From a bacterium (GTDB taxonomy: Bacteria > Patescibacteriota > Minisyncoccia > Phycocordibacterales > SBAW01), in assembly GCA_037139975.1 (NCBI GenBank), contig JBAXFJ010000001.1, forward strand, positions 171,017 through 235,016: DNA of 64,000 nt. The letters are read 5' to 3'. Shown in pieces: positions 1-64,000 of this stretch; position 1 is the stretch's first letter; each line of letters begins with the position of its first letter. Made by a program: the position numbers and the translations under genes. The notes beneath the pieces were generated by a model. The model had not been told where the DNA came from. It made no database searches and worked only from the letters and a program-made list of their open reading frames with translations.

Positions 1-571
1 CCTCTGTTGTGCGAGTCTCCGTGTTTGCATGATGCTTCGCATCCACCTCAGCTCGTGCTTTGCGAATTGACTCAATAGCAGTATCGACTTCTTCGTCGGT
101 TGCGGGTGCGACCAGCTCTTCGGGAACGGTTTCGCCCATCTTCTTCCACTCCTTGGGCAAGTCAAACACCGGGTAGATCGCCACGCGCAAAGTTAAACCG
201 ACGGAGTTTCCTGCCTCGCCCGTGGCCGGGCTACGGCCGAGGGGCGCGAGCTTGGTGATGCGCACATCGGGGCGGCCCACGGCATCTATTTTATGTTCAG
301 TGATCAGTGCGGGATAGAGCTTTTGCATCGACAATTCGACTGCTTCTTCGAGAATGGCCACTTCGCCCACTTTTTTCTTGGCCATTTCGGGCGGCACGTG
401 GCCTTTGCGGAAGCCAGGCAGCTCGATTTCCCCTGCGATGTGTTCAAGGGCTTCTTTGGTGTACTGCTCGAGTGCCTCGGCGGGCACTTCACCCACCAGC
501 TCGACTTCAGACTCGGGTAAAACTTTCAGGGTAAAACCCTTGGCGATTTCTTCAAATGACGGTGATTGCAT
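1..571 (-). CDS. tig: trigger factor (N-terminal part; gene runs off the window start)
   Basis: Reverse-strand translation from the ATG at 571-569 gives MQSPSFEEIAKGFTLKVLPESEVELVGEVPAEALEQYTKEALEHIAGEIELPGFRKGHVPPEMAKK..., which carries the trigger-factor N-domain GFRKG(K/H)VP signature. It is not in the ORF track because there is no stop inside the window. Confidence 0.6.
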   Translation of the reverse strand, partial: MQSPSFEEIAKGFTLKVLPESEVELVGEVPAEALEQYTKEALEHIAGEIELPGFRKGHVPPEMAKKKVGEVAILEEAVELSMQKLYPALITEHKIDAVGRPDVRITKLAPLGRSPATGEAGNSVGLTLRVAIYPVFDLPKEWKKMGETVPEELVAPATDEEVDTAIESIRKARAEVDAKHHANTETRTTE

Positions 572-586
572 ACAGGGTAAGAGATT

Positions 587-603
587 CTAAGGTTAAACCT
601 TAG
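587..603. repeat. palindrome family, short copy CTAAGGTT-A-AACCTTAG (ppa/tig intergenic)
   Basis: A perfect 8-nt arms palindrome, followed by a gttttagggttag motif also seen at ~25300. Confidence 0.7.
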
Positions 604-619
604 GGTTTTAGGGTTAGTA

Positions 620-1150
620 TTATTTTGCGAACTTCTGCTTGTAGAGCGCGAGGCTCTCGTTGAATGCGGCCACAGCGGCATCTTTGCCTTTAATCCCTTT
701 GATTTCAACGGGCGCTGGCTTGCCTTTGAGGAGCTTGTAGGTTTCAAAAAAGTGCTGGATTTCTTTCAGTGTGTGCTTGTTGATGTCCGCCAAGTCTTGC
801 ACGTCGTCCCAACGCTTGTCTTCGTTTGGAACGGCGATGATTTTGTAGTCACTTTCACCGCTGTCCACCATCTCCATCACCGCGACGGGGCGCACTGTCA
901 CAAGGATGCCCACGGCGAGCGGGTAGGTGGTTAGGACAATGACGTCGAGTGCGTCGCCGTCGTGCCAGAGCGTCTGCGGCACAAAGCCATAGTCAAACGG
1001 GTATGCAGCAGATGAGTAGTTTGCGCGGTCGAGCTTGATGAGGCCTGTTTCTTTATCAATTTCGTATTTATTGTTCGAGCCGCTGGGGATCTCGATGATG
1101 GTGTTAATCTCTTCTGCGGTACCTGGGTCAATATCGTGCCAAAGATTCAT
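620..1150 (-). CDS. ppa: inorganic pyrophosphatase (family I)
   Basis: 176 aa; Y-PFDYGF, DGD-LDVIVL and K-IAVP motifs typical of soluble PPase. Confidence 0.9.
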   Translation of the reverse strand: MNLWHDIDPGTAEEINTIIEIPSGSNNKYEIDKETGLIKLDRANYSSAAYPFDYGFVPQTLWHDGDALDVIVLTTYPLAVGILVTVRPVAVMEMVDSGESDYKIIAVPNEDKRWDDVQDLADINKHTLKEIQHFFETYKLLKGKPAPVEIKGIKGKDAAVAAFNESLALYKQKFAK

Positions 1151-1173
1151 AGTTTAAATAAATTACTTTTTAA

Positions 1174-2319
1174 TTATGCTGCTACTTCCTCTGCTTCACT
1201 CTTTTCTTCTTTAACCTCCGTCGGTTTTTCAGGTTGATTCGACTGGATATCAATCCTCCAACCGGTCAGTTTCGCTGCGAGGCGCACATTTTGACCACCG
1301 CGGCCAATGGCGAGACTTTGCTGGTCGCTCGCAACGGTAACGCTTGCTTTGTGCTCCGTCTCGTCCAGCTCGATGCTTAAAATGCGCGCAGGAGAAAGGG
1401 CTTCTTCGATAAAGTGCTTTGGATCTTCATTCCACTCGATGATGTCGATTTTCTCGCCACCAAGCTCTGAGGTGACCGTCGAGACACGCACACCGCGCTG
1501 CCCCACGAGCGAGCCAACAGGGTCCACGTGCGGGTCGCTTGAGGCGACGGCAACTTTTGATCGAGATCCTGCCTCACGCGCGGTGGCCTTAAAAGTCACG
1601 ACGCCGTTCGCGACTTCAGGCACTTCCATCTCAAAGAGTTTGACCAAAAATTCAGGCTGGGCGCGTGAGAGGCGCAGGTAGATGCCTTTTGCGCTCTCTT
1701 CCACTTGAAAGAGCACGGCGCGCACGCGCTCGCCTTGGCGATAGCGCTCGCCCGGGATTTGCTCGTCATAGGGCAAAATGCCTGTTGCGCGGCCAAGGTC
1801 AATAAAGATGTTGCCACGCTCCATGCGCTGCACGGTTCCGCTCACAATTTCACCTTGGCGTTTGCCAAACTCGGCCACTACAGATACTTTTTCGGCTTCG
1901 CGTATCTTTTGGATAATAACTTGTTTTGCGGTTTGGGCCGCGATGCGGCCGTAGTCATCCTTTGCTTCAAGGGCAAAGACGAGTTCATCGCCCACCTTGG
2001 CGTCACGTTTGATAAACTTGGCATCGCTCAGCAAGATGTGCTGCTCGGGGTTGAAATGGGTGCGGTCTTCGCCTTCTTTTATATCACTCTCGTCAAAATA
2101 GACGGTGCTTTCGTCAGCAACTTCTTTTATTTGTTCAAATTCGGTCGTGCCAGCACTCAAATCAATTTGAGCACGGATAATCTGCCCGCGTTTTGCATAT
2201 TCTTTTTTATAGGCGGTGGCGAGTGCTGCTTCGATAGCTTCGATAACTTTGGCTTTTGGGATACCGCGTTCTTCTTCGAGCTCGGTCAACACCGAATTCA
2301 TAACTTTGAGGTCAAACAT
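1174..2319 (-). CDS. nusA: transcription termination/antitermination factor NusA
   Basis: 381 aa; NusA N-domain, S1 domain and two KH domains (GRGGQNVRLAAKLTGWRIDI). Confidence 0.9.
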   Translation of the reverse strand: MFDLKVMNSVLTELEEERGIPKAKVIEAIEAALATAYKKEYAKRGQIIRAQIDLSAGTTEFEQIKEVADESTVYFDESDIKEGEDRTHFNPEQHILLSDAKFIKRDAKVGDELVFALEAKDDYGRIAAQTAKQVIIQKIREAEKVSVVAEFGKRQGEIVSGTVQRMERGNIFIDLGRATGILPYDEQIPGERYRQGERVRAVLFQVEESAKGIYLRLSRAQPEFLVKLFEMEVPEVANGVVTFKATAREAGSRSKVAVASSDPHVDPVGSLVGQRGVRVSTVTSELGGEKIDIIEWNEDPKHFIEEALSPARILSIELDETEHKASVTVASDQQSLAIGRGGQNVRLAAKLTGWRIDIQSNQPEKPTEVKEEKSEAEEVAA

Positions 2320-2444
2320 ACGTCTATATTGTTAGTTTTTAGAGGCACATGAGTGCTGTCTAGCTTCTTATAAAATAAGAAAACCACCCACTCGGGGCGG
2401 CGTACCAGACGCTTGAATAATAGCCAAAGGAGTGGGAAAAGTCA

Positions 2445-5400
2445 ATGTTGTTGGATGTTGTATATAAAGCCGCTCTTCTTTTTTGTGTTCCTGGCCTGGT
2501 GCGCTCTAGGGCGCGTTATCCACACAAAAGTTTTTCTTACGCGTTTGCATACGCAAAGAGTGCTAGGATTTGGGTAATGCGTACACGCACTACATTTCTA
2601 CTTCTTGCTTTTTTCCTTGTGATTGGTTTTTCATCTTTATTTACAAATCAAGGAAGGGGGATAGGTGCCGCTTTGTATAGCGGTCTCATTGAAACCCACA
2701 TTGCGCAAGCTGCTGGCAGTGTCACAAACGATGCTGGCAATACGTGGACCAACTATTGTTATGGTCTCATTGAAGATGAGATGTGCACCGTTAGTCCGCT
2801 GGCTTGGGAAAACTGGGAAACATGCAACGCTGACGGCACCATCACTGCTAATGTTGGCTGGAATTATGTGGGGGTGCCACAAGGTAGTGGTGGTTGGTAT
2901 CTGCAGTTGAATTCTGGGGACTTGCCTGTCTCTGGCAATTTAGGTGTTGCAGACAATCACACTTTCGCAGGACTTTCGCCTAATCGATCATACAATATTT
3001 ATTTTGATGTTTTTCTTGGTCCGCGTTGGAACTCAGGCTGGTGGGCTACCGATAATTTTCCTGGTGGTGCAGCCTACAGAAACCATCTCAACACTGGCCC
3101 TTGTGTTTCCTCTCCCACAGGCTCCATCAGCAGCCTCACCAACCCCTGCCAAATAGCCAGCGGCCAAACCACCTGCACGCCGCTCTTTAACTGGAACACA
3201 GCAAACACCAACGGCACAGTCGTAACCAATATTGTCGGTAGTGCGCCATATGCCGACGAGACAGCCTATACTTGGTATATTCCTGCTAACGGTTCTGGCG
3301 GGCACGGTGCCGCGCTTCCTGCTGGTAATTACACTATTAAGTTATATGGACAAAATTCGGCTGGCGGCTGGGTGCTTCTTGATTCAAAGCCGACTACGGT
3401 TGTTTCAGCCCCAACAGGCACACTCACCACCCCAAGCTCCTGTTATATTCCGAGCGGTCAGACTACGTGCACACCGCTCTTTGATTGGCAAACCGCGCAA
3501 ACCAATGGCGTAGTTCAGCTTAATATCGTCAATGCAAACGGCGCTCAGCCGTATCCCACCGAATCGTTGTACGTCGCCAACCGAGGCACCGCAATCACTG
3601 GTACTCCTGGTACGGCGCTTCCTGTTGGTACCTATACCGTTAAGTTGTACGGCCAAAATTCAGCAGGCACCTGGGTGCTTCTTGACTCTAAGCAGGTCAC
3701 GATTGTTCCTTTCCCAACCGCAACTCTCTCCGTTTCTCCAACCTCGGTTGCATACAACGGTCAAGCAACACTCACTTGGAGTTCAACCAACGCCACCTCC
3801 TGCACCGCAGGGGGGCCGTGGTCTAACGCAAGCGCCCCGCTTGGGGGTACTGGATCGACGGGGGCGCTTATTGCAAATGCTACGTATACGCTCCAATGTA
3901 CGGGTCCTGGAGGTACCACACCGCTCCAGTCGGTGACGGTTTCGATCAATAACCGAACTCCTGCGGGGTATCTGGATTCTGCCAGCTGTTCGGCTTTGAG
4001 TGGTTGGGTAGTGGATCCAGACAGCGCCAACAGCATCGCGAGTGTGCGTATCTTCGACGGCCCTTCGAGCACAGGCACACTCATTGGCACGTACCCCACA
4101 AGCGTGTTCCGAGGTGACGTTACCGAACCGAACACAGGCATTGCTGGTCTTGTTGCTGGCAATCATGGATTCTCTGTGCCAACGCCGGCAAGCCTCCTCG
4201 GGGGCGCGACTCACAGCATCTATGCTTATGGGGTGGACATTCAAACGGGCGGATTGACGAATTTGGGCTCGAGTCCAAAAAGTATCACCTGCCCGACCCC
4301 AACCGCAACTCTCTCCGTTTCTCCAACCTCAATTGCATACAACGGCCAAGCAACACTCACTTGGAGCTCAACTAACGCCACCTCCTGCACCGCAGGGGGG
4401 CCGTGGTCTAACGCAAGCGCACCGCTTGGGGGTAGTGGATCGACGGGGGCGCTTATTGCAAACGCGACGTATACGCTCCAATGTACGGGCAATGGCCAAA
4501 CATCTGCACTGCAGTCAGTGACGGTTGGGGTGGGAGCCGCTCCGGTAAATGGTGTGTGTGCTGCAACACACTACAGCTGTAGTGCTGGTACGAGTGCTAC
4601 TACTGTGGAAGGAGCAAGCACCTACACGTGGAGTTGTGTTGGCCTTAACGCGGGGACCACCGCCTCGTGTTCCGAGGCGAAGCCAGCGCCAACCGCAACG
4701 CTCGCTGTTTCTCCAACCTCGGTTGCATACAACGGTCAAGCAACACTCACTTGGAGTTCAACCAACGCCACCTCCTGCACCGCAGGGGGGCCGTGGTCTA
4801 ACGCAAGCGCCCCGCTTGGGGGTACTGGATCGACGGGGGCGCTTATTGCAAACGCGACGTATACGCTCCAATGTACGGGAAATGGTCAAACGTCCGCGCT
4901 CCAGTCAGTGACGGTTACCACGAGTCCTCCCCTGTCTTGTACTTCACTGTGGGGCGGTGCAGCCATCGCCAATGGCGACTCCGTGACCGCATATCACACA
5001 GCTTCGACCATCTATCCTGCCACCTGCGCCCAAGAAACGCGTGCTTGCGGCAACGGAGTATTGAGTGGAAGTTACACAAACCAGACGTGCGCGGTCTTGC
5101 AGCCTGATCTCATCGCCTCCACCGTCATCCCAAACACTGCGGTGGCTGGTAGCGCTGTCACGCTCTCTGCAACCGTCACTAACCGAGGCACCGCAAGCAC
5201 TGGCGCAAGCTTCTCGAACTTCTTCCAAGTCGCCACTGCCACAAACGGTGGCGGCACAGTCACCGACCTCGCTCCCGCAGTGATGTCTGCACTTGCGGCA
5301 AATGCATCAGGCGCCACAGCGAAGCCCTACACCTTCACCACCGCAGGCACCTACTCGGTCCGCGCCTGTGCTGACAAGTCTTCTGCTACTGACCTTGGCG

Positions 5401-7784
5401 CCATCGCCGAGTCAGATGAAACCAACAACTGTGGGACATGGACTAATGTAGTGGTTACCGCTGCTCCTGCGTCTGACCTCACCACCTCAGCTGCCCAACC
5501 AACCGCAGCGGTAGTTGGCAACGCTGTCACGCTCTCTGCAACCGTCACTAACCGAGGCACCGCAAGCACTGGCGCAAGCTTCTCGAACTTCTTCCAAGTC
5601 GCCACTGCCACAAACGGTGGCGGCACAGTCACAGACCTTGCTCCTGCGGTGATGTCTGCACTTGCGGCAAATGCATCAGGCGCCACAGCCAAGTCTTACA
5701 CCTTTACTGCTGCAGGCACCTACTCGGTCCGCGCCTGTGCCGATAAGTCTTCTTCTGCGGACCCTGGCGCCATCGCCGAGTCAGACGAAACCAACAACTG
5801 TGGGACATGGACTGATGTAGTGATTGATTATCCTGGAGCAACCTCTGCCCTGCATGGGCAAGGGTGTGTGCTCCCTGTGGGGGGAGGCACATGCAACCTC
5901 ACTGCATGGTGGAGCATCACCGGTCTTACTGCAGGTGAGACGGTTGACGTGAGTGTCACGGGGCCTGGTCTTGCAATACGCACCTTTAAAAATATTCCTG
6001 CAGACTCAACCAAACTCACTCGCGCAACACGCAGAAGTCTTCTTGCTGCGGTGCTGGGTGGTTTTGGCGCTACTCAAGATTCGACAACACCTTTTATCCA
6101 GGCAGTTGGCACTGCAGGGACGTTCAATCTGACACTTACCCGGCACGCCAACCAATCTGCACTAGGTTCGTTTGCACTCTTTGCTTGTCCTCCAGGAACA
6201 ACTAATGTCAACGAAGTTTGCACAGGCGCTCCTGACTTGATAGCGGGTGCCACAGTGCCAACTGCTGCGGTTGCAGGCATCATCACCACGCTTTCGGGAG
6301 TGATCACCAACCAGGGCGGCGCAAGCACCGGCACTACGTTCACGAGCCTGTTTGAAATAAACTCCAACAACAATCCAACAAGTTTCCATAGTATTGAAGC
6401 AACCCAGACCTACGTCACCCCTGCACTTGCGGTGGGTGGTACAAACACCGCAACAACGCCTTACAGTTTCCCCGCGTCTGGTACCTACTATGTGCGCCTC
6501 TGTGCAGACACAAACGACAGCAATGTGGGTACCATCACCGAAGCAAACGCTTTGGGTACTGGTGAGACCAACAACTGCGGCCCTTGGACCCCTGTGATTG
6601 TGACCGCTCCTGACCTGATTGCGGGCGGCGCTTCTCCGGTGTCGGCGACCGCTGGCGCGTCCATATTCCTCAGTGCACCAATCTCCAACCAAGGCACCGC
6701 AGACGTCACTCAAAACTTCTCTAACTTCTTTCAGGTGGCGGTTGATGTGAACGATGCCACCACCATTACCGATCTTGCTCCTACCACCATGACTCCCTTG
6801 TCAAAAGGCGCTACACGACTTGCAGCACGACCATATTCATTTGGAGCAGGCACCTACTACGTCCGTGTGTGTGCCGACAAAACGTCACGCAACGATGGGG
6901 GAGTAATCACCGAGTCAAATGCTACCGACGCATCCTCGATTGATACAGGCGAGACCAACAACTGCGGCAGCTGGGCAAAGACGGTGGTGTGCGCGGCGGG
7001 CAAAGTCTATTTTGGCGGCTCGTGTCTCTTTACTCCACCAGGGTGTCCTCTTGATACAGTGAATGATGCTGGGCTGTGTTGCCCAGTGGGACAGGTCAAT
7101 GGTGGTGGTGTATGCGTTCCTTCATGCACAAACGACTATGTGCTTGTGAATAACCAGTGCGTACCCGCGGTATGTTCTGGCACTACCTCGTGTGTTTCGG
7201 GTCCAAACATCTGCGGTATGACGAACCCAGGCACCTATGACCCAGCCACGTGCACGTGCGTTGCCACACCGCCTGCAGATTCTTTGTGCCATATATGCAC
7301 ACCAAACGCCGCGTGTGCCGCAAGTGCTGCAAACAACTGTGGTTCAAGTAGCGGTACTTGCAATGCGGCAGGCAGCTTCTGCGCTCCACCCGCAGACAAC
7401 GTGTCGTGTTCTGTGGGGGCGGTCTGTAACCCAGGACAAGTGGGCACGCCGCCAAACTGCAGCTACCCTGGTTCTACTGGTTCAGTAAATGGTTCAACTT
7501 TCGCTCCAACAATCACACTAAACGCACCTGCGCGTGTTCGTGCGGGAGGCACTGCAACGCTCACGTGGTCTGCAACGGGCTCTACTCAATGTGTTCTGAC
7601 AGGTCCCCACCTGCCAAGTGCGACGGTTACAGTAACTGGTGATGCAAACAGCAATGTTGCAAGTCAACAAGTCGCCGCGACTATCCTGGGACAAAGTGTA
7701 TACACAGTCAGGTGCTCAGGCCTTGGAGGCTCTGTTTCAGTGAGCAGGACGGTAAACCTTATTCCGCAAGTCATCGAACAATAA
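2445..7784 (+). CDS. giant secreted surface protein with CARDB-like and Ig-like tandem repeats and a Cys-rich C-terminal region (adhesin-like)
   Basis: 1779 aa. A signal/TM segment (MRTRTTFLLLAFFLVIGFSSLF) suggests the real start may be the ATG at 2577. Contains 2 N-terminal ~95-aa repeats, 3 (+1 C-terminal) Ig-like 'ATLTWSSTNATSCTAGGPW...YTLQCTG' modules, 4 CARDB-type modules (NRGTASTG...ESDETNNCG) and a ~150-aa cysteine-rich block. Gly/Thr/Ser/Asn-rich composition. Confidence 0.85.
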   Translation: MLLDVVYKAALLFCVPGLVRSRARYPHKSFSYAFAYAKSARIWVMRTRTTFLLLAFFLVIGFSSLFTNQGRGIGAALYSGLIETHIAQAAGSVTNDAGNTWTNYCYGLIEDEMCTVSPLAWENWETCNADGTITANVGWNYVGVPQGSGGWYLQLNSGDLPVSGNLGVADNHTFAGLSPNRSYNIYFDVFLGPRWNSGWWATDNFPGGAAYRNHLNTGPCVSSPTGSISSLTNPCQIASGQTTCTPLFNWNTANTNGTVVTNIVGSAPYADETAYTWYIPANGSGGHGAALPAGNYTIKLYGQNSAGGWVLLDSKPTTVVSAPTGTLTTPSSCYIPSGQTTCTPLFDWQTAQTNGVVQLNIVNANGAQPYPTESLYVANRGTAITGTPGTALPVGTYTVKLYGQNSAGTWVLLDSKQVTIVPFPTATLSVSPTSVAYNGQATLTWSSTNATSCTAGGPWSNASAPLGGTGSTGALIANATYTLQCTGPGGTTPLQSVTVSINNRTPAGYLDSASCSALSGWVVDPDSANSIASVRIFDGPSSTGTLIGTYPTSVFRGDVTEPNTGIAGLVAGNHGFSVPTPASLLGGATHSIYAYGVDIQTGGLTNLGSSPKSITCPTPTATLSVSPTSIAYNGQATLTWSSTNATSCTAGGPWSNASAPLGGSGSTGALIANATYTLQCTGNGQTSALQSVTVGVGAAPVNGVCAATHYSCSAGTSATTVEGASTYTWSCVGLNAGTTASCSEAKPAPTATLAVSPTSVAYNGQATLTWSSTNATSCTAGGPWSNASAPLGGTGSTGALIANATYTLQCTGNGQTSALQSVTVTTSPPLSCTSLWGGAAIANGDSVTAYHTASTIYPATCAQETRACGNGVLSGSYTNQTCAVLQPDLIASTVIPNTAVAGSAVTLSATVTNRGTASTGASFSNFFQVATATNGGGTVTDLAPAVMSALAANASGATAKPYTFTTAGTYSVRACADKSSATDLGAIAESDETNNCGTWTNVVVTAAPASDLTTSAAQPTAAVVGNAVTLSATVTNRGTASTGASFSNFFQVATATNGGGTVTDLAPAVMSALAANASGATAKSYTFTAAGTYSVRACADKSSSADPGAIAESDETNNCGTWTDVVIDYPGATSALHGQGCVLPVGGGTCNLTAWWSITGLTAGETVDVSVTGPGLAIRTFKNIPADSTKLTRATRRSLLAAVLGGFGATQDSTTPFIQAVGTAGTFNLTLTRHANQSALGSFALFACPPGTTNVNEVCTGAPDLIAGATVPTAAVAGIITTLSGVITNQGGASTGTTFTSLFEINSNNNPTSFHSIEATQTYVTPALAVGGTNTATTPYSFPASGTYYVRLCADTNDSNVGTITEANALGTGETNNCGPWTPVIVTAPDLIAGGASPVSATAGASIFLSAPISNQGTADVTQNFSNFFQVAVDVNDATTITDLAPTTMTPLSKGATRLAARPYSFGAGTYYVRVCADKTSRNDGGVITESNATDASSIDTGETNNCGSWAKTVVCAAGKVYFGGSCLFTPPGCPLDTVNDAGLCCPVGQVNGGGVCVPSCTNDYVLVNNQCVPAVCSGTTSCVSGPNICGMTNPGTYDPATCTCVATPPADSLCHICTPNAACAASAANNCGSSSGTCNAAGSFCAPPADNVSCSVGAVCNPGQVGTPPNCSYPGSTGSVNGSTFAPTITLNAPARVRAGGTATLTWSATGSTQCVLTGPHLPSATVTVTGDANSNVASQQVAATILGQSVYTVRCSGLGGSVSVSRTVNLIPQVIEQ
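3713..4915 (+). repeat. three near-identical ~225-bp intragenic direct repeats (about 3713-3940, 4295-4525, 4685-4915)
   Basis: Nucleotide copies beginning ccaaccgcaactctctccgtttctccaacctc... are almost identical at DNA level with irregular spacing (582 and 390 bp). They encode the Ig-like PTATLSVSPTS...LQCTG module. Confidence 0.85.
5095..5820 (+). repeat. two tandem near-identical ~360-bp copies of the CARDB-module coding sequence (about 5095-5460 and 5461-5820), followed by two diverged copies (about 6230-6990)
   Basis: The string ctgtcacgctctctgcaaccgtcactaaccgaggcaccgcaagcactggcgcaagcttctcgaacttcttccaagtcgccactgccacaaacggtggcggcacagtcac occurs in both copies. Confidence 0.85.
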
Positions 7785-7851
7785 TAAATTAGGGTGTTTT
7801 GTGTGCGAATGTGCAAAGAAAAAAGAAGCACGCGTAGTATACTGAAGTGGT

Positions 7852-9564
7852 ATGCAGGCGCATGAGGAAAGTCTTGCCACATTTTTACGTGACGCGGGGA
7901 TGGTGTCGCGCTCGCAGTTGGAGTCGCTTGTGCGGCGAGTGACGGTCTCGGGCGAAGCGTTTCACCACGTGCTTTCCACTTCAGGCGCGCTCAGTGAAGA
8001 CGAGGTGCGTCGCGCACTTTCAAAAGTGCTTGGAGTGCCTTTTGTCTCACTTACTACAGAATCGATCTCGCCGGAGGCGTTGGTGCATATACCCGAACCT
8101 TTTGCACGGTCTCATGGTGTGGTTGCATACCAGATGCACCGCGAGCGCGGCGTTCCTGGAGGGATCCTCCTTGAGGTTGCGTTGCTTGATATGGATGCGC
8201 ATGCGTCACTGCAGCAGCTCGACTTGCCCTACACGGTGCGCGTGCGTCTCACCGACAGGGCGTCGCTCACTCGTGCATTGCTGCTCTATCAAAAGGTGCT
8301 CAAAGATTCTTTTTCGTCTCAGGCGCAGGAGCCGCTTGCAGTGGTGGATGCATTGCTCGAACGAGGTCTTTACAGCAAGGCCGAAGCGATTCATCTGTCG
8401 CCAACCGAGAATGGTTTTTTGGCGCACTACCGTATTGGTGGTGAATTGTATGAAGCACTAACGCTCTCGTTTGAGGTTGGGCAAGTTGTGTTGCAAAGAG
8501 TTGCTACGCTTGCGCATGTGATTGTTGGCACACAAACCCCTCAAGAAGGCAGTTTCAAAATCGCTGCAGGGGATGAAGAAGTGTCTGTTCGTGCCTCGCT
8601 GCTCCCGACTGTGGCGGGCGATGCGCTCACCCTGCATCTGTTACGTGCGGGAGTGGGTGCTGCGGGGCACACGCTCGAGTCTCTTGGTTTTCATGGCGCA
8701 GGACTTGCGCGCCTGAGGCATGCGCTTCATGCCCGTTCCGGGTTGGTGCTGGTTTCTGGGGGCGACCATGCTGGCGTCACCACACTTCTCTATACACTGC
8801 TTGATACGCTTGGTGGGTATACGCACACTACCATCACCGTTGAGGGTGGTGTGTCAGTACGCCTTCCCTATGCGCTGCAAACTGAAGCAGGGGGTGATGG
8901 CGGTGTATCAATGGCGACAGGGGTCCGTGCAGCGCTCTTGCAAGACCCTGACGTGCTCATGATTTCTCAGATTGCTGATCGAGAAACCGCCTTGCTTGCG
9001 GTCTCTGCTGCGCAGAGGGGTGTTTTAGTAGTTGCGGGGGTTGCTGCCACATCAGCTTCGGTTGGTATTGCCAACCTTCTGTCCTTGGGCGTTTCTTCGA
9101 CCATGTTGGCGAGCTCTCTTGCAGTGTCTGTGGGGACGAACTTGGTGCGGGCGCTGTGTCCGGCGTGCAAGAGCGGCGCCGAAGCATATAAGTTGTCGCG
9201 TGCCGAAATGGCTTCGCTGGAAGGCGAGGTAGATTTCAGTCGCATATTGTCTGCGCTGAAGGAGACGCGCAGTGTAACAGAAGACGCGCCGTGGAAGACA
9301 GTATCTTTTATACATCCCAACACGTGTGATGCGTGCCAAGATGGGTACCAAGGGTACTGCGGTGTGCAAGAAGTGTTTGTGTCTTCGCGTGCGATACAAC
9401 AGAGTGTTGTTGCATATGCTGCATATCCAGACGATGCGGTGTTCGCATATGCGATAGAAACAGCCGCTCGAGCCGATGGGGCGATCACCCTGATTGAAGA
9501 CGGTGTATACAAGGCAGCCCAAGGCCGTACGAGCCTAGAGGAGGTGCTTTCGCTCGAAGCGTAG
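7852..9564 (+). CDS. PilB/GspE-family (type II/IV secretion 'ATPase') paralog with degenerate catalytic motifs; predicted pseudo-ATPase
   Basis: 570 aa. GspE_N-like N-domain, a conserved core (RASLLPTVAGDALTLHLL; ITVEGGVSVRLPY) and a C-terminal tetracysteine CPAC...CDAC motif. Walker A reads GGDHAGVTT (Lys->Val), Walker B/Asp box reads DPDVLMISQIAD (Glu->Gln), and the His box reads RGVLVVAGVAATSA (His lost). Confidence 0.75.
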   Translation: MQAHEESLATFLRDAGMVSRSQLESLVRRVTVSGEAFHHVLSTSGALSEDEVRRALSKVLGVPFVSLTTESISPEALVHIPEPFARSHGVVAYQMHRERGVPGGILLEVALLDMDAHASLQQLDLPYTVRVRLTDRASLTRALLLYQKVLKDSFSSQAQEPLAVVDALLERGLYSKAEAIHLSPTENGFLAHYRIGGELYEALTLSFEVGQVVLQRVATLAHVIVGTQTPQEGSFKIAAGDEEVSVRASLLPTVAGDALTLHLLRAGVGAAGHTLESLGFHGAGLARLRHALHARSGLVLVSGGDHAGVTTLLYTLLDTLGGYTHTTITVEGGVSVRLPYALQTEAGGDGGVSMATGVRAALLQDPDVLMISQIADRETALLAVSAAQRGVLVVAGVAATSASVGIANLLSLGVSSTMLASSLAVSVGTNLVRALCPACKSGAEAYKLSRAEMASLEGEVDFSRILSALKETRSVTEDAPWKTVSFIHPNTCDACQDGYQGYCGVQEVFVSSRAIQQSVVAYAAYPDDAVFAYAIETAARADGAITLIEDGVYKAAQGRTSLEEVLSLEA

Positions 9565-9570
9565 TATAGT

Positions 9571-10350
9571 TTGAACATGAAACGAGCTAAGCCAATTGTG
9601 ATTGCAAACTGGAAAGGCTATGTTGAGACGCCCGAGGAGGCAAAACGCTTTGTGCAGGTCATAAAGCGCAGTACAAAAACCCTCTCTGCGTGTCAGGTGA
9701 TGCTCGCGCCCTCTTTCACGCTCTTGCCAACACTTGTGCCTTTGTTAAAAAACTCTGCTGTTCAGGTCGGGTCGCAGGCAGTCTCCGCACACCCAGGTGG
9801 GGCGCATACGGGCGAGGTTACCGGCGCAATGCTTCGGGCGGTGGGCGCTGTTTTTAGTATTGTGGGTCACTCAGAGCGCCGAGCACTTGGCGGCGCAGGT
9901 GAAAGCGAAGAGGGTATTCAAAACCAAATTGCTCGTGCATGCGAGGCAGGGCTGGGCGTCGTTCTCTGTGTGGGTGAGCATGAACGTGAAGCGTCGGGTG
10001 CGCACTTTGGCATCATTGCGGGACAGCTCGCGTCGGCACTCGCCGCAGTGCCGCTCAAAAACATGGGCAAGCTTATGGTTGCCTACGAGCCCGTGTGGGC
10101 AATAGGAAAAACCGCAGCAGATGCTATGCAGCCCGGCGATGTGCAGGAAGTATTTATTTTTATTCGTAAAATTCTAGTCGAGAAGATCGGCAGAGCGGCG
10201 GCATTGAAAGTTCCCATTCTGTATGGTGGCTCTGTTGAAGAAGAAAATGTACAGGGGCTGTACCATGAAGGTGGAGTAAGTGGTTTTCTGGTTGGGCACG
10301 CGAGCAGCAAGAGCGACTCTTTTATAAAACTTATCAAAGCGCTGCAGTAA
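9571..10350 (+). CDS. tpiA: triosephosphate isomerase
   Basis: 259 aa; NWK, AYEPVWAIGKTA and YGGSV motifs. Confidence 0.9.
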   Translation: MNMKRAKPIVIANWKGYVETPEEAKRFVQVIKRSTKTLSACQVMLAPSFTLLPTLVPLLKNSAVQVGSQAVSAHPGGAHTGEVTGAMLRAVGAVFSIVGHSERRALGGAGESEEGIQNQIARACEAGLGVVLCVGEHEREASGAHFGIIAGQLASALAAVPLKNMGKLMVAYEPVWAIGKTAADAMQPGDVQEVFIFIRKILVEKIGRAAALKVPILYGGSVEEENVQGLYHEGGVSGFLVGHASSKSDSFIKLIKALQ

Positions 10351-10356
10351 CGCTCT

Positions 10357-11355
10357 ATGCAATTACAGTCAATTCATGATGCGGATATAGCAGAAAAACG
10401 TGTCCTGCTGCGCGTTGACTTCAACGTACCGTTTACAGACAGTGGTGCTATAGCTGAAGACTCGCGCATCAAAGCAGTGGTGCCGACCATTGTGCTGCTC
10501 AAGCAAAAAGGGGCTGCACACATCACCCTCATGACTCACGTGGGGCGACCCGAGGGAAAGGTGGACGAGGCGTTGCGTACGGCGCCACTCTTCAAATATC
10601 TCAGTGAGCTGACTGACACCACAGGGGTCGAGATGCTTGAAAACCTGCGTTTTGATGCGCGCGAAGAAGTAAACGACGTGGGGTTTGCACAAGAACTCGC
10701 GTCGCATGGTGATGTGTTTGTGAACGATGCGTTTGCGGTGTGTCACCGGGCGGCGGCTTCTACGGTTGGCGTTGCGGCATTCCTGCCCGCGTACGCGGGC
10801 TTGTTGGTTGAAAAAGAAGTTGCACATCTCTCTGAAGCGCTCATGCCGCCTGTGGGTTCTGTAGCGATTATCGGCGGGGCAAAGCTCGAGACCAAATTAC
10901 CTCTCATCGCGCAGTTTTCTTCTTTGTATACAAAAGTGTGTGTCGGCGGTGCGCTTGCAAACGAGTATGCGCCAACAGCAAACGACACCAACGTATCGCT
11001 CCCGAGCGATGGGGTGCCCCAACACCAAGGAATGCTTGATATTGGCCCACAGACTGCTGCTGCATGGGCAGAAGAGATACGGCGTGCGCCGTTTGTGCTG
11101 TGGAATGGTCCAGTGGGTATGTATGAAAAGCCGGAGTATCGGCACGGCACCGACACGCTTGCTCGGGCAATTGCCGAGGGTTCGTGCCGCGCAGTCTTGG
11201 GTGGTGGGGACACCGACGCGGCGCTCGCGCAGTTCACCTTTGACTCGGAGCGCGTCTTTATCTCAACCGGCGGGGGAGCTATGCTCGAGTTTTTGGCCAA
11301 TGGCGGCACATTGCCCGCGCTTGAAGTGCTTAAAAATCCTAAGGTTAAACCTTAG
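10357..11355 (+). CDS. pgk: phosphoglycerate kinase (short form)
   Basis: 332 aa; RVDFNVP N-terminal motif, HVGRPEGK, and a GGGDT-like C-terminal region. Confidence 0.8.
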   Translation: MQLQSIHDADIAEKRVLLRVDFNVPFTDSGAIAEDSRIKAVVPTIVLLKQKGAAHITLMTHVGRPEGKVDEALRTAPLFKYLSELTDTTGVEMLENLRFDAREEVNDVGFAQELASHGDVFVNDAFAVCHRAAASTVGVAAFLPAYAGLLVEKEVAHLSEALMPPVGSVAIIGGAKLETKLPLIAQFSSLYTKVCVGGALANEYAPTANDTNVSLPSDGVPQHQGMLDIGPQTAAAWAEEIRRAPFVLWNGPVGMYEKPEYRHGTDTLARAIAEGSCRAVLGGGDTDAALAQFTFDSERVFISTGGGAMLEFLANGGTLPALEVLKNPKVKP

Positions 11356-11359
11356 GATT
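11335..11359. repeat. palindrome family copy AATCCTAAGGTT-A-AACCTTAGGATT (pgk/HIT convergent ends)
   Basis: Perfect 12-nt arms. Confidence 0.8.
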
Positions 11360-11713
11360 AAATTTTGAAGGAATCAGGTGGATGTGTACATGCGGTATAT
11401 CCAACCCATCGATGCGGAGTTTTATGAAATCAGCCGCGTATTCAGCTTTTAGCTCTTGAGCAATCCTTTTTGCTTCTCGAAAGAGTGTGTCTGAAAGCTG
11501 GTTAGGCATATCCTGGAACCATGGGTGGTGCGCGACCGGTATCACAAGCGTGTGTCCGGGGGCTTTTGGGTTTGCATCAAGAAACGAAACCACAGCGCCC
11601 TCTGCGCGGTGAACCTTGCGCGAAGATATCTCGCCCGCTGCTATCTTACAAAAAACGCAGTCTGCTACTTTTGCCCCTGTTTCTTCTATTTTTTCCATAT
11701 ATGTATCATACAC
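11345..11713 (-). CDS. HIT-family (histidine triad) nucleotide hydrolase
   Basis: 122 aa; FCKI..GE N-terminus and HVHIHLIP histidine triad. Convergent with pgk, overlapping by 11 nt. Confidence 0.8.
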   Translation of the reverse strand: MYDTYMEKIEETGAKVADCVFCKIAAGEISSRKVHRAEGAVVSFLDANPKAPGHTLVIPVAHHPWFQDMPNQLSDTLFREAKRIAQELKAEYAADFIKLRIDGLDIPHVHIHLIPSKFNPKV

Positions 11714-11729
11714 AGTATACTAAATTCTC

Positions 11730-13514
11730 ATGGCGACGGTATACAGGCTACGGGAAAGGGTACACGCAGAGCTTATTCCCGATTTGTTGCACACACGCGG
11801 GGTGTTGAGCGAGGAGGATGTAGGCAAGTTTCTTGCGCCTGATTTTATTCGTGACTCGCACGACCCGTTTTTGCTGCCCGACATGGGCAAGGCGGTCGAG
11901 CGCGTCCTGTTTGCGCGGAGCAGTGGCGAAAAAGTTGCGGTGTGGAGCGACTACGACTGCGACGGCATCCCCGGCGGCGTGCTGTTGACCGAATTTTTGC
12001 GCGCGGTGGGTCTTAGTGTTCGGCACTATATTCCGCACCGTCATGCCGAGGGTTATGGTATGAACGAAACAGGTATCCAAACTCTTGTTGAAGAAGGCGT
12101 CACGCTCATCGTCACTGTGGACTTGGGCACCACCGAGCACGGGCCGATTGCGTTTGCCAAAGAGAAGGGAATTGATGTGATTGTGACTGATCACCACGTC
12201 GTTTTGTCGGCTCCAGAAGAAAGCCTTCCACAAAGGTCCTCGGATCTCCCTCGCTCGTCTTCGGACGAGCTTCGGGCCAGACCATTTGTTTCAGACTTTC
12301 TTCTTGTGCCTATTCTTCCCAAAGATGCGTTTGCCGTCATAAATCCAAAAAGACCTGACAGCACATATCCATTTGATGGCCTGTGTGGAGCAGGAGTTGC
12401 GTGGAAATTGGTGCAGGGCATCTTGTTGAAGTTGCGGATAGGTGGCACTTTTTCTGAATATCCAGAAGGACGGGAAAAGTGGCTGCTTGACCTAGTTGGC
12501 ATGGCCACGCTTTCGGACATGGTGCCGCTCATTGATGAAAACCGGATGCTCGCGCGTTGTGGACTCATTGTGATGCGCAAGGCACGCAGGCCTGGGCTCG
12601 CTGCGCTTTTGTCGCTGTTGCGCATCAGTCCACCATCAATTACCGAGGATGACATCGGGTTTATGATCGCCCCGCGTATCAACGCCGCTTCGCGCATGGG
12701 TTCGCCCGAGAGCGCGGCGCTGCTTTTGCGCAGCGAGACGCTCGAGGAGGCAAAGGGGCACGCGCGAGTGCTCAATAGTATTAATGATGAACGCAAAAGC
12801 GCCGTTGCAGTGACGGTTAAAGAAGTCAACAAAAGACTGGAAGCGTCCGGTCTGTCGGAAAGCCCTGTCATCGTGATGGGTAGTACTGGTTGGCGGCCAG
12901 GCATTTTGGGGCTGGTCGCCAATTCGCTGATGCAAAAACATGGTAAACCGGTCTTTTTGTGGGGCAGGGAAGGGGGTGAGCTTCTGCGCGGTTCGTGCCG
13001 CTCGAGCGGTGAGGTGTCGGTGGTTGACCTGATGCACGGCGCAGTAGACGTCTTTGACCACTGTGGTGGTCACGCGGCATCGGGCGGCTTCTCGCTCGAC
13101 GAGGGGCGCGCACACGAGCTCTTGCCGCGGCTCGTCGCCTCCTATCAAGCGCTGATGGGCACTGCCGCTCAAGTAGTAAAAGAAGTAGTGGTCGACCGCG
13201 AACTCGACTTGGCTGAGACGAGCCGCGCACACAGAGAATTAAAACAACTCGCGCCTTTTGGGGTACAAAACGAAAAGCCGCTGTTTCTTTTCCCCAATAT
13301 AGACATCGGCCCCGTGCGCACCTTTGGCAAAAATACTGACCATCTTGACATCAAATTGGGCAAGAGCGGCATGCAGGTGCCCGGCATCGCATTCTTTTCG
13401 ACTCCTGAATCATTTCAAAAAACTCCAACAGTTGGCACAAAAGCTGACATCGTGGGTCACGTCGAGACCGACTGGCGCGGCGGTCCTCGCATCCGTGTAG
13501 TCGATGTGCTGTAG
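11730..13514 (+). CDS. recJ: single-stranded-DNA-specific exonuclease RecJ
   Basis: 594 aa; DHH-family motifs DYDCDG and TDHH, plus a DHHA1-type C-terminal region. Confidence 0.85.
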   Translation: MATVYRLRERVHAELIPDLLHTRGVLSEEDVGKFLAPDFIRDSHDPFLLPDMGKAVERVLFARSSGEKVAVWSDYDCDGIPGGVLLTEFLRAVGLSVRHYIPHRHAEGYGMNETGIQTLVEEGVTLIVTVDLGTTEHGPIAFAKEKGIDVIVTDHHVVLSAPEESLPQRSSDLPRSSSDELRARPFVSDFLLVPILPKDAFAVINPKRPDSTYPFDGLCGAGVAWKLVQGILLKLRIGGTFSEYPEGREKWLLDLVGMATLSDMVPLIDENRMLARCGLIVMRKARRPGLAALLSLLRISPPSITEDDIGFMIAPRINAASRMGSPESAALLLRSETLEEAKGHARVLNSINDERKSAVAVTVKEVNKRLEASGLSESPVIVMGSTGWRPGILGLVANSLMQKHGKPVFLWGREGGELLRGSCRSSGEVSVVDLMHGAVDVFDHCGGHAASGGFSLDEGRAHELLPRLVASYQALMGTAAQVVKEVVVDRELDLAETSRAHRELKQLAPFGVQNEKPLFLFPNIDIGPVRTFGKNTDHLDIKLGKSGMQVPGIAFFSTPESFQKTPTVGTKADIVGHVETDWRGGPRIRVVDVL

Positions 13515-13562
13515 AAAAATTTTTCGCGTTATACTGCAAGCACTGAATACAGAGAAGTTTTT

Positions 13563-14300
13563 ATGCCCAAAGAAACAAACGAGAAAGAAAAAGTTTTGAT
13601 ATTTGCCGATGGGGCATCAAAAGGCAACCCGGGTCGGGGTGGTTGGGGAGCCTTGATTTCGGGTAATGGAGAAGTGGTTGAGTTGGGTGGTGCCGAAGCG
13701 CACACAACAAACAATAGGATGGAATTAACCGCGGCGCTGTCTGCGCTTGAATATGTAGGCGGTCGTGTGGTGAGGGCTGTTGTTGTGCACACCGACTCGT
13801 CGTATGTGATAAACGGCATCACGAAGTGGGTCGCGGGCTGGCAGCGTAGTGGCTGGCTGACTAAAGAAAAGAAACCGGTTTTGAATCGAGACTTGTGGGA
13901 AAAATTAGCAGCAACAGTTGAAAGTTTAAAAAACAGCGGGGCAAAAATCTCTTGGCAGCATGTGGGAGGGCATGTGGGGGTGGCGGGCAACGAGCGCGTT
14001 GACGAAATCGCTTCTAGTTTTGCTGAAGGTGCGCCCAGTAAACTTTTTACCGGTAAGCGGAGTGATTACACACACGAGATAGAAAATATTTCACATAATC
14101 CAGAAAAAGCCTCGGGCAAAACAGCAAACAAAACTCACTCACGTGCAAAAGCGTATTCCTATGTCTCAATGGTTGACGGCACAGTGGTGACACACAAGAC
14201 GTGGGGTGAGTGCGAGGCGCGAGTCAAAGGCAAGATGGCTCGGTTCAAAAAGGCGACATCTCCGAGTGAAGAAGCAGCGATTATCAAAGAATTTTCATAA
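13563..14300 (+). CDS. rnhA: ribonuclease HI with ~90-aa C-terminal extension
   Basis: 245 aa; DGASKGNPGRGGWG, TNNRMEL and HTDSSYV catalytic motifs. The C-terminal tail has no known domain. Confidence 0.85.
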   Translation: MPKETNEKEKVLIFADGASKGNPGRGGWGALISGNGEVVELGGAEAHTTNNRMELTAALSALEYVGGRVVRAVVVHTDSSYVINGITKWVAGWQRSGWLTKEKKPVLNRDLWEKLAATVESLKNSGAKISWQHVGGHVGVAGNERVDEIASSFAEGAPSKLFTGKRSDYTHEIENISHNPEKASGKTANKTHSRAKAYSYVSMVDGTVVTHKTWGECEARVKGKMARFKKATSPSEEAAIIKEFS

Positions 14301-14315
14301 ATAAACACTAAGGCC

Positions 14316-15677
14316 ATGAAAAGAGGCTGGCTCGTGGTCGCGGTGATCGTGTATGTGGCGCTGTTTGCTGTGCGTTTCCACATTCTTTTGCAACATGAAA
14401 AGGCGCAGACATTGTCCAGTTTTGTGGGGCAAAAGGTGGTGGTGGTTGGGCGTGTTGCCGACGACCCAGACAAACGCGAGACCTCGTTGCACCTCACAGT
14501 TGAGGTTGAAAAAGTTGATGGAGCGCCTGCACGTGGTGGGTTGCTCGCGCTGGTGCCGCGCGAAAGTCCTGTGGTGTATGGCGACGAGGTCGAAGTGAGT
14601 GGCAAGCTGGTAGCACCGCAGAACTTCGAGACCGACACGGGCCACATCTTTGACTACCCAAGTTACCTGCGCGTGCGCGGTATCTCTGTGGAAGTTCCCC
14701 GGGCAACACTCGTGCGCCGAGTTCCCGTGGGTCCCTCGCTGCAGGGCGTACTCTTTTCTTTGAAGCATGCGTTCGAGAGCTCGCTCGACCGGCTCTTTTT
14801 TGAGCCCCAAAACGCGCTCCTGCAAGGCATTTTGCTTGGCGAGCGGCGCGGCATCCCCAAAGACCTCACCCAAGCGTTTGTAGAAAGCGGTTTGGTGCAC
14901 GTAGTGGTGCTGTCGGGCTACAACATCTCGATTGTGTCTGAGGGTGTTTTCCGCGCGCTCGCGTTCCTACCGCGCACGCTCAGCTTCGCGACCGGCGGGT
15001 TCACCATGGTTCTCTTTGCGCTCCTGGTGGGTGGCGGGGCGACCACCATTCGCGCGCTCATCATGGCGGGCATCGCGCTCCTGGCGCGCTATATGCACCG
15101 CTCGGCCGTCGCCCTGCGCTCGCTCGTTGTTGCCGCCGCCGCAATGGCGCTGTGGAACCCGCTCGTGGTTTTATATGACCCGTCGTTTATTTTGAGCGTC
15201 TTGGCAACCTTTGGGCTCATCACCCTCTCCCCTTGGGTCGAGGGATACATCAATCGCATAAAACTTTTGCAGCACCCGCGCCTTGCGGGCGCTCGCTCGA
15301 TAGCCGCTTCAACCATCGCCGTCGAGATTTTCGTTTTGCCCGTGCTGCTCTATTTTTCTGGCGTTCTCTCGTTTCTTTCCGTTCCGGCAAACGTCCTCGC
15401 GCTTCCTATTGTGCCTGCGGCAATGCTGTTGGGGTTCGTCTCTGGCCTGCTTGGGTTTGTCCCGAGCGCCCTTGGCGCCACGCTTGCATTCCTCCCCACG
15501 CTTGGGACCGATCTGCTCCTGCGTTGGATGCTGTTGGTCACCACCATTGTCGCTGCCGTCCCATTTGGTGTCGCCATCATCCCCGAATTCTCTGGCTGGC
15601 TGGTCCTCGCCTGCTACATTCCACTCACCTGGTTCGCCGTGGGGAAGTATAGAAAGAGTGACGGCGTGATAGAATGA
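14316..15677 (+). CDS. comEC: ComEC/Rec2 competence channel, N-terminal part only (DUF4131/OB region plus polytopic competence domain, no MBL domain)
   Basis: 453 aa; one N-terminal TM, then a soluble region, then a multi-TM region with LVHVVVLSGYNIS resembling the ComEC competence-domain signature. The expected C-terminal metallo-beta-lactamase domain is encoded separately at 17454. Confidence 0.7.
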   Translation: MKRGWLVVAVIVYVALFAVRFHILLQHEKAQTLSSFVGQKVVVVGRVADDPDKRETSLHLTVEVEKVDGAPARGGLLALVPRESPVVYGDEVEVSGKLVAPQNFETDTGHIFDYPSYLRVRGISVEVPRATLVRRVPVGPSLQGVLFSLKHAFESSLDRLFFEPQNALLQGILLGERRGIPKDLTQAFVESGLVHVVVLSGYNISIVSEGVFRALAFLPRTLSFATGGFTMVLFALLVGGGATTIRALIMAGIALLARYMHRSAVALRSLVVAAAAMALWNPLVVLYDPSFILSVLATFGLITLSPWVEGYINRIKLLQHPRLAGARSIAASTIAVEIFVLPVLLYFSGVLSFLSVPANVLALPIVPAAMLLGFVSGLLGFVPSALGATLAFLPTLGTDLLLRWMLLVTTIVAAVPFGVAIIPEFSGWLVLACYIPLTWFAVGKYRKSDGVIE

Positions 15678-15789
15678 AGAACATGACAGCCTTTGGAGAA
15701 GTAAGTGATATTACTAATATCAATACCTATTCGCCAAGTTTTGAGTTTCTCAAAACAGAGCCTGACTTGTACTCTGTTTCAGATTTAAT

Positions 15790-16404
15790 CTAATTACTCA
15801 CCTCTGCAAACCGCTCTTCTATCACGCCCCAATTCAGGTTTTTAAAGAAAGCGTCGATGTATTTTGTTTTTCCGGCGGCACCATGGTCGAGCAGGTAGGC
15901 GTGCTCCCACACATCGAGAGCCAAGATAATGGGCAGTGTCGCAAAGTGGCCTTGGTGTTGCTCGCCTGCAAACCCCGCGAGAAACTGTTTTGCTTGTGGG
16001 TCCCAGTAAAGTATCGCCCAGCCCGGGCCGCGCATATTTCCGATGGCTTTGAGGTAGGGCTCGATATGCTCGGCTTTCATGTATTCTTTTTCAAGTTGCT
16101 TGCTCAAGGGATTTTCTGCCTCAAGCGCTTTTGCCCCACCTTCAAATTGTGCAAAGTACAGTTCGTGCAGGCGCATGCCATCGAATTCGAACGAGCGGCG
16201 GCGAATGAGTTCAGAAAGCGCGTGTGCGTTCTTCCCCGCCTGACCGGCCGGCAGGTCCATGTCTTTTGCATACTCGGGCAGCAGCGCCGATATTGCATTA
16301 AAATTTTTGACATATCCGGCATAGAGGCCCAAGTGTTCTTCCACTGACTTGGTCGAGATGCCGTCGAGCTCAGGGATAGTAAACTTTTTTTCTTCGTACG
16401 TCAT
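15790..16404 (-). CDS. Fe/Mn superoxide dismutase-family protein
   Basis: 204 aa; DVWEHAYLLDH C-terminal metal-ligand motif and conserved Tyr (YAGYV). The N-terminal HH-KHH box is reduced to a single His, so it is a divergent member. Confidence 0.75.
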   Translation of the reverse strand: MTYEEKKFTIPELDGISTKSVEEHLGLYAGYVKNFNAISALLPEYAKDMDLPAGQAGKNAHALSELIRRRSFEFDGMRLHELYFAQFEGGAKALEAENPLSKQLEKEYMKAEHIEPYLKAIGNMRGPGWAILYWDPQAKQFLAGFAGEQHQGHFATLPIILALDVWEHAYLLDHGAAGKTKYIDAFFKNLNWGVIEERFAEVSN

Positions 16405-16520
16405 GTTGATTCAGAAAGTTGTTATGATTTGATAATTTAATGTATGTAACTATAGCATAGCAGGCAGTTGTGTTTCTGGTATGAATTGTTACCCTTTAGT
16501 CGGAAGTAGGGGGATTTCCC

Positions 16521-17375
16521 ATGAGCAAAACAAGAAGTCCGGCAGCTGGAACTCCACTGTCGTGGCCTATCATCGAGCGGTTGTCGGCCATTCACATTCT
16601 CGGATTATTCGGGGTGTGGTACCTAATCGCTGTTGCGCACTCTGCACGAACCGTGGCGTTCGCGTTGCTATGGTTTTTTCTATGTCACTTGGCAACAACC
16701 ACGGGGCCGCATCGGTTGTATGCGCACGGTGCGTATGCCGCCACAAAGATGCTTGAGGTGTTTCTGCTCCTCTTTTCAGCGGCCACGTTTCAAGGGCCGG
16801 CGATGTGGTGGGCAGCAATGCACCAAAGGCATCATGCGCACAGCGATACCGACAGAGACCCATACAGCGTTGTTCACGGTTTCTGGTGGGCGCACGTGGG
16901 ATGGATGTTGCGTGTACCACAAAGCCCAAAAGAGTTAGTGAGGTTCCGGAAAAACCAACTCATTCAACTCCAGGCGAAGTACTACGAATGGGTAGCGCCG
17001 ACCATGGCGTTTCTCCTACCGGCTCTCATCGCGTCGCTGTGGGGTGACTTCTGGGGAGGGCTTCTGGTTGCAGGGTTCTTGCGACTGGTCGTGCAATTTC
17101 ACCTCACGTGGATAATCAACTCATGGGCGCACTCGTTTGGTACTCGTCGCTATGGAGGAACTGGCTCTGCGCGTACCAACTGGTGGCTCGCTATCCCCAC
17201 CGTTGGGGAGAGTCTCCATGAGCGGCACCATCTGGCCGAACAAGCCGCCTGGTTTAGTACGTACTGGTACGACATAGACCCTGGAGGTTTCTTTATTCGT
17301 TGCTGCGTTTGGGTTGGGCTCGCTTCCAATCCAAAAGCAGTTTCGGAAGAAGAAGTGTACGCAAAAGCGCGGTAA
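16521..17375 (+). CDS. membrane fatty-acid desaturase (stearoyl-CoA/acyl-lipid delta-9 desaturase family)
   Basis: 284 aa; three His boxes (HRLYAH, HQRHHAHSD, HERHH) and NSWAH, with four predicted TM segments. Confidence 0.8.
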   Translation: MSKTRSPAAGTPLSWPIIERLSAIHILGLFGVWYLIAVAHSARTVAFALLWFFLCHLATTTGPHRLYAHGAYAATKMLEVFLLLFSAATFQGPAMWWAAMHQRHHAHSDTDRDPYSVVHGFWWAHVGWMLRVPQSPKELVRFRKNQLIQLQAKYYEWVAPTMAFLLPALIASLWGDFWGGLLVAGFLRLVVQFHLTWIINSWAHSFGTRRYGGTGSARTNWWLAIPTVGESLHERHHLAEQAAWFSTYWYDIDPGGFFIRCCVWVGLASNPKAVSEEEVYAKAR

Positions 17376-17453
17376 ACCCATGTATCTAATCGAACGCCCC
17401 CGCAGCAATGCTCGGGGCATTTTTTTACCCTATACTAAAAACACTAAACTCGA

Positions 17454-18344
17454 ATGGATTTTTTGAAAAAATACCAAAGATACGCGCCACTCGTTTTGCT
17501 TGGCGCTCTCGCAGTTTTTTGCGCTGTGGTGTGGGTGCGGGTGGGGGCAGAGACGCCAAGTGGCCTACTCAAGGTTGCGGTGCTCGATGTGGGCCAAGGC
17601 GACGCCATATATATCGAGTCGCCTACGGGCGAGCAGCTGCTCATCGATGGCGGACCCGATGGCTCGCTCTTGCGCCAGCTGTCCAAAATCATGCCATTGT
17701 TTGACCGCTCCATCGACGTGGCGCTCGAGACACACCCACACGCCGACCACGTTATGGGTTTTATTGACTTGTTCAAGCGCTACTCGGTGGGCGCGTTCAT
17801 CGAGCCGGGCGTTGTCTATAAGGGGACAGAGGTGGATGCACTTGAGCAAGAAATTGATGATCAAAAAATTCCACGTTACTTGGCTCGGCGGGGAATGGTT
17901 GTTGATTTGGGTGGCGGGGCAGTGCTCACCATTCTTTGGCCGCAAAGTGACGTAACGCATATTCCCGAAAGCCATGTGCACGAAGGCAATGTGGTTGCGC
18001 GCCTGACCTATGGCAAAACATCTGTTTTGTTGATGGGTGACGCGCCCAAAGACGTCGAGGCAAAACTCTTGGCCGAAAAGGATGCGCTTGCAAAAGAGAG
18101 TCTCAAAAGTGATGTGCTCAAGGTTGGTCACCACGGTTCACGCACTTCCTCAGGGGACGCTTTCATCGCCGTTGTGCACCCAGCGTTTGCCGCCATCTCG
18201 GTGGGTGCCCACAATATGTACAAGTTGCCCAACCAAGAACCGATAGACTCGCTTACTAAGCTAGGCGCGCACGTGTTCCGTACCGACCAAGTGGGCACTA
18301 TTTTATTTGAATCCGATGGTCAAACTTTTTGGAAAATGCAGTAG
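17454..18344 (+). CDS. ComEC C-terminal-type metallo-beta-lactamase domain protein (stand-alone)
   Basis: 296 aa; N-terminal TM/signal, DVGQGDAIYIE, HPHADH and KVGHHGSRTS motifs typical of the ComEC MBL nuclease domain. Confidence 0.75.
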   Translation: MDFLKKYQRYAPLVLLGALAVFCAVVWVRVGAETPSGLLKVAVLDVGQGDAIYIESPTGEQLLIDGGPDGSLLRQLSKIMPLFDRSIDVALETHPHADHVMGFIDLFKRYSVGAFIEPGVVYKGTEVDALEQEIDDQKIPRYLARRGMVVDLGGGAVLTILWPQSDVTHIPESHVHEGNVVARLTYGKTSVLLMGDAPKDVEAKLLAEKDALAKESLKSDVLKVGHHGSRTSSGDAFIAVVHPAFAAISVGAHNMYKLPNQEPIDSLTKLGAHVFRTDQVGTILFESDGQTFWKMQ

Positions 18345-18399
18345 CAAAGTAGACAACTGCATTGACATGTTGCATAGAAAGCGTAACATCAGAAACTAG

Positions 18400-18650
18400 A
18401 ACTGTTGGTAGAGGGGAACCGTTGTGAGTGACTCGGCCACTAATCGTCCTCCAGTCGGAGGTTATAAAACTCCGGGTTTGGGGGCTCATAAGCCTTCGCT
18501 CGCGTATCGAGAGACGCCTAAATCAAGTTGGCCTCCCGCAGCAACACTTTCCAGTTTTTCTCCTTGTCGGGATTGTGCAGGGTGTGATGCAGACACAATG
18601 CTGCATTGCTTTGTTAAGGTGTGATGCCAACGAACAAAAACCGCCGCTCT
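18400..18650 (+). ncRNA. candidate small RNA or structured UTR (unassigned)
   Basis: 380-nt ORF-poor gap. A sigma70-like ttgaca-N17-taacat promoter lies at ~18364-18395, followed by hairpins (cctccagtcggagg) and an intrinsic terminator at 18651-18687. No match to an RNA family that I can recognise. Confidence 0.15.
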
Positions 18651-18687
18651 TGATCAAATGATCAGGAAGCGGCGTTTTCTTTTTTAC
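18651..18687. terminator. bidirectional intrinsic terminator
   Basis: ccgccgct...agcggcg stem flanked by A-run and T-run. Serves rpmB on the - strand and any + strand transcript. Confidence 0.6.
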
Positions 18688-18724
18688 AAATATCCAGGAC
18701 CGTCCTAGATATTTTGTAGTTATT

Positions 18725-18967
18725 TTATATAATTCCAGCTTTCAGAAGAGTTTTGTAGGCGCCGTTCTTGGCAATTGTCTTGATAGCTTGGGTCGAGAGG
18801 GTGAGGGTGATTGTTTTGTTGATTTCAGGGACAAAAATGCGCTTCTTCTGCAGGTTTGGCTGCTTGCGGACTTTGCCGGTTGGGTTGTATTTGGTCGCGC
18901 GGACGCGGTTGCTGTATCCGCCAGCAACTTTCGAGGTTTTTTGTGTGATTGGGCAAATTTTGGCCAT
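18725..18967 (-). CDS. rpmB: 50S ribosomal protein L28
   Basis: 80 aa; MAKICPITQK...RRFLPNLQ-type L28 sequence. Confidence 0.9.
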   Translation of the reverse strand: MAKICPITQKTSKVAGGYSNRVRATKYNPTGKVRKQPNLQKKRIFVPEINKTITLTLSTQAIKTIAKNGAYKTLLKAGII

Positions 18968-19041
18968 ATATTCTTGCGTGCTTTGCTATGGTATCATGAA
19001 TTTGCGAATGCGCAAACTATGCGCATAGCCGTACAACCCTT

Positions 19042-19683
19042 ATGGATATAGTCTTTTCAATCATTATTCTCATTATTTCAGTCATCCTGCATGAGGTGGC
19101 CCATGGCTACATGGCCAACTGGCTCGGCGACCCCACAGCGCGCCTGGCTGGAAGGCTCACCCTCAACCCAACAAGCCACATCGACCCAACCGGCTCGGTC
19201 TTTTTGCCGTTCATCCTGTGGGCAGCTCAGAATTTCTCGCCGCATCCTGTCCTCATTGGCTATGCCAAGCCCGTGCCCTACAACCCCCACAACCTTCCGG
19301 GTAAATATGACGAGGCACTCGTGGCGGGCGCAGGGCCAGCAACCAACCTCTTTCTCGCATTGTTTTTTGGGCTGCTCATTCGTTTTGGTGGCGTTTCAAT
19401 GACCCCCGCTCTGTTTGCTGCATTGGGGACTATTGTCGCCACAAACTTGGTACTGGCACTGTTCAATCTCATACCCATTCCACCACTCGATGGTTCAAAG
19501 GTCTTGACGGTGCTTTTGCCGGGTGGAGTGGGGAGGGCGTATGCACACTTTCGTGCAAACTTTGAGCGAATGGGTGTCTTCTCAGGAACGCTGCTCATCC
19601 TGCTCTGTTTTTACTTCCGTTCACCATTTTTCTCGGACTTTCTGGCGTTTGCGTTTCGCCTTTTGACAGGGGTGAGCGCATAG
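19042..19683 (+). CDS. site-2 protease family zinc metalloprotease (peptidase M50B)
   Basis: 213 aa; HEVAHGY (HExxH) in TM1, LNPxxHIDPxG motif, multiple TMs. Confidence 0.7.
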
Positions 19684-19726
19684 AGTAGAGTGTCTGCAAG
19701 CGCTCAGGCGCGTTTTTAAATACCAC

Positions 19727-20137
19727 ATGGCTCGCATCTCACAACTTGTCCGCAAAGGACGCACACAACTCAAAACTAAATCAAAAGCGCCGGCACTCCA
19801 GCGCGGTTTCAACTCGCTCCAAAACCGCCCAACCTTCTATCCATCGCCTTTCAAGCGCGGCGTGTGCACCAAGGTAACCACCATGACCCCTCGCAAGCCA
19901 AACTCCGCTATCCGCAAAATCGCCCGCGTGCGCCTCACCAATGGCCAAGAGATCACCGCCTACATCCCCGGCGAGAAGCACAACCTCCAGGAGCACTCGG
20001 TGGTCGTGGTGCGTGCCGGCCGCGTGAAGGACATCAACGTGCGCTACCAGGTGGTGCGCGGTCGCCTCGATGCCGGTGGTGTCGAGAAGCGCAATGTGTC
20101 GCGCAGCCGCTATGGTGTGAAGAAGCCAAAAAAATAA
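19727..20137 (+). CDS. rpsL: 30S ribosomal protein S12
   Basis: 136 aa; PNSAIRK and RGGRVKD-type motifs, with small insertions. Confidence 0.95.
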
Positions 20138-20158
20138 TTTTAGATAACACAAAAAGAT

Positions 20159-20629
20159 ATGCGACGCCCCGTCAAAAATAGGAATATGGTCGGCCCAGAT
20201 GCAAAGTATCAATCTTTGCGGGTTGAGAAATTCATCAACTCAGTCATGTGGGATGGCAAAAAGAGCGTAGCCCGCAAGGTTGTCTACGATGCTTTTGACT
20301 TGGTTGCTGAAAAGACCAAAAACGAGAGCCCTCTTGAGGTGTTTGAGACTGCGGTCCGTAACGTGGGCCCCGCAATGGAGATCCGCTCGCGCCGTGTTGG
20401 TGGCGCCAACTACCAGGTGCCACGCGAAGTGCGCCCTGAACGCAAGCAAGCACTCGCGTTTCGTTGGATGCTCACCGCTGCCCGTGCTCGCAAAGGCATG
20501 CCGATGCACGAGCGCCTCGCACTTGAAATAATCGCCGCCTCCAATAACGAAGGTCCTGCAATCAAAAAGAAAGACGATACACACCGCATGGCCGAAGCCA
20601 ACAAAGCCTTCGCCCACTTCGCCTGGTAG
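20159..20629 (+). CDS. rpsG: 30S ribosomal protein S7
   Basis: 156 aa; typical S7 sequence. Confidence 0.95.
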
Positions 20630-20744
20630 TTTGCTTTTCCAGTAATTTTTAGTATTCTAAGTGCAACGCCTCGGGCATCCGCCAACTGGCGGATTTTTAA
20701 CTCTATCATTTAAAAACCTAGTAATTACTTGTAACTATTTATTT

Positions 20745-22895
20745 ATGCCAACACGCGACTATCCGCTCGATAAGGTTCGAAACTTCGGTATCATCGCCCA
20801 CATCGACGCGGGGAAGACCACTACCTCTGAGCGCGTTTTGTATTACACCGGCTCGCAGCACAAAATCGGTGAGGTGCACGAAGGCGAGACGACCACCGAC
20901 TGGATGGAGCAAGAGCGTGAGCGTGGTATCACCATCACTGCAGCGGCTATTACCTGTTTTTGGGCCCGCACTGACGAACCCGACAAGAAAGACCCAGCCA
21001 AAAAGTATCGTTTCAACGTTATCGACACCCCGGGCCACATCGACTTTACTGTTGAGGTGAAGCGCTCGATGCGCGTCCTCGACGGCGCCGTCGTGGTGTT
21101 TGACGGTGTTGCTGGTGTGGAGCCACAGTCTGAAACAAACTGGCGCTACGCCGACGAGGCAGGAGTGCCACGCATCTGTTTCATCAACAAGATGGACCGC
21201 ATGGGCGCCAATTTTGAAAAATCATACGCTTCTATCCTTGATCGTCTCACCAAAAAAGCCGTGCGCATGCAGCTCCCCATCGGGGCTGAGGAAAATTTCA
21301 CCGGCATGGTGAACCTGCTCGAGGAAAAAGCCTATCGTTTTGAAGGCGACATGGGCGAGGAAGTCATTGCCTATGACGTGCCCGAGGATATGAAGGCCGA
21401 AGTTGCCAAGTATCGCGCTGAACTCATCGAGAAAATTGTCGAGCAAGACGAGCAGATGATGAGCGACTACCTTGAAGGTAAAGAGCCTTCGCTCGAAGAC
21501 CTTAAGAAAATGCTCCGCAAAGGCATTTTGAAAAACGAAATTTTCCCTGTGTATACCGGTTCTGCCCTTAAAAACAAAGGTGTACAGTTGGTGCTCGACG
21601 GTGTCGTCGACTACCTTCCATCGCCCGTTGATTTGCCACCCGTGAAAGGCGTCAATCCTAAAACAGGGGAGGAGGTGTTCCGCAAAGCGGACGACAACGA
21701 GCCGTTCTGTGCGCTCGCGTTCAAGCTTCAAGCCGACAAGTTCGTGGGCAAGCTCGCCTTCTTCCGCGTTTATTCAGGCTCGCTTGAAGCAGGATCATAT
21801 ATATACAACTCAACCACCGGCCAGAAAGAGCGCGTAGGTCGCATTGTGCGCCTCCAAGCTGACAAACGCGAAGAGGTAAAGAAAGTGTATGCGGGTGAGA
21901 TCGCCGCTGCGGTGGGCCTACGTGACGTGCGCACCAGTCACACGCTCTGCAGCGAAGAAAACCCAATTATTCTTGAACAAATCAAATTTCCTGAGCCAGT
22001 TATCTCGCTCCGTATTGAGCCAAAAACCAAGGCTGACCAAGAGAAGATGGGTATTGCGCTTAAGGAGCTCTCCGACGAAGACCCAACATTGCGCATCACT
22101 TCGAACGCTGAAACCAACGAAACCCTCATCTCGGGAATGGGCGAGCTGCACCTCGAGATCATCGTTGACCGTATGAAGCGTGAGTTCAACGTTGATGCCA
22201 ATGTTGGCGCGCCACAGGTTGCCTACCGTGAGACGATTATGCAAGAGGCCACTGCCGAGCACAAATACATCAAGCAAACAGGCGGTAAGGGTCAGTACGG
22301 TCACGTGAAGCTTACGCTGAAGCCGCTTGAACCACTTGATCCAGACAAAAAAGTTTCTAAAAATACCCACCGCTCCGACCACTTTGAGTTCGTCAACAGC
22401 ATCAAGGGCGGCGTCATTCCACAAGAATTCATTCCTGCAGTTGAAAAGGGCGTTGAAGAGGCTATGGAGCGTGGCATTGTCGCTGGTTTCAAGATGGTCG
22501 ACGTTTCTTGTGAGCTCATCTTTGGTTCATCTCACGATGTGGACTCATCTGAAATCGCCTTTAAAATTGCCGCTTCTATGGCGTTCCAAGAAGCAGCCAA
22601 GGCAGCACGCGCCGTCATCCTCGAGCCAATCATGAGGATTGAAGTGGTCACCCCCACCGAGTACTTGGGCGACATTACTGGCAGTCTCTCGGGCAAGCGT
22701 GGTTCAATTGAAGGCACTGAGGACAGGGGAATGAATACGGCTATCAAAGCTCGCGTGCCGCTGAAAGAAATGTTTGGTTACACCACCGACCTGCGCTCGA
22801 TGACCAAGGGTCGCGCGGGTTTCACTATGGAGTTCGACCACTATGAGGTGGTGCCAAAAAACGTTGCTGACACTATTATTGCTTCAAGAAAATAA
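20745..22895 (+). CDS. fusA: elongation factor G
   Basis: The track ORF starts at 20661, but homology begins at MPTRDYPLDKVRNFGIIAHIDAGKTT (ATG at 20745). G1-G5 motifs and EF-G domains IV/V are present. Confidence 0.95.
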   Translation: MPTRDYPLDKVRNFGIIAHIDAGKTTTSERVLYYTGSQHKIGEVHEGETTTDWMEQERERGITITAAAITCFWARTDEPDKKDPAKKYRFNVIDTPGHIDFTVEVKRSMRVLDGAVVVFDGVAGVEPQSETNWRYADEAGVPRICFINKMDRMGANFEKSYASILDRLTKKAVRMQLPIGAEENFTGMVNLLEEKAYRFEGDMGEEVIAYDVPEDMKAEVAKYRAELIEKIVEQDEQMMSDYLEGKEPSLEDLKKMLRKGILKNEIFPVYTGSALKNKGVQLVLDGVVDYLPSPVDLPPVKGVNPKTGEEVFRKADDNEPFCALAFKLQADKFVGKLAFFRVYSGSLEAGSYIYNSTTGQKERVGRIVRLQADKREEVKKVYAGEIAAAVGLRDVRTSHTLCSEENPIILEQIKFPEPVISLRIEPKTKADQEKMGIALKELSDEDPTLRITSNAETNETLISGMGELHLEIIVDRMKREFNVDANVGAPQVAYRETIMQEATAEHKYIKQTGGKGQYGHVKLTLKPLEPLDPDKKVSKNTHRSDHFEFVNSIKGGVIPQEFIPAVEKGVEEAMERGIVAGFKMVDVSCELIFGSSHDVDSSEIAFKIAASMAFQEAAKAARAVILEPIMRIEVVTPTEYLGDITGSLSGKRGSIEGTEDRGMNTAIKARVPLKEMFGYTTDLRSMTKGRAGFTMEFDHYEVVPKNVADTIIASRK

Positions 22896-22898
22896 AAA

Positions 22899-23417
22899 TT
22901 ACCACATGCTACACGCAGTAGCCCCGCTACACACCATCCACGACCAGGTGGGGCGTGCAGGATCATAAAATTCATCACTTGTTGGGGTCGAGGCGACTTG
23001 TGAGTTTGCAGGAAAGTTATCTATGAGTTTATAACTTTGTCCATCTGAACAATAAAGATATGCTCTGTTTATCGCAGTGGTTCCGTCAAGTTGTGGATCT
23101 TGTGGTAGTGCAGAGGTGTTAGTGTATGCCGGGGCAAGTCCGGGTATATAGTTTGTCTTGTTTCCATAGTCAGTCGTGTTGCCCCACCAACTATTGCAAC
23201 TGCTGCCGCCCGTGTTGCCAGTAGAAGGGTAGGCGTTATTGTCGTTGTAATACACCGAAAGGGAAAGGGCGAGGTTTTTGAGGTCGCTTTTGCGTTTGGT
23301 GTCGTTTGCGCGGTACTTGGCGCTCGAGAGGCTGGTCATCACAATGCCTGCCAAAATGGCTATGATTCCAATTACCACCATCAATTCAACAAGTGTAAAT
23401 CCTCTTTTGTGTGACAT
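22899..23417 (-). CDS. type IV pilin/pseudopilin-like protein (class III signal peptide)
   Basis: The track ORF runs to 23522, but the likely start is MSHKRG|FTLVELMVVIGIIAILAGIV (prepilin leader plus N-terminal hydrophobic helix), ATG at 23417. Asn/Tyr/Gly-rich globular part. Confidence 0.7.
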   Translation of the reverse strand: MSHKRGFTLVELMVVIGIIAILAGIVMTSLSSAKYRANDTKRKSDLKNLALSLSVYYNDNNAYPSTGNTGGSSCNSWWGNTTDYGNKTNYIPGLAPAYTNTSALPQDPQLDGTTAINRAYLYCSDGQSYKLIDNFPANSQVASTPTSDEFYDPARPTWSWMVCSGATACSMW

Positions 23418-23553
23418 ATCACAAGTAAAGCACGTTTTGTTTGGTTGCGCTTTGACTTTGACTTTGCTAGTATGTGCATAACGCATGTAGCGCGTGCTTT
23501 CGTGTGCTCTGGTGTGTAGCAAGGTATTAATTAGTCAGTAATCATTTATTTAT

Positions 23554-24753
23554 ATGGCAACATTTGAACGAGAAAAGCCGCACGTGAATGTCGGCACCAT
23601 TGGGCACGTCGACCACGGCAAGACCACCTTGACCGCATCTATCCTCCATACGCTTGATATGGCAAAGGGGGAGGGCTACGGTGCACGCGTTGAAAACGTC
23701 GATGGTATCGACAACGCTCCTGAAGAAAAGGCACGCGGTATCACCATCGCGCTCCACCACTCCGAATACTGGACACCGAACCGCCACTACGCGCACATCG
23801 ACGCTCCAGGTCACGCCGACTACATCAAAAACATGATTACCGGTGCCGCTCAAATGGACGGTGCAGTCCTCGTGGTTGCTGCGACCGACGGTGTGATGCC
23901 CCAGACTCGTGAACACATTCTCCTTGCAAAGCAGGTTGGTGTGCCAAAAGTCATTGTCTTTCTCAACAAGTGCGACATGGTGGACGACAAAGACCTCATC
24001 GACCTCGTTGAAGAAGAGGTGCGCGAACTTCTCACCAAGCAGGGTTTTGATGGCGCTGCAACCCCGATCATTCGTGGTTCAGGCCTCAAAGCGCTCGAGA
24101 GCAACGATCTCAGTAATGAATGGTCACAGAAAGTGCTTGAACTCATCAAAACACTTGATACCTACATTCCACAACCAGCACGCGAGATGGACAAGCCATT
24201 CCTTATGCCAATTGAAGACATCTTCTCGATTGAAGGTCGTGGCACTGTGGTGACTGGCCGTATTGAGCGTGGTCAGGTCAAGGTTGGCGAGGAAGTTGAG
24301 ATCATCGGCCTCCAGCCAACTGCTAAGACCACCATTACCGGCATCGAGATGTTCAACAAGCAACTCGAAGCAGGTATGGCAGGCGACAACGCGGGCATCC
24401 TCCTGCGCGGCACCAAGAAAGAAGACATTCATCGTGGCCAGGTGCTTGCCAAGACCGGCTCAGTTACTCCACACACCGAGTTTGAGGCAGAAGTCTACAT
24501 CCTCAACAAGGACGAAGGTGGTCGCCACACACCATTCTTTACGGGCTACAAACCACAGTTCTATGTGCGCACCACTGACGTGACGGGCGAGGTGACTCTT
24601 GCTGCGGGTGTTGAAATGGTTATGCCAGGCGACACCGCAGTCTTTAAGGTTAAACTCGTTGCCCCTGTGGCACTTGAGGAAAAGCAGCGCTTTGCAGTCC
24701 GCGAGGGCGGCAAGACCGTGGGCGCCGGTGTCGTCACCAAGATTGTTGCGTAA
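23554..24753 (+). CDS. tuf: elongation factor Tu
   Basis: 399 aa; [15 protein letters not shown] and NKCD motifs. Confidence 0.95.
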
Positions 24754-24788
24754 TCTAGATAACTCGTTATCTAGCAATAAAAGAAAGC

Positions 24789-25163
24789 ATGCCAGAAACA
24801 GCAACAAAAAAAGCACCAGCCAAGCGTGCAAGTCGCGCAAAAGCTGCAGAAGCTCCCGCACAACGTTTGCGCATCAAGGTGCGTGCCTATGAGCACAAAG
24901 TGCTTGACGCATCCATTAAGCAGATCCTCGACACAGCGCTTCGCTATGACGCGATTGTCGCAGGGCCCATCCCACTTCCAACCGAGATCACTAAATACAC
25001 CGTCAACCGCTCAACGTTCGTCTACAAAGACGCGCGTGAACAGTTTGAAAAGCGTGTGCACAAGCGCATCATCGACATTCTTGACCCATCACAGAAGGTT
25101 ATCGAGGCGCTCACCAACCTCTCGCTCCCTTCGGGAGTGACCATTGAGGTGAAGATGGTGTAA
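24789..25163 (+). CDS. rpsJ: 30S ribosomal protein S10 with ~25-aa basic N-terminal extension
   Basis: 124 aa; RIKVRAYEHKVLD...GPIPLPTE core. Confidence 0.9.
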   Translation: MPETATKKAPAKRASRAKAAEAPAQRLRIKVRAYEHKVLDASIKQILDTALRYDAIVAGPIPLPTEITKYTVNRSTFVYKDAREQFEKRVHKRIIDILDPSQKVIEALTNLSLPSGVTIEVKMV

Positions 25164-25214
25164 AAACTCAAAACACTCAAACAAAAAGTAGAAAATAAAA
25201 GTGCTTAAGAAAAA

Positions 25215-25253
25215 ATCTCCACACTAAAATCAAAAGTGTGGAGATTTTTTCTT
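25215..25253 (+). terminator. intrinsic terminator after rpsJ
   Basis: atctccacac...gtgtggagat stem followed by TTTTTTC. Confidence 0.6.
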
Positions 25254-25618
25254 GCGCTTGATGAGCGTTTCAAGTATACTTGATAAAAGTTGCTCATTTG
25301 TTTTAGGGTTAGTGCGTGCGCACAAAATACACACCATATTGCAATATGGTGTGCCGATTGCTCGGGTTTTTTGTTTGCTTAACCTCATCTCTAGAAAAGG
25401 CAAAGCAAGCAAAGGACAAAACGACAGATCGACAAAAACACTCCCCGGGCGGGGAGTGTTTTTGTGTCCAAAACTAAAAAGAGTATTCGCTACAAGTTTC
25501 TTGCATAACTGAAAGGGTTCGTGTACAGTGTTGTGGACTCTCAATAAGAGGTTGTCCATGTCCCGGGCCGGATGGCCGCTCAGATTTCAGTATCAGGGTA
25601 GGGGGACCAATAGAAACC

Positions 25619-26302
25619 ATGAAATTCATCCTTGGAACAAAGGAAAAAATGACCACTATCTATACCGAAGAGGGACGGTCTTTTGCCGCGACCATTGTGT
25701 TGGCTGCGCCAGCAATCATCTCTCAAATCAAAACAAAAGAGACCGACGGCTATAACGCGGTCCAGCTTGCCGCAGTTGAGGAAACAAAAGAAAAGCGCGT
25801 GAACAAAGCACAGCTTGGTCACGCGCACGCGGCTCAAAAAGACACTGCTGAAGGTGAACGCAAAGGCTTCCGTGTGTTTCGTGAGGTTCGTCAACGTGAC
25901 GGCGCTCTTCCTGCTGAGGCGGTTCTTGGTGCCACGATTGATATCTCCATGTTTGCTCCGGGCGACATGGTGCAGGTCTCGGCAGTTTCCAAAGGAAAAG
26001 GCTTTCAGGGCGTCATCAAGCGCCACGGCTTCCACGGTGGCCCACGCTCGCATGGTCAAAAGCACTCCGAGCGCTCCCCAGGCTCCATTGGTGGTTCTGG
26101 TGGCCGCGCTGGTGGTCGTGTGGCAAAAGGTATGAAGATGGCCGGCCGCATGGGCTCTGATCGCGTCACCGTCCGCAACCTGTCTATCCTCCAAGTGCAC
26201 CCCGAGACGGGCGAATTGGTCATCTCTGGCGCAATTCCTGGTCGCCGTGGTACGTTGGTTGAGATCCGCGAGGTGGTCAAGACTTCTTTTCCTAAGAAAT
26301 AA
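25619..26302 (+). CDS. rplC: 50S ribosomal protein L3
   Basis: 227 aa; FxxGxxVxVSxxSKGKGFQG motif. Confidence 0.95.
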   Translation: MKFILGTKEKMTTIYTEEGRSFAATIVLAAPAIISQIKTKETDGYNAVQLAAVEETKEKRVNKAQLGHAHAAQKDTAEGERKGFRVFREVRQRDGALPAEAVLGATIDISMFAPGDMVQVSAVSKGKGFQGVIKRHGFHGGPRSHGQKHSERSPGSIGGSGGRAGGRVAKGMKMAGRMGSDRVTVRNLSILQVHPETGELVISGAIPGRRGTLVEIREVVKTSFPKK

Positions 26303-26304
26303 AT

Positions 26305-26970
26305 ATGGAATCAATTGTATATAACATAAAGGGTGAGAAGGCGGGGACCATCAATGCTCCTGAAAGCGTCTTTGGGCTTCCTTGGAATGCCGACTTGGTG
26401 CACCAGGTTGTTGTGGGTATGCAGGCAAATGCTCGTATCCCCATCGCACACACCAAAGACCGCAGCGAGGTGCGCGGCGGCGGTAAAAAGCCTTGGAAAC
26501 AAAAGGGTACTGGCCGCGCGCGTGTTGGCTCGAGTCGTTCACCAATCTGGAAGGGAGGCGGTGTGACTCACGGTCCTCGCAACGAGAAAATCTATGCAGT
26601 CAAAATCAACCAAAAAGTACGCCAAAAAGCCTTGCTCGTGGTGCTTTCTCGCAAAATGAAAGATGGTGAAATCATCTTCCTTGATTCACTCGAGATGGCA
26701 GCCCCAAAGGCAGTGTTGGGTAAAGCAGTGCTTTCAGCATTCAGCAAGCAGTTCTCTGGTTTTAATAAGGCAAAGCACGCGGCTTTGATTGCTCTCCCAA
26801 GCGCACACGCCGCAACGCAAAAGAGCTTCAGCAACTTTGGTAACGTCTCGGTTGAAGAGATGCGTAATCTCAACCCTGTTTCCGTCCTTTCGCACAAGTA
26901 CCTGGTCGTGGCAAGCCCGCAGGCCGCAATAGACATGCTTTCTAAAAAGAGCGTTGTTAAGGCTAAATAA
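26305..26970 (+). CDS. rplD: 50S ribosomal protein L4
   Basis: 221 aa; KPWKQKGTGRAR motif. Confidence 0.95.
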   Translation: MESIVYNIKGEKAGTINAPESVFGLPWNADLVHQVVVGMQANARIPIAHTKDRSEVRGGGKKPWKQKGTGRARVGSSRSPIWKGGGVTHGPRNEKIYAVKINQKVRQKALLVVLSRKMKDGEIIFLDSLEMAAPKAVLGKAVLSAFSKQFSGFNKAKHAALIALPSAHAATQKSFSNFGNVSVEEMRNLNPVSVLSHKYLVVASPQAAIDMLSKKSVVKAK

Positions 26971-26975
26971 ATTAT

Positions 26976-27263
26976 ATGCAAAAACACAACGGCACAATCT
27001 TGCTCTCTCCACGCATTACTGAAAAAGGCGCATACGTCTCTGCAAACGGCGCCTATGTTTTCAACGTGGCTCCTGCAGCAAACAAAAAAGAAATTGCAGA
27101 GGCGGTGCAGGCTCTCTACAAAGTAACACCACGCAAGGTTGCCACCGTGACGGTGCCACGCAAGGTGGTCAAGACACGCGGCACCAATCGCACTGGCAAG
27201 ACAGTGGGTGGCAAAAAGGCCTATGTATACCTCAAGAAGGGAGAAACGATAGAATTAATGTAA
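26976..27263 (+). CDS. rplW: 50S ribosomal protein L23
   Basis: 95 aa; typical L23. Confidence 0.9.
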   Translation: MQKHNGTILLSPRITEKGAYVSANGAYVFNVAPAANKKEIAEAVQALYKVTPRKVATVTVPRKVVKTRGTNRTGKTVGGKKAYVYLKKGETIELM

Positions 27264-27356
27264 TAAAATTATATAGAAATTTTTATGAAAAATTTATATA
27301 ATCGTCGTTCGCTCGGAAATAAAAACAAGTTTTAATTTCTCTCACTTCACTAGATT

Positions 27357-28205
27357 ATGAAAAAGTATAAACCATACACCAAATCACGCCGACACATGAC
27401 TACGGTCACGTTTGCGGGCAAAATCACCGCCACCGAGCCTCATAAGGCGCTCACTTCGGGTGGCAAGCGTGACTTTGGCCGCAACAATGCGGGCCGCATC
27501 ACGGTGCGTCACAAGGGCGGTGGACACAAACGTCTTTTGCGCGATGTTGATTTTGGCTACAAGAAGATTGTTCCTGCGGTGGTTGAGACGGTTGAATATG
27601 ATCCAAACCGCTCGGGATTCATCGGCTTGCTCCTCTATAAAGACGGCGAGCGTCGCTACGGCCTCCTACCACGTTCAATCGGTGTTGGCTCGCCAATACT
27701 CGCGGGTGAAGACGTACCCGCAACACCAGGAAACCGCATGCCACTGAAAAATATCCCTGTTGGGGCAATGATCTACAATGTTGAGCTCAAACCGGGCCAG
27801 GGGGGCAAAATGGGCCGCTCAGCGGGCACCCACATCGAACTCATTGCACGTGACCAGGGTTATGCAGAGCTTAAGATGCCTTCATCTGAAATCCGCAAGG
27901 TCCAGGACACCTGCTGGGCAACTATCGGTGAGGTCTCCAACGAAGAGCACCACCTGCGCGTTATCGGCAAGGCCGGCCGCAGCCGTTGGCTCGGCATTCG
28001 CCCAACGGTGCGCGGCACCGCGATGAACCCTGTGGACCACCCACACGGCGGTGGTGAAGGCCGCCAAGGCCGCGGTTTGCGCCGCGCAAAGACCCTTTGG
28101 GGCAAGCCGTCGGGCAAGGGTCAAAAGACACGCAAACCAAAGAAATACTCAAACAAACTCATCGTCTCTCGCCGAAAAGTTGGCAAGCGAGGACAGAAGA
28201 AATAA
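27357..28205 (+). CDS. rplB: 50S ribosomal protein L2
   Basis: 282 aa; GRNxxGxITxRHKGGGHKR and MNPVDHPHGGGEG motifs. Confidence 0.95.
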   Translation: MKKYKPYTKSRRHMTTVTFAGKITATEPHKALTSGGKRDFGRNNAGRITVRHKGGGHKRLLRDVDFGYKKIVPAVVETVEYDPNRSGFIGLLLYKDGERRYGLLPRSIGVGSPILAGEDVPATPGNRMPLKNIPVGAMIYNVELKPGQGGKMGRSAGTHIELIARDQGYAELKMPSSEIRKVQDTCWATIGEVSNEEHHLRVIGKAGRSRWLGIRPTVRGTAMNPVDHPHGGGEGRQGRGLRRAKTLWGKPSGKGQKTRKPKKYSNKLIVSRRKVGKRGQKK

Positions 28206-28212
28206 AAAAGAA

Positions 28213-28242
28213 AGAGCGCTCCCAATTCGGGGGCGCTTTTTG
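28213..28242. terminator. intrinsic terminator after rplB
   Basis: agcgctccc...gggggcgct hairpin followed by a T-run. Confidence 0.5.
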
Positions 28243-28260
28243 ATAGAACCCGAAGGGTGT

Positions 28261-28509
28261 TTAAGTAGGAGGGGTGAGGTCTCTGCCTAAGACGAACTGC
28301 CTAGCCACGGCTAACCTAACCATATCCATTGGGTTGAGAACGGTTTCGGCTGGGAAGGCTTTTTCCCAGCGTTTCTCCTCGTCGTTCCACCTTACATTTT
28401 GTCCGATGAGTCGATCGGCATAGGTGTGGTGCGGTATCACTTTCGCGCCATTGTCCAGCGTAAAAACAGGGTCGATAGCGTAAACTTCGTGCCACACAGG
28501 ATCGCTCAT
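28261..28509 (-). CDS. hypothetical small protein (82 aa) antisense to the ribosomal cluster
   Basis: ORF with an AGGAGA Shine-Dalgarno 7 nt upstream of its ATG. It fills an otherwise unexplained 446-bp gap between rplB and rpsS. No recognisable domain. Confidence 0.35.
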   Translation of the reverse strand: MSDPVWHEVYAIDPVFTLDNGAKVIPHHTYADRLIGQNVRWNDEEKRWEKAFPAETVLNPMDMVRLAVARQFVLGRDLTPPT

Positions 28510-28651
28510 GGTCGTTCTCCTATAGAGATTGTTCCAGCCCCAACCCTATAGCTTTAGCCAAACTTGCGCAAGTGCGGGGTTTCCTGTACTATCTTTTTAC
28601 TCGCGCTTTGGCGCGTTTTACATTGCATAAAAGCAATTTCATACTAAAAAC

Positions 28652-29011
28652 ATGGCACGATCACTCTCAAAAGGACCATACGTCGACGAAAAGCTTCTCA
28701 AAAAGATTGAGGGCAAAAAACCTCAGACCGCTGAGACGATTCGCACATGGTCACGCCGCAGCCAAATCGCTCCTGAGATGGTGGGCTTCAAATTTGGTGT
28801 CCACAATGGCAAAACCCACATCGACGTGCTCGTGTCTGAAGACATGGTGGGTCACCGCCTAGGTGAATTCTCGCCCACCAAGAAGTTTCTCCGTCACGGC
28901 GGTAAAATGCAGAAAGAAATGGAGCAGAAGGCAAAGCAGTCTGAGATAGCCTCGGCGCAGGCGGCAAAAGCAGCAACCACAACTGCCGCTGCAGCTGCAA
29001 AAAAGAAATAG
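28652..29011 (+). CDS. rpsS: 30S ribosomal protein S19 with Ala/Lys-rich C-terminal extension
   Basis: 119 aa; [11 protein letters not shown]...FGVHNGK motif. Confidence 0.9.
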
Positions 29012-29024
29012 AAATTAAATTCAT

Positions 29025-29423
29025 ATGGCACACGCAACCGCATCACTCATCAATTACCGCCAATCACCACGCAAGGTGCGTTTGATTGCTGACTTGGTGC
29101 GCGGCAAGAGCGTCGATCGTGCGTTGGCGCTTCTCGCAACATTGCCCAAGCGGGGGAGTGAGCCGATGGAAAAGCTTGTACGCTCAGCCATCGCTAATGC
29201 TGTACAAAAAGGTGCAACTGCCAGTGACTTGGTGATCGAAAAGATCGAGGTCAACGGCGGCATCGTCTTTAAACGTTCTATGCCACGTGCGCGCGGTCGT
29301 GCGGCGCCTATCCGCAAGAAATCGAGCCACATTACACTTGCGTTGGGTGTCAAAAGCGGCGTAGCTAAAGCAAAGAAAGTTTCAAAATCAGCGGCAGCAA
29401 AGAGTTCGACTGAAACCAAATAA
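29025..29423 (+). CDS. rplV: 50S ribosomal protein L22
   Basis: 132 aa. Confidence 0.9.
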   Translation: MAHATASLINYRQSPRKVRLIADLVRGKSVDRALALLATLPKRGSEPMEKLVRSAIANAVQKGATASDLVIEKIEVNGGIVFKRSMPRARGRAAPIRKKSSHITLALGVKSGVAKAKKVSKSAAAKSSTETK

Positions 29424-29426
29424 TAT

Positions 29427-30110
29427 ATGTCAAAAATCGTACACCCCTATGCATATCGACTCGGGATTCTGCGTGACTGGCGTCATCGCTGGTTTGCGGT
29501 GGCTCCAAAATACCAAGAATATTTGAAGGCTGATATCTTGCTGCGTGAATTTTTGCAAAAAGACCTCCGCCCCATGCACCTCGGTGGTATTGAGCTCGAG
29601 CGGGGTGAGAAAAACTTGCGCGTTATCATCAAGACCTCACGTCCCGGCCTCATCATTGGTCGTTCAGGTGAAGGCTCGGTCAAGCTCAAGAACAAAATCG
29701 TTGCATTTTTGAAGTCAAAAAAGCTCGAAGTTCCCGAAGTGAAGCTCGATATTGAAGAGATCCGCTCACCCGAGAGCAACGCTGCCATCGTAGCCTATAT
29801 GGTCGCCGAGGGGATGGAGAAGCGCATGCCGTTTCGCCGGGTTCTCAAACAGACTATCGAAAAGGTTATAGCAAATCGTGAAGTAAAAGGAGTACGCATC
29901 GCCGTCTCGGGCATGCTCGGTTCTGGCTCGATGTCGCGTAAAGAAGAACTCAAGAAAGGCCGTGTTCCACTTCAGACGCTGCGTTCGGACATTGACTACG
30001 CACGCGAACGGGCAAACCTGCCGCTCGGTGTTATCGGCATCAAGGTGTGGATCTACAAAGGTGAGGTCTTTGCTGAAAAAGCCGGGGGCAAGGACAAAAA
30101 AGACAAATAG
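29427..30110 (+). CDS. rpsC: 30S ribosomal protein S3
   Basis: 227 aa; KH domain GRSGEG motif. Confidence 0.95.
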   Translation: MSKIVHPYAYRLGILRDWRHRWFAVAPKYQEYLKADILLREFLQKDLRPMHLGGIELERGEKNLRVIIKTSRPGLIIGRSGEGSVKLKNKIVAFLKSKKLEVPEVKLDIEEIRSPESNAAIVAYMVAEGMEKRMPFRRVLKQTIEKVIANREVKGVRIAVSGMLGSGSMSRKEELKKGRVPLQTLRSDIDYARERANLPLGVIGIKVWIYKGEVFAEKAGGKDKKDK

Positions 30111-30133
30111 ACTTAGATTGCTGAAAAATTTTT

Positions 30134-30559
30134 ATGTTATTCCCAAAAAAAGTAAAATTTAGAAAGTCCCACACGATGCGGCGCAATCCAAAGCGCGACA
30201 TGATCGCTTCGCGCGGCGTTACGCTTGCGTTTGGTAGCCACGGTCTTAAGGCCACCACACATGCACGTGTGCGCAGCAACCAAATTGAGAGCGCGCGCAA
30301 AGTGATTGCTCGCTCGCTGGGCAAGGGTGGCAAGAGCTGGATCCGCATCTTTCCTGACAAGCCGTTTACCCAGAAGCCTGCTGAAGTAAAGCTCGGCAAA
30401 GGCAAGGGCGACCCGGTGGGATATGAGGTCGAGGTGTGGCCAGGCCGCATGTTGTTCGAGGTGGACGGCGTCGCCGACGCGCTTGCCCAAAAGACCTTGG
30501 TGAGCGCTGCAAAGAAGCTGCCACTCAAGGCAAAAGTTGTCTCACGTCACACCGCATAA
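30134..30559 (+). CDS. rplP: 50S ribosomal protein L16
   Basis: 141 aa. Confidence 0.95.
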   Translation: MLFPKKVKFRKSHTMRRNPKRDMIASRGVTLAFGSHGLKATTHARVRSNQIESARKVIARSLGKGGKSWIRIFPDKPFTQKPAEVKLGKGKGDPVGYEVEVWPGRMLFEVDGVADALAQKTLVSAAKKLPLKAKVVSRHTA

Positions 30560-30574
30560 GCCCTATATATTTTT

Positions 30575-30802
30575 ATGTCAAAGAAAAATTCACTCACAAA
30601 CCACTCTGCTGAAGATTTGCACCGCTTGGTCGCAGACAAGCGCGATGAGCTGCGCGACTTGCGTTTTGCGGCCGGAGGGAGTAAAAATCGCAATGTAAAG
30701 CTCATCTCGACCCTCCGCAAAACGGTTGCTCGGGCTCTGACTGAACAGCGTGCTCAAGAACTCGCAAGGTTAAACCTTGAGGGGGCGGGGGCTAAGGTTT
30801 AA
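30575..30802 (+). CDS. rpmC: 50S ribosomal protein L29
   Basis: 75 aa. Confidence 0.85.
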   Translation: MSKKNSLTNHSAEDLHRLVADKRDELRDLRFAAGGSKNRNVKLISTLRKTVARALTEQRAQELARLNLEGAGAKV

Positions 30803-30807
30803 CCTTG
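30765..30807. repeat. two adjacent shorter palindrome copies CAAGGTT-A-AACCTTG and TAAGGTT-T-AACCTTG at the rpmC 3' end
   Basis: Same AAGGTT.AACCTT core as the copies at 11335 and 57469. Confidence 0.6.
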
Positions 30808-31083
30808 ATGAATATATTTATGGAAAAAGCAGCAACAAAAGCCCCAATAGCAACAAAGAAGAAGACTCTCCGTGGTACGGTGGTGTCCGACAAAATGCAG
30901 GACACTGCGGTGGTGGCCGTGCTGCGCTACGTAAAGCATCCAAAGTACAAGAAGTACATGAAGATCACCAAGAAGTATCACGCCCACAACCCGGCTAACC
31001 GCGCAAAGACTGGTGAAGCGGTTACCATTCGTTCATGTCGCCCCCTTTCCAAGACCAAATCGTTCGAGATCGTATTTGCATAA
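30805..31083 (+). CDS. rpsQ: 30S ribosomal protein S17
   Basis: 92 aa; GTVVSDKMQKT motif. Confidence 0.9.
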   Translation: MMNIFMEKAATKAPIATKKKTLRGTVVSDKMQDTAVVAVLRYVKHPKYKKYMKITKKYHAHNPANRAKTGEAVTIRSCRPLSKTKSFEIVFA

Positions 31084-31093
31084 ATAAACCATT

Positions 31094-31474
31094 ATGATTC
31101 AAGACCGCTCACTCGTTGTTGTTGCAGATAATTCAGGCGCCAAAATTGGACGCGTGTTCAAGGTTCCTGGAAGCTCAAAGAAGCGTTACGCTGAAATCGG
31201 CGAGCTCGTTATCCTTTCCGTCCAGTCTGCAGAGCCACGCAAGGCAGTCAAAAAGAAAGACGTGCTCACTGCTGTGGTGGTGCGCCAGCGCAAGGCATTC
31301 AAGCGCAAAGATGGTTCATACATTCGTTTTGATGAAAACGCAGTCGTCATCCTCGACACCGGCGGCAAAGACAAAAAAGAGCCAAAAGCGGGTCGCATCT
31401 TTGGGCCAATTCCACGAGAGCTTGCAGACCTTGGCTACCAGACGCTCATTTCCCGTGCACCTGAAGTCGTGTAG
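31094..31474 (+). CDS. rplN: 50S ribosomal protein L14
   Basis: 126 aa; MIQ..S.L.VADNSGAK motif. Confidence 0.95.
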   Translation: MIQDRSLVVVADNSGAKIGRVFKVPGSSKKRYAEIGELVILSVQSAEPRKAVKKKDVLTAVVVRQRKAFKRKDGSYIRFDENAVVILDTGGKDKKEPKAGRIFGPIPRELADLGYQTLISRAPEVV

Positions 31475-31504
31475 GTCGGCAAAAGCAAAACAAAAGAAAC
31501 TTAT

Positions 31505-31822
31505 ATGAACACACTACACATCAAAAAAGGCGATACCGTGACAGTCCGCTCCGGCGTTGACAAAGGTAAGACAGGGAAGGTTTTAGGAGTTTTTCCAAAG
31601 ACCGGACTTGTCTTGGTTGAGGGCGTTGGTATGTACAAAAAGCACCAGAAGCCTCGCAAAGAAGGTCAAAAGGGCCAGATCGTTGAGAAGTACCACCCGA
31701 TTGCAGCAAGCAAGGTGACGCTCGCAGACAAGAAAGAAAAGAGTGGTAAAGCAAAACCCACAGCAGCAAAAACCACCAAGACAGCAACCAAAGCGCCTGC
31801 TAAAAAAGTAGCAGCTAAATAA
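31505..31822 (+). CDS. rplX: 50S ribosomal protein L24
   Basis: 105 aa; KGD.V.V.SG.DKGK motif. Confidence 0.9.
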   Translation: MNTLHIKKGDTVTVRSGVDKGKTGKVLGVFPKTGLVLVEGVGMYKKHQKPRKEGQKGQIVEKYHPIAASKVTLADKKEKSGKAKPTAAKTTKTATKAPAKKVAAK

Positions 31823-31827
31823 TCCGT

Positions 31828-32367
31828 ATGGCAAAACTTATACAAGAACAACAGAAAACAGCGTTCAGTACTCTCAAGGGCGACTTTGGGTGGAAGAATG
31901 TGATGCAAGTGCCAAAGATCGAGAAGGTAACCATCTCGGTGGGGGTGGGCAAGGTGGTGAAGGATAAACAAAAGACTGCGCTCATTGCTGACAGGCTTGC
32001 TAAAATCACAGGACAGAAAGCCGCAAAACGCGGTGCCAAAAAGGCCATCGCGACCTACAAGACCCGTGTGGGCGACCATATCGGCTACCAGGTCACCTTG
32101 CGCGGCGCTCGTGCGCTCGACTTCATCAATCGCTTAGTGCACATCGCACTTCCTCGCACCAAAGACTTTAAGGGTATTCCTTCGGGCTCGGTGGACGATA
32201 TGGGTAACTACACGCTTGGTATCCGCGAGCACATCGTCTTTCCTGAGACCGCTGAAGAAGAACTCAAAGACGTCTTTGGTATGGCCATCACCGTCGGCAC
32301 CTCTGCCAAAAACAAAAAAGAAGCGCACGCATATCTCGCGCACTTGGGCTTCCCGTTCAAAAAGTAG
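31828..32367 (+). CDS. rplE: 50S ribosomal protein L5
   Basis: 179 aa. Confidence 0.95.
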   Translation: MAKLIQEQQKTAFSTLKGDFGWKNVMQVPKIEKVTISVGVGKVVKDKQKTALIADRLAKITGQKAAKRGAKKAIATYKTRVGDHIGYQVTLRGARALDFINRLVHIALPRTKDFKGIPSGSVDDMGNYTLGIREHIVFPETAEEELKDVFGMAITVGTSAKNKKEAHAYLAHLGFPFKK

Positions 32368-32447
32368 GGTTAGTTTGACTTCTTTAGCTCAATCGCGTAT
32401 ATTTTGAGGGCCCAAACAAGGGCACTTTTCTTTAGGAAACAAGCAGT

Positions 32448-32633
32448 ATGGCAAAAACATCAACCGTAGCACGATCGAATAAACCCCCAAAGTTTGCTTC
32501 AAGGGTTGTTCGCCGTTGCTTCCGTTGTGGCCGCAAGCGCGCGTTCATGCGCGACTTCGGGATGTGCCGCTTGTGCTTCCGCGAGGCCGCAAACGAAGGC
32601 TTGATCCCCGGCATCAAGAAGTCATCCTGGTAA
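32448..32633 (+). CDS. rpsZ: 30S ribosomal protein S14 type Z (zinc-binding)
   Basis: 61 aa; [10 protein letters not shown]...CRLCFRE C4 motif. Confidence 0.9.
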
Positions 32634-32643
32634 TACAAAATAT

Positions 32644-33033
32644 ATGGTAACCGACCCAATTTCAGATTTCATAATCCGCCTGCAGAATGCGTCACGCACG
32701 AACAAAGAAAGCGTGTCTTTGCCATTTTCAAAAATGAAGCTCGCCATTGCCGAGGTGCTTAAGCGCGAAGGATACCTTTCTGATGTTGAAGGTAAGTCAA
32801 AAACAGGCAACACACTCTCCGTTGGTCTCAAATACAAAAACGGCAAGCCAGTCATCACCGGCGTTAAGCGCATCTCGAAGCCTTCGCGCCGCATGTATAT
32901 GGGGGTCAAAGAGCTGCGCCCGGTCAAGCGCGGTTATGGGCTCCTCGTGCTTTCAACCCCTGCGGGTGTCGTTACGGGTAAGCAAGCGCGTGAACAAAAG
33001 GTCGGCGGCGAAGCTCTGTTTGAAATTTGGTAA
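32644..33033 (+). CDS. rpsH: 30S ribosomal protein S8
   Basis: 129 aa; MVTDPISDFIIRLQNA motif. Confidence 0.95.
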   Translation: MVTDPISDFIIRLQNASRTNKESVSLPFSKMKLAIAEVLKREGYLSDVEGKSKTGNTLSVGLKYKNGKPVITGVKRISKPSRRMYMGVKELRPVKRGYGLLVLSTPAGVVTGKQAREQKVGGEALFEIW

Positions 33034-33039
33034 ACATAT

Positions 33040-33573
33040 ATGTCACGACTTGCAAAACGCCCTATCGCGATTCCAAAACAAGCTGAAATTACAGTTTCAG
33101 CGGATACTATTTCTGTCAAAGGCCCAAAAGGTACGCTGGTGAAGCCTGCGCACCGACTCATCTCGGTTGAAGTGCTCCCCGACGGTGTCCAGGTGGCACA
33201 GAAAACACAGTCGCGCGAGGCGCAGGCGCTCGTGGGCACCTACGCCTCACACATGCGCAACATGATGCACGGTGTGACTACGGGCTTTAGCAAAAAGCTG
33301 CTTGTCGAAGGTGTTGGTTTCAAGTGGGAGGTTGCGGGCAATTCGCTCAACATGGCGCTTGGTTTTTCACACCCAGTTAAAATGATCATCCCTCAAGGAC
33401 TCACGGTGGTTGCTGAGCGCGGCACACTCACCATCTCGGGTTTCGATAAGGAAGCAATCGGACAATTTGCGGCAAACGTGCGCGCGTTCAAGAAGCCTGA
33501 GCCATACAAAGGTAAAGGTATCCGTTATGAAGGCGAGGTGGTTCGTCGCAAGCAGGGTAAGAAATCTGCCTAG
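33040..33573 (+). CDS. rplF: 50S ribosomal protein L6
   Basis: 177 aa. Confidence 0.95.
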   Translation: MSRLAKRPIAIPKQAEITVSADTISVKGPKGTLVKPAHRLISVEVLPDGVQVAQKTQSREAQALVGTYASHMRNMMHGVTTGFSKKLLVEGVGFKWEVAGNSLNMALGFSHPVKMIIPQGLTVVAERGTLTISGFDKEAIGQFAANVRAFKKPEPYKGKGIRYEGEVVRRKQGKKSA

Positions 33574-33593
33574 TGTGAGATTTTGAAACAGAT

Positions 33594-33962
33594 ATGAATA
33601 AGCAAATTGCAAAACAAGAAGGAAAAGAACGTCGCCACAACCGTGTGCGTGCTAAGGTTGTGGGTACCACTGCGCGCCCTCGTCTCGCGGTCTACAAGTC
33701 CAACCGCTACCTGCACGCACAGATCATCGACGACATGGTGGGGAAGACCCTTGTTGCGGGCACCACGCAACCTGCAAAAAAAATAGCTGCAGCAAAAAAA
33801 CTTAAAAAAAGTGAAGCTGCTGACAAACTTGGGGAGAGTCTTGCAAAACAGGCTATCGCTTTGGGTATTACTGCAGTAGTATTCGACCGAGGCGGCTTTC
33901 GCTACACGGGCCGCGTGGCTCAGTTGGCAGAAAGCGCACGGAAAGGGGGTCTCACGTTTTAA
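33594..33962 (+). CDS. rplR: 50S ribosomal protein L18
   Basis: 122 aa. Confidence 0.9.
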   Translation: MNKQIAKQEGKERRHNRVRAKVVGTTARPRLAVYKSNRYLHAQIIDDMVGKTLVAGTTQPAKKIAAAKKLKKSEAADKLGESLAKQAIALGITAVVFDRGGFRYTGRVAQLAESARKGGLTF

Positions 33963-33970
33963 TATACTAT

Positions 33971-34582
33971 ATGGCTGAAACAGAAACAGAAAACATCATA
34001 CCCGAAGTAGTTGTATCCAACGCAGCAGCTCCAGAAGTCGCCGCTCCGGCGGCTCGTGGTGCACGCAATGACCGCCGCGGCGGCCCGGGTGCACGAGGGG
34101 GTACGGGGGGGCGTCCAGGTGGTCGTGGTGGCCCACGCCCACCCCGCGCTCGCAGTGAGTTTGACCAGCGCATGATTACTATTCGCCGCGTGTCTCGTGT
34201 GGTTGCCGGGGGTCGTCGCTTCTCGTTCAGCGTTGCGCTCATTATCGGCAACAAAAAGGGCAAGGTCGGTGTGGGTCTCGGTAAGGCAGGGGACACAACT
34301 CTTGCTATCGACAAAGCAGTTCGTGACGCAAAGAAGCACATGATCATACTCAACCTCACCAAGGACAGTTCTATCAAGCACGAGGTTGCAGCCAAGTATT
34401 GTGCAGCGCGTGTGTCTTTGACCCCTGCGCACGGTCGTGGATTGGTGGCTGGTTCGTCGGTGCGTCCCGTGCTCGAACTTGCGGGTGTGACCAATATAGT
34501 CGCTAAGGTGCGCTCAGGCAGCAAAAACGGCCTGAACAACGCACGCGCTGCTATCGAGGCGCTCAAACTGCTCAAAGCCTAA
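33971..34582 (+). CDS. rpsE: 30S ribosomal protein S5 with Gly/Arg-rich N-terminal extension
   Basis: 203 aa; RRFSFSVALIIGNKKGKVGVGLGKA motif. No rpmD (L30) follows. Confidence 0.9.
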   Translation: MAETETENIIPEVVVSNAAAPEVAAPAARGARNDRRGGPGARGGTGGRPGGRGGPRPPRARSEFDQRMITIRRVSRVVAGGRRFSFSVALIIGNKKGKVGVGLGKAGDTTLAIDKAVRDAKKHMIILNLTKDSSIKHEVAAKYCAARVSLTPAHGRGLVAGSSVRPVLELAGVTNIVAKVRSGSKNGLNNARAAIEALKLLKA

Positions 34583-34619
34583 AGAACATAGAAATTAATT
34601 TCTATACATAAAAAAGTGT

Positions 34620-35066
34620 ATGCAACTCAACGAACTCAAACGAAAAACAGAAAATAAAGACGAAAAGCGCGTTGGTCGTGGTGGTATTCGCGGCAAGACC
34701 TCTGGTCGTGGCACCAAGGGTCAAAAAGCCCGCTCGGGTCACCGCATCCGTCCCGACATCCGCGAACAGCTTAAAAAGATTCCTAAGTTGCGCGGTCGCG
34801 GTGTACATGGTTTGCGCACCATTCAGACAAAGCCTTTGGTGCTTAATGTTTCGTCCCTTGAGACCCTCTTTGCTGCGGGGGACACGGTGACTCCGCAGAC
34901 GCTCATCGAACGTGGTATTTTGCATGTTAAAAAAGGCACCGCCCTACCAAAGGTAAAAATTCTCGGCACGGGCGAGATAGTTAAGAAAATCTCTATTTCT
35001 GGCTGTATGGTCTCAAAAAGTGCGCAAGAAAAGGTAGAAAAGGCTGGCGGCTCCGTACAGAAGTAA
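34620..35066 (+). CDS. rplO: 50S ribosomal protein L15
   Basis: 148 aa; starts 38 nt after rpsE, so there is no room for L30. Confidence 0.9.
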   Translation: MQLNELKRKTENKDEKRVGRGGIRGKTSGRGTKGQKARSGHRIRPDIREQLKKIPKLRGRGVHGLRTIQTKPLVLNVSSLETLFAAGDTVTPQTLIERGILHVKKGTALPKVKILGTGEIVKKISISGCMVSKSAQEKVEKAGGSVQK

Positions 35067-35081
35067 TTTCTGGTATAGTGA

Positions 35082-36374
35082 GTGGGCAAAAGGAAGCAAA
35101 CGATGGACACATTTACTCAAAAAATAGCACTTCTTTTTGGGGATAGAACGCTCCGCAACCGCATGTTCTTCGTGCTCGGCGCTCTTGCAGTGTTTCGTAT
35201 GCTTGCTTCGATCCCAGTCCCTGGGATTAACGCGACCCAGCTCCAACTCTTTTTCAATAATAACCAATTCTTTGGCCTACTGAACCTCTTTTCAGGTGGT
35301 GGGCTTTCAAACCTTTCTATCATGCTTTTGGGTGTTGGGCCCTACATTACCGCGTCTATAATCCTGCAGCTTCTCACGATGATGGTGCCAAGCCTTAAGG
35401 CGCTCTACCAAGAAGAAGGTGAAGCAGGCCGTGCGCGTTTCAGCCAGTACACACGCTTTCTAACGCTTCCGGTTGCTGTTGTGCAGGGTATTAGCTTCTT
35501 GCTGATACTTGAGCGCAGCGGTGTTTTGCCCGGCCTGTCGCCATTCCAATTTGCCGTCAACCTGCTTGCTATTGTTGCGGGATCGTTGCTGTTGATGTGG
35601 ATCGGTGAACTCATCTCAGAATTTGGCCTTGGCAACGGCGTTTCAGTACTCATCTTTGCAGGTATTGTGGCACGTCTCCCGCGCGACCTCAGTCAAGCAT
35701 TGTTTTCATTCACTTCAAGTCAGATTCCAACCTACCTGGCTTTTTTGGCTGCGGCAGTTGCCATTGTTATGGCCGTTGTGGTGGTGACTGAGGCCGAGCG
35801 CCCCGTGCCGGTGACCTATGCGAAGCGCGTTCGGGGCAGTAAGTTTTTTGGTGGTTCGTCGACCTACCTTCCGCTACGCCTCAACCAAGCAGGTGTGATC
35901 CCCATCATCTTTGCACTTTCATTGCTACTCATCCCACAAATGGCTGCAACGTTTTTTTCAACATCACACAATGTTCTGGTGTCGCGCGCGGCATTCAGCG
36001 TGCTGCATGTGCTGCAAAACCTAGGCGTCTATGGCACCATCTACTTTGCACTCGTGTTCCTCTTTACATACTTTTACACTGCAGTAACATTTGACCCACA
36101 CCAAATCGCTGAGAACTTGCAGAAAAACGGTGCGTTCATTCCTGGCGTGCGTCCTGGTCCTTCGACCGTTGAGTACTTGTCCAATGTCATCACGCGCATT
36201 ACGTTTGTGGGTGCTCTCTTCTTGGGTGTTGTGGCTGTCTTGCCAATCGCGATGCAGTCGCTCACGGGCATTGCCACACTCACACTTGGCGGCACCGCTC
36301 TGCTCATCGTCGTTTCGGTCATCCTCGACCTTGCCCGCCGCATTGACGCGCAAATATCTTTGCGAGAATATTAA
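35082..36374 (+). CDS. secY: preprotein translocase subunit SecY
   Basis: 430 aa; 10 TM segments and conserved SecY plug/TM2-TM7 regions. Confidence 0.95.
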   Translation: MGKRKQTMDTFTQKIALLFGDRTLRNRMFFVLGALAVFRMLASIPVPGINATQLQLFFNNNQFFGLLNLFSGGGLSNLSIMLLGVGPYITASIILQLLTMMVPSLKALYQEEGEAGRARFSQYTRFLTLPVAVVQGISFLLILERSGVLPGLSPFQFAVNLLAIVAGSLLLMWIGELISEFGLGNGVSVLIFAGIVARLPRDLSQALFSFTSSQIPTYLAFLAAAVAIVMAVVVVTEAERPVPVTYAKRVRGSKFFGGSSTYLPLRLNQAGVIPIIFALSLLLIPQMAATFFSTSHNVLVSRAAFSVLHVLQNLGVYGTIYFALVFLFTYFYTAVTFDPHQIAENLQKNGAFIPGVRPGPSTVEYLSNVITRITFVGALFLGVVAVLPIAMQSLTGIATLTLGGTALLIVVSVILDLARRIDAQISLREY

Positions 36375-36379
36375 TACTC

Positions 36380-36949
36380 ATGGAAGCAAACACCTTTGTC
36401 ATCATGGGTCGGCCGGGTTCTGGCAAGGGTACACAAGCAAAGCTCTTGGCTGAGCGTTTTACCTGCGCCGTAGCATCTCTGGGCACTGAGTTTCGACATA
36501 TGATGGCGAGCGACACCGTTGCCGGGCTGCATCTCACCGCAGGGCTCAATGCGGGAGAGCTTGCGCCGACTTGGTTGGCAAATTATCTAAGCACAAAAGC
36601 ACTTGTTGCACTCGGTGCAGGAGAAAAAATAGTCTTCGATAGTGGCTGTCGGTTTCTTACTGAAGCAGTGCTTTTTGACGAAATAACCACATGGCTTGGG
36701 CGAGACTACCTAGTGCTCTATGTTGATGTGGCTGAAGAGGAGATACGTCGCCGTGTTGCAAAACGAGGTGTAATAGAAGGGAGGTTAGACGACTCGGACA
36801 GCGCGCTCGATAAGCGGATTGAAGAATTTAACACAAAGACGTTACCGGCAATAAACTATTTTCGATCAAAAGGAAAGCTTCTTACTGTCGACGGCGCGCA
36901 AATGGTTGAAGAAGTCTACAAAAGCATCCTAAATGTTATTGGGGTATAA
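36380..36949 (+). CDS. adk: adenylate kinase (short-lid type), copy 1
   Basis: 189 aa; P-loop GRPGSGKGTQ, an FDSGCRF NMP-site analogue and RLDDSD short lid. Confidence 0.8.
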   Translation: MEANTFVIMGRPGSGKGTQAKLLAERFTCAVASLGTEFRHMMASDTVAGLHLTAGLNAGELAPTWLANYLSTKALVALGAGEKIVFDSGCRFLTEAVLFDEITTWLGRDYLVLYVDVAEEEIRRRVAKRGVIEGRLDDSDSALDKRIEEFNTKTLPAINYFRSKGKLLTVDGAQMVEEVYKSILNVIGV

Positions 36950-37547
36950 TACTGCTGTGGAAGAACTAACCGTCATATTTTTGGGCCCACAAGGGAGCGG
37001 CAAGGGCACCCAAGTGGCTCTTTTGAAGGAGTATATCGCCAAGAACAATAGCCGCTCGATTGTCTACTTTACCGCTGGCACTAACCTGCGCGCATTTGCC
37101 ACTAACGAAGGCTACACACAAGAAAAGATCCGCCCACTCATTTCAGCGGGCAAGCTCATTCCCACGTTCATAACCACAGAACTCTTTTCTTCACGCCTCA
37201 TTGGCAGCATGCACGGCAACGAGCACATAATCTTGGACGGGTTTCCGCGCACCATCGACCAAACACCAACTCTGGACACTGCGCTGCAGTTTTATGGGCG
37301 AAAAAATGTGACCGTGCTTTCGTTCACGCTTTCTGATGCTGTGGCGCGCGAGCGCCTCTCAAAGCGCGACCGCGGAGATGATACTGAAGAGGGAATCGAA
37401 GAGCGACTCCGCTGGTCGCACCAAGAAGGCGCGCTGGTGAGCGAGTGGTTCAAAGCAAATTCTTTTTATAGATACATCGAGATCAACGGCGAAGGTCCCG
37501 TTGAAGAAGTGCATCGCAACGTGCTCACCGTGCTCGGTTTTTCTTAA
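36933..37547 (+). CDS. adenylate/nucleoside-monophosphate kinase paralog, copy 2
   Basis: 204 aa; P-loop GPQGSGKGTQ, LDGFPRTIDQ and RGDDTEEGIEERL. Overlaps copy 1 by 17 nt; the true start may be internal. Confidence 0.7.
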   Translation: MLLGYNTAVEELTVIFLGPQGSGKGTQVALLKEYIAKNNSRSIVYFTAGTNLRAFATNEGYTQEKIRPLISAGKLIPTFITTELFSSRLIGSMHGNEHIILDGFPRTIDQTPTLDTALQFYGRKNVTVLSFTLSDAVARERLSKRDRGDDTEEGIEERLRWSHQEGALVSEWFKANSFYRYIEINGEGPVEEVHRNVLTVLGFS

Positions 37548-37573
37548 ACGCATATCGTTTTTATTTCTACAAA

Positions 37574-38341
37574 ATGATAGCAAAAAAAGAAAGCGATATA
37601 CAAAATTTGCGCACCGGGGGCAAGATTCTCTCAGAGGTGTTGCGAGAGCTTGCAGACAAGGCAAAAGCTGGAGTGACGACCGCGGCGCTCGACCTTGCTG
37701 CCGAGCAGCTCATCCGTCGCGCCGGGGCTGTGCCGGCATTCCTTAACTACAAACCACAGGGCGCAAGCTATCCATTTCCCGCAGCCCTCTGCGCCTCAAT
37801 CAACGACGAAGTAGTGCATGGTATCCCGAGCGAAGAGCGCGTGCTTGAGGCGGGCGACATTGTCACGCTTGACCTCGGGCTCTCGTTTGGGGGCATGTTT
37901 GTTGATTCAGCAGTCTCTGTCTGTGTGGGTGGTGGGGGTGACGCAGGGGCACAAAAGTTGCTTACTGCAACGCGTGAGGCGCTCACAGTGGGTATTGCGG
38001 CCACACAGGCGGGTGGGCATGTGGGCGACATTGGTGCGGCGGTTGCTGCGGTAGCAAAAAAGTATGGGCTGTCGGTCGTCGCTGAGCTTGGTGGCCACGC
38101 GCTGGGCAAAAAACCCCACGAGCAGCCTTTTATTGCAAACATTGGGCGCGTGGGCGAAGGTGAAAAAATTGTTGAGGGAATGGTCTTGGCGCTGGAACCG
38201 ATCTTTACCGAAGGGAAGGGGACCATTGACCTCGCAAGCGACCAATGGACTTACGTCACGCGCGATGGTTCACGCGCTGCACATTTTGAACAAACAATTT
38301 TGGTCACCAAAGATGGGGCGGAAATAGTAACCCCGTTTTAA
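37574..38341 (+). CDS. map: methionine aminopeptidase type I
   Basis: 255 aa; metal ligands in DIVTLDLG..., GHALG and LEPIFTEG. Confidence 0.9.
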   Translation: MIAKKESDIQNLRTGGKILSEVLRELADKAKAGVTTAALDLAAEQLIRRAGAVPAFLNYKPQGASYPFPAALCASINDEVVHGIPSEERVLEAGDIVTLDLGLSFGGMFVDSAVSVCVGGGGDAGAQKLLTATREALTVGIAATQAGGHVGDIGAAVAAVAKKYGLSVVAELGGHALGKKPHEQPFIANIGRVGEGEKIVEGMVLALEPIFTEGKGTIDLASDQWTYVTRDGSRAAHFEQTILVTKDGAEIVTPF

Positions 38342-38380
38342 AAGAAGGACAGAGGGTGGGTTGCATTCTTTCTATAGATA

Positions 38381-38989
38381 TTGTACAGTAGCGTCATGAA
38401 AAACCCGAAAGAGGAGCAAACGTTTATGCTCATTAAGCCTGACGGAGTGCAAAAAGGCCTTATTGGCGAGATTATTAAGCGCCTTGAACAGCGTGATTTA
38501 AAGGTGGTAGCACTCGAAATGTTCCACGCTTCAAAAAAGGAGATAGATACTCATTACCCTCACGACGAAAAGTGGATTCGCCGTCTCGGCGAGAAGACGC
38601 TCTCGACCTACCAAAAAGCAGGTCTCGACATCAAAGACGTAAAGAAAGATTTTAATACCACCGATTTACTTAAGGTGGGGAAGGTGGTGCGCGGATGGTT
38701 GGTTGATTTTATGTCATCCTCGCCGATGGTTAAAATGGTAGTCGAAGGGGTGCATGCCGTCGAGATGGTGCGCAAAATTGGCGGCCCAACGATGCCGTAC
38801 TTGGCCGAGATGGGGACCATTCGCGGCGACTACTCGGCCGACTCGGCGCTCTCGGCCAACATGGAGCGCCGCGCGGTCTATAACCTGGTGCACGCCTCTG
38901 AGACTCCTGAAGAAGCGAAACACGAGATCAATCACTGGTTCGGCAAAAAAACAATCTTTAAGTACAAGCGTTTTGGGGTCGATAGGTAG
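38381..38989 (+). CDS. ndk: nucleoside diphosphate kinase with ~50-aa insertion
   Basis: 202 aa; FMLIKPDGVQKGLIGEIIKRLE N-terminus and HASETPEEAKHEINHWF C-terminus. Catalytic His context N-L-V-H-A-S. Confidence 0.75.
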   Translation: MYSSVMKNPKEEQTFMLIKPDGVQKGLIGEIIKRLEQRDLKVVALEMFHASKKEIDTHYPHDEKWIRRLGEKTLSTYQKAGLDIKDVKKDFNTTDLLKVGKVVRGWLVDFMSSSPMVKMVVEGVHAVEMVRKIGGPTMPYLAEMGTIRGDYSADSALSANMERRAVYNLVHASETPEEAKHEINHWFGKKTIFKYKRFGVDR

Positions 38990-38999
38990 GAGTAACAGA

Positions 39000-39280
39000 A
39001 AGGTTGCGCCCCTGTAAAATTTGATATACTAGGCTAGGACACCGAAGCCAAATGTCCTTAAGTGTTAAAACGGGAGTTTGGAAGTTGGGCAGCACCTTGG
39101 TGTGGTCCACAGAACACCCACCTGGAATACCGCCAGACACTTGGCTTCGGAGTCCAACAGAGTGTCCCGCCTTCTGCAAAACCGCAGGGCGGGATTTTCT
39201 GTTACAATGCACGAGGCGACCACAAGGCAACACCTTCCAAAGCTAAGGAGTCGCCTTAAAACCAGCCGCCTTTAAACCAT
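39000..39280 (+). promoter_or_regulatory. structured ~280-nt leader or candidate ncRNA upstream of the RNase J-like gene
   Basis: No ORF. Long-range complementary segments (gacaccgaagccaa / ttggcttcggagtc) and local hairpins (cccgcc...ggcggg; ggcgac...gtcgcc). Confidence 0.2.
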
Positions 39281-40693
39281 ATGCAATCAACTATACATTT
39301 TTTTGGGGGGGCGGGGACGGTGACAGGTTCAAACTTTTTACTTGATACGGGAAATAAGAAAATTTTAATAGACTGTGGGCTTTTTCAAGGCGACCATGTC
39401 GCCGAGGTGGGGAACTGGGAGCCATTTCCCTTTGATCCAAAAGAGATTTCAGTACTCATCAATACCCACGCGCACATTGACCACATCGGGCGCATCCCCA
39501 AGTTGGTAAAAGAGGGCTTCAGGGGCAAAATAATTTCAACCGAGGCGACCAAGGCTTTAGCGCTCCCCATGCTGATGGACGCAATGGCGCTGTCGAGTCG
39601 TACTGCCGAGCATTTGGGCAAAGAACCGCTCTATGAACAAAAGGATATTGACCAGGCGATGCGTCAATGGGAGGGAATTTCTTATCACCAGACCCAAGAC
39701 ATGGGTGACGGAGTGTCGATGCAGTTTCTCGATTCGGGGCACATTTTGGGTTCAGCGATGGCCGAATTTACCCGCCAGGATGGTGGGCAGGCTCGGAAAG
39801 TTGTGTTCACGGGCGACCTGGGCGGCGGCAACTCGCCGCTCTTGCCTTTGGCCGAAGACCCACAAGGGGTCAACTATCTGTTGATGGAAAGTGTCTATGG
39901 CGACCGAGTGCAGAGCGATGATGCGCTTGCGCGAAAGAGTAAGCTCGAAGACGTCATTGAAGACACTGCGGCGCGTGGTGGCACGCTGTTGATACCTGCG
40001 TTCTCGACCGAGCGCACCCAAGACTTGTTGTTTGATATTCGTGAATTGATGGTGGGCAAACGTGTTCCCAGTATGCCCGTTTACTTGGACTCGCCCTTGG
40101 CCGAGAAGATAACCGCGGCGTACCTGGCCCACCCTCAATATTTCAGCAAAGAAATTCAAGCGCGAATAAAAAGTGGCGAACACATTTTCTCATTTACCGA
40201 ATTACATTTTGTTGAGTCGTCTGCTGAATCAGAAAAAATCAATGCCACACATGGGGCAAAAATCATCATCGCGGGTTCAGGTATGAGTAATGGTGGCCGT
40301 GTCCAGGCGCACGAGAAGGTAGTGCTGCCTGACGCAAACTCGACCCTGCTCATTGTGGGTTACCAGGCGGCAGGGAGCATGGGGCGCCGCCTGGCCGAGG
40401 GGGTGAAGTCTGTGTCGATACGTGGGGCGCATAGGCAGCCAAGCGAGACGGTGCACGTTGCCTGCCGCGTAGAGACACTCTATGGCTATTCGGCGCACAT
40501 GGACGGCGAGCAGCTGCTCGAGTTTGCCAATAAAGTGAGCGAGGGGGCGCACGACAGTGGTACGCTCAAAGAAGTATTTGTCGTGATGGGTGAGCCAGCT
40601 TCAGCAGGCTTCCTCGCGCAGCGCATTCGTGACTACCTCAGCATCAAAGCAACCACCCCGCACGCAGGTGAAAAAGCAGAAATAGAATTTTAA
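39281..40693 (+). CDS. beta-CASP family metallo-beta-lactamase RNA-processing nuclease (RNase J/CPSF-like)
   Basis: 470 aa; HAHIDHIG (HxHxDH), and beta-CASP region motifs D...H...H downstream. Confidence 0.75.
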   Translation: MQSTIHFFGGAGTVTGSNFLLDTGNKKILIDCGLFQGDHVAEVGNWEPFPFDPKEISVLINTHAHIDHIGRIPKLVKEGFRGKIISTEATKALALPMLMDAMALSSRTAEHLGKEPLYEQKDIDQAMRQWEGISYHQTQDMGDGVSMQFLDSGHILGSAMAEFTRQDGGQARKVVFTGDLGGGNSPLLPLAEDPQGVNYLLMESVYGDRVQSDDALARKSKLEDVIEDTAARGGTLLIPAFSTERTQDLLFDIRELMVGKRVPSMPVYLDSPLAEKITAAYLAHPQYFSKEIQARIKSGEHIFSFTELHFVESSAESEKINATHGAKIIIAGSGMSNGGRVQAHEKVVLPDANSTLLIVGYQAAGSMGRRLAEGVKSVSIRGAHRQPSETVHVACRVETLYGYSAHMDGEQLLEFANKVSEGAHDSGTLKEVFVVMGEPASAGFLAQRIRDYLSIKATTPHAGEKAEIEF

Positions 40694-40729
40694 TGAAGCA
40701 TTTAATGTTAGAATAGGGGAAATAAACAT

Positions 40730-41329
40730 ATGGATCCAAAAAATGTACATGCACATATCAAGCTCGGTATCTCAGGTGCGGCCGAGACCGGCCATTGCGG
40801 CATCGATGCATACGACAAAGGTTTGGAATTGGGACGGCAGATTGCAAAGCATGACGCGGTGCTCATAACGGGTGCCACAACGGGCTTCCCTTTGTGGGGG
40901 GCGATGGGTGCAAAAGAAGCGGGAGGAACGGTTATTGGCTTTTCGCCCGCAGGTTCCGAGAAAGAGCATGTTGAGAAATATAACCTACCGATCGAATATA
41001 CCGACGTTATTGTCTACACCGGCTTTGGCTACCCGGGGCGTGACCTCATATTTACTCGGTCGGTTGACGCAATGCTGTTTGGGTGCGGGCGCATCGGCAC
41101 CATCCACGAGTTCACCGTTGCATTTGAAGACAAAAAGCCGATTGGGATTTATGAAGCAGGGTGGGAGACTGACGAGGTGATAAAAAACATCTTGGACAAT
41201 GGCCATCGCCCCAACAACATGATTGTGTTCGACACAGACCCAAAGGCGCTCATCGAACGGGTCATCGAACTGGTCAACAAAGACAAAATCAACCGCGCCT
41301 CGTTCCACTTTGAAGCTTTAAAAGAATAG
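40730..41329 (+). CDS. LOG/SLOG-family Rossmann-fold protein (TIGR00725-like)
   Basis: 199 aa; ITGATTGFPLWGAMGAKEAGG and GCGRIGTIHEF resemble LOG-family GGGxGxMG / PGGxGTxxE motifs. Confidence 0.5.
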   Translation: MDPKNVHAHIKLGISGAAETGHCGIDAYDKGLELGRQIAKHDAVLITGATTGFPLWGAMGAKEAGGTVIGFSPAGSEKEHVEKYNLPIEYTDVIVYTGFGYPGRDLIFTRSVDAMLFGCGRIGTIHEFTVAFEDKKPIGIYEAGWETDEVIKNILDNGHRPNNMIVFDTDPKALIERVIELVNKDKINRASFHFEALKE

Positions 41330-41359
41330 CTTTTTTATTTACCTTAGGTGGTGGAAAGA

Positions 41360-41728
41360 TTACGAAACTTTTTTGACGATGCGGTCGAAGGTGGCAGGGG
41401 AGATCTCGGCCAAGGTAGCGAGAATCTTGCGGTCGATGGTGACGTTTGCCTTTTTGAGCGCGTCGATAAGGCGTGAATAGGAAAGCGGCTTGCCGAGTTT
41501 GGTTTCTGCGCCCGAGGTGTCGAGGCCGGCGTTGATGCGCACGTTCCACAAGCGACGGTAGTCGTTCTTTTTGTCTTTGCGGTGTGCAAACGCATACTTA
41601 CCCGCATGAAAGATAGCCTCTTTGGCTTGCTTGGTTTTGGTTGAGCGCCCAAAGCGATAGCCTTTGGTCATTGCAAGAATATTCTTGCGGCGCTTCATTG
41701 CGGTGACTCCTCCTTTTACTCGTGCCAT
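41360..41728 (-). CDS. rplT: 50S ribosomal protein L20
   Basis: 122 aa; MARVKGGV...RRLWNVRINA motif. Confidence 0.95.
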   Translation of the reverse strand: MARVKGGVTAMKRRKNILAMTKGYRFGRSTKTKQAKEAIFHAGKYAFAHRKDKKNDYRRLWNVRINAGLDTSGAETKLGKPLSYSRLIDALKKANVTIDRKILATLAEISPATFDRIVKKVS

Positions 41729-41769
41729 AATGGTTTCTTTACTCTTTTAAACGGTTTGGTAATTAAAAA

Positions 41770-41964
41770 CTAGTTTTTGGTCGCGGTGCCAATGTAGCGT
41801 TGTGCCACTTTCTTCGAAAAGGTCAGGATCTGTGTGCGATTGCCTGTCATCTGGGTCGAACGACCCTCCTTTGCATTAAAGTGGTTTTGGCCCGGTTTGC
41901 GTGCAACAAGCTTGCCCTTGCGGGTAATTTTGATGCGCTTGGTGAATGATTTGTTTGTTTTCAT
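41770..41964 (-). CDS. rpmI: 50S ribosomal protein L35
   Basis: 64 aa; MKTNKSFTKRIK motif. Confidence 0.9.
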   Translation of the reverse strand: MKTNKSFTKRIKITRKGKLVARKPGQNHFNAKEGRSTQMTGNRTQILTFSKKVAQRYIGTATKN

Positions 41965-42045
41965 AATCTAGTGAAGTGAGAGAAATAAGAACTTGTTATT
42001 ATTTCCGAACGAACGACGATTATATAAATGCGAAGCATTTCTATA

Positions 42046-42606
42046 TTATTTTTTCACTGCCCTTTCTAAAACCACACTCAGGCCTTTGGGGCTTTTGGCT
42101 ATGGTGTCGGCGAGCTTGTACTCGGCGGGGATAATCTTAAGGAATCGCTCCAACCGCTCTTTCAGAAAAGGAAATTCCATGTACTTGTAGCGCCCCCACA
42201 GAAAGAGATCTACTTTGACTCGGTGCCCTTCACCAAGCCACTTGGCGGCCCGTTTGGCCTTTAAAAGCATGTCATTTTCACCAGTACCAATCTTAACCTG
42301 GACGCTTTTCGTCTCGGTGGTGTGTGATTTAGCCTTTATTTCTCGGCGTTTCTTCTCCTGTTCATATTGAAATTTACCATATTCCATTATTTTTGCAACA
42401 GGAGGGACCGCTCCTGCAGTAATCTCGATAAGGTCGAGTCCAAACTCATCTGCCTTGGCCAAAGCATCTCCAATGGCCATAATCCCAAAGTTTTCAGCTT
42501 CGGGTCCTATAACGCGCACTTCAGGCGCGGTGATTTGTCGATTGATACGGGTTATATCCAAAGCAGTCTTACTTACGAGTATACAAGGTACTATATGTCT
42601 ATGCAA
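42046..42606 (-). CDS. infC: translation initiation factor IF-3 (start uncertain, probably a non-AUG codon near 42560)
   Basis: TRINRQITAPEVRVIGPEAENFGIM matches the IF3 N-domain, and the C-domain is present. The infC-rpmI-rplT operon order is as expected. IF3 commonly starts with AUU/AUA; several in-frame ATA codons lie upstream of TRINRQ. Confidence 0.85.
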   Translation of the reverse strand: MHRHIVPCILVSKTALDITRINRQITAPEVRVIGPEAENFGIMAIGDALAKADEFGLDLIEITAGAVPPVAKIMEYGKFQYEQEKKRREIKAKSHTTETKSVQVKIGTGENDMLLKAKRAAKWLGEGHRVKVDLFLWGRYKYMEFPFLKERLERFLKIIPAEYKLADTIAKSPKGLSVVLERAVKK

Positions 42607-42830
42607 TCAAGGCGGTCAGGGCGACTCTCGACACTGTCCGTGCTTCTAGTTGTTGTGGTTGGGCTTGTGCTGTGTGTGTATGACCCTTTTACGCCTTCTC
42701 GTCCCGGGCGGACCACTGCGGGCGCCTGTGCATAGTTTGCACGCAAAATTGTCGTGTATACTGTGAAGACAGGGTGTGCGGGAGGCGACATGAGCGCATC
42801 ATTACTAAATCGTATAAGAATATATTTCAT

Positions 42831-44018
42831 ATGGCATTTTTTGCAGGAGTAGGAAGCAGTAAGCAAATTAACGATTCATACGCCGCGGGTCATGACGCCG
42901 CGTCATTTGCGCGTACAAATTCGGGACACGACGAGGTCAGTTTGGCGGTTGTAGTGGCATCATCTGCCTATGACCAAGAAGCAATGTTGAAAGGGGTGCG
43001 CGAAGCGTTGGGTGGGGCATCAGTTGTTGGATGCACCAACGCGGGCGCCATCACTGGTAATGGTGTTGAAGAACAGGCGGTGACCGTGCTCGTGCTCTAT
43101 TCAGACTCAGGCTCTTTTGTTCCTGCAAAGGTTGTCGGTATCGGCAAAGACATGCGCGCCGCAGGAAAGAAATTTGGTGAAGAAATTCAAAAAAGTGACG
43201 AAAAAGCGCGCATGGCATTTGTGTTTTCAGACGCGCTCGCAGGTAATGGTACCGAATTGGTGCGAGGAATCCTTGACGTTTTCGGAAGCGATTTCAAGAT
43301 TGCGGGCGGAGCTGCAGGGGACGACATGAACTTCAAAAAGACGTACCAGTATTTTAATGACGAGGTGCTGACCGACGCAGTGGTTGGTTTTGGTCTTTCA
43401 GGCGATATTGAGGTTGTGGTGGGTGCTTCTCACGGGTGGCAACCAATTGGTGGGTCGCGTGTAGTGACCAAAGCAGAAGGAACCAAGCTCATCGAGCTCG
43501 ACGGCAAGCCCGCGTTCCAGATCTACCAAGACTACTTTGGTGAAAAAGCGAGCGATTTCAAAAAAGCACTTTCACTTGAAGCAGTGACGTACCCCATGGG
43601 CATGAAGGTGAAAGGTGTTGACGAGTTGATGGTACGGGTGCCGCTTGCGGTTGCGGACGATGGTTCGATTGTTTGTGGTGCTGAAGTGGTTGAAGGGAGT
43701 GAGGTATACATCATGATTGGTACCATCGCGAGTGCGATGGAAGCCGCAAAAGAAACCACACAAGGGTTGGTTGACCGTATGTCCGACACCGATCCACGCG
43801 TGGTGTTTGTCTCGGACTGTGTCGCACGCAAAATCTTGTTTGGTGAACACGGTCAAGAAGAAATCACGCTGTTGAAGTCAATCGGTGGACCCAAGTCGGT
43901 CATCTTTGGCTTCTATTCCTATGGGCAAATTGCTTCACTGAGAGCTCCTGCCCCCAACATCAACACCTGTGACCCTGGCTTCTACGAACAGTCGATCTCG
44001 GTGACAGTGTTCGGGTAG
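42831..44018 (+). CDS. FIST-domain sensor protein (FIST_N + FIST_C)
   Basis: The track ORF begins at 42774; the likely start is MAFFAGVGSS (ATG at 42831). Gly-rich GGAAGDD and YSYGQI motifs typical of FIST proteins. Confidence 0.65.
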   Translation: MAFFAGVGSSKQINDSYAAGHDAASFARTNSGHDEVSLAVVVASSAYDQEAMLKGVREALGGASVVGCTNAGAITGNGVEEQAVTVLVLYSDSGSFVPAKVVGIGKDMRAAGKKFGEEIQKSDEKARMAFVFSDALAGNGTELVRGILDVFGSDFKIAGGAAGDDMNFKKTYQYFNDEVLTDAVVGFGLSGDIEVVVGASHGWQPIGGSRVVTKAEGTKLIELDGKPAFQIYQDYFGEKASDFKKALSLEAVTYPMGMKVKGVDELMVRVPLAVADDGSIVCGAEVVEGSEVYIMIGTIASAMEAAKETTQGLVDRMSDTDPRVVFVSDCVARKILFGEHGQEEITLLKSIGGPKSVIFGFYSYGQIASLRAPAPNINTCDPGFYEQSISVTVFG

Positions 44019-44039
44019 TTCACAACACTGCTTTGTTCT

Positions 44040-44945
44040 ATGTTGCATAACCTATTGCTCTACACACTCCCCGCAGTTCTTGTGTTGCTTGTGGCCAGCA
44101 CTTTTTTCCTGTCTTCTTTGTTGCGTAAAAATAAAGCTCTTGCTCTTGAAGTAGTAAAAAAGAAGAACGAGTTGGACCGCACTTCAAAGGTGTTGATTCA
44201 GAAAAACGTTGAGCTGATAGAACAGACCTTGCGACAACAAAAGCTTCTCGAATCAAAAGACGACTTTGTCGCTATTGTCTCGCACCAACTTCGCACCCCC
44301 ATCACCGAGATAAAATGGAATGCATCTGCGATTCTGGAAGACCCTGCGTGGGGGCTGACGCCCGAACATCGACGCATGGTCGAGCAGCAACTGGCAAGCG
44401 CTGTGCGCATGGTGAGCATTGTAAGCACGATCTTACAGTTGGTTGCCAGCGAACAGCACGCAGCACGCTCGTCGGTCTCGCCCTATGCGCCGGACGAGGT
44501 GGTGCGCGATGCGTCAGAGCGGGTTGCGCGGGATTTTCATGAAAAACACATTGCGTGCGTACTTGATTTGAACTATGGCGCGTCAATTTACTCCATTGAC
44601 CCAGAGTCATTTGCCATGCTGGTAGGCAACCTGCTTGAAAATGCATTCCACTACACGCCGCGTGGTGGCACCATTACGGTGCGCACCAAGCACGGTGAGA
44701 TGGGCGAGTTTGTGGTGCTTATTGAAGATACCGGTATGGGTATTTCTGAAGAGAAACAAAAAACCATGTTCCAGAAATTTATTCGAGAAAAAGACGCGAT
44801 CAAGGTCAACGAAGGAGGGTCGGGGCTTGGGTTGTATATCGTCAAGAATGTGCTCGAGCAGCGCGGAGGGAGCATTACCTTTACGAGCACAAAGGGTGTA
44901 GGAAGTGTTTTTCGCCTCACGCTTCCACAGCAAAAGGCAAAATAA
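44040..44945 (+). CDS. sensor histidine kinase (TM, coiled coil, HisKA, HATPase_c)
   Basis: 301 aa; H-box IVSHQLRTPIT, N-box LLENAFHYT and G-box GGSGLGLYIV. Confidence 0.85.
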   Translation: MLHNLLLYTLPAVLVLLVASTFFLSSLLRKNKALALEVVKKKNELDRTSKVLIQKNVELIEQTLRQQKLLESKDDFVAIVSHQLRTPITEIKWNASAILEDPAWGLTPEHRRMVEQQLASAVRMVSIVSTILQLVASEQHAARSSVSPYAPDEVVRDASERVARDFHEKHIACVLDLNYGASIYSIDPESFAMLVGNLLENAFHYTPRGGTITVRTKHGEMGEFVVLIEDTGMGISEEKQKTMFQKFIREKDAIKVNEGGSGLGLYIVKNVLEQRGGSITFTSTKGVGSVFRLTLPQQKAK

Positions 44946-44981
44946 AAATATGCACCTTGCGCGGTGCGCGATGACGCAAGG

Positions 44982-45371
44982 CTATTTTTGCGCGATCACT
45001 TCGAGCGCAACATCAACAATCTCGGAGGGTGTAACTGACGCTTTGTTGAGGAATCGTTTAACGCCAAGTTTCTTGCCCCACTCGAGGTCTTTTTCTTGGC
45101 TAAAGTTTGAGGCGATCACCACGGGGATCTGTGCTGCGCGCGGGTCTGTTTGAATGCGCTTGAGCACCTCGAACCCGTCGATGTCGGGGAGCGAGATGTC
45201 GAGCAAAATGAGGTCGATCTGTTGGTTGCTCAGGATGCCAGCGACTGCGTCCAGGCCGTTTGCATAGTGCACACAGGCAAGGTTGGCAATGGCGAGACGT
45301 TTGGCGAGGAAGTCAGCCAACACACTGTCGTCTTCAACAACAACGACATGGTATGTGGGGGCGGGTGACAT
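44982..45371 (-). CDS. single-domain response regulator (CheY-like receiver)
   Basis: 129 aa; VEDD..., LDISLPDIDG phospho-acceptor Asp and ...IASNFS... motifs. Confidence 0.8.
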   Translation of the reverse strand: MSPAPTYHVVVVEDDSVLADFLAKRLAIANLACVHYANGLDAVAGILSNQQIDLILLDISLPDIDGFEVLKRIQTDPRAAQIPVVIASNFSQEKDLEWGKKLGVKRFLNKASVTPSEIVDVALEVIAQK

Positions 45372-45429
45372 GGTGCTTCTAGTATCTCAGATATTTGCTC
45401 GGTGCGCCACCAGTATTTTGAACAAAATG

Positions 45430-45882
45430 CTAGGCGAGGTGTTTTTGAAAGAGGGTATAGTGACGCCATGCGCGCCCTATAATCAGTGCTGTAAATACAA
45501 ACACGTAAATGATGCCCGAGTCGATATCGGTTGCGCCCGAGGTGTAGGGACCGCCAAACCCTTGTGGTACCGACCACACCAGGAGCGAGAAGGCGAGTCC
45601 GCACCAGAGCGCTGCGCGCGAGAAGATGCCAAAGATAAGCGAGAGGGCGAGCGCGGTCTCGAGGCAGGCAATAAGTGTTCCAAATAAAAGCGGATTGATG
45701 TTAGCAATGTGTACCCAGACGTTGATCCATGCGACCTCAAACGCTGGCTGCCCGTCTTGCGCCTGGGTGAGCACCGAGACAATATTTTCACGCACTGCAG
45801 GCGCCCACTTAAGCGCCGCGTCTACGGCCCACGCAAAGCCAAACACAATGCGAAGGAGTGCAAATCTTTTTTCTTGAGTCAT
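45430..45882 (-). CDS. DoxX-family membrane protein
   Basis: The track ORF extends to 46116, but AGGAGG-N5-ATG at 45882 starts MTQEKRFALLRIVFGFAW... Four TM segments, DoxX-like. Confidence 0.6.
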   Translation of the reverse strand: MTQEKRFALLRIVFGFAWAVDAALKWAPAVRENIVSVLTQAQDGQPAFEVAWINVWVHIANINPLLFGTLIACLETALALSLIFGIFSRAALWCGLAFSLLVWSVPQGFGGPYTSGATDIDSGIIYVFVFTALIIGRAWRHYTLFQKHLA

Positions 45883-45943
45883 GCCTCCTAGTATAAAACA
45901 GAAATCTCTGGCGAGGGTGCGGGCTCTGGGGTAGAGTAGGCAC

Positions 45944-46369
45944 ATGCGCAAAAAAGCATTCCTAAAATCGCTCAATGATGTGTATTGCCGCATCGCGGCC
46001 ACGGGGCACGGTGTCGGGCTCGTCGCCATTCGCCCCATACCCAAAGGCACCGATCCATTAAAAAATGCTGACCCGTTTGGCAATGTGCTCAAAATCCCCA
46101 AGGCCGAACTCGACACATACCCAGCGCCTGAGGAGGCAAAAACTTTGGTGCGTGACTTTTGTGCGCTCCAAGACGGCGTTTACTATGTGCCCAGCTACGG
46201 CATGGACGCGCTCACCAAAAATTACTTTCTCAATCATTCAAAAAAACCCAACATGGTGACCAGTGACAGGGGCGAGACCTTTTTCGCTGTGCGCGATATC
46301 AAAGTGGGCGAAGAACTCACCGCCGACTACGACACCTATCACGAGACTGAGCATTTTAAAAAGCGCTAG
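45944..46369 (+). CDS. SET-domain protein (putative protein-lysine methyltransferase)
   Basis: 141 aa; GHGVGLVA, NHSKKPN (NHSCxPN analogue) and IKVGEELTADYD (GEEL..DY). Confidence 0.65.
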   Translation: MRKKAFLKSLNDVYCRIAATGHGVGLVAIRPIPKGTDPLKNADPFGNVLKIPKAELDTYPAPEEAKTLVRDFCALQDGVYYVPSYGMDALTKNYFLNHSKKPNMVTSDRGETFFAVRDIKVGEELTADYDTYHETEHFKKR

Positions 46370-46442
46370 TTGAATATAAAAAAGAAGGGGGAAAAAGAAA
46401 AGGGCTGGCGGCAATACATGAAGTATCGCGACCAGTCCTATT

Positions 46443-47378
46443 TTACGCGTGCACAGTGATAGGAATAACGCGTCGCCTGTGGCGTAACACGCCAAGGCTA
46501 GCAAGCCCAACCGCGAGCAGAGTGAGCGAGGTCGGTTCTGGTGCACTTGCTCGTGTTTGTTCTGGCCAGAAGGTGATTCCACCTACGCCATTCAACCCAT
46601 CGGCGCTGTTCGCAAAGAGTGAACCGACGCCGGATTGATTAAATACTTCGATGGTGCTGCTCCCTTGATTCGCTGCGTACAGATTGCTGGCCGTATCGAA
46701 AGCAAGCCCAAACGGTCCGTCTACGCTGGTGCTTGCAAACACCGATTCAACTCCGGCGGGGGTAACTTTCAAGATAAGGTTGCGGCTGTGGTCTGCGACA
46801 TAGAGGTTGCCAGCTGCATCGAAGGCAAGACCTATTGGTTGTGAGTTTGGTATTGTGACAAACACCGATGCAGCACCGCCAGGCGTATACCTTTCAATTT
46901 TGTTTCCACCAACACTTGCGGCATAAAGGTTGCCACTAGCATCGAACGCAAGGTATGTGGGTGAACTCACCCCCACATTCGCGAAGACCGAACCAACCCC
47001 GCCCGGTGTGAACTTCTCAATGGTGTTGCCAATGTAGTTCGCCACGAACAGGTTGCCAGCAGTATCGAAAGCTAAACCATACGGCCCAGACAACCCAGTA
47101 TTTGCGAAGACCGAACCAACCCCGCTCGGGGTGAACTTGTCGATGGTGTTGTTGCCGAAGTTTGTTACATACAGGTTCCCAGCGCTGTCGAAAGCGACGT
47201 CGTGGGGGTTGTTCAACCCTGAATTGATGAAGGTTGAGCATACCCCTGCGGGCACACTGCATCTTTCAATTGTGTTGTTGCCCGAGTTGGCTACAAAAAC
47301 GTTGACCAGAGTCGCTCGCGCGTCTGCCAGTCCAAGTAGATAGACAATCGCCAGAATGGCGATGATGATCTTCTGCAT
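46443..47378 (-). CDS. secreted NHL-repeat beta-propeller protein with PEP-CTERM-like C-terminal sorting tail
   Basis: The track ORF extends to 47450; the likely start is MQKIIIAILAIVYLLGLADA (signal peptide). Six NHL-type repeats (GxxxPxGLAFDxxGNLYVAN). C-terminus APEPTSLTLLAVGLASLGVLRHRRR. Confidence 0.7.
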   Translation of the reverse strand: MQKIIIAILAIVYLLGLADARATLVNVFVANSGNNTIERCSVPAGVCSTFINSGLNNPHDVAFDSAGNLYVTNFGNNTIDKFTPSGVGSVFANTGLSGPYGLAFDTAGNLFVANYIGNTIEKFTPGGVGSVFANVGVSSPTYLAFDASGNLYAASVGGNKIERYTPGGAASVFVTIPNSQPIGLAFDAAGNLYVADHSRNLILKVTPAGVESVFASTSVDGPFGLAFDTASNLYAANQGSSTIEVFNQSGVGSLFANSADGLNGVGGITFWPEQTRASAPEPTSLTLLAVGLASLGVLRHRRRVIPITVHA

Positions 47379-47560
47379 TTTCCACCTCTTACTCTTAATG
47401 ATGTAACCGCCCAACGCCGGATGACGCTGGGCTGACTGTTCAAACCTCATTATATATCAAAACAGCACTTCTGTCAAACTAGGAAAAAATAAAAACAGCT
47501 CTCCAATAAAGGGGATAAACAAGGGCGGCACAAATCATCGCGCCGCCTTCACCATTTGTG

Positions 47561-47594
47561 CTAACTAAAAAACTCCCATGAAGGGAGTTTTTTT
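47561..47594. terminator. bidirectional intrinsic terminator downstream of ssrA
   Basis: aactccc atga agggagtt hairpin with T-runs on both strands. Confidence 0.6.
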
Positions 47595-47604
47595 AAGAAA
47601 GTAG

Positions 47605-47993
47605 TGGAGATGGGCGGAGTTGAACCGCCGTGCAATGATGGCCTACAGAAGCTTCTACGTTGTCTATCTTGCTTAATTCCGCCCGGAGGCGATCTTTAGC
47701 ACATCGTGGGCGAAGCGAGCGAAATCACGATGCACTGCAACTCTTATGTTCGGCAACAAGCCAGAATATCTCTTGTTGCTATACGCTTGATGTATAACAC
47801 CTACACCTCGCCCTCAAGCGAGAAACTAGGGAAGTGGAGCTTAGGCGCGCGCGAACGCGAAGCCGAAGTCATTTGCCGCGAAATACGGCGATACGCTGTT
47901 TTTTGCAGGTATGGTTTCCCGATTTTTAAGAAGTTCGGGGCTTCTACAACGCGCATTCTGTAGGTACCATCATTGTCTAGGCCTGGCATCCCC
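47605..47993 (-). ncRNA. ssrA: transfer-messenger RNA (tmRNA)
   Basis: 5' end GGGGAUGCCAGGCC... pairs with the 3' end ...GGCGGUUCAACUCCGCCCAUCUCCA (T-arm GUUCAACUCC as in E. coli tmRNA; acceptor ggggatg/catctcc with one G-U; discriminator A; CCA not encoded). An internal UCGCGGCAAAUGAC resume context gives tag ORF ANDFGFAFARA* (47876..47841). smpB lies immediately upstream. Confidence 0.8.
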
Positions 47994-48050
47994 GAAGAAA
48001 ACACAATCCTTTATTTTGTATTTCGTTTTCTTCGTGAGTGCCAGATGATG

Positions 48051-48530
48051 TTACTGATTTTTCAAGGTTCGGTCGATTTCGCGCTTGGTGTCGCGCTCTT
48101 TCAAAAGTGCGCGCTTGTCATATTTCTTGAGGCCCTTTGCAGCACCCAAACGCATCTTTAATTTACTTCCTTTATTATACACTGAAATTGGCACTAATGT
48201 CAAACCTTTTTGGGTTTCATATCCGGCAAGCTCTTCAAGCTCTTTCTTTGTTAAAAGGAGGCGGCGCGTGTGTTCGGGGTCATAGTCTTTGGGCGTGTTG
48301 CTGGCTTGGTAGGGGGGGATGGACATGCCCACGATGTAGGCTTCAAAGCCGCCCGCGCGCCCCGAGGGGCGCGCGACTATGTGAGCGCCTTCGAGCTTGC
48401 CGTGGCGCGCGCGCAGGCTTTTGACTTCAAATCCGAGCAGCTCGATACCTGCCTCAAACTCTTTGAGGATTTCATACTGCATCCGCACCTTTTTATGCTC
48501 GATGAGGTTCACTCCCCAAGAATAGCGCAC
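48051..48530 (-). CDS. smpB: SsrA-binding protein SmpB
   Basis: 159 aa; SmpB core (GIELLGFEVKSLR..., RRLLLTKKELEEL) with an insertion. Confidence 0.85.
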   Translation of the reverse strand: MRYSWGVNLIEHKKVRMQYEILKEFEAGIELLGFEVKSLRARHGKLEGAHIVARPSGRAGGFEAYIVGMSIPPYQASNTPKDYDPEHTRRLLLTKKELEELAGYETQKGLTLVPISVYNKGSKLKMRLGAAKGLKKYDKRALLKERDTKREIDRTLKNQ

Positions 48531-48558
48531 GCAGCTTGTCTTTCATAGCAGTTTATTT

Positions 48559-50559
48559 TTGCCCCAAACACATGCAAGTGGTATGATGTGGCAAATGCCT
48601 AATAAAAATAATCAGGGCGCGGGTGGCGGGGGAGGCAAAAAGGGAGGGTCGCGGATGAAGCTGCCCAAGATGCCCCAGAGCAACTCGTTTTTTGTGAACC
48701 TCTTCACGACCGTGTTTGTTTTGATGCTTTTGGCAGGTGCGTACACGTACCTTGCGACCGATCAAGCAAAAACGCCTGTTGACATCGCTTTCTCGCAGCT
48801 TGAGGCAGACGTTCAGGCGGGCAAAGTCTCGGCTATCACCGTCGACGGCGACAATTTGGCTGTTACCTATAACGACGCGATAAAGACCGAAAAGACATCT
48901 AAAAAAGAACCCGACTCCTCGCTTTCGCAGAGCCTCACCAACTATGGCGTTCCCAAAGACGCGCTCGACAAGGTGCAGATCAACATCAAGCGTCAGTCGA
49001 GTTGGCAGTTTTGGCTTTCGGCCTTGGCGCCATTTCTTGCGCCGCTTTTGCTTATTGCATTTTTTGTGTGGTATCTGTCGCGTCAGGTAAAGGGCGCGGG
49101 GATGCAGGCTTTTTCTTTTGGGCAGAGCAACCCGCGCGTGACTGACCCCAACGACGGTGCTCAAAAAGTCACGTTTAAAGACGTGGCAGGCGCCAAAGAG
49201 GCAAAACAAGAATTGCTTGAAATCGTTGACTTTCTCAAAAATCCAAAGAAGTTTCTCGACATCGGCGCGCGCATTCCCAAAGGTATTTTGCTGATGGGTT
49301 CGCCCGGCACCGGCAAGACACTGCTCGCGCGTGCGGTTGCGGGTGAGGCGGGTGTGCCGTTCTTCTCAATTTCAGGTTCGGAGTTTGTTGAGATGTTTGT
49401 GGGCGTGGGCGCTTCCCGCGTGCGCGACCTCTTTCATACTGCAAAACACGCTGCACCAGCCATCATCTTCCTTGATGAAATCGACGCGGTGGGCCGCGTG
49501 CGCGGCACGGGCGTGGGTGGCGGCAACGATGAACGCGAACAGACCCTCAACCAAATTTTGGTCGAGATGGACGGCTTTGAACCAAACGAAAAGGTGATCG
49601 TCATGGCCGCGACCAATCGCGCCGACGTGCTCGACCCGGCCTTGGTGCGTCCTGGGCGTTTTGACCGCCGCGTGGTCATCGACCTGCCCGATCGCTCCGA
49701 CCGCTTCGATATCCTCAACATTCACGCGCGCAAAAAGCCACTTGCTGAAGACGTCAACCTTAATGTGGTTGCCGAGCGCACGCCGGGCTTCTCGGGTGCC
49801 GACCTGGCAAACCTCATGAACGAAGCGGCCATTTTGGCAGCGCGCGAAAACCGCAAGACCGTCGCGCAATACGACCTCATCCGTTCAATTGAAAAGGTGA
49901 TGCTCGGTCCCGAGCGTAAGTCGCACGTGTTGAACGAAAAAGAAAAAGAAATCACTGCCTACCACGAAGCTGGCCACGCGATTGTTGCAAGTCTGTTACC
50001 CCACGCCGACCCAGTGCACAAGATCTCAGTCATCTCACGAGGTCGCGCTGCGGGCTATACGCTCAAACTCCCGTTTGAAGACAAGCGCATGCAAAGCAAA
50101 AAAGAATTCCTCGACGACATTGCCATGTCGCTGGGCGGCTACGTTGCTGAAAAGCAGGTCTTTGGCGACGTCACCACTGGTCCCAGCAATGACCTGCAGG
50201 TCTTGACCGCGCTCGCGCGCGACATGGTCACCCGCTATGGCATGTCCGACAAAATGGGCACCATTGCCTTGGTGGGCGACGGTGGTCGCGCGATGTTTGG
50301 CTCCGGTGTCGAGGGCGGCTACTCTGAAAAGATCTCGGGCGAGATAGACGGTGAGGTCAAAAAAATTATTGACGGTGCCTACAAAAAAGCAGAAGACATC
50401 ATCACTACGCACCGCAAGTTACTCGACGCAATTGCGCATCGCCTTGTGGAGGTTGAGACCCTCGAGCGCGAAGAGTTCGAAAGCATCCTCGTTGCGCACG
50501 GCGTCACCCCCAAAAAGAAACAAGAAATTAAAGTTGAACCGGTTGTGGTGAATTTTTAG
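48559..50559 (+). CDS. ftsH: ATP-dependent zinc metalloprotease FtsH
   Basis: 666 aa; two TMs, AAA Walker [12 protein letters not shown] and HEAGHA zinc site. The start may be one of several downstream ATGs (48583/48586). Confidence 0.95.
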
Positions 50560-50651
50560 CGCCTGGTCTTAAGATATAAAAAAAGAAAACCCCCGACTAA
50601 TGATAGCTGGGGGAGTTGTTGGGTTACACAGTGCGGGGTTAAAAAGAGCTA

Positions 50652-51782
50652 TTACCGCTGCAGTTTCCAGCGGATTTCTTCACCAAGCATGAAGGGGTGG
50701 ATAGTTGGGCTTTCCCCGTCGTCGGTGATGAACATACTCTCTACCCTCCATGCCCTGCGTACGAGTCCGATAGTTTGTTTGCTTGGTTTAACGTTAAAGA
50801 AGTTGGGGCCGTTGATCGAGGCAAACCGCTCAAAGCGATCGTCAAGTGCCCCCATATCTTCAAATGCTTGTGCGTAGAGCTCGATGCCCGCGTGCGCGGT
50901 GAGTACGCCACCTGAACAGCAATCGGTCTCCTTTTTGCTGATAGGGTGTGGTGCCGAGTCGCTTCCAAGCCATACAAAGTCGTGGTTCCCTGCTGCGAGC
51001 TCACGGATTGCTTGCCTATCTTCTTTTTTCTGAATGATAGGCCACCAAAACGTGTGTGGCCGAAGACCTCCGCGGTGTACATCGCGGCGGTCGAGCAAGA
51101 GGTGTTGTGCGGTGATACTGCAACCGAGTGTTGGTCCTCCATGCTCTCGCATGTAGTTCACGCCGGACATGGTCGAAAGGTGCTCAACCGAAATTTTGAG
51201 ATCTGGATGAGCTTCTCGTATACGCGGGAGTGTGTTGCGAATGAAGTGGGGCTCTTGATGATAGGGATCCAGCTCTTCCCCTGGCATATAGGTCGACCCA
51301 TCAACCATCGCATGTTCTCGGGCGAACCCGTCGGCGGCGTGGAGCATAAGCACCTTCCCCTTGTCTGCGCACGCACGCAAAACACTATGTGGTCCGGTGT
51401 TTTTGGTCCATAACGATGCAGGATTCTGCACGCCGCTGTCGCTGTTGGTGGTGAGCCCGCGCGGATAATATTTCACTCCACGAATGAGCTCAGTAACCGA
51501 ACGCGGGTTGAGTTTGTCAGTGAGGTAGAGCGTCATGAGTGGTTCAAACTCCCACGTATAGCAACGTGTAGTCTTCAGGATTTCATCCCGGTATGTACGT
51601 GCCATCCTTGCTGTTGTGATAGGCGGATTTGTGTTGGGCATAATGATTGCCATAGCGAAACGCTTGGCGGTCATGGGTGCTACCAACTGGAGCATCGAGC
51701 CGCGCCGAACGTGCGTGTGCATATCGGCAGGCCTGCGCATTGTGATGGAGATTATACTTTGAGTATCTCTGGTGATTTCCAC
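50652..51782 (-). CDS. pyrC: dihydroorotase (E. coli PyrC type II-like)
   Basis: 376 aa; ITMRRPADMHTHVRRGSML...AIIMPNTNPPITT aligns with E. coli PyrC LKIRRPDDWHLHLRDGDML...AIVMPNLAPPVTT. Confidence 0.8.
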   Translation of the reverse strand: MEITRDTQSIISITMRRPADMHTHVRRGSMLQLVAPMTAKRFAMAIIMPNTNPPITTARMARTYRDEILKTTRCYTWEFEPLMTLYLTDKLNPRSVTELIRGVKYYPRGLTTNSDSGVQNPASLWTKNTGPHSVLRACADKGKVLMLHAADGFAREHAMVDGSTYMPGEELDPYHQEPHFIRNTLPRIREAHPDLKISVEHLSTMSGVNYMREHGGPTLGCSITAQHLLLDRRDVHRGGLRPHTFWWPIIQKKEDRQAIRELAAGNHDFVWLGSDSAPHPISKKETDCCSGGVLTAHAGIELYAQAFEDMGALDDRFERFASINGPNFFNVKPSKQTIGLVRRAWRVESMFITDDGESPTIHPFMLGEEIRWKLQR

Positions 51783-51870
51783 GTGAGTCTCCTGAGCTGT
51801 TGTGCCTTTCGGCGGGTTTCAGTTGTAGGCGTTGTTAGGCCGTCTTCCACCCCGCACAGTACCAACTTGT

Positions 51871-51915
51871 ATGGAAAAAGAAAAGGCCGCATCCCGGGTG
51901 AGGGGAGGCGGTCTG
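51871..51915 (-). repeat. ~45-bp repeat copy 1 (terminator-like GC hairpin plus T-tract on - strand) downstream of pyrD
   Basis: aaaaagaaaaggccgcatcccgggtgaggggaggcgg; the second copy is at 52958-53002. Confidence 0.6.
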
Positions 51916-51918
51916 TGG

Positions 51919-52980
51919 TTAGTCGGGCAGGCCGTTCATGACAAGAAAGTTGACGAGTCCGGCCTTGCCTTCGTCTTGATTGCCAAAAAACATAGGCTCA
52001 ACCACGTCTGGATTGTAGCTGTTACGCGTGAGCACCGTGTTGAAGGCAAAGCCGTGTGCGCCGAGCGTAAGGTATTCATAGGCGTCTCTGCCAGATTCGA
52101 TACCGCCCACGGCGATGAGCTTCAGTCCCGTATCTATTATCATCGGCGCGATAGTCAGAATGCCGCCACAGATGAGCGGCCGCAGTCCGCGCCCACTCAA
52201 GCCACCGCGGATCATTGGGATTGCTGGCTTGCCCTGCTTGTTGGTTATGTAGCAGTTTGCCTGCGTGTTCGCATAAACCACATAGTCTATCCCGTAATCG
52301 ATACACGGTTGCACCAACTGTTCGAGCAAGCCTGGGTCGGTAATCGGGGCAATCTTTACTTTCGTTTTCAGGGTGCCGGCACCTTCCTTGAGTGCTGCGA
52401 CTCCTTCACGATAGAGTGGCGGGTCGAAACAGACCACCGACTTGCGCTTCCCACCGGATTCTTGATTGCCGCAGGAAAAGTTCCCTTCGACGCCGTCTGC
52501 GGACTGGGTGATCTGCAAGATGTTCGCCATGTCGCAGTAGTCACGCGGGTTATAGGGGTTGTTCGCGCGACCCGATACGCTGACCCAGAATTGCGAACCT
52601 TTCCCGTTCACCTTTTGACGAAGATCGGACAATCCATCGTCCATATGCGCATCGATTCCTTTGTCGGGGATGCCCAACGCATTGATTGCGTTCCCCGTAA
52701 CTTCGTTGTAGTTGAAGTTGTCGCCCGGGTTTCCATCCCACGGGTGTGGCATGATGGACCCAAAGGTGACGTGTGGCATGCTTGCTTGCGCATACTGCAT
52801 CATCGTTTTGGCATCTTTGCCCGAGCCTGCAGCGTTTCCCCACGGCACCTCTTTCAGTAGATATTCAAGCGCGGTGGCCTCATTCGCAAACGTACGCATT
52901 AGCACTGCTCCTAGTTTGGTTGTTGCACCTGTCGTCCACACATCAACATATCCTACTTTTTCAAAAAGAAAAGGCCGCAT
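51919..52980 (-). CDS. pyrD: dihydroorotate dehydrogenase-family flavoenzyme (class 1-like)
   Basis: 353 aa; NAAGSGKD (substrate loop), NFSCGN (NxSCPN analogue) and IAVGGIESGRDAYEYLTLGA (FMN-binding GG...G.DA). Confidence 0.7.
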   Translation of the reverse strand: MRPFLFEKVGYVDVWTTGATTKLGAVLMRTFANEATALEYLLKEVPWGNAAGSGKDAKTMMQYAQASMPHVTFGSIMPHPWDGNPGDNFNYNEVTGNAINALGIPDKGIDAHMDDGLSDLRQKVNGKGSQFWVSVSGRANNPYNPRDYCDMANILQITQSADGVEGNFSCGNQESGGKRKSVVCFDPPLYREGVAALKEGAGTLKTKVKIAPITDPGLLEQLVQPCIDYGIDYVVYANTQANCYITNKQGKPAIPMIRGGLSGRGLRPLICGGILTIAPMIIDTGLKLIAVGGIESGRDAYEYLTLGAHGFAFNTVLTRNSYNPDVVEPMFFGNQDEGKAGLVNFLVMNGLPD

Positions 52981-53002
52981 CCCGGGTGAGGGGAAGCGGC
53001 GT
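52958..53002 (-). repeat. ~45-bp repeat copy 2 downstream of the 53017-53535 gene
   Basis: aaaaagaaaaggccgcatcccgggtgaggggaagcggcg, near-identical to the copy at 51871. Confidence 0.6.
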
Positions 53003-53016
53003 GTGAATCGTCTGGT

Positions 53017-53535
53017 TTATGAGGTAGTTGGAATTGTGGGCCTGCAGTACCACAGCAGTGTGGCGCTCCACACAAACCACACCGCATCTTCGTAGTACAC
53101 GCGGCGTCTTGCGTGGTATGGCTCAACAAGCTCCCTGGTAACGCTGCGTCTAGTTACTGTTGCAACCTTGTGCTGCAGCAGGTTTACGGCCGTCGCTTCT
53201 TCTCGTTGGTTGGGCCAATCGAGCACAACGAACCTAAGTCGGGGCGTGAGAAGTGCTCCCACAAGCGCCTCATCAAGGGCTGCTCTTGTGTGTGGGTGGC
53301 GTATGTTTGCAACCACCATGTTTGAGACCCGTAGGTGCCGTCCTGCTGTGGTCATGAATGGTCCTATGTCGATCTCTGTTCCACCCAGGAGGCAATAGAT
53401 GCTTGCACGCACGGGGAACGGGGCTACGCTTCCCACCCTGAGTGCGTCGGCCAGCCTGAAGATGTTGACAGTGTCGTCTTCGTTGAACCACTTTGCGGGT
53501 GGTCCTGTCACGTGCGGCGCGCGTCCGATGAGCAT
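53017..53535 (-). CDS. hypothetical protein (172 aa), no recognisable domain
   Basis: ORF only; lies between pyrD and tRNA-Ile on the same strand. Confidence 0.4.
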   Translation of the reverse strand: MLIGRAPHVTGPPAKWFNEDDTVNIFRLADALRVGSVAPFPVRASIYCLLGGTEIDIGPFMTTAGRHLRVSNMVVANIRHPHTRAALDEALVGALLTPRLRFVVLDWPNQREEATAVNLLQHKVATVTRRSVTRELVEPYHARRRVYYEDAVWFVWSATLLWYCRPTIPTTS

Positions 53536-53653
53536 CAGCGTCTCTCCTCTCTAGTCTCTAGGAAAAAACAGTCTGTATCCACTCAGAGGATATCACAAAA
53601 TATGGATATGTATATGAAGACATGTTTTTTTGTGGGCGCTGCTCAGACTCGGT

Positions 53654-53690
53654 CACGAAAAACTGCGGACCGTCGTCCGCAGTTTTTCTC
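53654..53690 (-). terminator. intrinsic terminator downstream of tRNA-Ile
   Basis: ctgcggacg...cgtccgcag hairpin with a T-run on the - strand. Confidence 0.55.
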
Positions 53691-53761
53691 GACCCCGGCT
53701 CGCGGTCTCGCCTGCTGGCTCGACATCGCTACGCCTTTCTCGTCCTGCCACTGCTACGCAG

Positions 53762-53834
53762 TGGGCGCGCTAGGACTCGAACCTAGAACCGCCGAGGTAT
53801 AAGCTCGGTGCACTAACCATTGTGCTACGCGCCC
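53762..53834 (-). tRNA. tRNA-Ile, apparent anticodon UAU
   Basis: Reverse complement gggcgcg-ta-gcac-aatggtta-gtgc-a-ccgag-cttatac-ctcgg-cggtt-ctagg-ttcgagt-cctag-cgcgccc-a folds as a canonical 73-nt cloverleaf. The anticodon loop cuUAUac has U33 and A37. CCA is not encoded. Confidence 0.75.
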
Positions 53835-53881
53835 AGTGAAGCAAATATATACTACTTACCTTACTACTCAAAGTGTAGTGT

Positions 53882-56173
53882 CTATTCGAAATGTAGAGCC
53901 TGGGCTTGCCTCAGTACTTTTTCTCTCAAGAGAGGGTGGTGGAAAAGCGTTTCGTCTTCAGCAACAAGTTTTTGTGCCTCAACTCGAGCAGCTTCAACGA
54001 GTTTCAAATTTTGCAGTGCGTCCATGCCGATGTCCGAGATGCCCCACTGCTTGGCGCCCACAAGCTGTCCCGCACCGCGCTGCAGTAAATCTTTTTCGGC
54101 CAACTCAAAACCATTTTTAGCAGTGGCAAGCGCTTTGAGGCGCGCGAGTGTGTGCTCGCCGCGGCTTTCAGGGCAGACGAAGCAATAGGCTTGGGTGGAC
54201 GAGCGCACCACGCGGCCGCGCAACTGGTGCAGCTGGGCCAAACCAAAGCGCTCGGCACCTTCGATGAAGATGAGTGTCGCGTTGGGCACGTTGACCCCCA
54301 CCTCGACCACCGAAGTGGCGACCAAAATATCTATCTCGTGTTTTGAAAACTTCGCCATTGTTTCGTCTTTTTCTTTCGGTGTCATCTTGCTGTGCAAAAT
54401 CGCGAAGCGATATTCAGGAAACACTTCTTTTTTAAGGCGCTTGGCTTCGGCGGTGACCGACTTGGCCATAAGGGCGAAGGCTTTGTCGGGGTCGGGCTCG
54501 TCGATGCGCGGACAGATCACATATGCTTGTCGGCCCGCTGTGAGCTCAACGCGGATTTTTTCATATGCACTCGCTCTTTCTTCTGGCTTCACAATTTCAG
54601 TGATAATGCGTTTGCGGCCGGGCGGCATCTCGTCGAGCAGGGTCAGATCAAGGTCGCCATAAACAGTGAGGGCGAGCGTGCGCGGGATAGGTGTGGCAGT
54701 CATCGAAAGCAGGTGAGGGATACGCACCTCTTTCTTTGCGAGTTTTCTGCGCTGGTTTGTGCCAAAGCGGTGTTGCTCGTCGATAATAACGAGCGCCAAG
54801 TGTTTAAACGCGACTGACTTTTCAATTAATGCGTGCGTGCCAATTACGATAGCAATTTCTCCCGAAGCTATCCATTTGAGGAGTTGCACGCGCGAGATGT
54901 TCGTGGGCGTTTGTTGCTTTCCGTCTGAAGTGAATTGCACGGTGGATTTGGAGGGAAATTTGAAACACCCACTGCCGGTGATGAGACCGATGTTGATGGG
55001 GTGGCCGGTGAGGGCGGGGTCGAAATATTTAATGAAAGATTCAAAATGCTGTTTGGCTAAAATTTCAGTCGGCGCCATGTAGGCAACCTGCAGCGTACCA
55101 AAGTCTTGATTCTCGGGGCGCGTTTCAATCACCGCAAAACACGCAGTCGCCGCGACGGCCGTCTTGCCCGAGCCCACATCACCTTCGAGCAAGCGCGACA
55201 TGGGGTTGCCCTCGGCCATGTCTTTGAGAATCGTTTTAATCGCACGCGTCTGGGCCGGCGTTGCGGTAAACGGGAAAGTGCTCACAAAACTATCAACTTG
55301 TTCCTGAGAAACTGACACAATAAAACTTTTTTCTTTTGCTTGCTGCTTTCTCTCTTGCGCCCGCTGCAGCTGTATTAAAAAGATTTCTTCAAACGCGAAT
55401 CGTTTGCGCGCGGCTTCGGCTTCTTTTGCCTTCTCGGGTGTGTGGATCCACACCAGCGCTGTTTTAAGGCTGGGCAAGTTGTATTGTTTGAGTAGCTCAG
55501 CAGGAACTGGGTCCTCAACTTGATCAACAACCCCGCTTGCCAACACTTTTTTAATAGCATGTTGAAACCAGAGGGATGTAACCCCGCGACTCTCGGGGTA
55601 CTGGGCGAATAGCCCTTGAGGAGACACCTCTCTCCGCGAGGAGTCACCTCCAGGGCTCGCAGCGCTCAGGCCGGGAGAAGGCGACTCCTCGGCTTTGAGA
55701 GGTGTCGCCTTAAAGAGGCCTGAATCTAAATCCACAACCGCCCCATCAGGGTTGCCAGCAACGCGCTCGAGTTTTGGGTTGGCTAAATAAAGCTTGCCGG
55801 CTGAACCCGAGACTTTGCCTGTGGCTTTGACCCGTGTGCCGTCGAAGTACATCTTGGCAATGTAGGGTTGGTTGAACCACATCAGCTTCACTCGGCCGCT
55901 TTGGTCGCGCAGATAGCCTTCGCTCATAGGCACACGTGACTTCCAACTTTTCTTTGTTTCCAGCTTTTCAAGCACTCCCACCACTGACGCGTCCTGGCCC
56001 AAGACGAGCCCGCCCACAGCCGCTTCTTGGCCCGCGGCCTCATAGCGAAAAGGGAAGTGTTGCAGTAAGTCCTGCACTGTCTTAATCCCGAGTTTTCCCA
56101 ACGCTGCCTTCTGGGCTTCAACAAATCTGAAATGTTCTGTGAGTTGGTCGTGCAGGTTCATAGAGGCGCGCAT
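53882..56173 (-). CDS. recG: ATP-dependent DNA helicase RecG
   Basis: 763 aa; wedge/OB N-domain, Walker A GDVGSGKT and DEQHRFG, with a low-complexity Ser/Pro insert. Confidence 0.9.
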   Translation of the reverse strand: MRASMNLHDQLTEHFRFVEAQKAALGKLGIKTVQDLLQHFPFRYEAAGQEAAVGGLVLGQDASVVGVLEKLETKKSWKSRVPMSEGYLRDQSGRVKLMWFNQPYIAKMYFDGTRVKATGKVSGSAGKLYLANPKLERVAGNPDGAVVDLDSGLFKATPLKAEESPSPGLSAASPGGDSSRREVSPQGLFAQYPESRGVTSLWFQHAIKKVLASGVVDQVEDPVPAELLKQYNLPSLKTALVWIHTPEKAKEAEAARKRFAFEEIFLIQLQRAQERKQQAKEKSFIVSVSQEQVDSFVSTFPFTATPAQTRAIKTILKDMAEGNPMSRLLEGDVGSGKTAVAATACFAVIETRPENQDFGTLQVAYMAPTEILAKQHFESFIKYFDPALTGHPINIGLITGSGCFKFPSKSTVQFTSDGKQQTPTNISRVQLLKWIASGEIAIVIGTHALIEKSVAFKHLALVIIDEQHRFGTNQRRKLAKKEVRIPHLLSMTATPIPRTLALTVYGDLDLTLLDEMPPGRKRIITEIVKPEERASAYEKIRVELTAGRQAYVICPRIDEPDPDKAFALMAKSVTAEAKRLKKEVFPEYRFAILHSKMTPKEKDETMAKFSKHEIDILVATSVVEVGVNVPNATLIFIEGAERFGLAQLHQLRGRVVRSSTQAYCFVCPESRGEHTLARLKALATAKNGFELAEKDLLQRGAGQLVGAKQWGISDIGMDALQNLKLVEAARVEAQKLVAEDETLFHHPLLREKVLRQAQALHFE

Positions 56174-56191
56174 GAGTGAAGCATACCAAAT

Positions 56192-57463
56192 ATGCGGCCA
56201 ACTCTGATATACTCACGCCATATGGCACAGAAACATAAAACAGCGCAGGGCGGCGGACAAAGTAAAAATGCACAGCAAGCTATCAGCTTGCACAAAAAGT
56301 TGGGCGGCAAGATCCGCATCTCCCCAAGTACGCCGGTGAGGAATAGGGTAGATTTGGCACTGGTATATACACCGGGTGTGGCGGCTGTTTCAACATTGGT
56401 CGCGGGCACCAAAAAAGCTTTGCGCGCAAAGTCCGAGCAAATAAAATTGGCCAAAGAATATACCATAAAAGGCAAAATGGTCGCGGTTATCTCAGACGGC
56501 TCTGCTGTTTTAGGATTGGGTAATATAGGCCCCTATGGCGCATTGCCGGTAATGGAAGGGAAGTGTGCACTCTTTAAAGCATTTGCACATGTGGATGCAT
56601 TCCCGATTGTTCTCGATATTTCAAACGAAGCAGGTGTGCCACTCACCATAAAAGATGTGGGGTATATCGACCGTGTGGTCGAGACGGTACAGGCCGTTGC
56701 CCCGGCGTTTGGCGGCATAAACCTTGAAGACTTTGCGGCGCCCAATTGTTTTGAAATAGAAGAACGCTTGAAAGCGCTGCTCGACATTCCCGTGATGCAC
56801 GACGACCAGCACGGCACCGCCATCGTGGTGTTGGCGGCGCTCATCAACGCGGCAAAGGTGGTGAAAAAAGACTTGAAGAAATTGAAAGTAGTGGTCGCGG
56901 GCGCGGGCGCGGCGGGCACCGCCGTCACCAAGCTCCTGTTGCTTGCGGGCGTCAAAGACGTGACGGTGCTCGACAGTCAAGGGACCATTAACAAAGATCG
57001 GCTTGACCTCTCGGCACATAAAAAAGAATTGGCTAACAGTACCAACCCTAAAAACTTGCTGGGCAACCTCGCCGATGCGCTGGTGGGGGCCGATGCAATT
57101 ATCGGCGTCTCTGGGCCGGGGCTTATGACGGCAAAGGACGTGCGTCTGATGGCCGACAAAGCAATTGTCTTTGGGCTCGCCAACCCCACACCTGAAATCA
57201 TGCCCGAGGAGGCAGCAAAAGGGGGAGCGGCTGTTATTGCGACGGGCCGCAGCGACTATCCCAATCAAATCAACAATTCACTCGCGTTCCCGGGCATCTT
57301 CCGTGGCGCGCTCGACCACAAAGTCTCCAAAATTACTGACCAAATGAAGCTCAAAGCCGCCAAAAATCTGGCTGCTTTGGTCAAAGTACCCACTGCTGCC
57401 AAAATCATCCCCGGCCCCTTCGACCATGGTGTCATGGAGGCGGTCTCAAGGGCGGTTCGGTAG
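56192..57463 (+). CDS. NAD(P)-dependent malic enzyme (short form)
   Basis: 423 aa; malic-enzyme N-terminal and NAD-binding domains (DDQHGTAIV, VVAGAGAAG). Confidence 0.85.
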   Translation: MRPTLIYSRHMAQKHKTAQGGGQSKNAQQAISLHKKLGGKIRISPSTPVRNRVDLALVYTPGVAAVSTLVAGTKKALRAKSEQIKLAKEYTIKGKMVAVISDGSAVLGLGNIGPYGALPVMEGKCALFKAFAHVDAFPIVLDISNEAGVPLTIKDVGYIDRVVETVQAVAPAFGGINLEDFAAPNCFEIEERLKALLDIPVMHDDQHGTAIVVLAALINAAKVVKKDLKKLKVVVAGAGAAGTAVTKLLLLAGVKDVTVLDSQGTINKDRLDLSAHKKELANSTNPKNLLGNLADALVGADAIIGVSGPGLMTAKDVRLMADKAIVFGLANPTPEIMPEEAAKGGAAVIATGRSDYPNQINNSLAFPGIFRGALDHKVSKITDQMKLKAAKNLAALVKVPTAAKIIPGPFDHGVMEAVSRAVR

Positions 57464-57468
57464 TCTGT

Positions 57469-57491
57469 ATCCTAAGGTTTAACCTTAGGAT
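57469..57491. repeat. palindrome family copy ATCCTAAGGTT-T-AACCTTAGGAT (malic enzyme 3' end, upstream of TA operon)
   Basis: Perfect 11-nt arms. Confidence 0.8.
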
Positions 57492-57536
57492 CTGTGGGTG
57501 CTTGATAGCCGTATATATCTGGTATATACTGTGGGT

Positions 57537-57782
57537 ATGAACGTAAAAGTTATATTCAACACGAATAAAAAGTTAAAAGAAGCGGCGATGAAAAAAGCAC
57601 GCAAAGAAGGACTGACCTATTCTGCTGTGCTTAATATTGCCACTGAGGCATATGTTGGCGATCGTCTGAAGATAACCGCACTCGAACAACATCTCGAAAA
57701 GGCTCGTGAAGAAATTCGCCAAGGGCGTTACTATACTCACGAGCAGGTGATGCGCAAATTAGGTTTGAGTAGCAAGAAATGA
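57537..57782 (+). CDS. type II antitoxin (RelB/ParD-like)
   Basis: The track ORF starts at 57498; the likely start is the ATG at 57537 (MNVKVIF...). Small basic/acidic helical protein whose stop overlaps the RelE-like start by 4 nt. Confidence 0.55.
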   Translation: MNVKVIFNTNKKLKEAAMKKARKEGLTYSAVLNIATEAYVGDRLKITALEQHLEKAREEIRQGRYYTHEQVMRKLGLSSKK

Positions 57783-58030
57783 AAATTCATTATGCTGCTT
57801 CAGCGTTGGAGCAACTTCAAGAATTGCCTGTCATCACGCAAGAAAGGATTCTTGCAAAAATATTTTGGTTTTCTGAGCAAAGGGATCCACTTGTTTATGC
57901 GAAGCGTCTTTCTGGAACACAGTCATACCGTTTTCGTGTTGGGACGTACCGAATACTATTTGATATAGTCGAAAATACTTTGTGGGTTCTCAAAATTCTT
58001 CCTCGTGACAAAGCATACCGGGATTTGTAG
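57779..58030 (+). CDS. relE: RelE/ParE-family type II toxin
   Basis: 83 aa; YRFRVGTYRILFDIVENTLWVLKILPRDKAY matches the RelE/ParE core (R..VG.YR..Y......V.VL.I.HR). Confidence 0.7.
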   Translation: MKIHYAASALEQLQELPVITQERILAKIFWFSEQRDPLVYAKRLSGTQSYRFRVGTYRILFDIVENTLWVLKILPRDKAYRDL

Positions 58031-58032
58031 TT

Positions 58033-59154
58033 TTAAAACCCATTGGTGAGTGGCGAGCCGAGACCGGTTACATAGTCCCAGTGAGTCCTAGCGGTGCAAA
58101 AATAGCCGCAGGAGCCGTTGGTGCCCGAGGTGATGTCGCGAAAGTAGTGACTACTATTTGCACTTGCTTTGTCGGCATAGAGCTGTGCGCCCGTGATGCC
58201 GCTGCCCAAAGCTGCGATGGCTGCCCACTGGGGCGCGCCAGCCGAAGTGCCGCCCACGGTGTACCACTTGCCAAGTCGATAGATAGAAAAGCCCGACGCT
58301 GGGTCGGCGTCATACGAGACGTCGGGTATCGCGCGCATGTCACCTGCTTTTGGTATCGAGTAGTCTGCCTGGAAGTTTGGCTCTTTTTCATATACGCTCA
58401 CGCCACCACCGCTCCCGCTCCACGCGGTCTCTTTTGAAAACGAACCCGTTGAAGTAAACGTCAGCGATGTCCCGCCGACACCAATCACATTTGGCGAACT
58501 CGCAGGCCACGATGTCCCTGCGCCACCGTCGCCCGAAGAAGCAAAAAATACTGCCCCCGACTTTGACACGAAATGCGAATCAAGAGTCGTTTCTTCAAGG
58601 AACTCCGCGCCACCCCAACTCATGGATATTGCGACCGCATCTTTCACTGATGCGGCATAGTCGACTGCTTTGAGCAGGTTCGCTCCCGAAGGAGTGGTTG
58701 CCTCGACCAGTACAATTTTTGCGTTTGGTGCAATCGCATGTGCCCACTCAACATCGAGTGTTGTCTCCATTGCCCAGCTGCTATCGCTTGAAATTTTATT
58801 GCTCATGGGGTGTTTTTGAAAGCAACCGTTCGCGCTGGTGCAAGGAGTGAGATTAAATTGTTTATCAAACGCAGCCAAATCATTTTCTATCGACGCATCG
58901 TCGTATGCACCAACGATGGCGATGATGCCGCGCCCGCCAGACGCGGGGAGATTGTACACAGCTTTTATTACTACAGGCGAAAGTCCTTTAGGTATTTTGC
59001 TCGAGGAGCCATAAATATGGATGGGTGGCCTGCCGCGGTAGTCAGCAAAATGGTACGACGCAGACGCAGAAAAAGGGAGTGTTCCGAACAGTAAAAATAA
59101 TACAAAAAAATATTTTCTTCTCATACGCAATATACAAAATAGTTCTTGCACCAA
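58033..59154 (-). CDS. secreted serine peptidase, S53 (sedolisin)/S8-like
   Basis: 373 aa; signal peptide, SSGDGGAG (SGDxG) and GTSAGAPQWAA (GTSxxAP) motifs. Confidence 0.55.
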   Translation of the reverse strand: MVQELFCILRMRRKYFFVLFLLFGTLPFSASASYHFADYRGRPPIHIYGSSSKIPKGLSPVVIKAVYNLPASGGRGIIAIVGAYDDASIENDLAAFDKQFNLTPCTSANGCFQKHPMSNKISSDSSWAMETTLDVEWAHAIAPNAKIVLVEATTPSGANLLKAVDYAASVKDAVAISMSWGGAEFLEETTLDSHFVSKSGAVFFASSGDGGAGTSWPASSPNVIGVGGTSLTFTSTGSFSKETAWSGSGGGVSVYEKEPNFQADYSIPKAGDMRAIPDVSYDADPASGFSIYRLGKWYTVGGTSAGAPQWAAIAALGSGITGAQLYADKASANSSHYFRDITSGTNGSCGYFCTARTHWDYVTGLGSPLTNGF

Positions 59155-59200
59155 GTATATCAGCCTTATTTATACAATCACCTTTCTTTCATATATACTA

Positions 59201-59917
59201 GTGAGCATGAGTATTGCATTACAGCGGGGGAGCGGGGAGTTGGAAAGATTGAACACAGAGTTGAACGACGAGCAGGTGTTGGCGGACTACAGACGCTCGT
59301 TTGATAATTACCACGCCAGTTTGCTTCCGCGCGTGTTGGGCAACGCCCTTGTGTGGTGCGGCAACGCCGTCTATGGTGAGCGACCGTCGTATTTGAAGTT
59401 TCGCGCAGTCGAGGTCATCGCGCGCGTTCCGTACCAGTCGTGGAACTCGGCGGCATACACGCTGTTGACGCTCTTCTATCGTGACGAAAAAAAAGCGCTC
59501 AAACTTTCGGAGCTTTCACAGTATGCGCGCGTGGCAGAAGACAACGAGACGATGCATGTGGTGGTCATCTCCAGTTTGGCCGCGCATGAAGCAAAAGCAG
59601 GAACCATCCGGCACACCATTGTCCCCATGCTCTTTGCGTTTTTCTACTTCTGGGCGTCCTACCTGCTCTTTTTGATCAAGCCGAAATATTCATTCGAGCT
59701 GAACTACCTGTTTGAAAGCCATGCGTTTGAACAGTATGATCGGTTTTTAAAGTTGCAAGGGCCGGAATTGAAAAAGAAGCCTATTTCAAGCGAGTTTTTG
59801 AACTGGTATGGTCGGCACCCACGTTCGCAGTATGAATTCTTTCTGTCGGTGCGCAATGACGAAATAATCCACCGCAACACGTCTATTGAGGAGATAGAAA
59901 AGACCAAAAAAGTGTGA
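59201..59917 (+). CDS. alternative oxidase / PTOX-family di-iron carboxylate quinol oxidase-like protein
   Basis: 238 aa; four-helix Fe ligand motifs in order: RAVEVIARVP (LET.A.VP), EDNETMHV (NERMH), LFESHAFEQY (LEEEA.H.Y) and RNDEIIHRN (RADEA.HR). Confidence 0.7.
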   Translation: MSMSIALQRGSGELERLNTELNDEQVLADYRRSFDNYHASLLPRVLGNALVWCGNAVYGERPSYLKFRAVEVIARVPYQSWNSAAYTLLTLFYRDEKKALKLSELSQYARVAEDNETMHVVVISSLAAHEAKAGTIRHTIVPMLFAFFYFWASYLLFLIKPKYSFELNYLFESHAFEQYDRFLKLQGPELKKKPISSEFLNWYGRHPRSQYEFFLSVRNDEIIHRNTSIEEIEKTKKV

Positions 59918-59928
59918 GCGAAATAAAT

Positions 59929-60957
59929 CTACTTTTTCAGCAGCAAAATTTTATACATCTGCAAGGTCGATAGGAAAAGCGAGAGGACCAGCGGTCCCAA
60001 GATGAAACCCATAGGTCCAAAGAAGAGAATGCCGCCCAAGAGAGAGCAGATGATGAAGATGGGCGGCACTTCGAGTCCTTTGCCAAAAAAGTAGGTGGTG
60101 AGGAGGTTGTCGACCAAGACCACCATCCCCAAGCCCAAGAGCCCGCACAAGAGTGCGGCGAGCATCTGTCCTTTGAGATATAAAAAGACGACGGCGGGGA
60201 TGATCACAAAGAGTGTCCCCAGACCTGGGACCGCGCCCACAATGCCACCCACAATACCCCAAAGCATTGCGTTGGGAATATTGAGGAAATAGAACGCAAG
60301 ACCAAAACACGCCCAGCGGATGAGCGCGACCAGGAGTGTGCCACGCATGACCGAGCCTATGGTCTGCTCCATACTTTGTAAAATTTTGTCTGTGTGTTCA
60401 CGTTGAAACGGGCTGAGCGAGACGAGCGTGGTATATATCTTAGCTCCGTCACGCAAGAAGAAAAAGAATGCGAGGAGCATGAGTGATGTTTCAAGCAGCA
60501 GGAAAAGTGTTTGCGATAGGAACGCGCCCAGATTTTGAGACATAAACGAAAGCGCCTTTGCAACATAGGCACTGATGCTGAAGGTAAAGGCGGGGTAGAG
60601 GTGACGAATAGGGGTTTCAATGGCAGTGCGCAACACCTGTGCATAGTTGCCTTCGTTTCCTTGCGAAGCCAGGTAGGCCAACTGTGCTTCTTTGAATATT
60701 TGCAGACCGAGGAAAAAGAGCGGCACTATAAAGAATGCCAACACGGCACAGACGAGCAGTGCCGCGGCAAATGTCTCGGACTTGCCCAGCAGGCGGGCGA
60801 GCACGGTGAATGGTCGTCGACAGAGAATTGCCAACACCGCGGCGAGCGCGAGCATCTGCACAAAGGGTAGGAACACGAGAAAGATAAGGAGCGATGCTGT
60901 TCCAAATAAAAGTACAAACGCACTGGTTTCAAGAGTTGTTTTGTCCATAAAACTCAT
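59929..60957 (-). CDS. AI-2E family transporter (UPF0118 / PerM-like membrane protein)
   Basis: 342 aa; 8 TMs with the AI-2E arrangement. Confidence 0.6.
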   Translation of the reverse strand: MSFMDKTTLETSAFVLLFGTASLLIFLVFLPFVQMLALAAVLAILCRRPFTVLARLLGKSETFAAALLVCAVLAFFIVPLFFLGLQIFKEAQLAYLASQGNEGNYAQVLRTAIETPIRHLYPAFTFSISAYVAKALSFMSQNLGAFLSQTLFLLLETSLMLLAFFFFLRDGAKIYTTLVSLSPFQREHTDKILQSMEQTIGSVMRGTLLVALIRWACFGLAFYFLNIPNAMLWGIVGGIVGAVPGLGTLFVIIPAVVFLYLKGQMLAALLCGLLGLGMVVLVDNLLTTYFFGKGLEVPPIFIICSLLGGILFFGPMGFILGPLVLSLFLSTLQMYKILLLKK

Positions 60958-60992
60958 AATAACAGAGTTTTTTCGCGAGGGGTTGGTTTTTG

Positions 60993-61079
60993 CGGAGAGA
61001 GCGAGATTCGAACTCGCGGGCCTAATTAAAAGCCGACAGTTTAGTAAACTGTTGATTTAAACCACTCATCCATCTCTCC
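60993..61079 (-). tRNA. class-II (long variable arm, G73) tRNA, Ser-like, apparent anticodon ACU (unusual)
   Basis: Reverse complement ggagaga-tg-gat-gagtggtttaa-atc-a-acagt-ttactaa-actgt-cggcttttaattaggcccg-gcgag-ttcgaat-ctcgc-tctctcc-g. Good acceptor, T and D arms; the 5-bp anticodon stem is perfect and the loop reads uuACUaa. Confidence 0.55.
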
Positions 61080-61102
61080 AGATAGATCGGTACTGACCAA
61101 TA

Positions 61103-62785
61103 CTACAGCATCACTCGCATAAAAGTAAAAAAAGTAGTACGGTACATAGCGTACGCTAGGGCGGAGTGCACAGTAGAGAATAGTGTACGGAGACGTGTCA
61201 GAGTGGTCGAATGTGCCTCCTTGCTAAGGAGGTAGGGCGCAAGCCCTCGTGGGTTCGAATCCCACCGTCTCCGCCAAAAAACGAAATCGGATTTTAGAGC
61301 CGAAATGGGGTCGCGCCGAAGGCGCGACACTAATGCATTCCCCCCGCCGAATTCAGAATCCAAAAGGGTTTTCCACGCTCCGCGTGGCTCAAAAAGTACG
61401 GTTCGATCTAAAATTTTAAAGTTCGAACCGACTTTTTTGAATTCCCGAAGTATTTCTTCGGGAATTCCCTCGTTTGCCAATTCCGTATTGGTAATATTGG
61501 CTTTTAGAAATTTTTCTGTAAGTTCGAACCGATTATTCGCTTTTTGTTCAAAAGATGATAATTTTTCTTTGAAAAGCTGTTTTTGGTTTACCAACTGATT
61601 TTTCGTTTCTCGATATTCTTCAAGTGATAACGAATTATCGAGATAGAGTGTCATCAGCTTTTCAATCTTTTTTTCGGTTGAAAAAATTTCATCTTTTGTA
61701 TTTTGAACAAAAAGGGTAGACGATTGGACTTCCGATTGCCGATCTTTTGAATTTTCGGCAATCATCCATTTTGTCCAATCGTCTGGCAAAGAAACTTTTT
61801 TGATTTCATTTTGAATTTGAGAAGTGATGAGCTCCTCACGAATATACGGTTGAGCACAGGGATTTTTCCGTTTGGTACATCGCAAATAGTTATGACCTTT
61901 TTGTTGTTCGGTAGTAATAAAACATCCACATTCTCCGCAATGGAAAAATCCACGATAGATGTATGGCTTAAGTCCTTTGCTATGCGGTTTAGATTTTCTC
62001 ATCATCACTTCTTGAACGGAATCAAAAAGTTTCTTTGAAATAATCGGTTCGTGCTTTCCTTCGTGGATTTCACCACCATACCGAAGCAATCCGCAAAAAA
62101 TCGGATTTTTTAACATATTATGAATATTGGAAATAGAAAGTTCTTGCTCTTTCCTTGAACGCAGTCCAAGTTCATTAACCATGTCTCTAACTTGTCGGAG
62201 TGTGTACTTGCCACTTGCGTAGGCCTCAAACGCTCTCACGATATATGGCGAGCGTTCGGGGTCTGGAACGATAACTTTCTTATCACTATCGTTTAGATAG
62301 CCCACAGGAGCGTTTTGAGGCCAAATACCATCCTTCAATTTTTGACGATGACCACGCTTAATATTCTCCGACAAATTATCCACATAATACTTGGACTGCG
62401 AAAATGCTATTGAGAGCATGAACTTTCCTTGTGGTGTTGGATCAAACCAAAAAGTTGAAAATTTCAAATCCAAAATTATTTTGGTATCAACAAGGTAAAT
62501 AATTTTACCACCGTCTACGGAATTTCTCGCAAGTCTATCGGGGTGCCACGCTAAAATTCCATTTGCCTCACCAGCTTCCATGCGGAGAAGCATTTCATTA
62601 AAGACTGGCCGACCCGGAATCTTGGCGGTTTGTTTTTCCACGAAAATATCTACAACCTCAATTTGTTCTTTAACCGCCAACTCTTTGAGTTCGGCCAGTT
62701 GATCCGAAATGCTTCTCACTTGCCGATCTTTGTCATCGGTAGACTTGCGAGTATATATAAAAAACTTTTTGGTTTGATTATTCAT
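61103..62785 (-). CDS. large serine recombinase (resolvase/integrase family); C-terminal ~95 codons are read-through of IR-L and tRNA-Ser, and the true 3' end is uncertain
   Basis: N-terminal resolvase catalytic domain IYTRKSTDDKDRQ...SISDQ (Ser nucleophile), recombinase domain and zinc-ribbon (C..C...C..C), then a coiled-coil. There is no in-frame stop until 61103, so the annotated end is an artefact or the gene is disrupted. Local AT-richness relative to its surroundings. Confidence 0.75.
   Translation of the reverse strand: MNNQTKKFFIYTRKSTDDKDRQVRSISDQLAELKELAVKEQIEVVDIFVEKQTAKIPGRPVFNEMLLRMEAGEANGILAWHPDRLARNSVDGGKIIYLVDTKIILDLKFSTFWFDPTPQGKFMLSIAFSQSKYYVDNLSENIKRGHRQKLKDGIWPQNAPVGYLNDSDKKVIVPDPERSPYIVRAFEAYASGKYTLRQVRDMVNELGLRSRKEQELSISNIHNMLKNPIFCGLLRYGGEIHEGKHEPIISKKLFDSVQEVMMRKSKPHSKGLKPYIYRGFFHCGECGCFITTEQQKGHNYLRCTKRKNPCAQPYIREELITSQIQNEIKKVSLPDDWTKWMIAENSKDRQSEVQSSTLFVQNTKDEIFSTEKKIEKLMTLYLDNSLSLEEYRETKNQLVNQKQLFKEKLSSFEQKANNRFELTEKFLKANITNTELANEGIPEEILREFKKVGSNFKILDRTVLFEPRGAWKTLLDSEFGGGNALVSRLRRDPISALKSDFVFWRRRWDSNPRGLAPYLLSKEAHSTTLTRLRTLFSTVHSALAYAMYRTTFFTFMRVML
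61189..61276 (+). tRNA. tRNA-Ser (anticodon GCU), CCA encoded
   Basis: ggagacg-tg-tcagagtggtcgaa...cctcc-ttGCTaa-ggagg, long variable arm, gtgggttcgaatcccac T-arm, cgtctcc-g-cca. Confidence 0.85.
61271..61390. repeat. IR-L: 120-bp terminal inverted repeat that starts inside the 3' end (CCGCCA) of tRNA-Ser
   Basis: A perfect reverse complement of 62951-63070; contains an internal hairpin ggggtcgcgcc-gaag-ggcgcgac. Confidence 0.85.
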
Positions 62786-62950
62786 AGTATGTTTAAAAAC
62801 CTAAAAGGGCGACCATGTTGCACCAACTTTACCTTTCAGCAAAATTGAACACAGTCGCCCGTCTAGATGCTCAAGCAAATAAAAAGCTGAAAGTGTCTAA
62901 AGTTGGTGCAATCCAATATTACCATTTTTTATTTTGTATTGGCAAACGAG

Positions 62951-63070
62951 GAGCCACGCGGAGCGTGGAAAACCCTTTTGGATTCTGAATTCGGCGGGGG
63001 GAATGCATTAGTGTCGCGCCTTCGGCGCGACCCCATTTCGGCTCTAAAATCCGATTTCGTTTTTTGGCGG
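62951..63070. repeat. IR-R: 120-bp terminal inverted repeat
   Basis: gagccacgcggagcgtggaaaaccc...ccgatttcgttttttggcgg is the exact reverse complement of IR-L. Confidence 0.85.
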
Positions 63071-63120
63071 TGTCTATTGTACAAAATTCGAACTTATTTT
63101 GAAAGCAATCCTGACTAATC

Positions 63121-63486
63121 GCACGCGCGGAGCGCGTGGTGCCTCTAAACTAAATCGTACGCTCCACGAAAGCCCCGCCACCGCCTCGCTTCACTCGGCA
63201 ACCCCAAAAAGAAAAATGTCTCTTGCTCTTTTGATTTTCGCGGGGGTGGATTTTTTCTAAAATGGAAAGGACATTTTTCTTTTTGGGGTTCTGCCCTCCA
63301 AGTATTCGGGCAGTGTGGCGGGGCTTCAATTCGGACTCGGTTTTGCAAAAACTATTTTCTGGGGAAAGGATTTTGCAAAACTTCGGCTAATGTTTTTGAA
63401 ATTCGGCGGGGTTCTGAATTCGGGTTCCCGCGCGGAGGAGGGGTCTGGGGAGGAATCCGCGCGGGCTTCTTCTGATTTTTTGGCGG
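63121..63486. repeat. degenerate, expanded third copy of the 120-bp repeat (same orientation as IR-R)
   Basis: Shares the blocks acgcggagcg(c)gtgg, ttctgaattcggcgggg and gattttttggcgg with IR-R, interrupted by insertions. Confidence 0.5.
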
Positions 63487-63492
63487 AATTAT

Positions 63493-63981
63493 TTAATAGT
63501 CGTAAAGATGTTCAATCTTTACTCCTTCAGATTCTAGCTGAACTATAATCATACTAAGAGATTTTGCGGGAGCTTGCACCGTAATCCTTTTATCTGAACT
63601 TGTCATCATATTCATCGTGAACAAAACTATTCCATTTTTTAAATCACTATTCCAACTTTGTGGTGCTACAGCGGTCAGTAAAATCTCATCATTACCCGCA
63701 AAATCAACAAATTGTATACTTTGTCGAGCAAGTACCGGCATAACATCAGTAAAACCTTGGTAATGTGGAACTGCCATAATATACGAACCATTACCCAAGT
63801 CTTTGATTTTGCGAACTCTTGGGTCTTGAAAAATACTATCGGGCACATTTTTTGCAGAAACATATATTTCTGTATCAGCTATACCGTAAACTGCGTGTGT
63901 TCCAATTCTGATAAGCAGAGCATAGCCCGTTTTTACTCCGTATTCTAAACTAAGAAAAACTTTCCGCTCAAGTTTTCGCAA
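63493..63981 (-). CDS. hypothetical protein (162 aa) in AT-rich DNA distal to the recombinase element
   Basis: ORF only; no recognisable motif. Lower GC than the core genome. Confidence 0.4.
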   Translation of the reverse strand: MRKLERKVFLSLEYGVKTGYALLIRIGTHAVYGIADTEIYVSAKNVPDSIFQDPRVRKIKDLGNGSYIMAVPHYQGFTDVMPVLARQSIQFVDFAGNDEILLTAVAPQSWNSDLKNGIVLFTMNMMTSSDKRITVQAPAKSLSMIIVQLESEGVKIEHLYDY

Positions 63982-64000
63982 AAAATGTGAACCGAAAAAA

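Follow-up and report, generated by a model that had tools for sequence, protein, structure and literature searches.

A modular CARDB/Ig-like surface protein with internal repeats and a conserved C-terminal module in a Paceibacteria bacterium

The longest gene in the 64-kb window (the whole stretch of DNA analysed here) encodes a real exported protein of 1,735-1,779 residues. As a fibrous surface protein it is of an ordinary type, and its chief notable feature is a conserved and undescribed C-terminal module and tail. The explanation regarded as probable is that a Paceibacteria bacterium exports it through Sec as a fibre on the cell surface, shaped by module duplication and occasional intragenic gene conversion. 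Its N-terminal helix would either anchor the protein in the membrane or be cleaved, and the remainder would form a disulfide-stabilised Ig/FN3-like chain of ~15 modules (three A, three B, C, U, four CARDB and two small Cys knots), with a Cys-rich hairpin stalk and the conserved terminal Ig-like module as its distal end. Such a chain would probably extend tens of nanometres beyond the cell, for contact or adhesion. The protein would have grown by internal duplication of modules, with B1-B3 and CARDB1/2 held similar by both purifying selection and occasional conversion within the gene; the same homology could alter module number, which would explain the range from 359 to 1779 aa in related genomes. 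Host recognition and attachment by CPR/Patescibacteria are largely obscure, apart from the type IV pili of a few Saccharibacteria in culture, and this locus provides one lineage-specific surface fibril analysed in full, with its modules, their duplication, their sequence exchange and its conserved part.

The coding sequence is a single open reading frame on the forward strand, at 2445-7784 including the stop (TAATAA), and encodes 1779 aa. Two start codons are possible, because Shine-Dalgarno-like sites precede each: AAGGAG at 2427-2432 lies before the start at 2445, and AGGA at ~2564 before the internal ATG at 2577 (M45), from which NCBI annotates a 1735-aa protein (MEI7719765.1) under the label 'CARDB domain-containing protein', also used by JGI. 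The preliminary description, which had singled this out as the largest gene in the window (5.3 kb) with a signal or transmembrane segment, was correct on both counts. The sole clear hydrophobic helix spans aa 49-67 (2589-2645, forward strand), with a FLLLAFFLVIGFSSLF core after MRTRTT and a Kyte-Doolittle maximum of 2.07 at aa 49. It is a Sec signal or signal-anchor, the positively charged stretch and the 16-19 aa hydrophobic core being of the kind found in Sec-exported surface proteins; no AxA cleavage site is evident, and it could serve either as a membrane anchor or as a cleaved signal. The only other hydrophobic window, at aa 1265-1287 inside CARDB3, is not convincing as a transmembrane segment, and the hydropathy scan found none at the C-terminus. 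Two or four of the 61 cysteines in the protein fall in nearly every module, with the partner cysteine of CARDB4 just past its assigned boundary, and such even counts are what an extracytoplasmic protein would be expected to show.

The modules, all on the forward strand, begin with three of A type (2742-3707): the divergent A0 (2742-3104), A1 (3105-3404) and A2 (3405-3707). A1 and A2 share ~57% amino-acid identity in self-comparison, A0 scores above 999 of 1000 shuffles against the A profile, and Cys pairs occur in each; weak Pfam matches to the Ig-like FlgD_ig, Y_Y_Y and Kre9 were also found for the A type. The B modules are Ig-like units of ~80 aa with one Cys pair, lying at 3708-3947 (B1), 4293-4532 (B2) and 4683-4922 (B3). 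Between them lie the C module (3948-4292), with the signature GW.D.D ... G.HGF ... H, and the mini-module x (4533-4682; 50 aa, four Cys), which has a 67% identical copy in P0049; B3 is followed by the mini-module y (4923-5099; 59 aa, four Cys), with a 57% identical copy in P0061. CARDB1 (5100-5468) and CARDB2 (5469-5837) follow one another in exact tandem, the period being 369 nt, and are 35-50% identical to CARDB3 (6225-6599) and CARDB4 (6600-6962). The two pairs are separated by U (5838-6224), an unclassified module of 129 aa with four Cys, which had no homologues in the hit set and no Pfam match; its assignment as a fourth A-type module was rejected, as 92 of 1000 shuffles score equally well. 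The chain ends with the Cys-rich block (6963-7505), which includes the conserved Cys knot C..C..N.CGMTN.G..C.C..PP.DS.C (7173-7289), and the terminal Ig-like module B4 (7506-7781), with the C-terminal tail IPQVIEQ at 7761-7781.

Pfam CARDB (PF07705) matches four stretches (E 2.9e-30), its score of 104.9 bits exceeding the cut-off of 22.7, and covers only ~28% of the protein. No Pfam model matched the other modules, for which ten separate segments gave weak Ig-like hints at E<=5 (FlgD_ig, Y_Y_Y, Kre9, Big_7). Searches of the PDB by sequence, with the whole protein and with a C-module profile, returned zero matches, and no ligand-binding domain was identified in the protein; A0, U and most of the Cys-rich block lack homologues or a confident structure. 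No full-length homologue emerged, whether the whole protein or its last 275 aa served as query; for the latter, a word-index search gave two matches and a full HMMER search was also made, which found no homologues of the Cys-rich block outside the conserved knot. The B type is widespread, with 1050 HSPs in 119 other proteins, and B1-B3 belong to an 80-aa module family homologous to the modelled terminal module. AlphaFold models the terminal module at pLDDT 95-98, with Ig-like Foldseek matches that include SoxY/SoxZ, and the C module as a confident beta-sandwich resembling Ig and FN3 domains; Ig, FN3, Bap and Lap are the structural neighbours of both, which are hence predicted to be Ig/FN3-like beta-sandwiches. 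The picture drawn beforehand, of a modular CARDB/Ig-repeat surface protein with cysteines and a final Ig-like module, is thus borne out by the four CARDB domains and the terminal model. The block that had been credited with more than 30 cysteines contains 23, in aa 1507-1672 (166 aa), and was modelled as short beta-hairpins at pLDDT 70-90, with aa 1619-1658 below 50; mostly orphan and partly of low confidence, it does not sustain the suggestion of a disulfide-rich binding domain.

Similarity between the repeats is far beyond chance. Identity among the B copies is 87.5-90% across 240 nt, and 90-93% over a 228-nt core (3714-3941, 4299-4526 and 4689-4916), while CARDB1 and CARDB2 are 86.7% identical over 369 nt, and 92% over a 324-nt core. 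Tandem Repeats Finder reported nothing for 2000-8200; the repeats are either interspersed (B) or present in only two copies (CARDB1/2), and no further copies occur outside the gene in the 64 kb. Both sets had been called near-identical, which overstates their likeness; the perfect tandem of the CARDB pair stands, whereas the B copies, described as ~225-bp modules, are interspersed. Overall dS between copies is ~0.17-0.28 and dN/dS ~0.1-0.3. With an average dS of ~0.25, the duplications are not recent, contrary to the recent amplification first proposed, and only the conversion tracts would be. Two such putative tracts were located on the forward strand, each with zero differences. Firstly, 146 nt are shared by B1 (3732-3877) and B3 (4707-4852), with a permutation p<1e-5, and p=1e-5 at third codon positions. 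Secondly, 111 nt are shared by CARDB1 (5153-5263) and CARDB2 (5522-5632), with p<1e-5 in the run test and p=0.003 at third codon positions; dS is 0 in this tract, versus 0.32-0.63 in the portions of the unit beside it. The B copies additionally form a three-block mosaic, with the pairing 12|3 at sites 6-24, 13|2 at sites 39-143 and 23|1 at sites 171-214. These patterns, in one short-read assembly, indicate intragenic gene conversion acting on older duplications, in agreement with the homologous exchange between copies that the preliminary description had raised; the antigenic variation it mentioned may be a consequence. Differences between the copies are not biased towards adenine, and no template copy lies outside the gene in the 64 kb; on these two grounds a diversity-generating retroelement target was rejected.

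It is unlikely that the copy number, order, perfect tracts and mosaic arose wholly or partly as an artefact of short-read metagenome assembly. The source organism was seen in one sample only, and the independent Logan assembly of SRR12676966, in which the gene flanks are identical, breaks off at window position 3742, 10 nt inside B1, and picks up again at 5660 in CARDB2. The internal stretch 3743-5659 is supported by one short-read assembly, the perfect tracts of 146 and 111 nt exceed common k-mer sizes, and bulge collapsing by the assembler could inflate identity between copies. However, the 5.3-kb reading frame remains open through all repeats; the variants from which the mosaic is read lie <55 nt apart, and are hence linked by single k-mers or reads; and differences between B1 and B2 persist where B1 equals B3, meaning variants were not generally collapsed. 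On grounds of graph topology, the unique C and x modules between the B copies would also force the given path, provided that each is single-copy. Intragenic conversion on older duplications is the preferred reading of the repeats, although module copy number is a lower bound, because the independent assembly breaks at the repeats, and the same caution applies to module number in any such gene from short-read metagenome-assembled genomes.

The host genome is placed in the Paceibacteria (CPR/Patescibacteria) by protein similarity, its NusA being 80-90% identical to Candidatus Paceibacterota/Patescibacteria proteins. Close relatives lack the surface-protein gene, whose size varies, and a scan of genome contigs found only distant Saccharibacteria and Nomurabacteria relatives. 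The C module, CARDB, the knot and the terminal module recur in positional homologues of 613 aa, 927 aa and, at a fourth locus (L016), ~359 aa; the knot is conserved in L005p, P0242, P0077 and others. Hence the size variation anticipated for this protein holds between species. In each case the gene holds the equivalent position, with nothing between it and the start of a downstream PilB-like ATPase gene of the T2SSE family, which in the window lies at 7852-9564 on the forward strand.

This neighbourhood raises the alternative that the protein works with the adjacent ATPase: a type IV pilus-like machine would display or export it, or share its regulation, and it would not be an independent Sec-dependent fibril. 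Type IV pili mediate episymbiosis in cultured Saccharibacteria (PMC9894109, PMC12206443), and the order of tail-bearing homologue, T2SSE ATPase, TIM and PGK recurs on the same strand in four loci (the window, L005, L009 and L016), with gaps before the ATPase of 67, 30, 17 and 0 nt, respectively, and no terminator-like site in the 67-nt gap of the window. However, TIM-PGK synteny is common to all four, so the link to the ATPase may be the inherited gene order of one clade; one relative keeps ATPase-TIM-PGK but lacks the surface-protein gene, and the tail-bearing genes of L010 and L040 are located elsewhere. Among metagenome loci with the terminal module, the ATPase was found at only 1 of 19, a weak comparison, as most have <1.5 kb of downstream sequence. 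The protein also has no class III prepilin signal (G/[FM]T[LI][IL]E) in its first 90 aa, on which ground a type IV pilin or pseudopilin was rejected. A working partnership with the ATPase is consequently judged improbable, and a family-wide link is unsupported outside the one clade.

A structural role in the envelope, as an S-layer-type protein instead of an adhesin, is distinctly unlikely. CARDB/Ig-like chains are also present in S-layer and envelope proteins, the Deinococcus HPI S-layer is listed by Foldseek among the Ig-like matches at rank 39, and an NCBIfam search, while giving nothing significant, included a non-significant match to a 'putative S-layer protein' model (E 0.47). Against this, neither an SLH nor another wall-binding domain was found in the Pfam or NCBIfam searches, absence from close relatives and variable size would be unusual for an essential lattice protein, and the single-chain fibril architecture resembles Bap/Lap-type adhesins. 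An adhesin function is what the fold and architecture would suggest for the fibre-like protein favoured here. A sortase-anchored LPxTG protein was rejected: nothing but LPVSG at aa 160 approaches the LPxTG motif, and the C-terminus, which reads ...NLIPQVIEQ, has neither a hydrophobic segment nor a basic tail.

The C-terminal Ig module, ending "…VNLIPxFxEx-COOH", is common to this protein and its positional homologues. The tail family was defined here by a last module that is Ig-like with C...C and W, and ends V-N-[LIV]-[LIV]-P-x-x-x-E-x-COOH, a description that fits the 1779-aa protein, and the family is absent from Pfam and NCBIfam. In the alignment of terminal modules (A3), both C residues and the E are invariant, with P and W conserved in >90%. 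In the ~45 proteins where the module with its tail was seen, it forms the extreme C-terminus without exception, and the tail motif had 54 C-terminal versus 0 internal instances among 1655 module instances; 20 of the 67 matches to a degenerate DNA pattern for the tail were true members. It is a tentative and rather doubtful suggestion that the terminal module and invariant tail (...VN-L-I-P-x-F-x-E-x-COOH) constitute an undescribed sorting, attachment or docking signal of secreted Patescibacteria proteins. This reading arises because the module is always the last element, the proteins that bear it have a signal peptide at the N-terminus, one locus often contains several of these genes, the ATPase lies directly downstream in this clade, and a YcaO/dehydrogenase pair lies within ~6 kb in four other lineages. 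The window itself has no YcaO. Were it true, the system would have the 1779-aa protein as its largest known cargo. The C-terminal cassette allows a test of whether CPR bacteria have a surface-display signal of their own, and the conserved part as a whole, comprising the C-terminal knot and the terminal Ig module with its fixed tail, offers a searchable handle for the family in metagenomes.

The tail resembles LPxTG, PEP-CTERM-type tags and the C-terminal domains (CTDs) of T9SS in being a conserved element found strictly at the C-terminus of signal-peptide-bearing proteins, but neither a transmembrane helix nor a basic tail follows the motif. The terminal module, an Ig-like sandwich of ~85 aa, is like T9SS CTDs and SoxY, yet the likeness to SoxY is generic (TM 0.58, 19% identity), the GGCGG arm being absent, and the host lies outside the Bacteroidota, the only phylum in which T9SS use is known. 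As a fibril of tandem Ig-like modules, the protein is comparable to Bap, Lap extender repeats, Alp/Rib and SasG/Aap adhesins, with which it also shares DNA-similar repeats and the potential for recombination-driven length change. The repeats of these adhesins are often nearly 100% identical, in long tandem arrays with demonstrated copy-number variation, whereas here only 2-3 copies are found, 87-93% identical, with the B copies interspersed and Tandem Repeats Finder empty, and an Alp/Rib-like identical-tandem-repeat adhesin was rejected; the T1SS signals and LPxTG/sortase anchors of such adhesins were likewise not found in the protein. With respect to the CARDB family, four domains exceed the gathering threshold, and the remaining modules have no Pfam model. 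The closest parallels in CPR are the large membrane proteins with adhesion domains encoded by these genomes, exemplified by the ten longest proteins of Vampirococcus lugosii, of 1392-4163 aa (PMC8080830). Large surface proteins, as expected beforehand, are thus documented in CPR bacteria, although 1779 aa is large and not giant by literature standards. Both cases combine a CPR host, a length >1,300 aa, a predicted membrane or surface location and adhesion-type beta-sandwich chains; they differ in lineage, Paceibacteria here versus Absconditabacteria for V. lugosii, and are set apart by domain content, CARDB and the unnamed A, B and C modules here versus DUF11, PKD, integrin, FN3 and WD40 there. 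A role in host contact is proposed for both.

The surface-protein gene is a single unbroken open reading frame (2445-7784, + strand; 1779 aa), the longest within 64 kb, as the preliminary description had stated. Two gene callers differ on its start: in ENA the gene is called from 2445 (1779 aa), and the identical NCBI protein (MEI7719765.1, 'MAG: CARDB domain-containing protein [bacterium]') begins at the internal ATG at 2577 (M45, 1735 aa), with a plausible ribosome-binding site before each candidate. Starting at 2445 adds 44 residues, and with them a second hydrophobic stretch (aa 1-19) ahead of the signal helix. A Kyte-Doolittle scan of the whole protein recovered the signal or transmembrane segment already proposed, as the one strongly hydrophobic stretch (aa 49-67), which has the core FLLLAFFLVIGFSSLF with MRTRTT ahead of it, and found none comparable at the C-terminus. 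The product shows the features of an exported protein; it is neither an LPxTG protein, having no LPxTG-type motif near its end, nor a pilin, as no prepilin signal was found in it.

Self-comparison, Pfam and cysteine counts place the modules in the order: transmembrane helix; A0, A1, A2; B1, C, B2, x, B3, y; CARDB1, CARDB2, U, CARDB3, CARDB4; a Cys-rich block; and a terminal B-like module. This is a CARDB-domain protein, as first read: Pfam recognises four CARDB domains (104.9 bits) and no others, with weak FlgD_ig and Y_Y_Y Ig-like hints over A0-A2. Nearly every module contains two or four cysteines, the partner of that in CARDB4 lying just over its assigned boundary, a pattern consistent with a disulfide-bonded protein located outside the cytoplasm. 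The Cys-rich block, at aa 1507-1672, has 23 cysteines, rather than the more than 30 originally counted. The B module is a widespread 80-aa repeat, with 1050 HSPs spread over 119 proteins of several phyla, and it alone accounted for 119/119 top matches to the whole protein. No full-length homologue emerged, either with the whole protein (best coverage 36%) or from a HMMER search of 1.84 billion representatives that used only the last 275 aa as query.

The suggestion that the final module is Ig-like was borne out by an AlphaFold2 model of aa 1500-1779 (26-sequence alignment), in which it forms a beta-sandwich with pLDDT 95-98, and Foldseek returned only Ig-like folds from the PDB. The best matches, to SoxY/SoxZ (E 3e-5, TM 0.58), reflect a generic resemblance. 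The Cys-rich part was modelled as short beta-hairpins (pLDDT 70-90), with a low-confidence gap at aa 1619-1658. The C module was also modelled confidently (pLDDT 89, pTM 0.82; six copies from four proteins), and the protein is therefore a series of Ig/FN3-like sandwiches, the type of chain that makes up stalks in known adhesins. The C module (3948-4292) retains G, W, D, D, G, H, F, P and H invariantly across the six copies, with the signature GW..D.D ... G.HGF ... P ... H; these residues suggest that an otherwise generic FN3/Ig-like fold bears a conserved site for binding or for a metal. In the protein as a whole, neither a catalytic domain nor a recognisable ligand-binding one was found, and no class could be assigned to U, to A0 or to most of the Cys block.

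The repeats described as near-identical are real but more diverged. The three B copies (3714-3941, 4299-4526 and 4689-4916) share 87.5-90% identity over the 240-nt module and 90-93% over a 228-nt core, while CARDB1 and CARDB2 form an exact two-unit tandem of period 369 nt (5100-5468 and 5469-5837), 86.7% identical over 369 nt and 92% over a 324-nt core; Tandem Repeats Finder reported no repeats for the gene. Nei-Gojobori estimates between copies (dS 0.17-0.28, dN 0.02-0.11) argue against the recent amplification initially envisaged, indicating that the copies are not fresh duplicates and are under purifying selection.

The other process envisaged, homologous recombination between modules, was upheld. 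The differences between copies are very unevenly distributed: B1 and B3 match perfectly over 146 nt (3732-3877/4707-4852), and CARDB1 and CARDB2 over 111 nt (5153-5263/5522-5632), runs whose length was reached in 0/100,000 trials permuting the difference positions. With third codon positions alone, the B1-B3 run keeps a permutation p of 1e-5 and the CARDB run one of 0.003. Between the two CARDB units dS is 0 within the 111-nt tract, against 0.63 over the first 18 codons and 0.32 downstream of the tract. Informative sites among the B copies fall into three conflicting blocks (B1=B2 at 6-24, B1=B3 at 39-143, B2=B3 at 171-214). These perfect tracts and this mosaic are the signature of intragenic gene conversion superimposed on older duplications.

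Assembler bulge collapsing could have inflated the perfect tracts; the sites that define the mosaic are separated by under 55 nt, and so directly linked by reads. A 247-kb ENA contig (ERZ4222710 NODE_6, coverage 69) equals the window exactly over the 12.3 kb compared. Two contigs of an independent Logan assembly of SRR12676966 match it at 100%, the first stopping at 3742, 10 nt inside B1, and the second beginning at 5660, within CARDB2; the flanks thus have independent confirmation, and the read graph genuinely branches at the repeats. Module order and number across 3743-5659 come from one short-read assembly, whose path is favoured by graph topology, since any route has to pass through the unique C and x segments, and there may be additional copies of the 975-nt or 369-nt unit. 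Targeting by a diversity-generating retroelement is excluded, as substitutions are not biased towards adenines and the window has no repeat copy outside the gene.

The only lead that merits pursuit is the undescribed terminal module with its tail, for which Pfam and NCBIfam hold no model. C-terminal alignment defined a conserved cassette, present in about 45 collected proteins: a knot, N.CG[MQ]TN.G..C.G.C...PP..S.C, usually followed by a B-type module, and lastly the terminal module, ending ...V-N-[LIV]-[LIV]-P-x-[F/x]-x-E-x-COOH. An alignment of 42 sequences shows two Cys and the Glu without exception, and Pro and Trp above 90%. A module HMM identified 1655 instances in 257 proteins, of which 54 carried the tail, all exactly at the protein end and none internally. 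A degenerate DNA pattern (TVNLIPxxxEx-stop) matched 67 metagenome contigs, 20/67 being true members. Named tail-bearing members are Patescibacteria, and most full-length ones have ordinary signal peptides; a role for the tail in sorting or docking seems improbable. Two loci each carry three genes that end in this terminal module and tail (L010, 4235-15845; L040, 155-6980), so the family forms local arrays. Separately, four independent lineages have a YcaO cyclodehydratase no more than about 6 kb from tail-bearing genes (L009, 1770-3236; L031, 6764-8948; L047, 125-2392; L060, 518-2683), paired in the last three with a dehydrogenase of the nitroreductase family to make a TOMM-like pair; the window has no YcaO.

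The adjoining NusA (1174-2319, - strand) shares 80-90% identity with proteins that carry the labels Candidatus Paceibacterota, Patescibacteria and Adlerbacteria, confirming a CPR host. Relatives keep the backbone PGK-TIM-T2SSE ATPase ... NusA-PPase-trigger factor and vary in the slot between ATPase and NusA. This holds the 1779-aa gene alone in the window, a 927-aa homologue with a RimK-like ATP-grasp and other genes at L005, a 613-aa homologue with a YcaO/2OG-oxygenase island at L009, and, in another relative, TauD and NUDIX without a homologue; in the closest relative by NusA (90%), HicAB adjoins NusA. Hence the protein differs in size between species, its positional homologues having the C module, CARDB, Cys knot and terminal module in common. 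At four loci (the window, L005, L009 and L016) the homologue immediately precedes the PilB-like ATPase, both genes being on one strand and separated by 67, 30, 17 and 0 nt, respectively; no terminator-like site was found in the window's gap. This adjacency may be inherited gene order, because all four share TIM-PGK downstream; the ATPase occurs in 1/19 metagenome loci carrying the terminal module (L016), most of which have little downstream sequence.

Elsewhere in the window, a 560-aa large serine recombinase gene (61103-63070, - strand; Resolvase, Recombinase and Zn ribbon) lies within and overlaps a perfect 120-nt inverted repeat (61271-61390/62951-63070), adjoining tRNA-Ser genes, and GC falls to 0.41-0.46; the region may be an integrated element or invertible segment. 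A 335-aa NHL/beta-propeller protein (46443-47450, - strand) has 123-nt periodic DNA repeats and a PEP-CTERM match (PF07589, 23.9 bits against a 20.7 cut-off), unexpected for a Patescibacteria genome. A 53-nt GC-rich direct repeat (87% identical; 51875-51927/52963-53015) sits on both sides of the dihydroorotate dehydrogenase gene (51919-52980), and a 91-nt inverted repeat (89% complementary; 27292-27382/41939-42029) has arms 14.5 kb apart around a ribosomal-protein region. ARAGORN found tRNA-Ile (TAT; 53761-53834) and tRNA-Ser (ACT; 60992-61079), both with uncommon anticodons.

We propose that the module chain would form a surface fibril, which would putatively mediate contact with a host or substrate and whose length would be changed by homologous exchange between modules. 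If the fibril is anchored by its N-terminus, the conserved cassette at the C-terminus would make up its distal and functional tip. Its closest known counterparts are large membrane proteins of CPR bacteria, as described for Vampirococcus (PMC8080830), and repeat-built adhesins such as Bap and Lap. Alp/Rib-type adhesins, by contrast, carry near-identical repeat arrays, and the repeats of this protein behave otherwise.

Follow-up and report, generated by a model that had tools for sequence, protein, structure and literature searches.

The gene at the centre of this analysis, here termed pseudo-pilB, was examined within a 64-kb window (the whole stretch of DNA that was analysed), in which it lies between nusA and a giant gene on one side and tpiA and pgk on the other. 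The genes concerned are as follows.

1174..2319, minus strand: nusA, which forms the conserved left-hand border of the slot of pilB (Pfam, synteny)
2445..7784, plus strand: gene for a repeat protein of 1779 aa, either secreted or anchored in the membrane, that carries four CARDB domains, a lineage-specific occupant of the variable slot between nusA and pilB
7852..9564, plus strand: pseudo-pilB, encoding a PilB/GspE family protein with all catalytic motifs substituted (ORF with ATG start, 570 aa; Pfam, PDB relatives, AlphaFold2, Foldseek)
9571..11355, plus strand: tpiA (9571-10350) and pgk (10357-11355), directly downstream of pseudo-pilB (Pfam, synteny)
22899..23414, minus strand: type IV pilin gene (MSHKRG/FTLVELMVV), between fusA and tuf (Pfam N_methyl, 4.7e-9)

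A Pfam T2SSE (PF00437) match over residues 164-566 (E = 6e-58; 196.7 bits against a cut-off of 24.9), spanning the N2 and CTD domains, places pseudo-PilB in the T2SSE superfamily, that of the PilT/VirB11-like secretion ATPase fold. The closest solved structures are T. thermophilus PilF, the PilB proteins of M. xanthus and Geobacter, and Vibrio GspE (E values from 6e-50 to 1e-37); identity amounts to 25-28% with solved members and to 33-37% with intact Paceibacteria PilB. An AlphaFold2 model reached a mean pLDDT of 93.5 and a pTM of 0.85, and a Foldseek search with this model returned GspE, PilF and PilB as top matches, at probability 1.0. Pseudo-PilB is predicted to adopt the full N1-N2-CTD fold of the family. 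These searches, of which the original prediction had called for the profile searches, bear out its view that the PilB/GspE architecture is kept, with a borderline result for the N-terminal domain, where the Pfam MshEN match (E = 1.1e-4; 22.5 bits) fell slightly below the cut-off of 23.1. Among the NCBIfam equivalogs, pseudo-PilB scored 204.1 with TIGR02538 (PilB; cut-off 675.65) and 207 with TIGR02533 (GspE; cut-off 630.25), and the intact Paceibacteria PilB1, at 526, likewise remained under the cut-off.

Motifs were registered residue by residue from HMMER alignments to G. metallireducens PilB (5TSG/5TSH), the roles of the residues in that protein, and that of the tetracysteine motif, being taken from PMC5424180. 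The positions in pseudo-pilB are listed below.

7852..8301, plus strand: N1 domain, residues 1-150, with the GSPII/MshEN fold but lacking the c-di-GMP-binding motif (Pfam MshEN; PilB/PilF N-terminal domains 9g1w and 6ejf_G)
8635..8637, plus strand: H262, where G. metallireducens PilB has its gamma-phosphate arginine finger, R286 (alignment, translation)
8758..8784, plus strand: Walker A remnant GGDHAGVTT (G303-311; canonical GPTGSGK[ST]), with Lys replaced by V309 and T327 by D305 (alignment, translation)
8842..8856, plus strand: Asp-box remnant EGGVS (E331-S335; canonical EDPVE), with the Mg-coordinating E357 replaced by S335
8944..8979, plus strand: Walker B remnant DPDVLMISQIAD (D365-PDVLMISQIAD-376; canonical DPDIIMIGEIRD), with the catalytic Glu E395 replaced by Q373
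9016..9057, plus strand: His-box remnant RGVLVVAGVAATSA (R389-GVLVVAGVAATSA-402; canonical TGHLVLSTLHTN), with T411 replaced by R389, H413 by V391 and H420 by A398
9157..9336, plus strand: putative tetracysteine zinc motif, CPAC at 9157-9168 (C436/C439) and CDAC at 9325-9336 (C492/C495) (translation)

The Walker A motif, the Asp-box Glu, the catalytic Glu and the His-box histidines, which mark a functional PilB/GspE ATPase, were all found to be lost, and no alternative GxxxxGK[ST], GEIRD or His box was found elsewhere in the 570-aa protein. The claim that every catalytic motif is substituted thus stands, and the losses go beyond those originally noticed in that they include Asp-box E357 and arginine finger R286. 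The other arginine finger, R271, is retained as R247; of the remaining arginines, R455 is retained as R433 and R257 is replaced by S234. R389, in the His-box remnant, is a signature residue across the whole clade of decayed genes described below. Both CxxC pairs of the tetracysteine motif of the PilB/GspE clade are present, as had been claimed, the zinc site being predicted from sequence. With every catalytic motif substituted, ATP hydrolysis by pseudo-PilB appears very unlikely. An assembly error as the source of the substitutions was ruled out, since an independent Logan assembly (L001) is identical to the window sequence over 13,905 bases and the closest relatives carry the same motif substitutions.

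Comparison of related genomes yielded a common gene order (nusA, pilB ... tpiA, pgk, hit, recJ, rnhA, comEC), in which pseudo-pilB occupies the slot held by intact PilB in 71 genomes. In these relatives pilC and pilin genes separate pilB from tpiA-pgk: pilC follows intact pilB in 69/69 related genomes with enough sequence (Pfam T2SSF, 5.5e-63, for the PilC next to intact PilB), and pilin or pilin-like genes are present there too. No T2SSF match was obtained in any decayed locus or in the 64-kb window, so that a cognate platform protein is missing from these regions; a search for pilM, pilT, pilC and pilD in the 64-kb window and all nusA loci gave nothing, in agreement with the prediction that pseudo-pilB has no pil neighbours. 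The starts of PilB and TIM lie about 1.75 kb apart in decayed loci but 5.3-9.8 kb apart in intact ones, and the gap between pseudo-pilB and tpiA is merely 6-20 bases. Where this spacer is longer (L010, L012 and L085), a search with 576 ORFs from intact loci (E<=0.01) detected no remnant of the operon, and the small ORFs in these spacers had no Pfam match. Scans for sigma-70 promoters and terminators remained at background level. The description of the gene as a solitary paralog has to be corrected, as it sits in the exact slot where the relatives carry pilB, pilC and pilins, and belongs to a large, vertically inherited clade. Pseudo-pilB is an in-place descendant (a positional ortholog) of the pilB of this operon, which has lost pilC and its pilin genes by deletion. 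A competence pseudopilus as the identity of the ancestral operon is unsupported, since no ComGA-specific NCBIfam signal was found.

All 14 examined genomes with a decayed gene belong to one organismal clade in NusA and RecJ trees, and the sequences lacking the His-box histidines (His-less) are monophyletic, with 77 tips in one tree and 119 tips in another; as all trees are neighbour-joining, the number of independent origins is uncertain. The loss extends over at least 119 sequence clusters and 167 distinct His-less sequences overall, and those that are complete have uninterrupted ORFs, without stops or frameshifts. Within the clade, the loss of catalytic residues is patchwork. At equal organismal divergence the whole protein evolves about 4 times faster than intact PilB (identity 0.43 vs 0.80), an acceleration that slow decay would also be expected to produce and that we counted against our preferred explanation. 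Relaxation is similar in all four domains, none of which is spared; an impression from consensus strings that N1 is specially conserved was dropped for this reason. The dN/dS of the decayed gene is about 0.12-0.25 (for L002-L011, dN 0.18 and dS 1.47; for other pairs, a ratio of about 0.13-0.25) and that of intact PilB about 0.065, these values being rough because dS is near saturation. The decayed pilB is under purifying selection. Pseudo-PilB has the marks of a pseudoenzyme, namely loss of the catalytic residues with conservation of fold and ORF under purifying selection across a clade.

Outside the core clade, similar decay, with no adjacent pilC, was encountered in L091, L092 and L093. The decay arose independently at least three more times. 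A parsimony count of origins on a midpoint-rooted neighbour-joining tree (2 changes) was rejected as artefactual, being the product of long branches gathered near the root, and a conservative nestedness test for independent origin confirmed only P0219; the case for L091 and L092 was therefore built on their housekeeping genes and gene context. The position equivalent to T411/H413 is occupied by Arg or Lys in 133/137 core clade sequences and 32/41 independent cases, versus 0/84 intact PilB. The L093 copy is C-terminally truncated and overlaps the start of tpiA, so outright decay does happen.

An intact PilB, searched for in the lineage genomes, was found in a separate and complete pilus cluster (pilM...pilB-pilT-pilC-pilins-pilD), and all 120 PilB proteins of this second system (120/120) have intact motifs. 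Decayed and intact PilB coexist in at least three relatives of the window genome: (i) P0387, an intact PilB, and the decayed locus L010 belong to one MAG, (ii) P0435 and P0053 have neighbouring NCBI accessions and come from one MAG, and (iii) P0472 and P0065 were placed on one JGI contig from the equal length of the contigs that carry them, 199,548 bases. Full-length homologs of the pilin encoded between fusA and tuf have 40-72% identity, and the presence of this conserved gene in the window shows that the capacity to make type IV filament subunits has been kept.

Several explanations of these data have to be weighed. A motor still active through non-canonical catalytic residues would agree with the retained fold, E331, D365/D367, R247, R433 and zinc site, yet the contacts to nucleotide, Mg and attacking water have all been replaced (K to V, E357 to S, E395 to Q, H413 to V, H420 to A, R286 to H) and the platform protein PilC is not adjacent, which leaves this idea extremely improbable. 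The original prediction had also supposed that nucleotide or c-di-GMP can probably be bound, and a ligand sensor holding ATP or c-di-GMP without hydrolysis, as a nucleotide-dependent switch, has a model in M. xanthus PilB, which signals through its nucleotide state (PMC5544727), and in the MshEN-type N-terminal domains, which can bind c-di-GMP (PMC5013675); moreover, about two-thirds of clade members retain GxxxxGK[ST] and 65% the Asp-box Glu. In the window protein, however, V309 stands where the P-loop should have its Lys, the loop has gained an Asp (D305), and neither the Mg-binding Glu nor the gamma-phosphate Arg is left, so that nucleotide binding is doubtful as judged from these residues, and within the clade the Walker A Lys has been lost independently at least 10 times, which indicates that nucleotide binding is not consistently selected. 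Binding of c-di-GMP was assessed by two tandem 24-residue motifs, RLGxx(L/V/I)(L/V/I)xxG(L/V/I)(L/V/I)xxxxLxxxLxxQ, or their relaxed published form. Both motifs of pseudo-PilB fail at positions 1, 3, 7 and 24, with Arg, Gly and Gln among the failures, and the relaxed form is matched by 0/77 decayed clade members and 0/74 intact relatives (151 Paceibacteria sequences), which speaks against this part of the claim. We regard a sensor role as very unlikely. The proposed two-gene surface module, in which pseudo-PilB would serve the giant CARDB protein and help, for instance, to export or display it, is also very unlikely. The two genes do share a strand, with a gap of 67 bases, shorter CARDB homologs (735-930 aa) lie directly upstream of pseudo-pilB in L004, L005 and L007, and the independently decayed PilB of L091 has two giant Flg_new proteins as its flanking neighbours. 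Among the relatives surveyed, the pairing as such holds, but only in four close relatives, the window included: the giant gene is absent from ten other lineage genomes, where nusA is the immediate neighbour of pseudo-pilB (124-153 bases away in L009, L012 and L082) or only small unrelated genes intervene; large, mostly unrelated genes precede intact pilB as well (L066, L067, L069 and L083); and export is impossible for a motor lacking both ATPase activity and a platform protein.

A weightier rival, which we nevertheless consider unlikely, is that pseudo-PilB is a functionless relic in slow decay since the loss of pilC and the pilins, persisting until it is deleted or because its transcription and translation feed tpiA-pgk. 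Partner genes have been lost in every decayed case, the four domains are accelerated about equally, catalytic residues have gone in a patchwork, the truncated L093 copy runs into tpiA, and the usual gap to tpiA is minimal, all of which a relic would account for. Against it, dN/dS lies well below 1, the complete sequences among 167 distinct His-less ones are free of stops and frameshifts although dS is saturated across the lineage, the family alignment gives a confident full-length fold prediction, and Arg or Lys has appeared convergently in the old His box of independent lineages; a role in operon expression, moreover, would not conserve the amino-acid sequence. As motor function has been lost but an intact, well-folded protein is kept beside a working pilus system, a non-motor role is most likely, and the scaffold or regulator suggested in the original prediction is the most reasonable reading. 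We consider it fairly likely that the protein is a non-catalytic PilB shell, descended in place from the nusA-locus pilB, which is kept by selection and acts through partner binding.

In this explanation the course of events is as follows. The ancestral state is a small pilB-pilC-pilin operon between nusA and tpiA-pgk, kept by most Paceibacteria; a single organismal lineage lost its pilC and pilin genes by deletion, its His box was replaced (TGH...H to RGV...E/A), and the remaining catalytic residues then eroded repeatedly and independently, with the window copy at the extreme end. The shell may dock on shared components of the pilus machine, its putative binding partners, as a placeholder, brake or signalling adaptor, and the basic residue in the old gamma-phosphate/His-box site may stabilise the nucleotide-free active site. 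A bolder version, to which we assign little probability, would make the dead PilB a recurrent selected invention of Paceibacteria, a shell repurposed after loss of its platform, in which the basic residue imitates or occupies the gamma-phosphate site and the protein serves the remaining pilus machine (PilM, PilC2, PilB2 and PilT) as a static cap or competitive brake; if true, it could for instance keep adhesive pili in the extended state, so that attachment to host cells is stable.

Compared with known systems, pseudo-PilB resembles the PilB/GspE ATPases (T2SSE; 5TSG/5TSH, 5IT5/6EJF, 4PHT/4KSS) in its GSPII-fold N1, its N2 and its RecA-like CTD with tetracysteine module, and shares a chromosomal slot with the intact PilB of relatives, but differs in its replaced catalytic residues and arginine finger, the lack of an adjacent PilC and scores below the NCBIfam cut-offs. 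M. xanthus PilB, a signalling protein for exopolysaccharide production (PMC5544727), sets a precedent for a PilB output separable from pilus assembly, although it is a fully active motor that signals by nucleotide state, whereas the nucleotide site of pseudo-PilB is destroyed. With the MshEN c-di-GMP receptor domains of MshE and PilF (PMC5013675) the N-terminal domain shares a fold family, by a borderline Pfam match, but not the Arg, Gly and Gln of the motifs, nor do the 151 Paceibacteria relatives match the relaxed form. Accessory type IV pilus motors and inhibitors (TfpB, CpiA, PilU; for A. baylyi TfpB and CpiA, PMC8213720) offer a parallel, as in these cases a single pilus machine is modulated by an additional member of the PilB/PilT family or by an inhibitor. 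PilB1-PilC1, the intact ancestor, with no pilMNO or pilD of its own nearby, looks like a second motor-platform pair, but the accessory motor paralogs are catalytically active, whereas pseudo-PilB has lost its catalytic residues. To pseudoenzymes the likeness is one of pattern only: a conserved fold, an active site lost and filled by a charged side chain, and purifying selection. A literature search for a dead PilB/GspE in CPR or elsewhere, including in an accessory-motor role, found no description.

A central part in the host attachment and DNA uptake of CPR/Patescibacteria is attributed to type IV pili, and genome surveys score any T2SSE match as the presence of PilB. A sizeable lineage (the 119 or more clusters and 167 His-less sequences above) carries a non-motor PilB, and that pilus system is overcounted in its genomes. 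Two PilB systems appear to exist in Paceibacteria, and one of them has been dismantled repeatedly. Pseudo-PilB is probably a selected pseudo-ATPase with a docking or regulatory role, and an ATPase shell that is selected after the loss of catalysis and partners, with convergent substitution, is a natural experiment for the ATPase-independent functions of PilB, so far approached only through point mutants in model organisms.

The gene under study encodes a protein, hereafter pseudo-PilB, that shares fold and origin with the PilB/GspE family but has every catalytic motif of a functional member substituted.

7852-9564, + strand: pseudo-PilB ORF, ATG start, 570 aa

Residues 164-566 match the Pfam domain T2SSE (E = 6e-58), and the Pfam MshEN match over residues 60-145 is borderline (22.5 bits against a cut-off of 23.1). 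The best solved relatives are the pilus/secretion assembly ATPases PilF, PilB and GspE. An AlphaFold2 model based on 68 family members reached a mean pLDDT of 93.5 and a pTM of 0.85, with every segment at 50 or above, and its top Foldseek matches were GspE (N1 domain included, 4PHT), PilF and Geobacter PilB, each with a probability of 1.0. Pseudo-PilB scores 204-207 bits where the NCBIfam equivalog cut-offs lie at 630-676 bits. An assembly error is excluded, as an independent Logan assembly is identical across 13.9 kb.

Using HMMER alignments, pseudo-PilB was mapped onto G. metallireducens PilB, the residue roles being those of the structural paper (PMC5424180).

Catalytic residues of G. metallireducens PilB and their counterparts in pseudo-PilB
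Walker A lysine: K to V309
P-loop threonine: T327 to D305
Mg-coordinating Asp-box Glu: E357 to S335
Catalytic Glu: E395 to Q373
His box: T411/H413/H420 to R389/V391/A398
Gamma-phosphate arginine finger: R286 to H262
Inter-subunit arginine: R257 to S234

Kept are E331, D365, D367, R247 (= R271), R433 (= R455) and both CxxC pairs; a second P-loop, GEIRD or His box was sought throughout the protein and none was found. The mapping confirms the original prediction that all catalytic motifs are substituted, and the loss exceeds the residues listed there.

Pseudo-PilB is not alone in this respect. A search of 5.8 billion proteins recovered about 70 relatives at 35-55% identity, below which there is a sharp fall to ordinary PilB at about 28%. 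Nearly all of them have a His box of the form RGVLVLAG.EA.SA, most are without the catalytic Glu, and no more than about two thirds keep the Walker A Lys. More than 100 further His-less representatives came from exhaustively searching 1.84 billion cluster representatives. In neighbour-joining trees the His-less sequences form a single clade (77 tips in one tree, 119 in another) on a long stem, within which many separate branches replaced the Walker A Lys by V, R or T; only 8 of 167, pseudo-PilB included, are without all of the P-loop Lys, Asp-box Glu, catalytic Glu and R286 equivalent.

The origin of this clade was traced through gene context. Scanning one genome per species yielded 80 loci, all from Paceibacteria/Parcubacteria MAGs, 9 with a decayed (His-less) and 71 with a fully intact PilB, the latter 33-37% identical to pseudo-PilB over the whole length. 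Both kinds share the gene order ppa(-), nusA(-), pilB(+), followed further on by tpiA, pgk, hit(-), recJ, rnhA, comEC and sod(-), which is also found in more distant members of the decayed clade. Between pilB and tpiA, the intact loci carry, in this order, pilC (Pfam T2SSF, 5.5e-63), a 206-aa ORF, a pilin-like gene bearing an N-methylation motif, and an ORF of 478 aa. PilC lies downstream of all intact PilBs with enough downstream sequence (69/69); it follows none of the decayed ones and occurs nowhere within the 64-kb window. The gap from decayed pilB to tpiA is 6-20 bases in most cases, and no remnants of the lost operon genes were detectable in the few longer spacers. Trees of NusA and RecJ place all genomes with the decayed gene in one organismal clade (the core clade). 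The shared slot, the loss of pilC and this clade trace pseudo-PilB back to the pilB of this operon, which stayed in place and was passed on vertically once its partner genes had been deleted; it is not a stray paralog.

For further PilBs that are His-less or half-decayed, the nearest relatives are intact PilBs, and three outlying cases were looked at in gene context: (i) at locus L091, with a tpiA most similar to that of Campbellbacteria-type genomes, decayed PilB lies upstream of tpiA and giant Flg_new proteins stand in place of pilC; (ii) at L092, NusA is just 66% identical to that of the core lineage, and there is no pilC; (iii) at L093, a C-terminally truncated 481-aa copy overlaps the start of tpiA, its nearest intact relative being at a distance of 0.39. 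These are three independent decay events outside the core clade, pilC being absent in all; the exact count of origins is uncertain, as the neighbour-joining trees are distorted by long branches. At L091 (59-10783), the decayed PilB is flanked by Flg_new-domain proteins of 1391 and 1169 aa and a Glug-domain protein in the usual pilC/pilin place, and the vacated slot seems to have been colonised by giant surface-protein genes.

Two claims of the original prediction concerned partners and ligands. Binding of c-di-GMP finds no basis in pseudo-PilB, where the two 24-residue MshEN motifs lack their Arg, Gly and Gln residues; the relaxed published motif gave 0 matches among the Paceibacteria relatives, decayed or intact. 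The proposed surface module with a giant CARDB protein is real as a pairing in the window and at three related loci (L004, L005 and L007), but it is local. Only at these three do CARDB homologs, shorter (735-930 aa) and matching up to the C-terminus, lie directly upstream of decayed pilB, while in ten other lineage genomes nusA adjoins the gene or small unrelated genes intervene. Intact pilB, too, has large and mostly unrelated genes in front of it in some genomes; what lies between nusA and pilB is a variable slot in which genes for big surface proteins often accumulate.

The window also encodes an intact type IV pilin, with full-length homologs at 40-72% identity.

22899-23414, - strand: type IV pilin gene, MSHKRG|FTLVELMVV

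At the related locus L088, a homolog of this pilin sits in a complete cluster, pilM-...-pilB(615 aa)-pilT-pilC-pilins-pilD-minor pilins, and the L088 PilB as query retrieved 120 proteins, each with its motifs intact, at identities of 74-100%. Three of the intact PilBs link to genomes with decayed PilB: P0387 shares the MAG Parcubacteria Gr01-1014_56 with decayed locus L010, P0435 (MBC7836823.1) shares one MAG with decayed P0053 (MBC7836389.1), and P0472 is on a 199,548-base JGI contig whose length equals that of the contig with decayed P0065. Thus, at least three genomes of the decayed lineage, relatives of the window's genome, hold an intact second PilB. In related Paceibacteria (L090, 1-11000; L089, 480-3340), many pilin genes alternate singly with central-metabolism genes (gap, rpiB, rpe, two transketolase halves, pfkB), mirroring pilB-pilC-pilin directly upstream of tpiA-pgk. 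A further pairing of pilin and giant surface protein occurs on an Adlerbacteria-type contig (L087, 5820-10516), where a pilin homolog directly follows a 1391-aa protein with a Peptidase_S74 domain, a tail-spike-type intramolecular chaperone. Among the closest relatives of pseudo-PilB (E 1e-92 to 1e-62) are proteins of about 1000 aa made by head-to-tail fusion of two complete PilB units (P0136, P0144, P0149, P0150, P0165, P0185, P0194, P0204, P0215, P0222, P0226), most with Walker A, GEIRD and His box in both halves; in the hexamer, such tandem ATPases would amount to a covalent dimer.

Other features of the window were as follows.

42774-44945, + strand: FIST-domain protein, then directly a HisKA/HATPase_c histidine kinase (domain matches)
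46443-47450, - strand: NHL/beta-propeller repeat protein, C-terminal PEP-CTERM sorting motif (Pfam PF07589, E = 4e-5)
59201-59917, + strand: 238-aa alternative oxidase family match (AOX, E = 1.3e-9)
61103-62785, - strand: large serine recombinase, 560 aa (Resolvase, Recombinase, Zn_ribbon_recom domains)

The FIST-domain and histidine kinase genes form a putative small sensory pair. A PEP-CTERM motif would not be expected in a CPR bacterium, as such motifs normally accompany exosortase systems of Gram-negative bacteria; the AOX match stands in an organism for which no respiratory chain is expected. Over 60000-64000 the G+C content drops to 0.42-0.46 from about 0.52, coinciding with the recombinase gene, and an integrated element probably has its border here. 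Copies of the motif GTAGTATA[CG]T occur at 7834-7843 (+), 9561-9570 (+) and, with one mismatch, 11714-11723 (-), 1-9 bases 5' of the pseudo-pilB, tpiA and hit start codons; as a -10-like element, the motif could serve transcripts that are leaderless or nearly so, its count alone being not significant (3 found; at least 3 in 18/100 shuffles).

The main rival to a retained function is slow, functionless decay. At matched organismal divergence (NusA identity 0.70-0.85), identity among decayed proteins is 43% against 80% among intact PilBs, the acceleration being spread over all four domains. Nonetheless, dN is far smaller than dS. The decayed pair L002-L011 gave dN 0.18 and dS 1.47, and dN/dS is about 0.13-0.25 for other decayed pairs and about 0.065 for intact ones, ratios that are rough as dS is near saturation. 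Of the 167 distinct His-less sequences, the complete ones have unbroken reading frames, and the family alignment supports a confident full-length fold, which, in streamlined genomes of this kind, argues for, but does not prove, a protein-level function kept under relaxed constraint. Furthermore, the position equivalent to T411 or H413 carries an Arg or Lys in 133/137 core sequences and 9/9 outlying neighbour-joining-defined groups, and in 0/84 intact proteins. Such a basic side chain would fill or neutralise the acidic, nucleotide-free pocket, as expected of a stabilised pseudoenzyme and not of random decay. We consider functionless decay unlikely.

The searchable literature yielded no account of a conserved PilB/GspE clade that is catalytically dead. 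M. xanthus PilB has a separable signalling role, which differs in depending on nucleotide state (PMC5544727). The reading of pseudo-PilB as a selected regulator of pili is more exciting, and unproven. Most likely, pseudo-PilB is a non-catalytic PilB shell, the remnant of a second motor-platform pair now kept for a binding role. As no pilM/N/O, pilD or pilT was found within 10 kb of the ancestral operon, this operon probably used components shared with the main pilus cluster and, most economically, the dead shell would still dock on them as a placeholder, brake or adaptor.

Follow-up and report, generated by a model that had tools for sequence, protein, structure and literature searches.

The window, by which we mean the whole 64-kb stretch of DNA that was analysed, corresponds to positions 174596-238595 of a 247,420-nt contig (ERZ4222710 NODE_6) of a Patescibacteria (Paceibacteria-like) MAG and has a coding fraction of 92%. 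The best homologues of its L16 and PGK proteins are labelled Paceibacterota, Parcubacteria or Adlerbacteria, and the interval between its S5 and L15 genes is without an L30 gene. We identified in the window five exact copies of the palindrome AAGGTT-N-AACCTT (pattern AAGGTTNAACCTT), with matches starting at positions 589, 11341, 30766, 30794 and 57474. They lie at four loci, either as single copies (singlets) or as two copies in inverted orientation (doublet):

587..603, unstranded: singlet CTAAGGTT-A-AACCTTAG, with perfect arms of 8 nt and the core at 589-601; it extends to a 19-mer (586-604) with 1 mismatch.
11335..11359, unstranded: singlet AATCCTAAGGTT-A-AACCTTAGGATT, with arms of 12 nt, between the convergent genes of PGK and of a HIT-family protein; this is the copy on which the original prediction was centred.
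30762..30811, plus strand: inverted doublet, with cores at 30766-30778 (central A) and 30794-30806 (central T) and the spacer GAGGGGGCGGGGGCT.
57469..57491, unstranded: singlet ATCCTAAGGTT-T-AACCTTAGGAT, with arms of 11 nt.

The original prediction had described a recurrent perfect palindrome at these places, and our analysis confirms it in position and in structure: a short form at 587-603, arms of 12 and 11 nt in the two long copies, a tandem pair (given as 30765-30807), and two CCTNAGG sites in each long copy, which are CCTAAGG and CCTTAGG in both 11335-11359 and 57469-57491. The element has TAA or TAG in two of the three frames on both strands, and the third frame is open.

The copy at 587-603 separates two genes of the minus strand, being placed 16 nt past the stop of ppa (620) and 15 nt ahead of the ATG of tig (571), and has a predicted RNA hairpin of -7.5 kcal/mol. 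The copy at 11335-11359 holds the stop codon of each of the two convergent genes, i.e., the TAG of PGK (11353-11355, plus strand) and the TAA of the HIT-family gene (11347-11345, minus strand), and encodes the C-terminal residues that precede them, NPKVKP in PGK and NPKV in the HIT-family protein (predicted hairpin of -14.2 kcal/mol, z = -4.9). The doublet (30762-30811) provides the stop and the 12 final codons of rpmC, the gene of L29 (30575-30802), giving this protein the C-terminus ARLNLEGAGAKV, and ends 10 nt ahead of the ATG of rpsQ (S17, at 30821) in a ribosomal operon. It is predicted to fold into a single long hairpin (-23.4 kcal/mol, z = -4.6). The copy at 57469-57491 (predicted hairpin of -12.8 kcal/mol) begins 6 nt past the stop of a malic-enzyme gene (57463). 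Only 10 nt separate its end from the -35 hexamer of a predicted promoter (TTGATA-N17-TATACT, 57502-57530) that serves a RelB/ParD-like antitoxin and its ParE partner, the copy being on the upstream side. This copy is flanked by CTGT on both sides, a feature that does not recur at the other copies. We rejected the possibility that this copy is the operator of the antitoxin, as loci with no relation to this one carry the same sequence.

The recurrence of the palindrome is not explained by the composition of the window. The pattern AAGGTTNAACCTT had on average 0.00 matches over 100 dinucleotide-preserving shuffles, against the 5 observed, and its core is the top repeated 12-mer once low-complexity sequence and the repeats within a large CARDB protein are set aside. 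The core is not confined to this window either, being also found in other Patescibacteria (see below). Allowing up to 2-3 mismatches revealed no extra copies above chance in the window. The half-site TAAGGTT occurs 13 times in the window, seven of them inside palindromes, for 5.6 expected, and is not over-represented on its own. We scanned 18 kb of the flanking contig and found no further copy there, which leaves four loci in about 82 kb. An adapter or chimera artefact was rejected, because independent assemblies, namely an NCBI/ENA contig and one from Logan, contain identical copies, and because copies are found in frame in genes.

The centre of the palindrome lies within 25 nt of a gene 3' end at all four loci, in a zone that makes up 5.5% of the window (p about 1e-5, for a threshold chosen post hoc). 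This enrichment bears out the gene-end part of the original prediction, which had placed the copies at 3' ends or between transcription units. Two corrections are needed: the copy at 11335-11359 is more than close to a gene end, as it holds the stops of PGK and of the HIT-family gene, and the tandem pair is located within the 3' end of rpmC. The statement that the copies are not intrinsic terminators stands: none of them has a T-tract or a terminator-like call, the centre of the hairpin is 1 nt long, and the stems are AT-rich.

Could the palindromes be operators of a dimeric or tetrameric transcription factor, as the original prediction had suggested, or sites of a chromosome organiser such as Noc, SlmA, MatP or ParB? 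A perfect palindrome of 13-25 bp would suit such a protein, tandem sites could bind a tetramer, the copy at 57469-57491 abuts a promoter, and the core is conserved across lineages. Yet, a promoter-like site is found at only one of the four loci, one copy is placed between convergent genes across both of their stops, another is internal to an operon, and in other genomes copies lie inside coding sequences. The neighbouring genes have no common function (ppa/tig, pgk/HIT, L29/S17, malic enzyme/toxin-antitoxin), and the domain search of the window ORFs revealed no adjacent HTH regulator. The canonical consensus sequences of parS, NBS, SBS and matS also appear to differ from the palindrome core. 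With the structure of the doublets and the empty sites of close relatives, described below, added to this, we regard an operator or organiser site as very unlikely from the sequences at hand. The siting of the copies, outside the logic of promoters, operators and terminators, counts instead for their being insertions.

To place the palindrome in other lineages, we scanned one genome per species for the 19-mer CCTAAGGTTNAACCTTAGG and obtained 17 loci. Ten came from MAGs of the Patescibacteria type, mostly as tandem pairs. The seven non-CPR loci came from unrelated bacteria and each had a single hairpin, larger and GC-rich; their number fits the ~9 chance matches estimated from the size of the database. 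The labels of the ten MAGs are Saccharibacteria, Moranbacteria, Doudnabacteria, Nomurabacteria, "Patescibacteria group" and, in one case, "Bathyarchaeia". The latter is probably a mislabelled MAG, because it encodes a bacterial pheST and a MiaB with 60% identity to a Patescibacteria homologue. In the ten CPR loci the palindromes were mostly paired, 19-45 nt apart, and a Doudnabacteria contig has the palindrome in every intergenic gap of a run of co-directional genes. Metagenome contigs provided more examples of the motif. In one MAG, two contigs end in the repeat. Viral contigs gave no match to either the 19-mer or the doublet pattern, and thus no evidence for a phage vehicle. The unit conserved among lineages is the 13-nt core AAGGTT-N-AACCTT, with flanks that are specific to each lineage (CCT...AGG in the source genome). 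Rfam 15, at its gathering thresholds, had no match at the copies of the window or at four of the collected loci (L006, L011, L016 and L017). The searchable literature on CPR palindromes, uptake sequences and REP in CPR, and searches with the literal sequences, gave no description of the repeat; literature matches to CCTAAGGTT/AACCTTAGG concerned an unrelated scramble-shRNA control sequence.

The doublets of these different genomes proved the most informative on the nature of the unit. Their two central bases were complementary in all 16 distinct aligned doublets (CG in 10, AU in 4, GC and UA in 1 each) and in 15/15 of a separate tabulation of pairs. When the helix between the two copies was considered, 207 of the 208 core cells of the 16 doublets were paired. 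At two other core positions, a change in one copy is matched by a change in the other, so that the copies are no longer palindromes on their own but still pair with each other. For example, the variant pairs of L006, AAGGTTCGACCTT / AAGGTCGAACCTT and AAGGCTAAACCTT / AAGGTTTAGCCTT, are exact reverse complements. Such variants disrupt the model of pairing within a copy, not that of pairing between copies. The doublets are predicted to form a single hairpin, with energies from -23 to -34 kcal/mol and z from -4.6 to -6.7. From the complementary centres and the compensated mutations of the arms we conclude that the unit is one long hairpin, as in REPINs, which are defined by inverted doublets that form a hairpin with their spacer. 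Strand pairing or inverted duplication of this kind would be needless for a protein that reads each site, which speaks against the operator. The doublets are also polarised: 15 of 17 have a central A or C in the first copy, independently of the strand that is read. The pair in the window belongs to a sub-family in which the spacer ends are GAGGAGGA...ACGGGAA, and all five independent instances of this sub-family run with transcription.

Comparison with relatives points to the copies being insertions. The closest relative (L028, with an L16 that is 98% identical) is without the doublet at the L29-S17 junction, and so are L029 and L030. The length of L29 is 67-69 aa in relatives against 75 aa here, i.e., 8 aa more than in L028. 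As for conservation in related genomes, which had been proposed as a check of the original prediction, the motif, with up to 2 mismatches, is absent from about 63 kb of five relatives (L028, L029, L030, L032 and L033). The operator is again disfavoured by such insertions, absent as they are from close relatives. At the copy between PGK and the HIT-family gene the palindrome replaced the ends of both genes, as judged from their changed C-termini. PGK ends in VLKA or VLKASE in relatives, whereas here VLK is followed by NPKVKP, and the C-terminus of the HIT-family protein is likewise swapped for NPKV. Such a replacement is possible because the element carries TAA or TAG in two frames of either strand.

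Insertions inside a gene were found in miaB. The miaB of L006 has two doublets in frame, and alignment of its product with a MiaB structure (7mjv) shows an insertion of 14 residues exactly at one of them. Among 25 CPR homologues of MiaB, of 414-549 aa, a few loops account for most of the variation in length. Some homologues have nothing in these loops, and others have doublet-encoded peptides there (RLNL/RFNL ... KVEP). In further homologues, the loop peptides apparently encode different palindromes, according to back-translation from the peptides, and the DNA of the L006 miaB has two more hairpin inserts that are unrelated to the palindrome. The miaB of L037 carries twin copies of an identical hairpin of 43 nt at both loops, the relatives having another sub-family at the second loop. 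This identity points to recent copying or conversion. Hence, miaB shows what characterises RPE-type elements, a palindromic repeat in frame in a conserved gene of which some homologues are without the insert. We excluded the pheT of L002 from the evidence for in-frame insertion, as its net gain is only 3 aa relative to the PheT of E. coli.

One of the miaB copies is more conserved than its gene. L006 and L038 both have the element at the second site (site B), down to its compensated variant, and it was thus inherited vertically. Their miaB genes have a nucleotide identity of 70%, and the proteins an identity of 69%. In the arms of the element 13 of 13 codons are identical, compared with 57% of the conserved degenerate residues overall (p about 7e-4), and the 24-codon window with the element ranks among the top 5 of 448, with a nucleotide identity of 93% for a median of 72%. 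Such a pattern is more suggestive of constraint or homogenisation than of neutral junk. The candidate causes are a constraint on sequence or structure, homogenisation by template switching of the hairpin or by conversion from other copies, or recent exchange, and the perfect cores of the window lead to the same set of causes.

If the copies were of use as RNA, this could account for such conservation. They might be domesticated as 3'-end stabilisers, RNase III sites for the processing of polycistronic mRNAs, or hairpins for factor-dependent pausing or termination without a U-tract. Several observations are in line with this: the four loci of the window are all close (25 nt or less) to a gene 3' end, the predicted hairpins are stable, nucleotide conservation in miaB exceeds the coding constraint, and the five independent GAGGAGGA...ACGGGAA doublets all follow the direction of transcription. 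RNase III recognises stems of about the length of the doublets, whose stems of 13-19 bp come near it, and NusA, which could assist pausing, is encoded in the window. However, termination or cleavage would be harmful in the essential coding sequence of miaB or at the L29-S17 junction, and relatives manage without the copies. Moreover, canonical terminators with a hairpin and a T-tract do exist in the window (25432-25465) and in L016 (4320-4350), and selection against disruptive insertions explains the siting at gene ends equally well. We thus consider it unlikely that an RNA-level function is the primary explanation, but such a function is compatible with an origin by insertion and is possible as a secondary or domesticated role.

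A DNA uptake signal, another suggestion of the original prediction, would be a core read by the machinery of competence or type IV pili and accumulated through biased uptake and recombination. The window encodes ComEC (14316-15677), a pilin (22899-23522) and a PilB-like ATPase (7852-9564). In addition, lineages share an unusual degree of similarity in the DNA that surrounds one of the copies. The DUS of Neisseria and the USS of Pasteurellaceae often occur as inverted pairs after genes, with lineage "dialects", which resembles what we observe. They are present at about 1 per kb, whereas the contig has about 1 locus per 20 kb. Uptake sequences also have a non-palindromic core that is shared by related species, but the half-site is here at chance level outside the palindromes and the closest relatives lack copies in about 63 kb. 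Furthermore, the copies appear as insertions of 40-56 nt and not as point mutations, and a search for papers on uptake sequences of Saccharibacteria or CPR found none. In spite of the competence genes, these comparisons make an uptake signal appear highly improbable.

We gave almost no credence to fragments of guide-RNA arrays, whether CRISPR or stem-loop TIGR units. CPR do encode stem-loop TIGR arrays in which palindromic stems flank pairs of spacers (bioRxiv 10.64898/2026.09.09.750476). The palindromes described here form no array, as there are at most two cores per site, scattered between and inside housekeeping genes. They have no box C/D pair and no Rfam match, and neither a gene with a Nop domain nor a Cas gene was found in the window. 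TIGR-Tas stem-loop arrays were rejected on these grounds.

Some results count against the copies being insertions of a mobile repeat. All five cores of the window are perfect and there is no decayed copy, the copy number is low, and we identified neither a mobilising enzyme nor a clear target-site duplication. REPs and REPINs are mobilised by RAYT Y1 transposases. The search of about 70 ORFs of the window with Pfam and NCBIfam revealed no RAYT of the Y1/IS200 type (PF01797), precomputed Pfam annotations of the 18 kb of flanking contig had no PF01797 (together, about a third of the 247-kb contig), and a crude regular expression for the HUH motif found no Y1 transposase over all the collected loci. 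No consistent direct repeat flanks the copies, and the terminal inverted repeats of a parent IS and target-site duplications that characterise MITEs were not found. Besides a large serine recombinase (61103-62785), which has two more of its kind past the end of the window and lies in a low-GC island beside a tRNA, no transposase was found in the window; we rejected the recombinases as mobilisers since the island is separate and shows no link to the repeat. Finally, the core is common to lineages in which the identity of conserved proteins is as low as 55-70%, which demands either a conserved recognising factor or horizontal spread.

Taking the evidence together, we think it fairly probable that the palindromes are a miniature, hairpin-forming insertion repeat, akin to REPINs and RPEs, that is present across several lineages of Patescibacteria (CPR). 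The original prediction had listed a REP-like element among its candidates, and this one gained support from the doublet hairpins, the siting at gene ends, the insertion polymorphism and the in-frame insertions elsewhere. The replicative form would be the inverted doublet, made of the core, a spacer of 6-32 nt and the reverse complement of the core, which, as single-stranded DNA or as RNA, could form one long hairpin, as REPINs do. Singlets would then be lone cores in which the two arms pair with each other. New copies may arise by insertion or by copying from existing copies, and they might spread by a transposition-like process or by template switching or gene conversion on the single-stranded hairpin. 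The conserved core would be the recognition target of a protein acting in trans. Selection would keep the copies that land at gene ends, across or after stops, between genes, or in frame in permissive protein loops. Under such a model, the copies of the window are probably without a dedicated regulatory role, with side effects being possible, e.g., by RNA hairpins at 3' ends.

We also considered a more specific proposal, which remains tentative and which we find possible rather than likely. The 13-nt core could be the site of a factor other than a Y1 transposase, shared or exchanged among Patescibacteria, that copies or homogenises the doublet hairpins. The palindromes would then be no mere further family of REPs but make up a new kind of long-lived miniature replicator or maintenance system, specific to CPR and maintained at the nucleotide level, which colonises essential coding sequences and may have been put to use in RNA, recombination or uptake.

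The genomes of CPR are tiny and streamlined, as exemplified by the coding fraction of the window, and persistent selfish or structural repeats are unexpected in them. If confirmed, the insertion repeat would account for part of the variation in length and the extra loops of CPR proteins, for shifted stop codons and, given the two contigs that end in it, for some assembly breaks. It would also be a marker of recent genome dynamics and of mis-binned CPR contigs, and would raise the question of which enzyme recognises a 13-nt core across such distant lineages. The nucleotide conservation of the intragenic copy in miaB hints at a function or at a homogenising mechanism.

The closest known systems are REPs and REPINs. 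REP doublets are inverted repeats that form hairpins in single-stranded DNA or mRNA (PMC3116915). The palindromes share with them short palindromic units, inverted doublets with a spacer and one predicted hairpin, a mostly extragenic or gene-end siting, the mixture of singlets and doublets, and homogeneity within a genome. As a REP-type repeat, however, the palindrome occurs at only four loci in 82 kb and some of its copies are intragenic in other CPR genomes, being in frame inside genes. Its units are of 13-25 nt and its doublets of 38-60 nt, against about 70-110 nt, it is a near-perfect palindrome with a single asymmetric base, no RAYT was found in the window or the 18-kb flank, and the core extends across lineages at 55-70% identity.

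RPEs, which Ogata et al. reportedly described in 2000 as palindromic repeats in frame in conserved protein genes of Rickettsia, resemble the palindromes in that they colonise conserved genes of a host-dependent bacterium with a reduced genome, where surface loops tolerate them. To our knowledge, they have no known transposase. They are set apart by size and host phylum, as RPEs are of about 100-150 bp and form a probably unrelated family of Alphaproteobacteria, whereas the inserts described here measure 40-56 nt and, at gene ends, provide stop codons as well. Small non-autonomous repeats with inverted-repeat termini are also represented by MITEs, by Correia elements, of which the hairpins are cleaved by RNase III in transcripts, and by the SDRs of cyanobacteria, palindromic inserts of 21-27 nt that nest in each other. 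The palindromes differ from these in that there is no parent IS with matching terminal repeats and no target-site duplication, and the arms are themselves palindromic. With DUS and USS they share a short conserved core, dialects, inverted pairs after genes and the presence of competence machinery, but not the enrichment of the half-site, the density (20-fold lower here), or the presence in close relatives, and their origin is by insertion. The kind of element is thus not new, since REP/REPIN, MITE and RPE-type elements are well known. What is unusual is the very small size of a near-perfect unit with one asymmetric base, its in-frame colonisation of essential CPR genes, the sharing of its core by lineages of 55-70% identity, and its excess conservation at the nucleotide level.

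Among CPR MiaB homologues (alignment A2), which are about 65-70% identical, the shortest has 414 aa and the longest 549 aa. They differ in a few loops, in which we found several distinct families of hairpin-encoding inserts. Loop peptides such as LETKSPIGDLVSKLP give a perfect palindrome when back-translated. CPR proteins in general may carry palindromic in-frame inserts. In L006, a CPR locus with in-frame palindrome doublets inside miaB, the positions are:

L006 4752-6269: miaB
L006 5572-5634 and 5875-5940: examples of hairpin-encoding inserts within this gene

In one MAG, a contig that ends in the palindrome doublet (L010, 2699-2723) and another that begins in it (L017, 1-49) share the doublet's flanking sequence exactly. 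The palindrome repeat therefore breaks short-read assemblies. The 'Bathyarchaeia archaeon' MAG (L002, DATGZC010000012.1) is probably mislabelled or mis-binned, because it carries bacterial pheST and the CPR palindrome, and its MiaB is 60% identical to a Patescibacteria MiaB. The 'Saccharibacteria' MAG CAYJVW01 (L008, L010, L013 and L017) may be related to the window lineage more closely than its label implies, since its IF3 and L20 are 69% and 55% identical to the window proteins and both share an A/T central base in the motif, which is C/G in other lineages.

Other repeats and palindromes occur in the window and in a relative. Immediately after the first palindrome copy lies a telomere-like direct repeat, TTAGGGTTTTAGGGTTAG (window 600-617), similar to degenerate palindrome half-sites (TAAGGTT vs TAGGGTT). 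The S10-L3 gap of the ribosomal operon (window 25164-25618) is unusually long, about 450 nt, and contains three unrelated palindromes:

window 25270-25283: palindrome
window 25330-25353: palindrome
window 25432-25465: palindrome, which looks like a bidirectional terminator

An ORF on the minus strand of this gap (25230-25559) had no family match. The recurrent palindrome of the window is absent from L029, a relative of the window organism. Two gaps of the L029 ribosomal operon hold another repeat, about 85 nt long, CCTAGCGAAGCGAGAGAAC...GGAATCGAAA...AATATAAGGG (positions 4852, 4938 and 8184), and one of these gaps has two tandem copies. Most other repeated 12-mers of the window come from a single gene, with internal DNA repeats about 370-585 nt apart (e.g., 3732/4317/4707 and 5181/5550):

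window 2445-7784: CARDB-domain protein, 1779 aa

Beside the fourth copy of the palindrome, a RelB/ParD-like antitoxin starts with an ATG at 57537. The toxin-antitoxin mRNA may be leaderless, because a -10 hexamer, TATACT, ends only 6 nt upstream of this codon (window 57502-57539). The public gene call for the antitoxin starts at an upstream GTG (57498), which overlaps the promoter.

The GC content is 0.44 at the end of the window (60000-64000) and beyond it on the source contig (L036 1-10000), against about 0.52. This island is probably a mobile element integrated at a tRNA; two further large serine recombinases are encoded past the end of the window, in the last 8.8 kb of the contig.

window 61103-62785, minus strand: large serine recombinase
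window 60993-61079 and 61189-61273: tRNA genes adjoining this recombinase

The remaining gene content includes the following features:

window 47602-47993, minus strand: tmRNA, adjoining SmpB
window 48051-48530, minus strand: SmpB, adjoining the tmRNA
window 36380-36949 and 36933-37547: tandem pair of adenylate-kinase-like genes
window 7852-9564: PilB-like ATPase
window 14316-15677: ComEC
window 22899-23522: pilin-like protein

The L30 gene is absent between S5 and L15 (window 33971-35066), a known CPR hallmark. The PilB-like ATPase, ComEC and the pilin-like protein together show that DNA-uptake machinery is present, of the kind typical of CPR bacteria.
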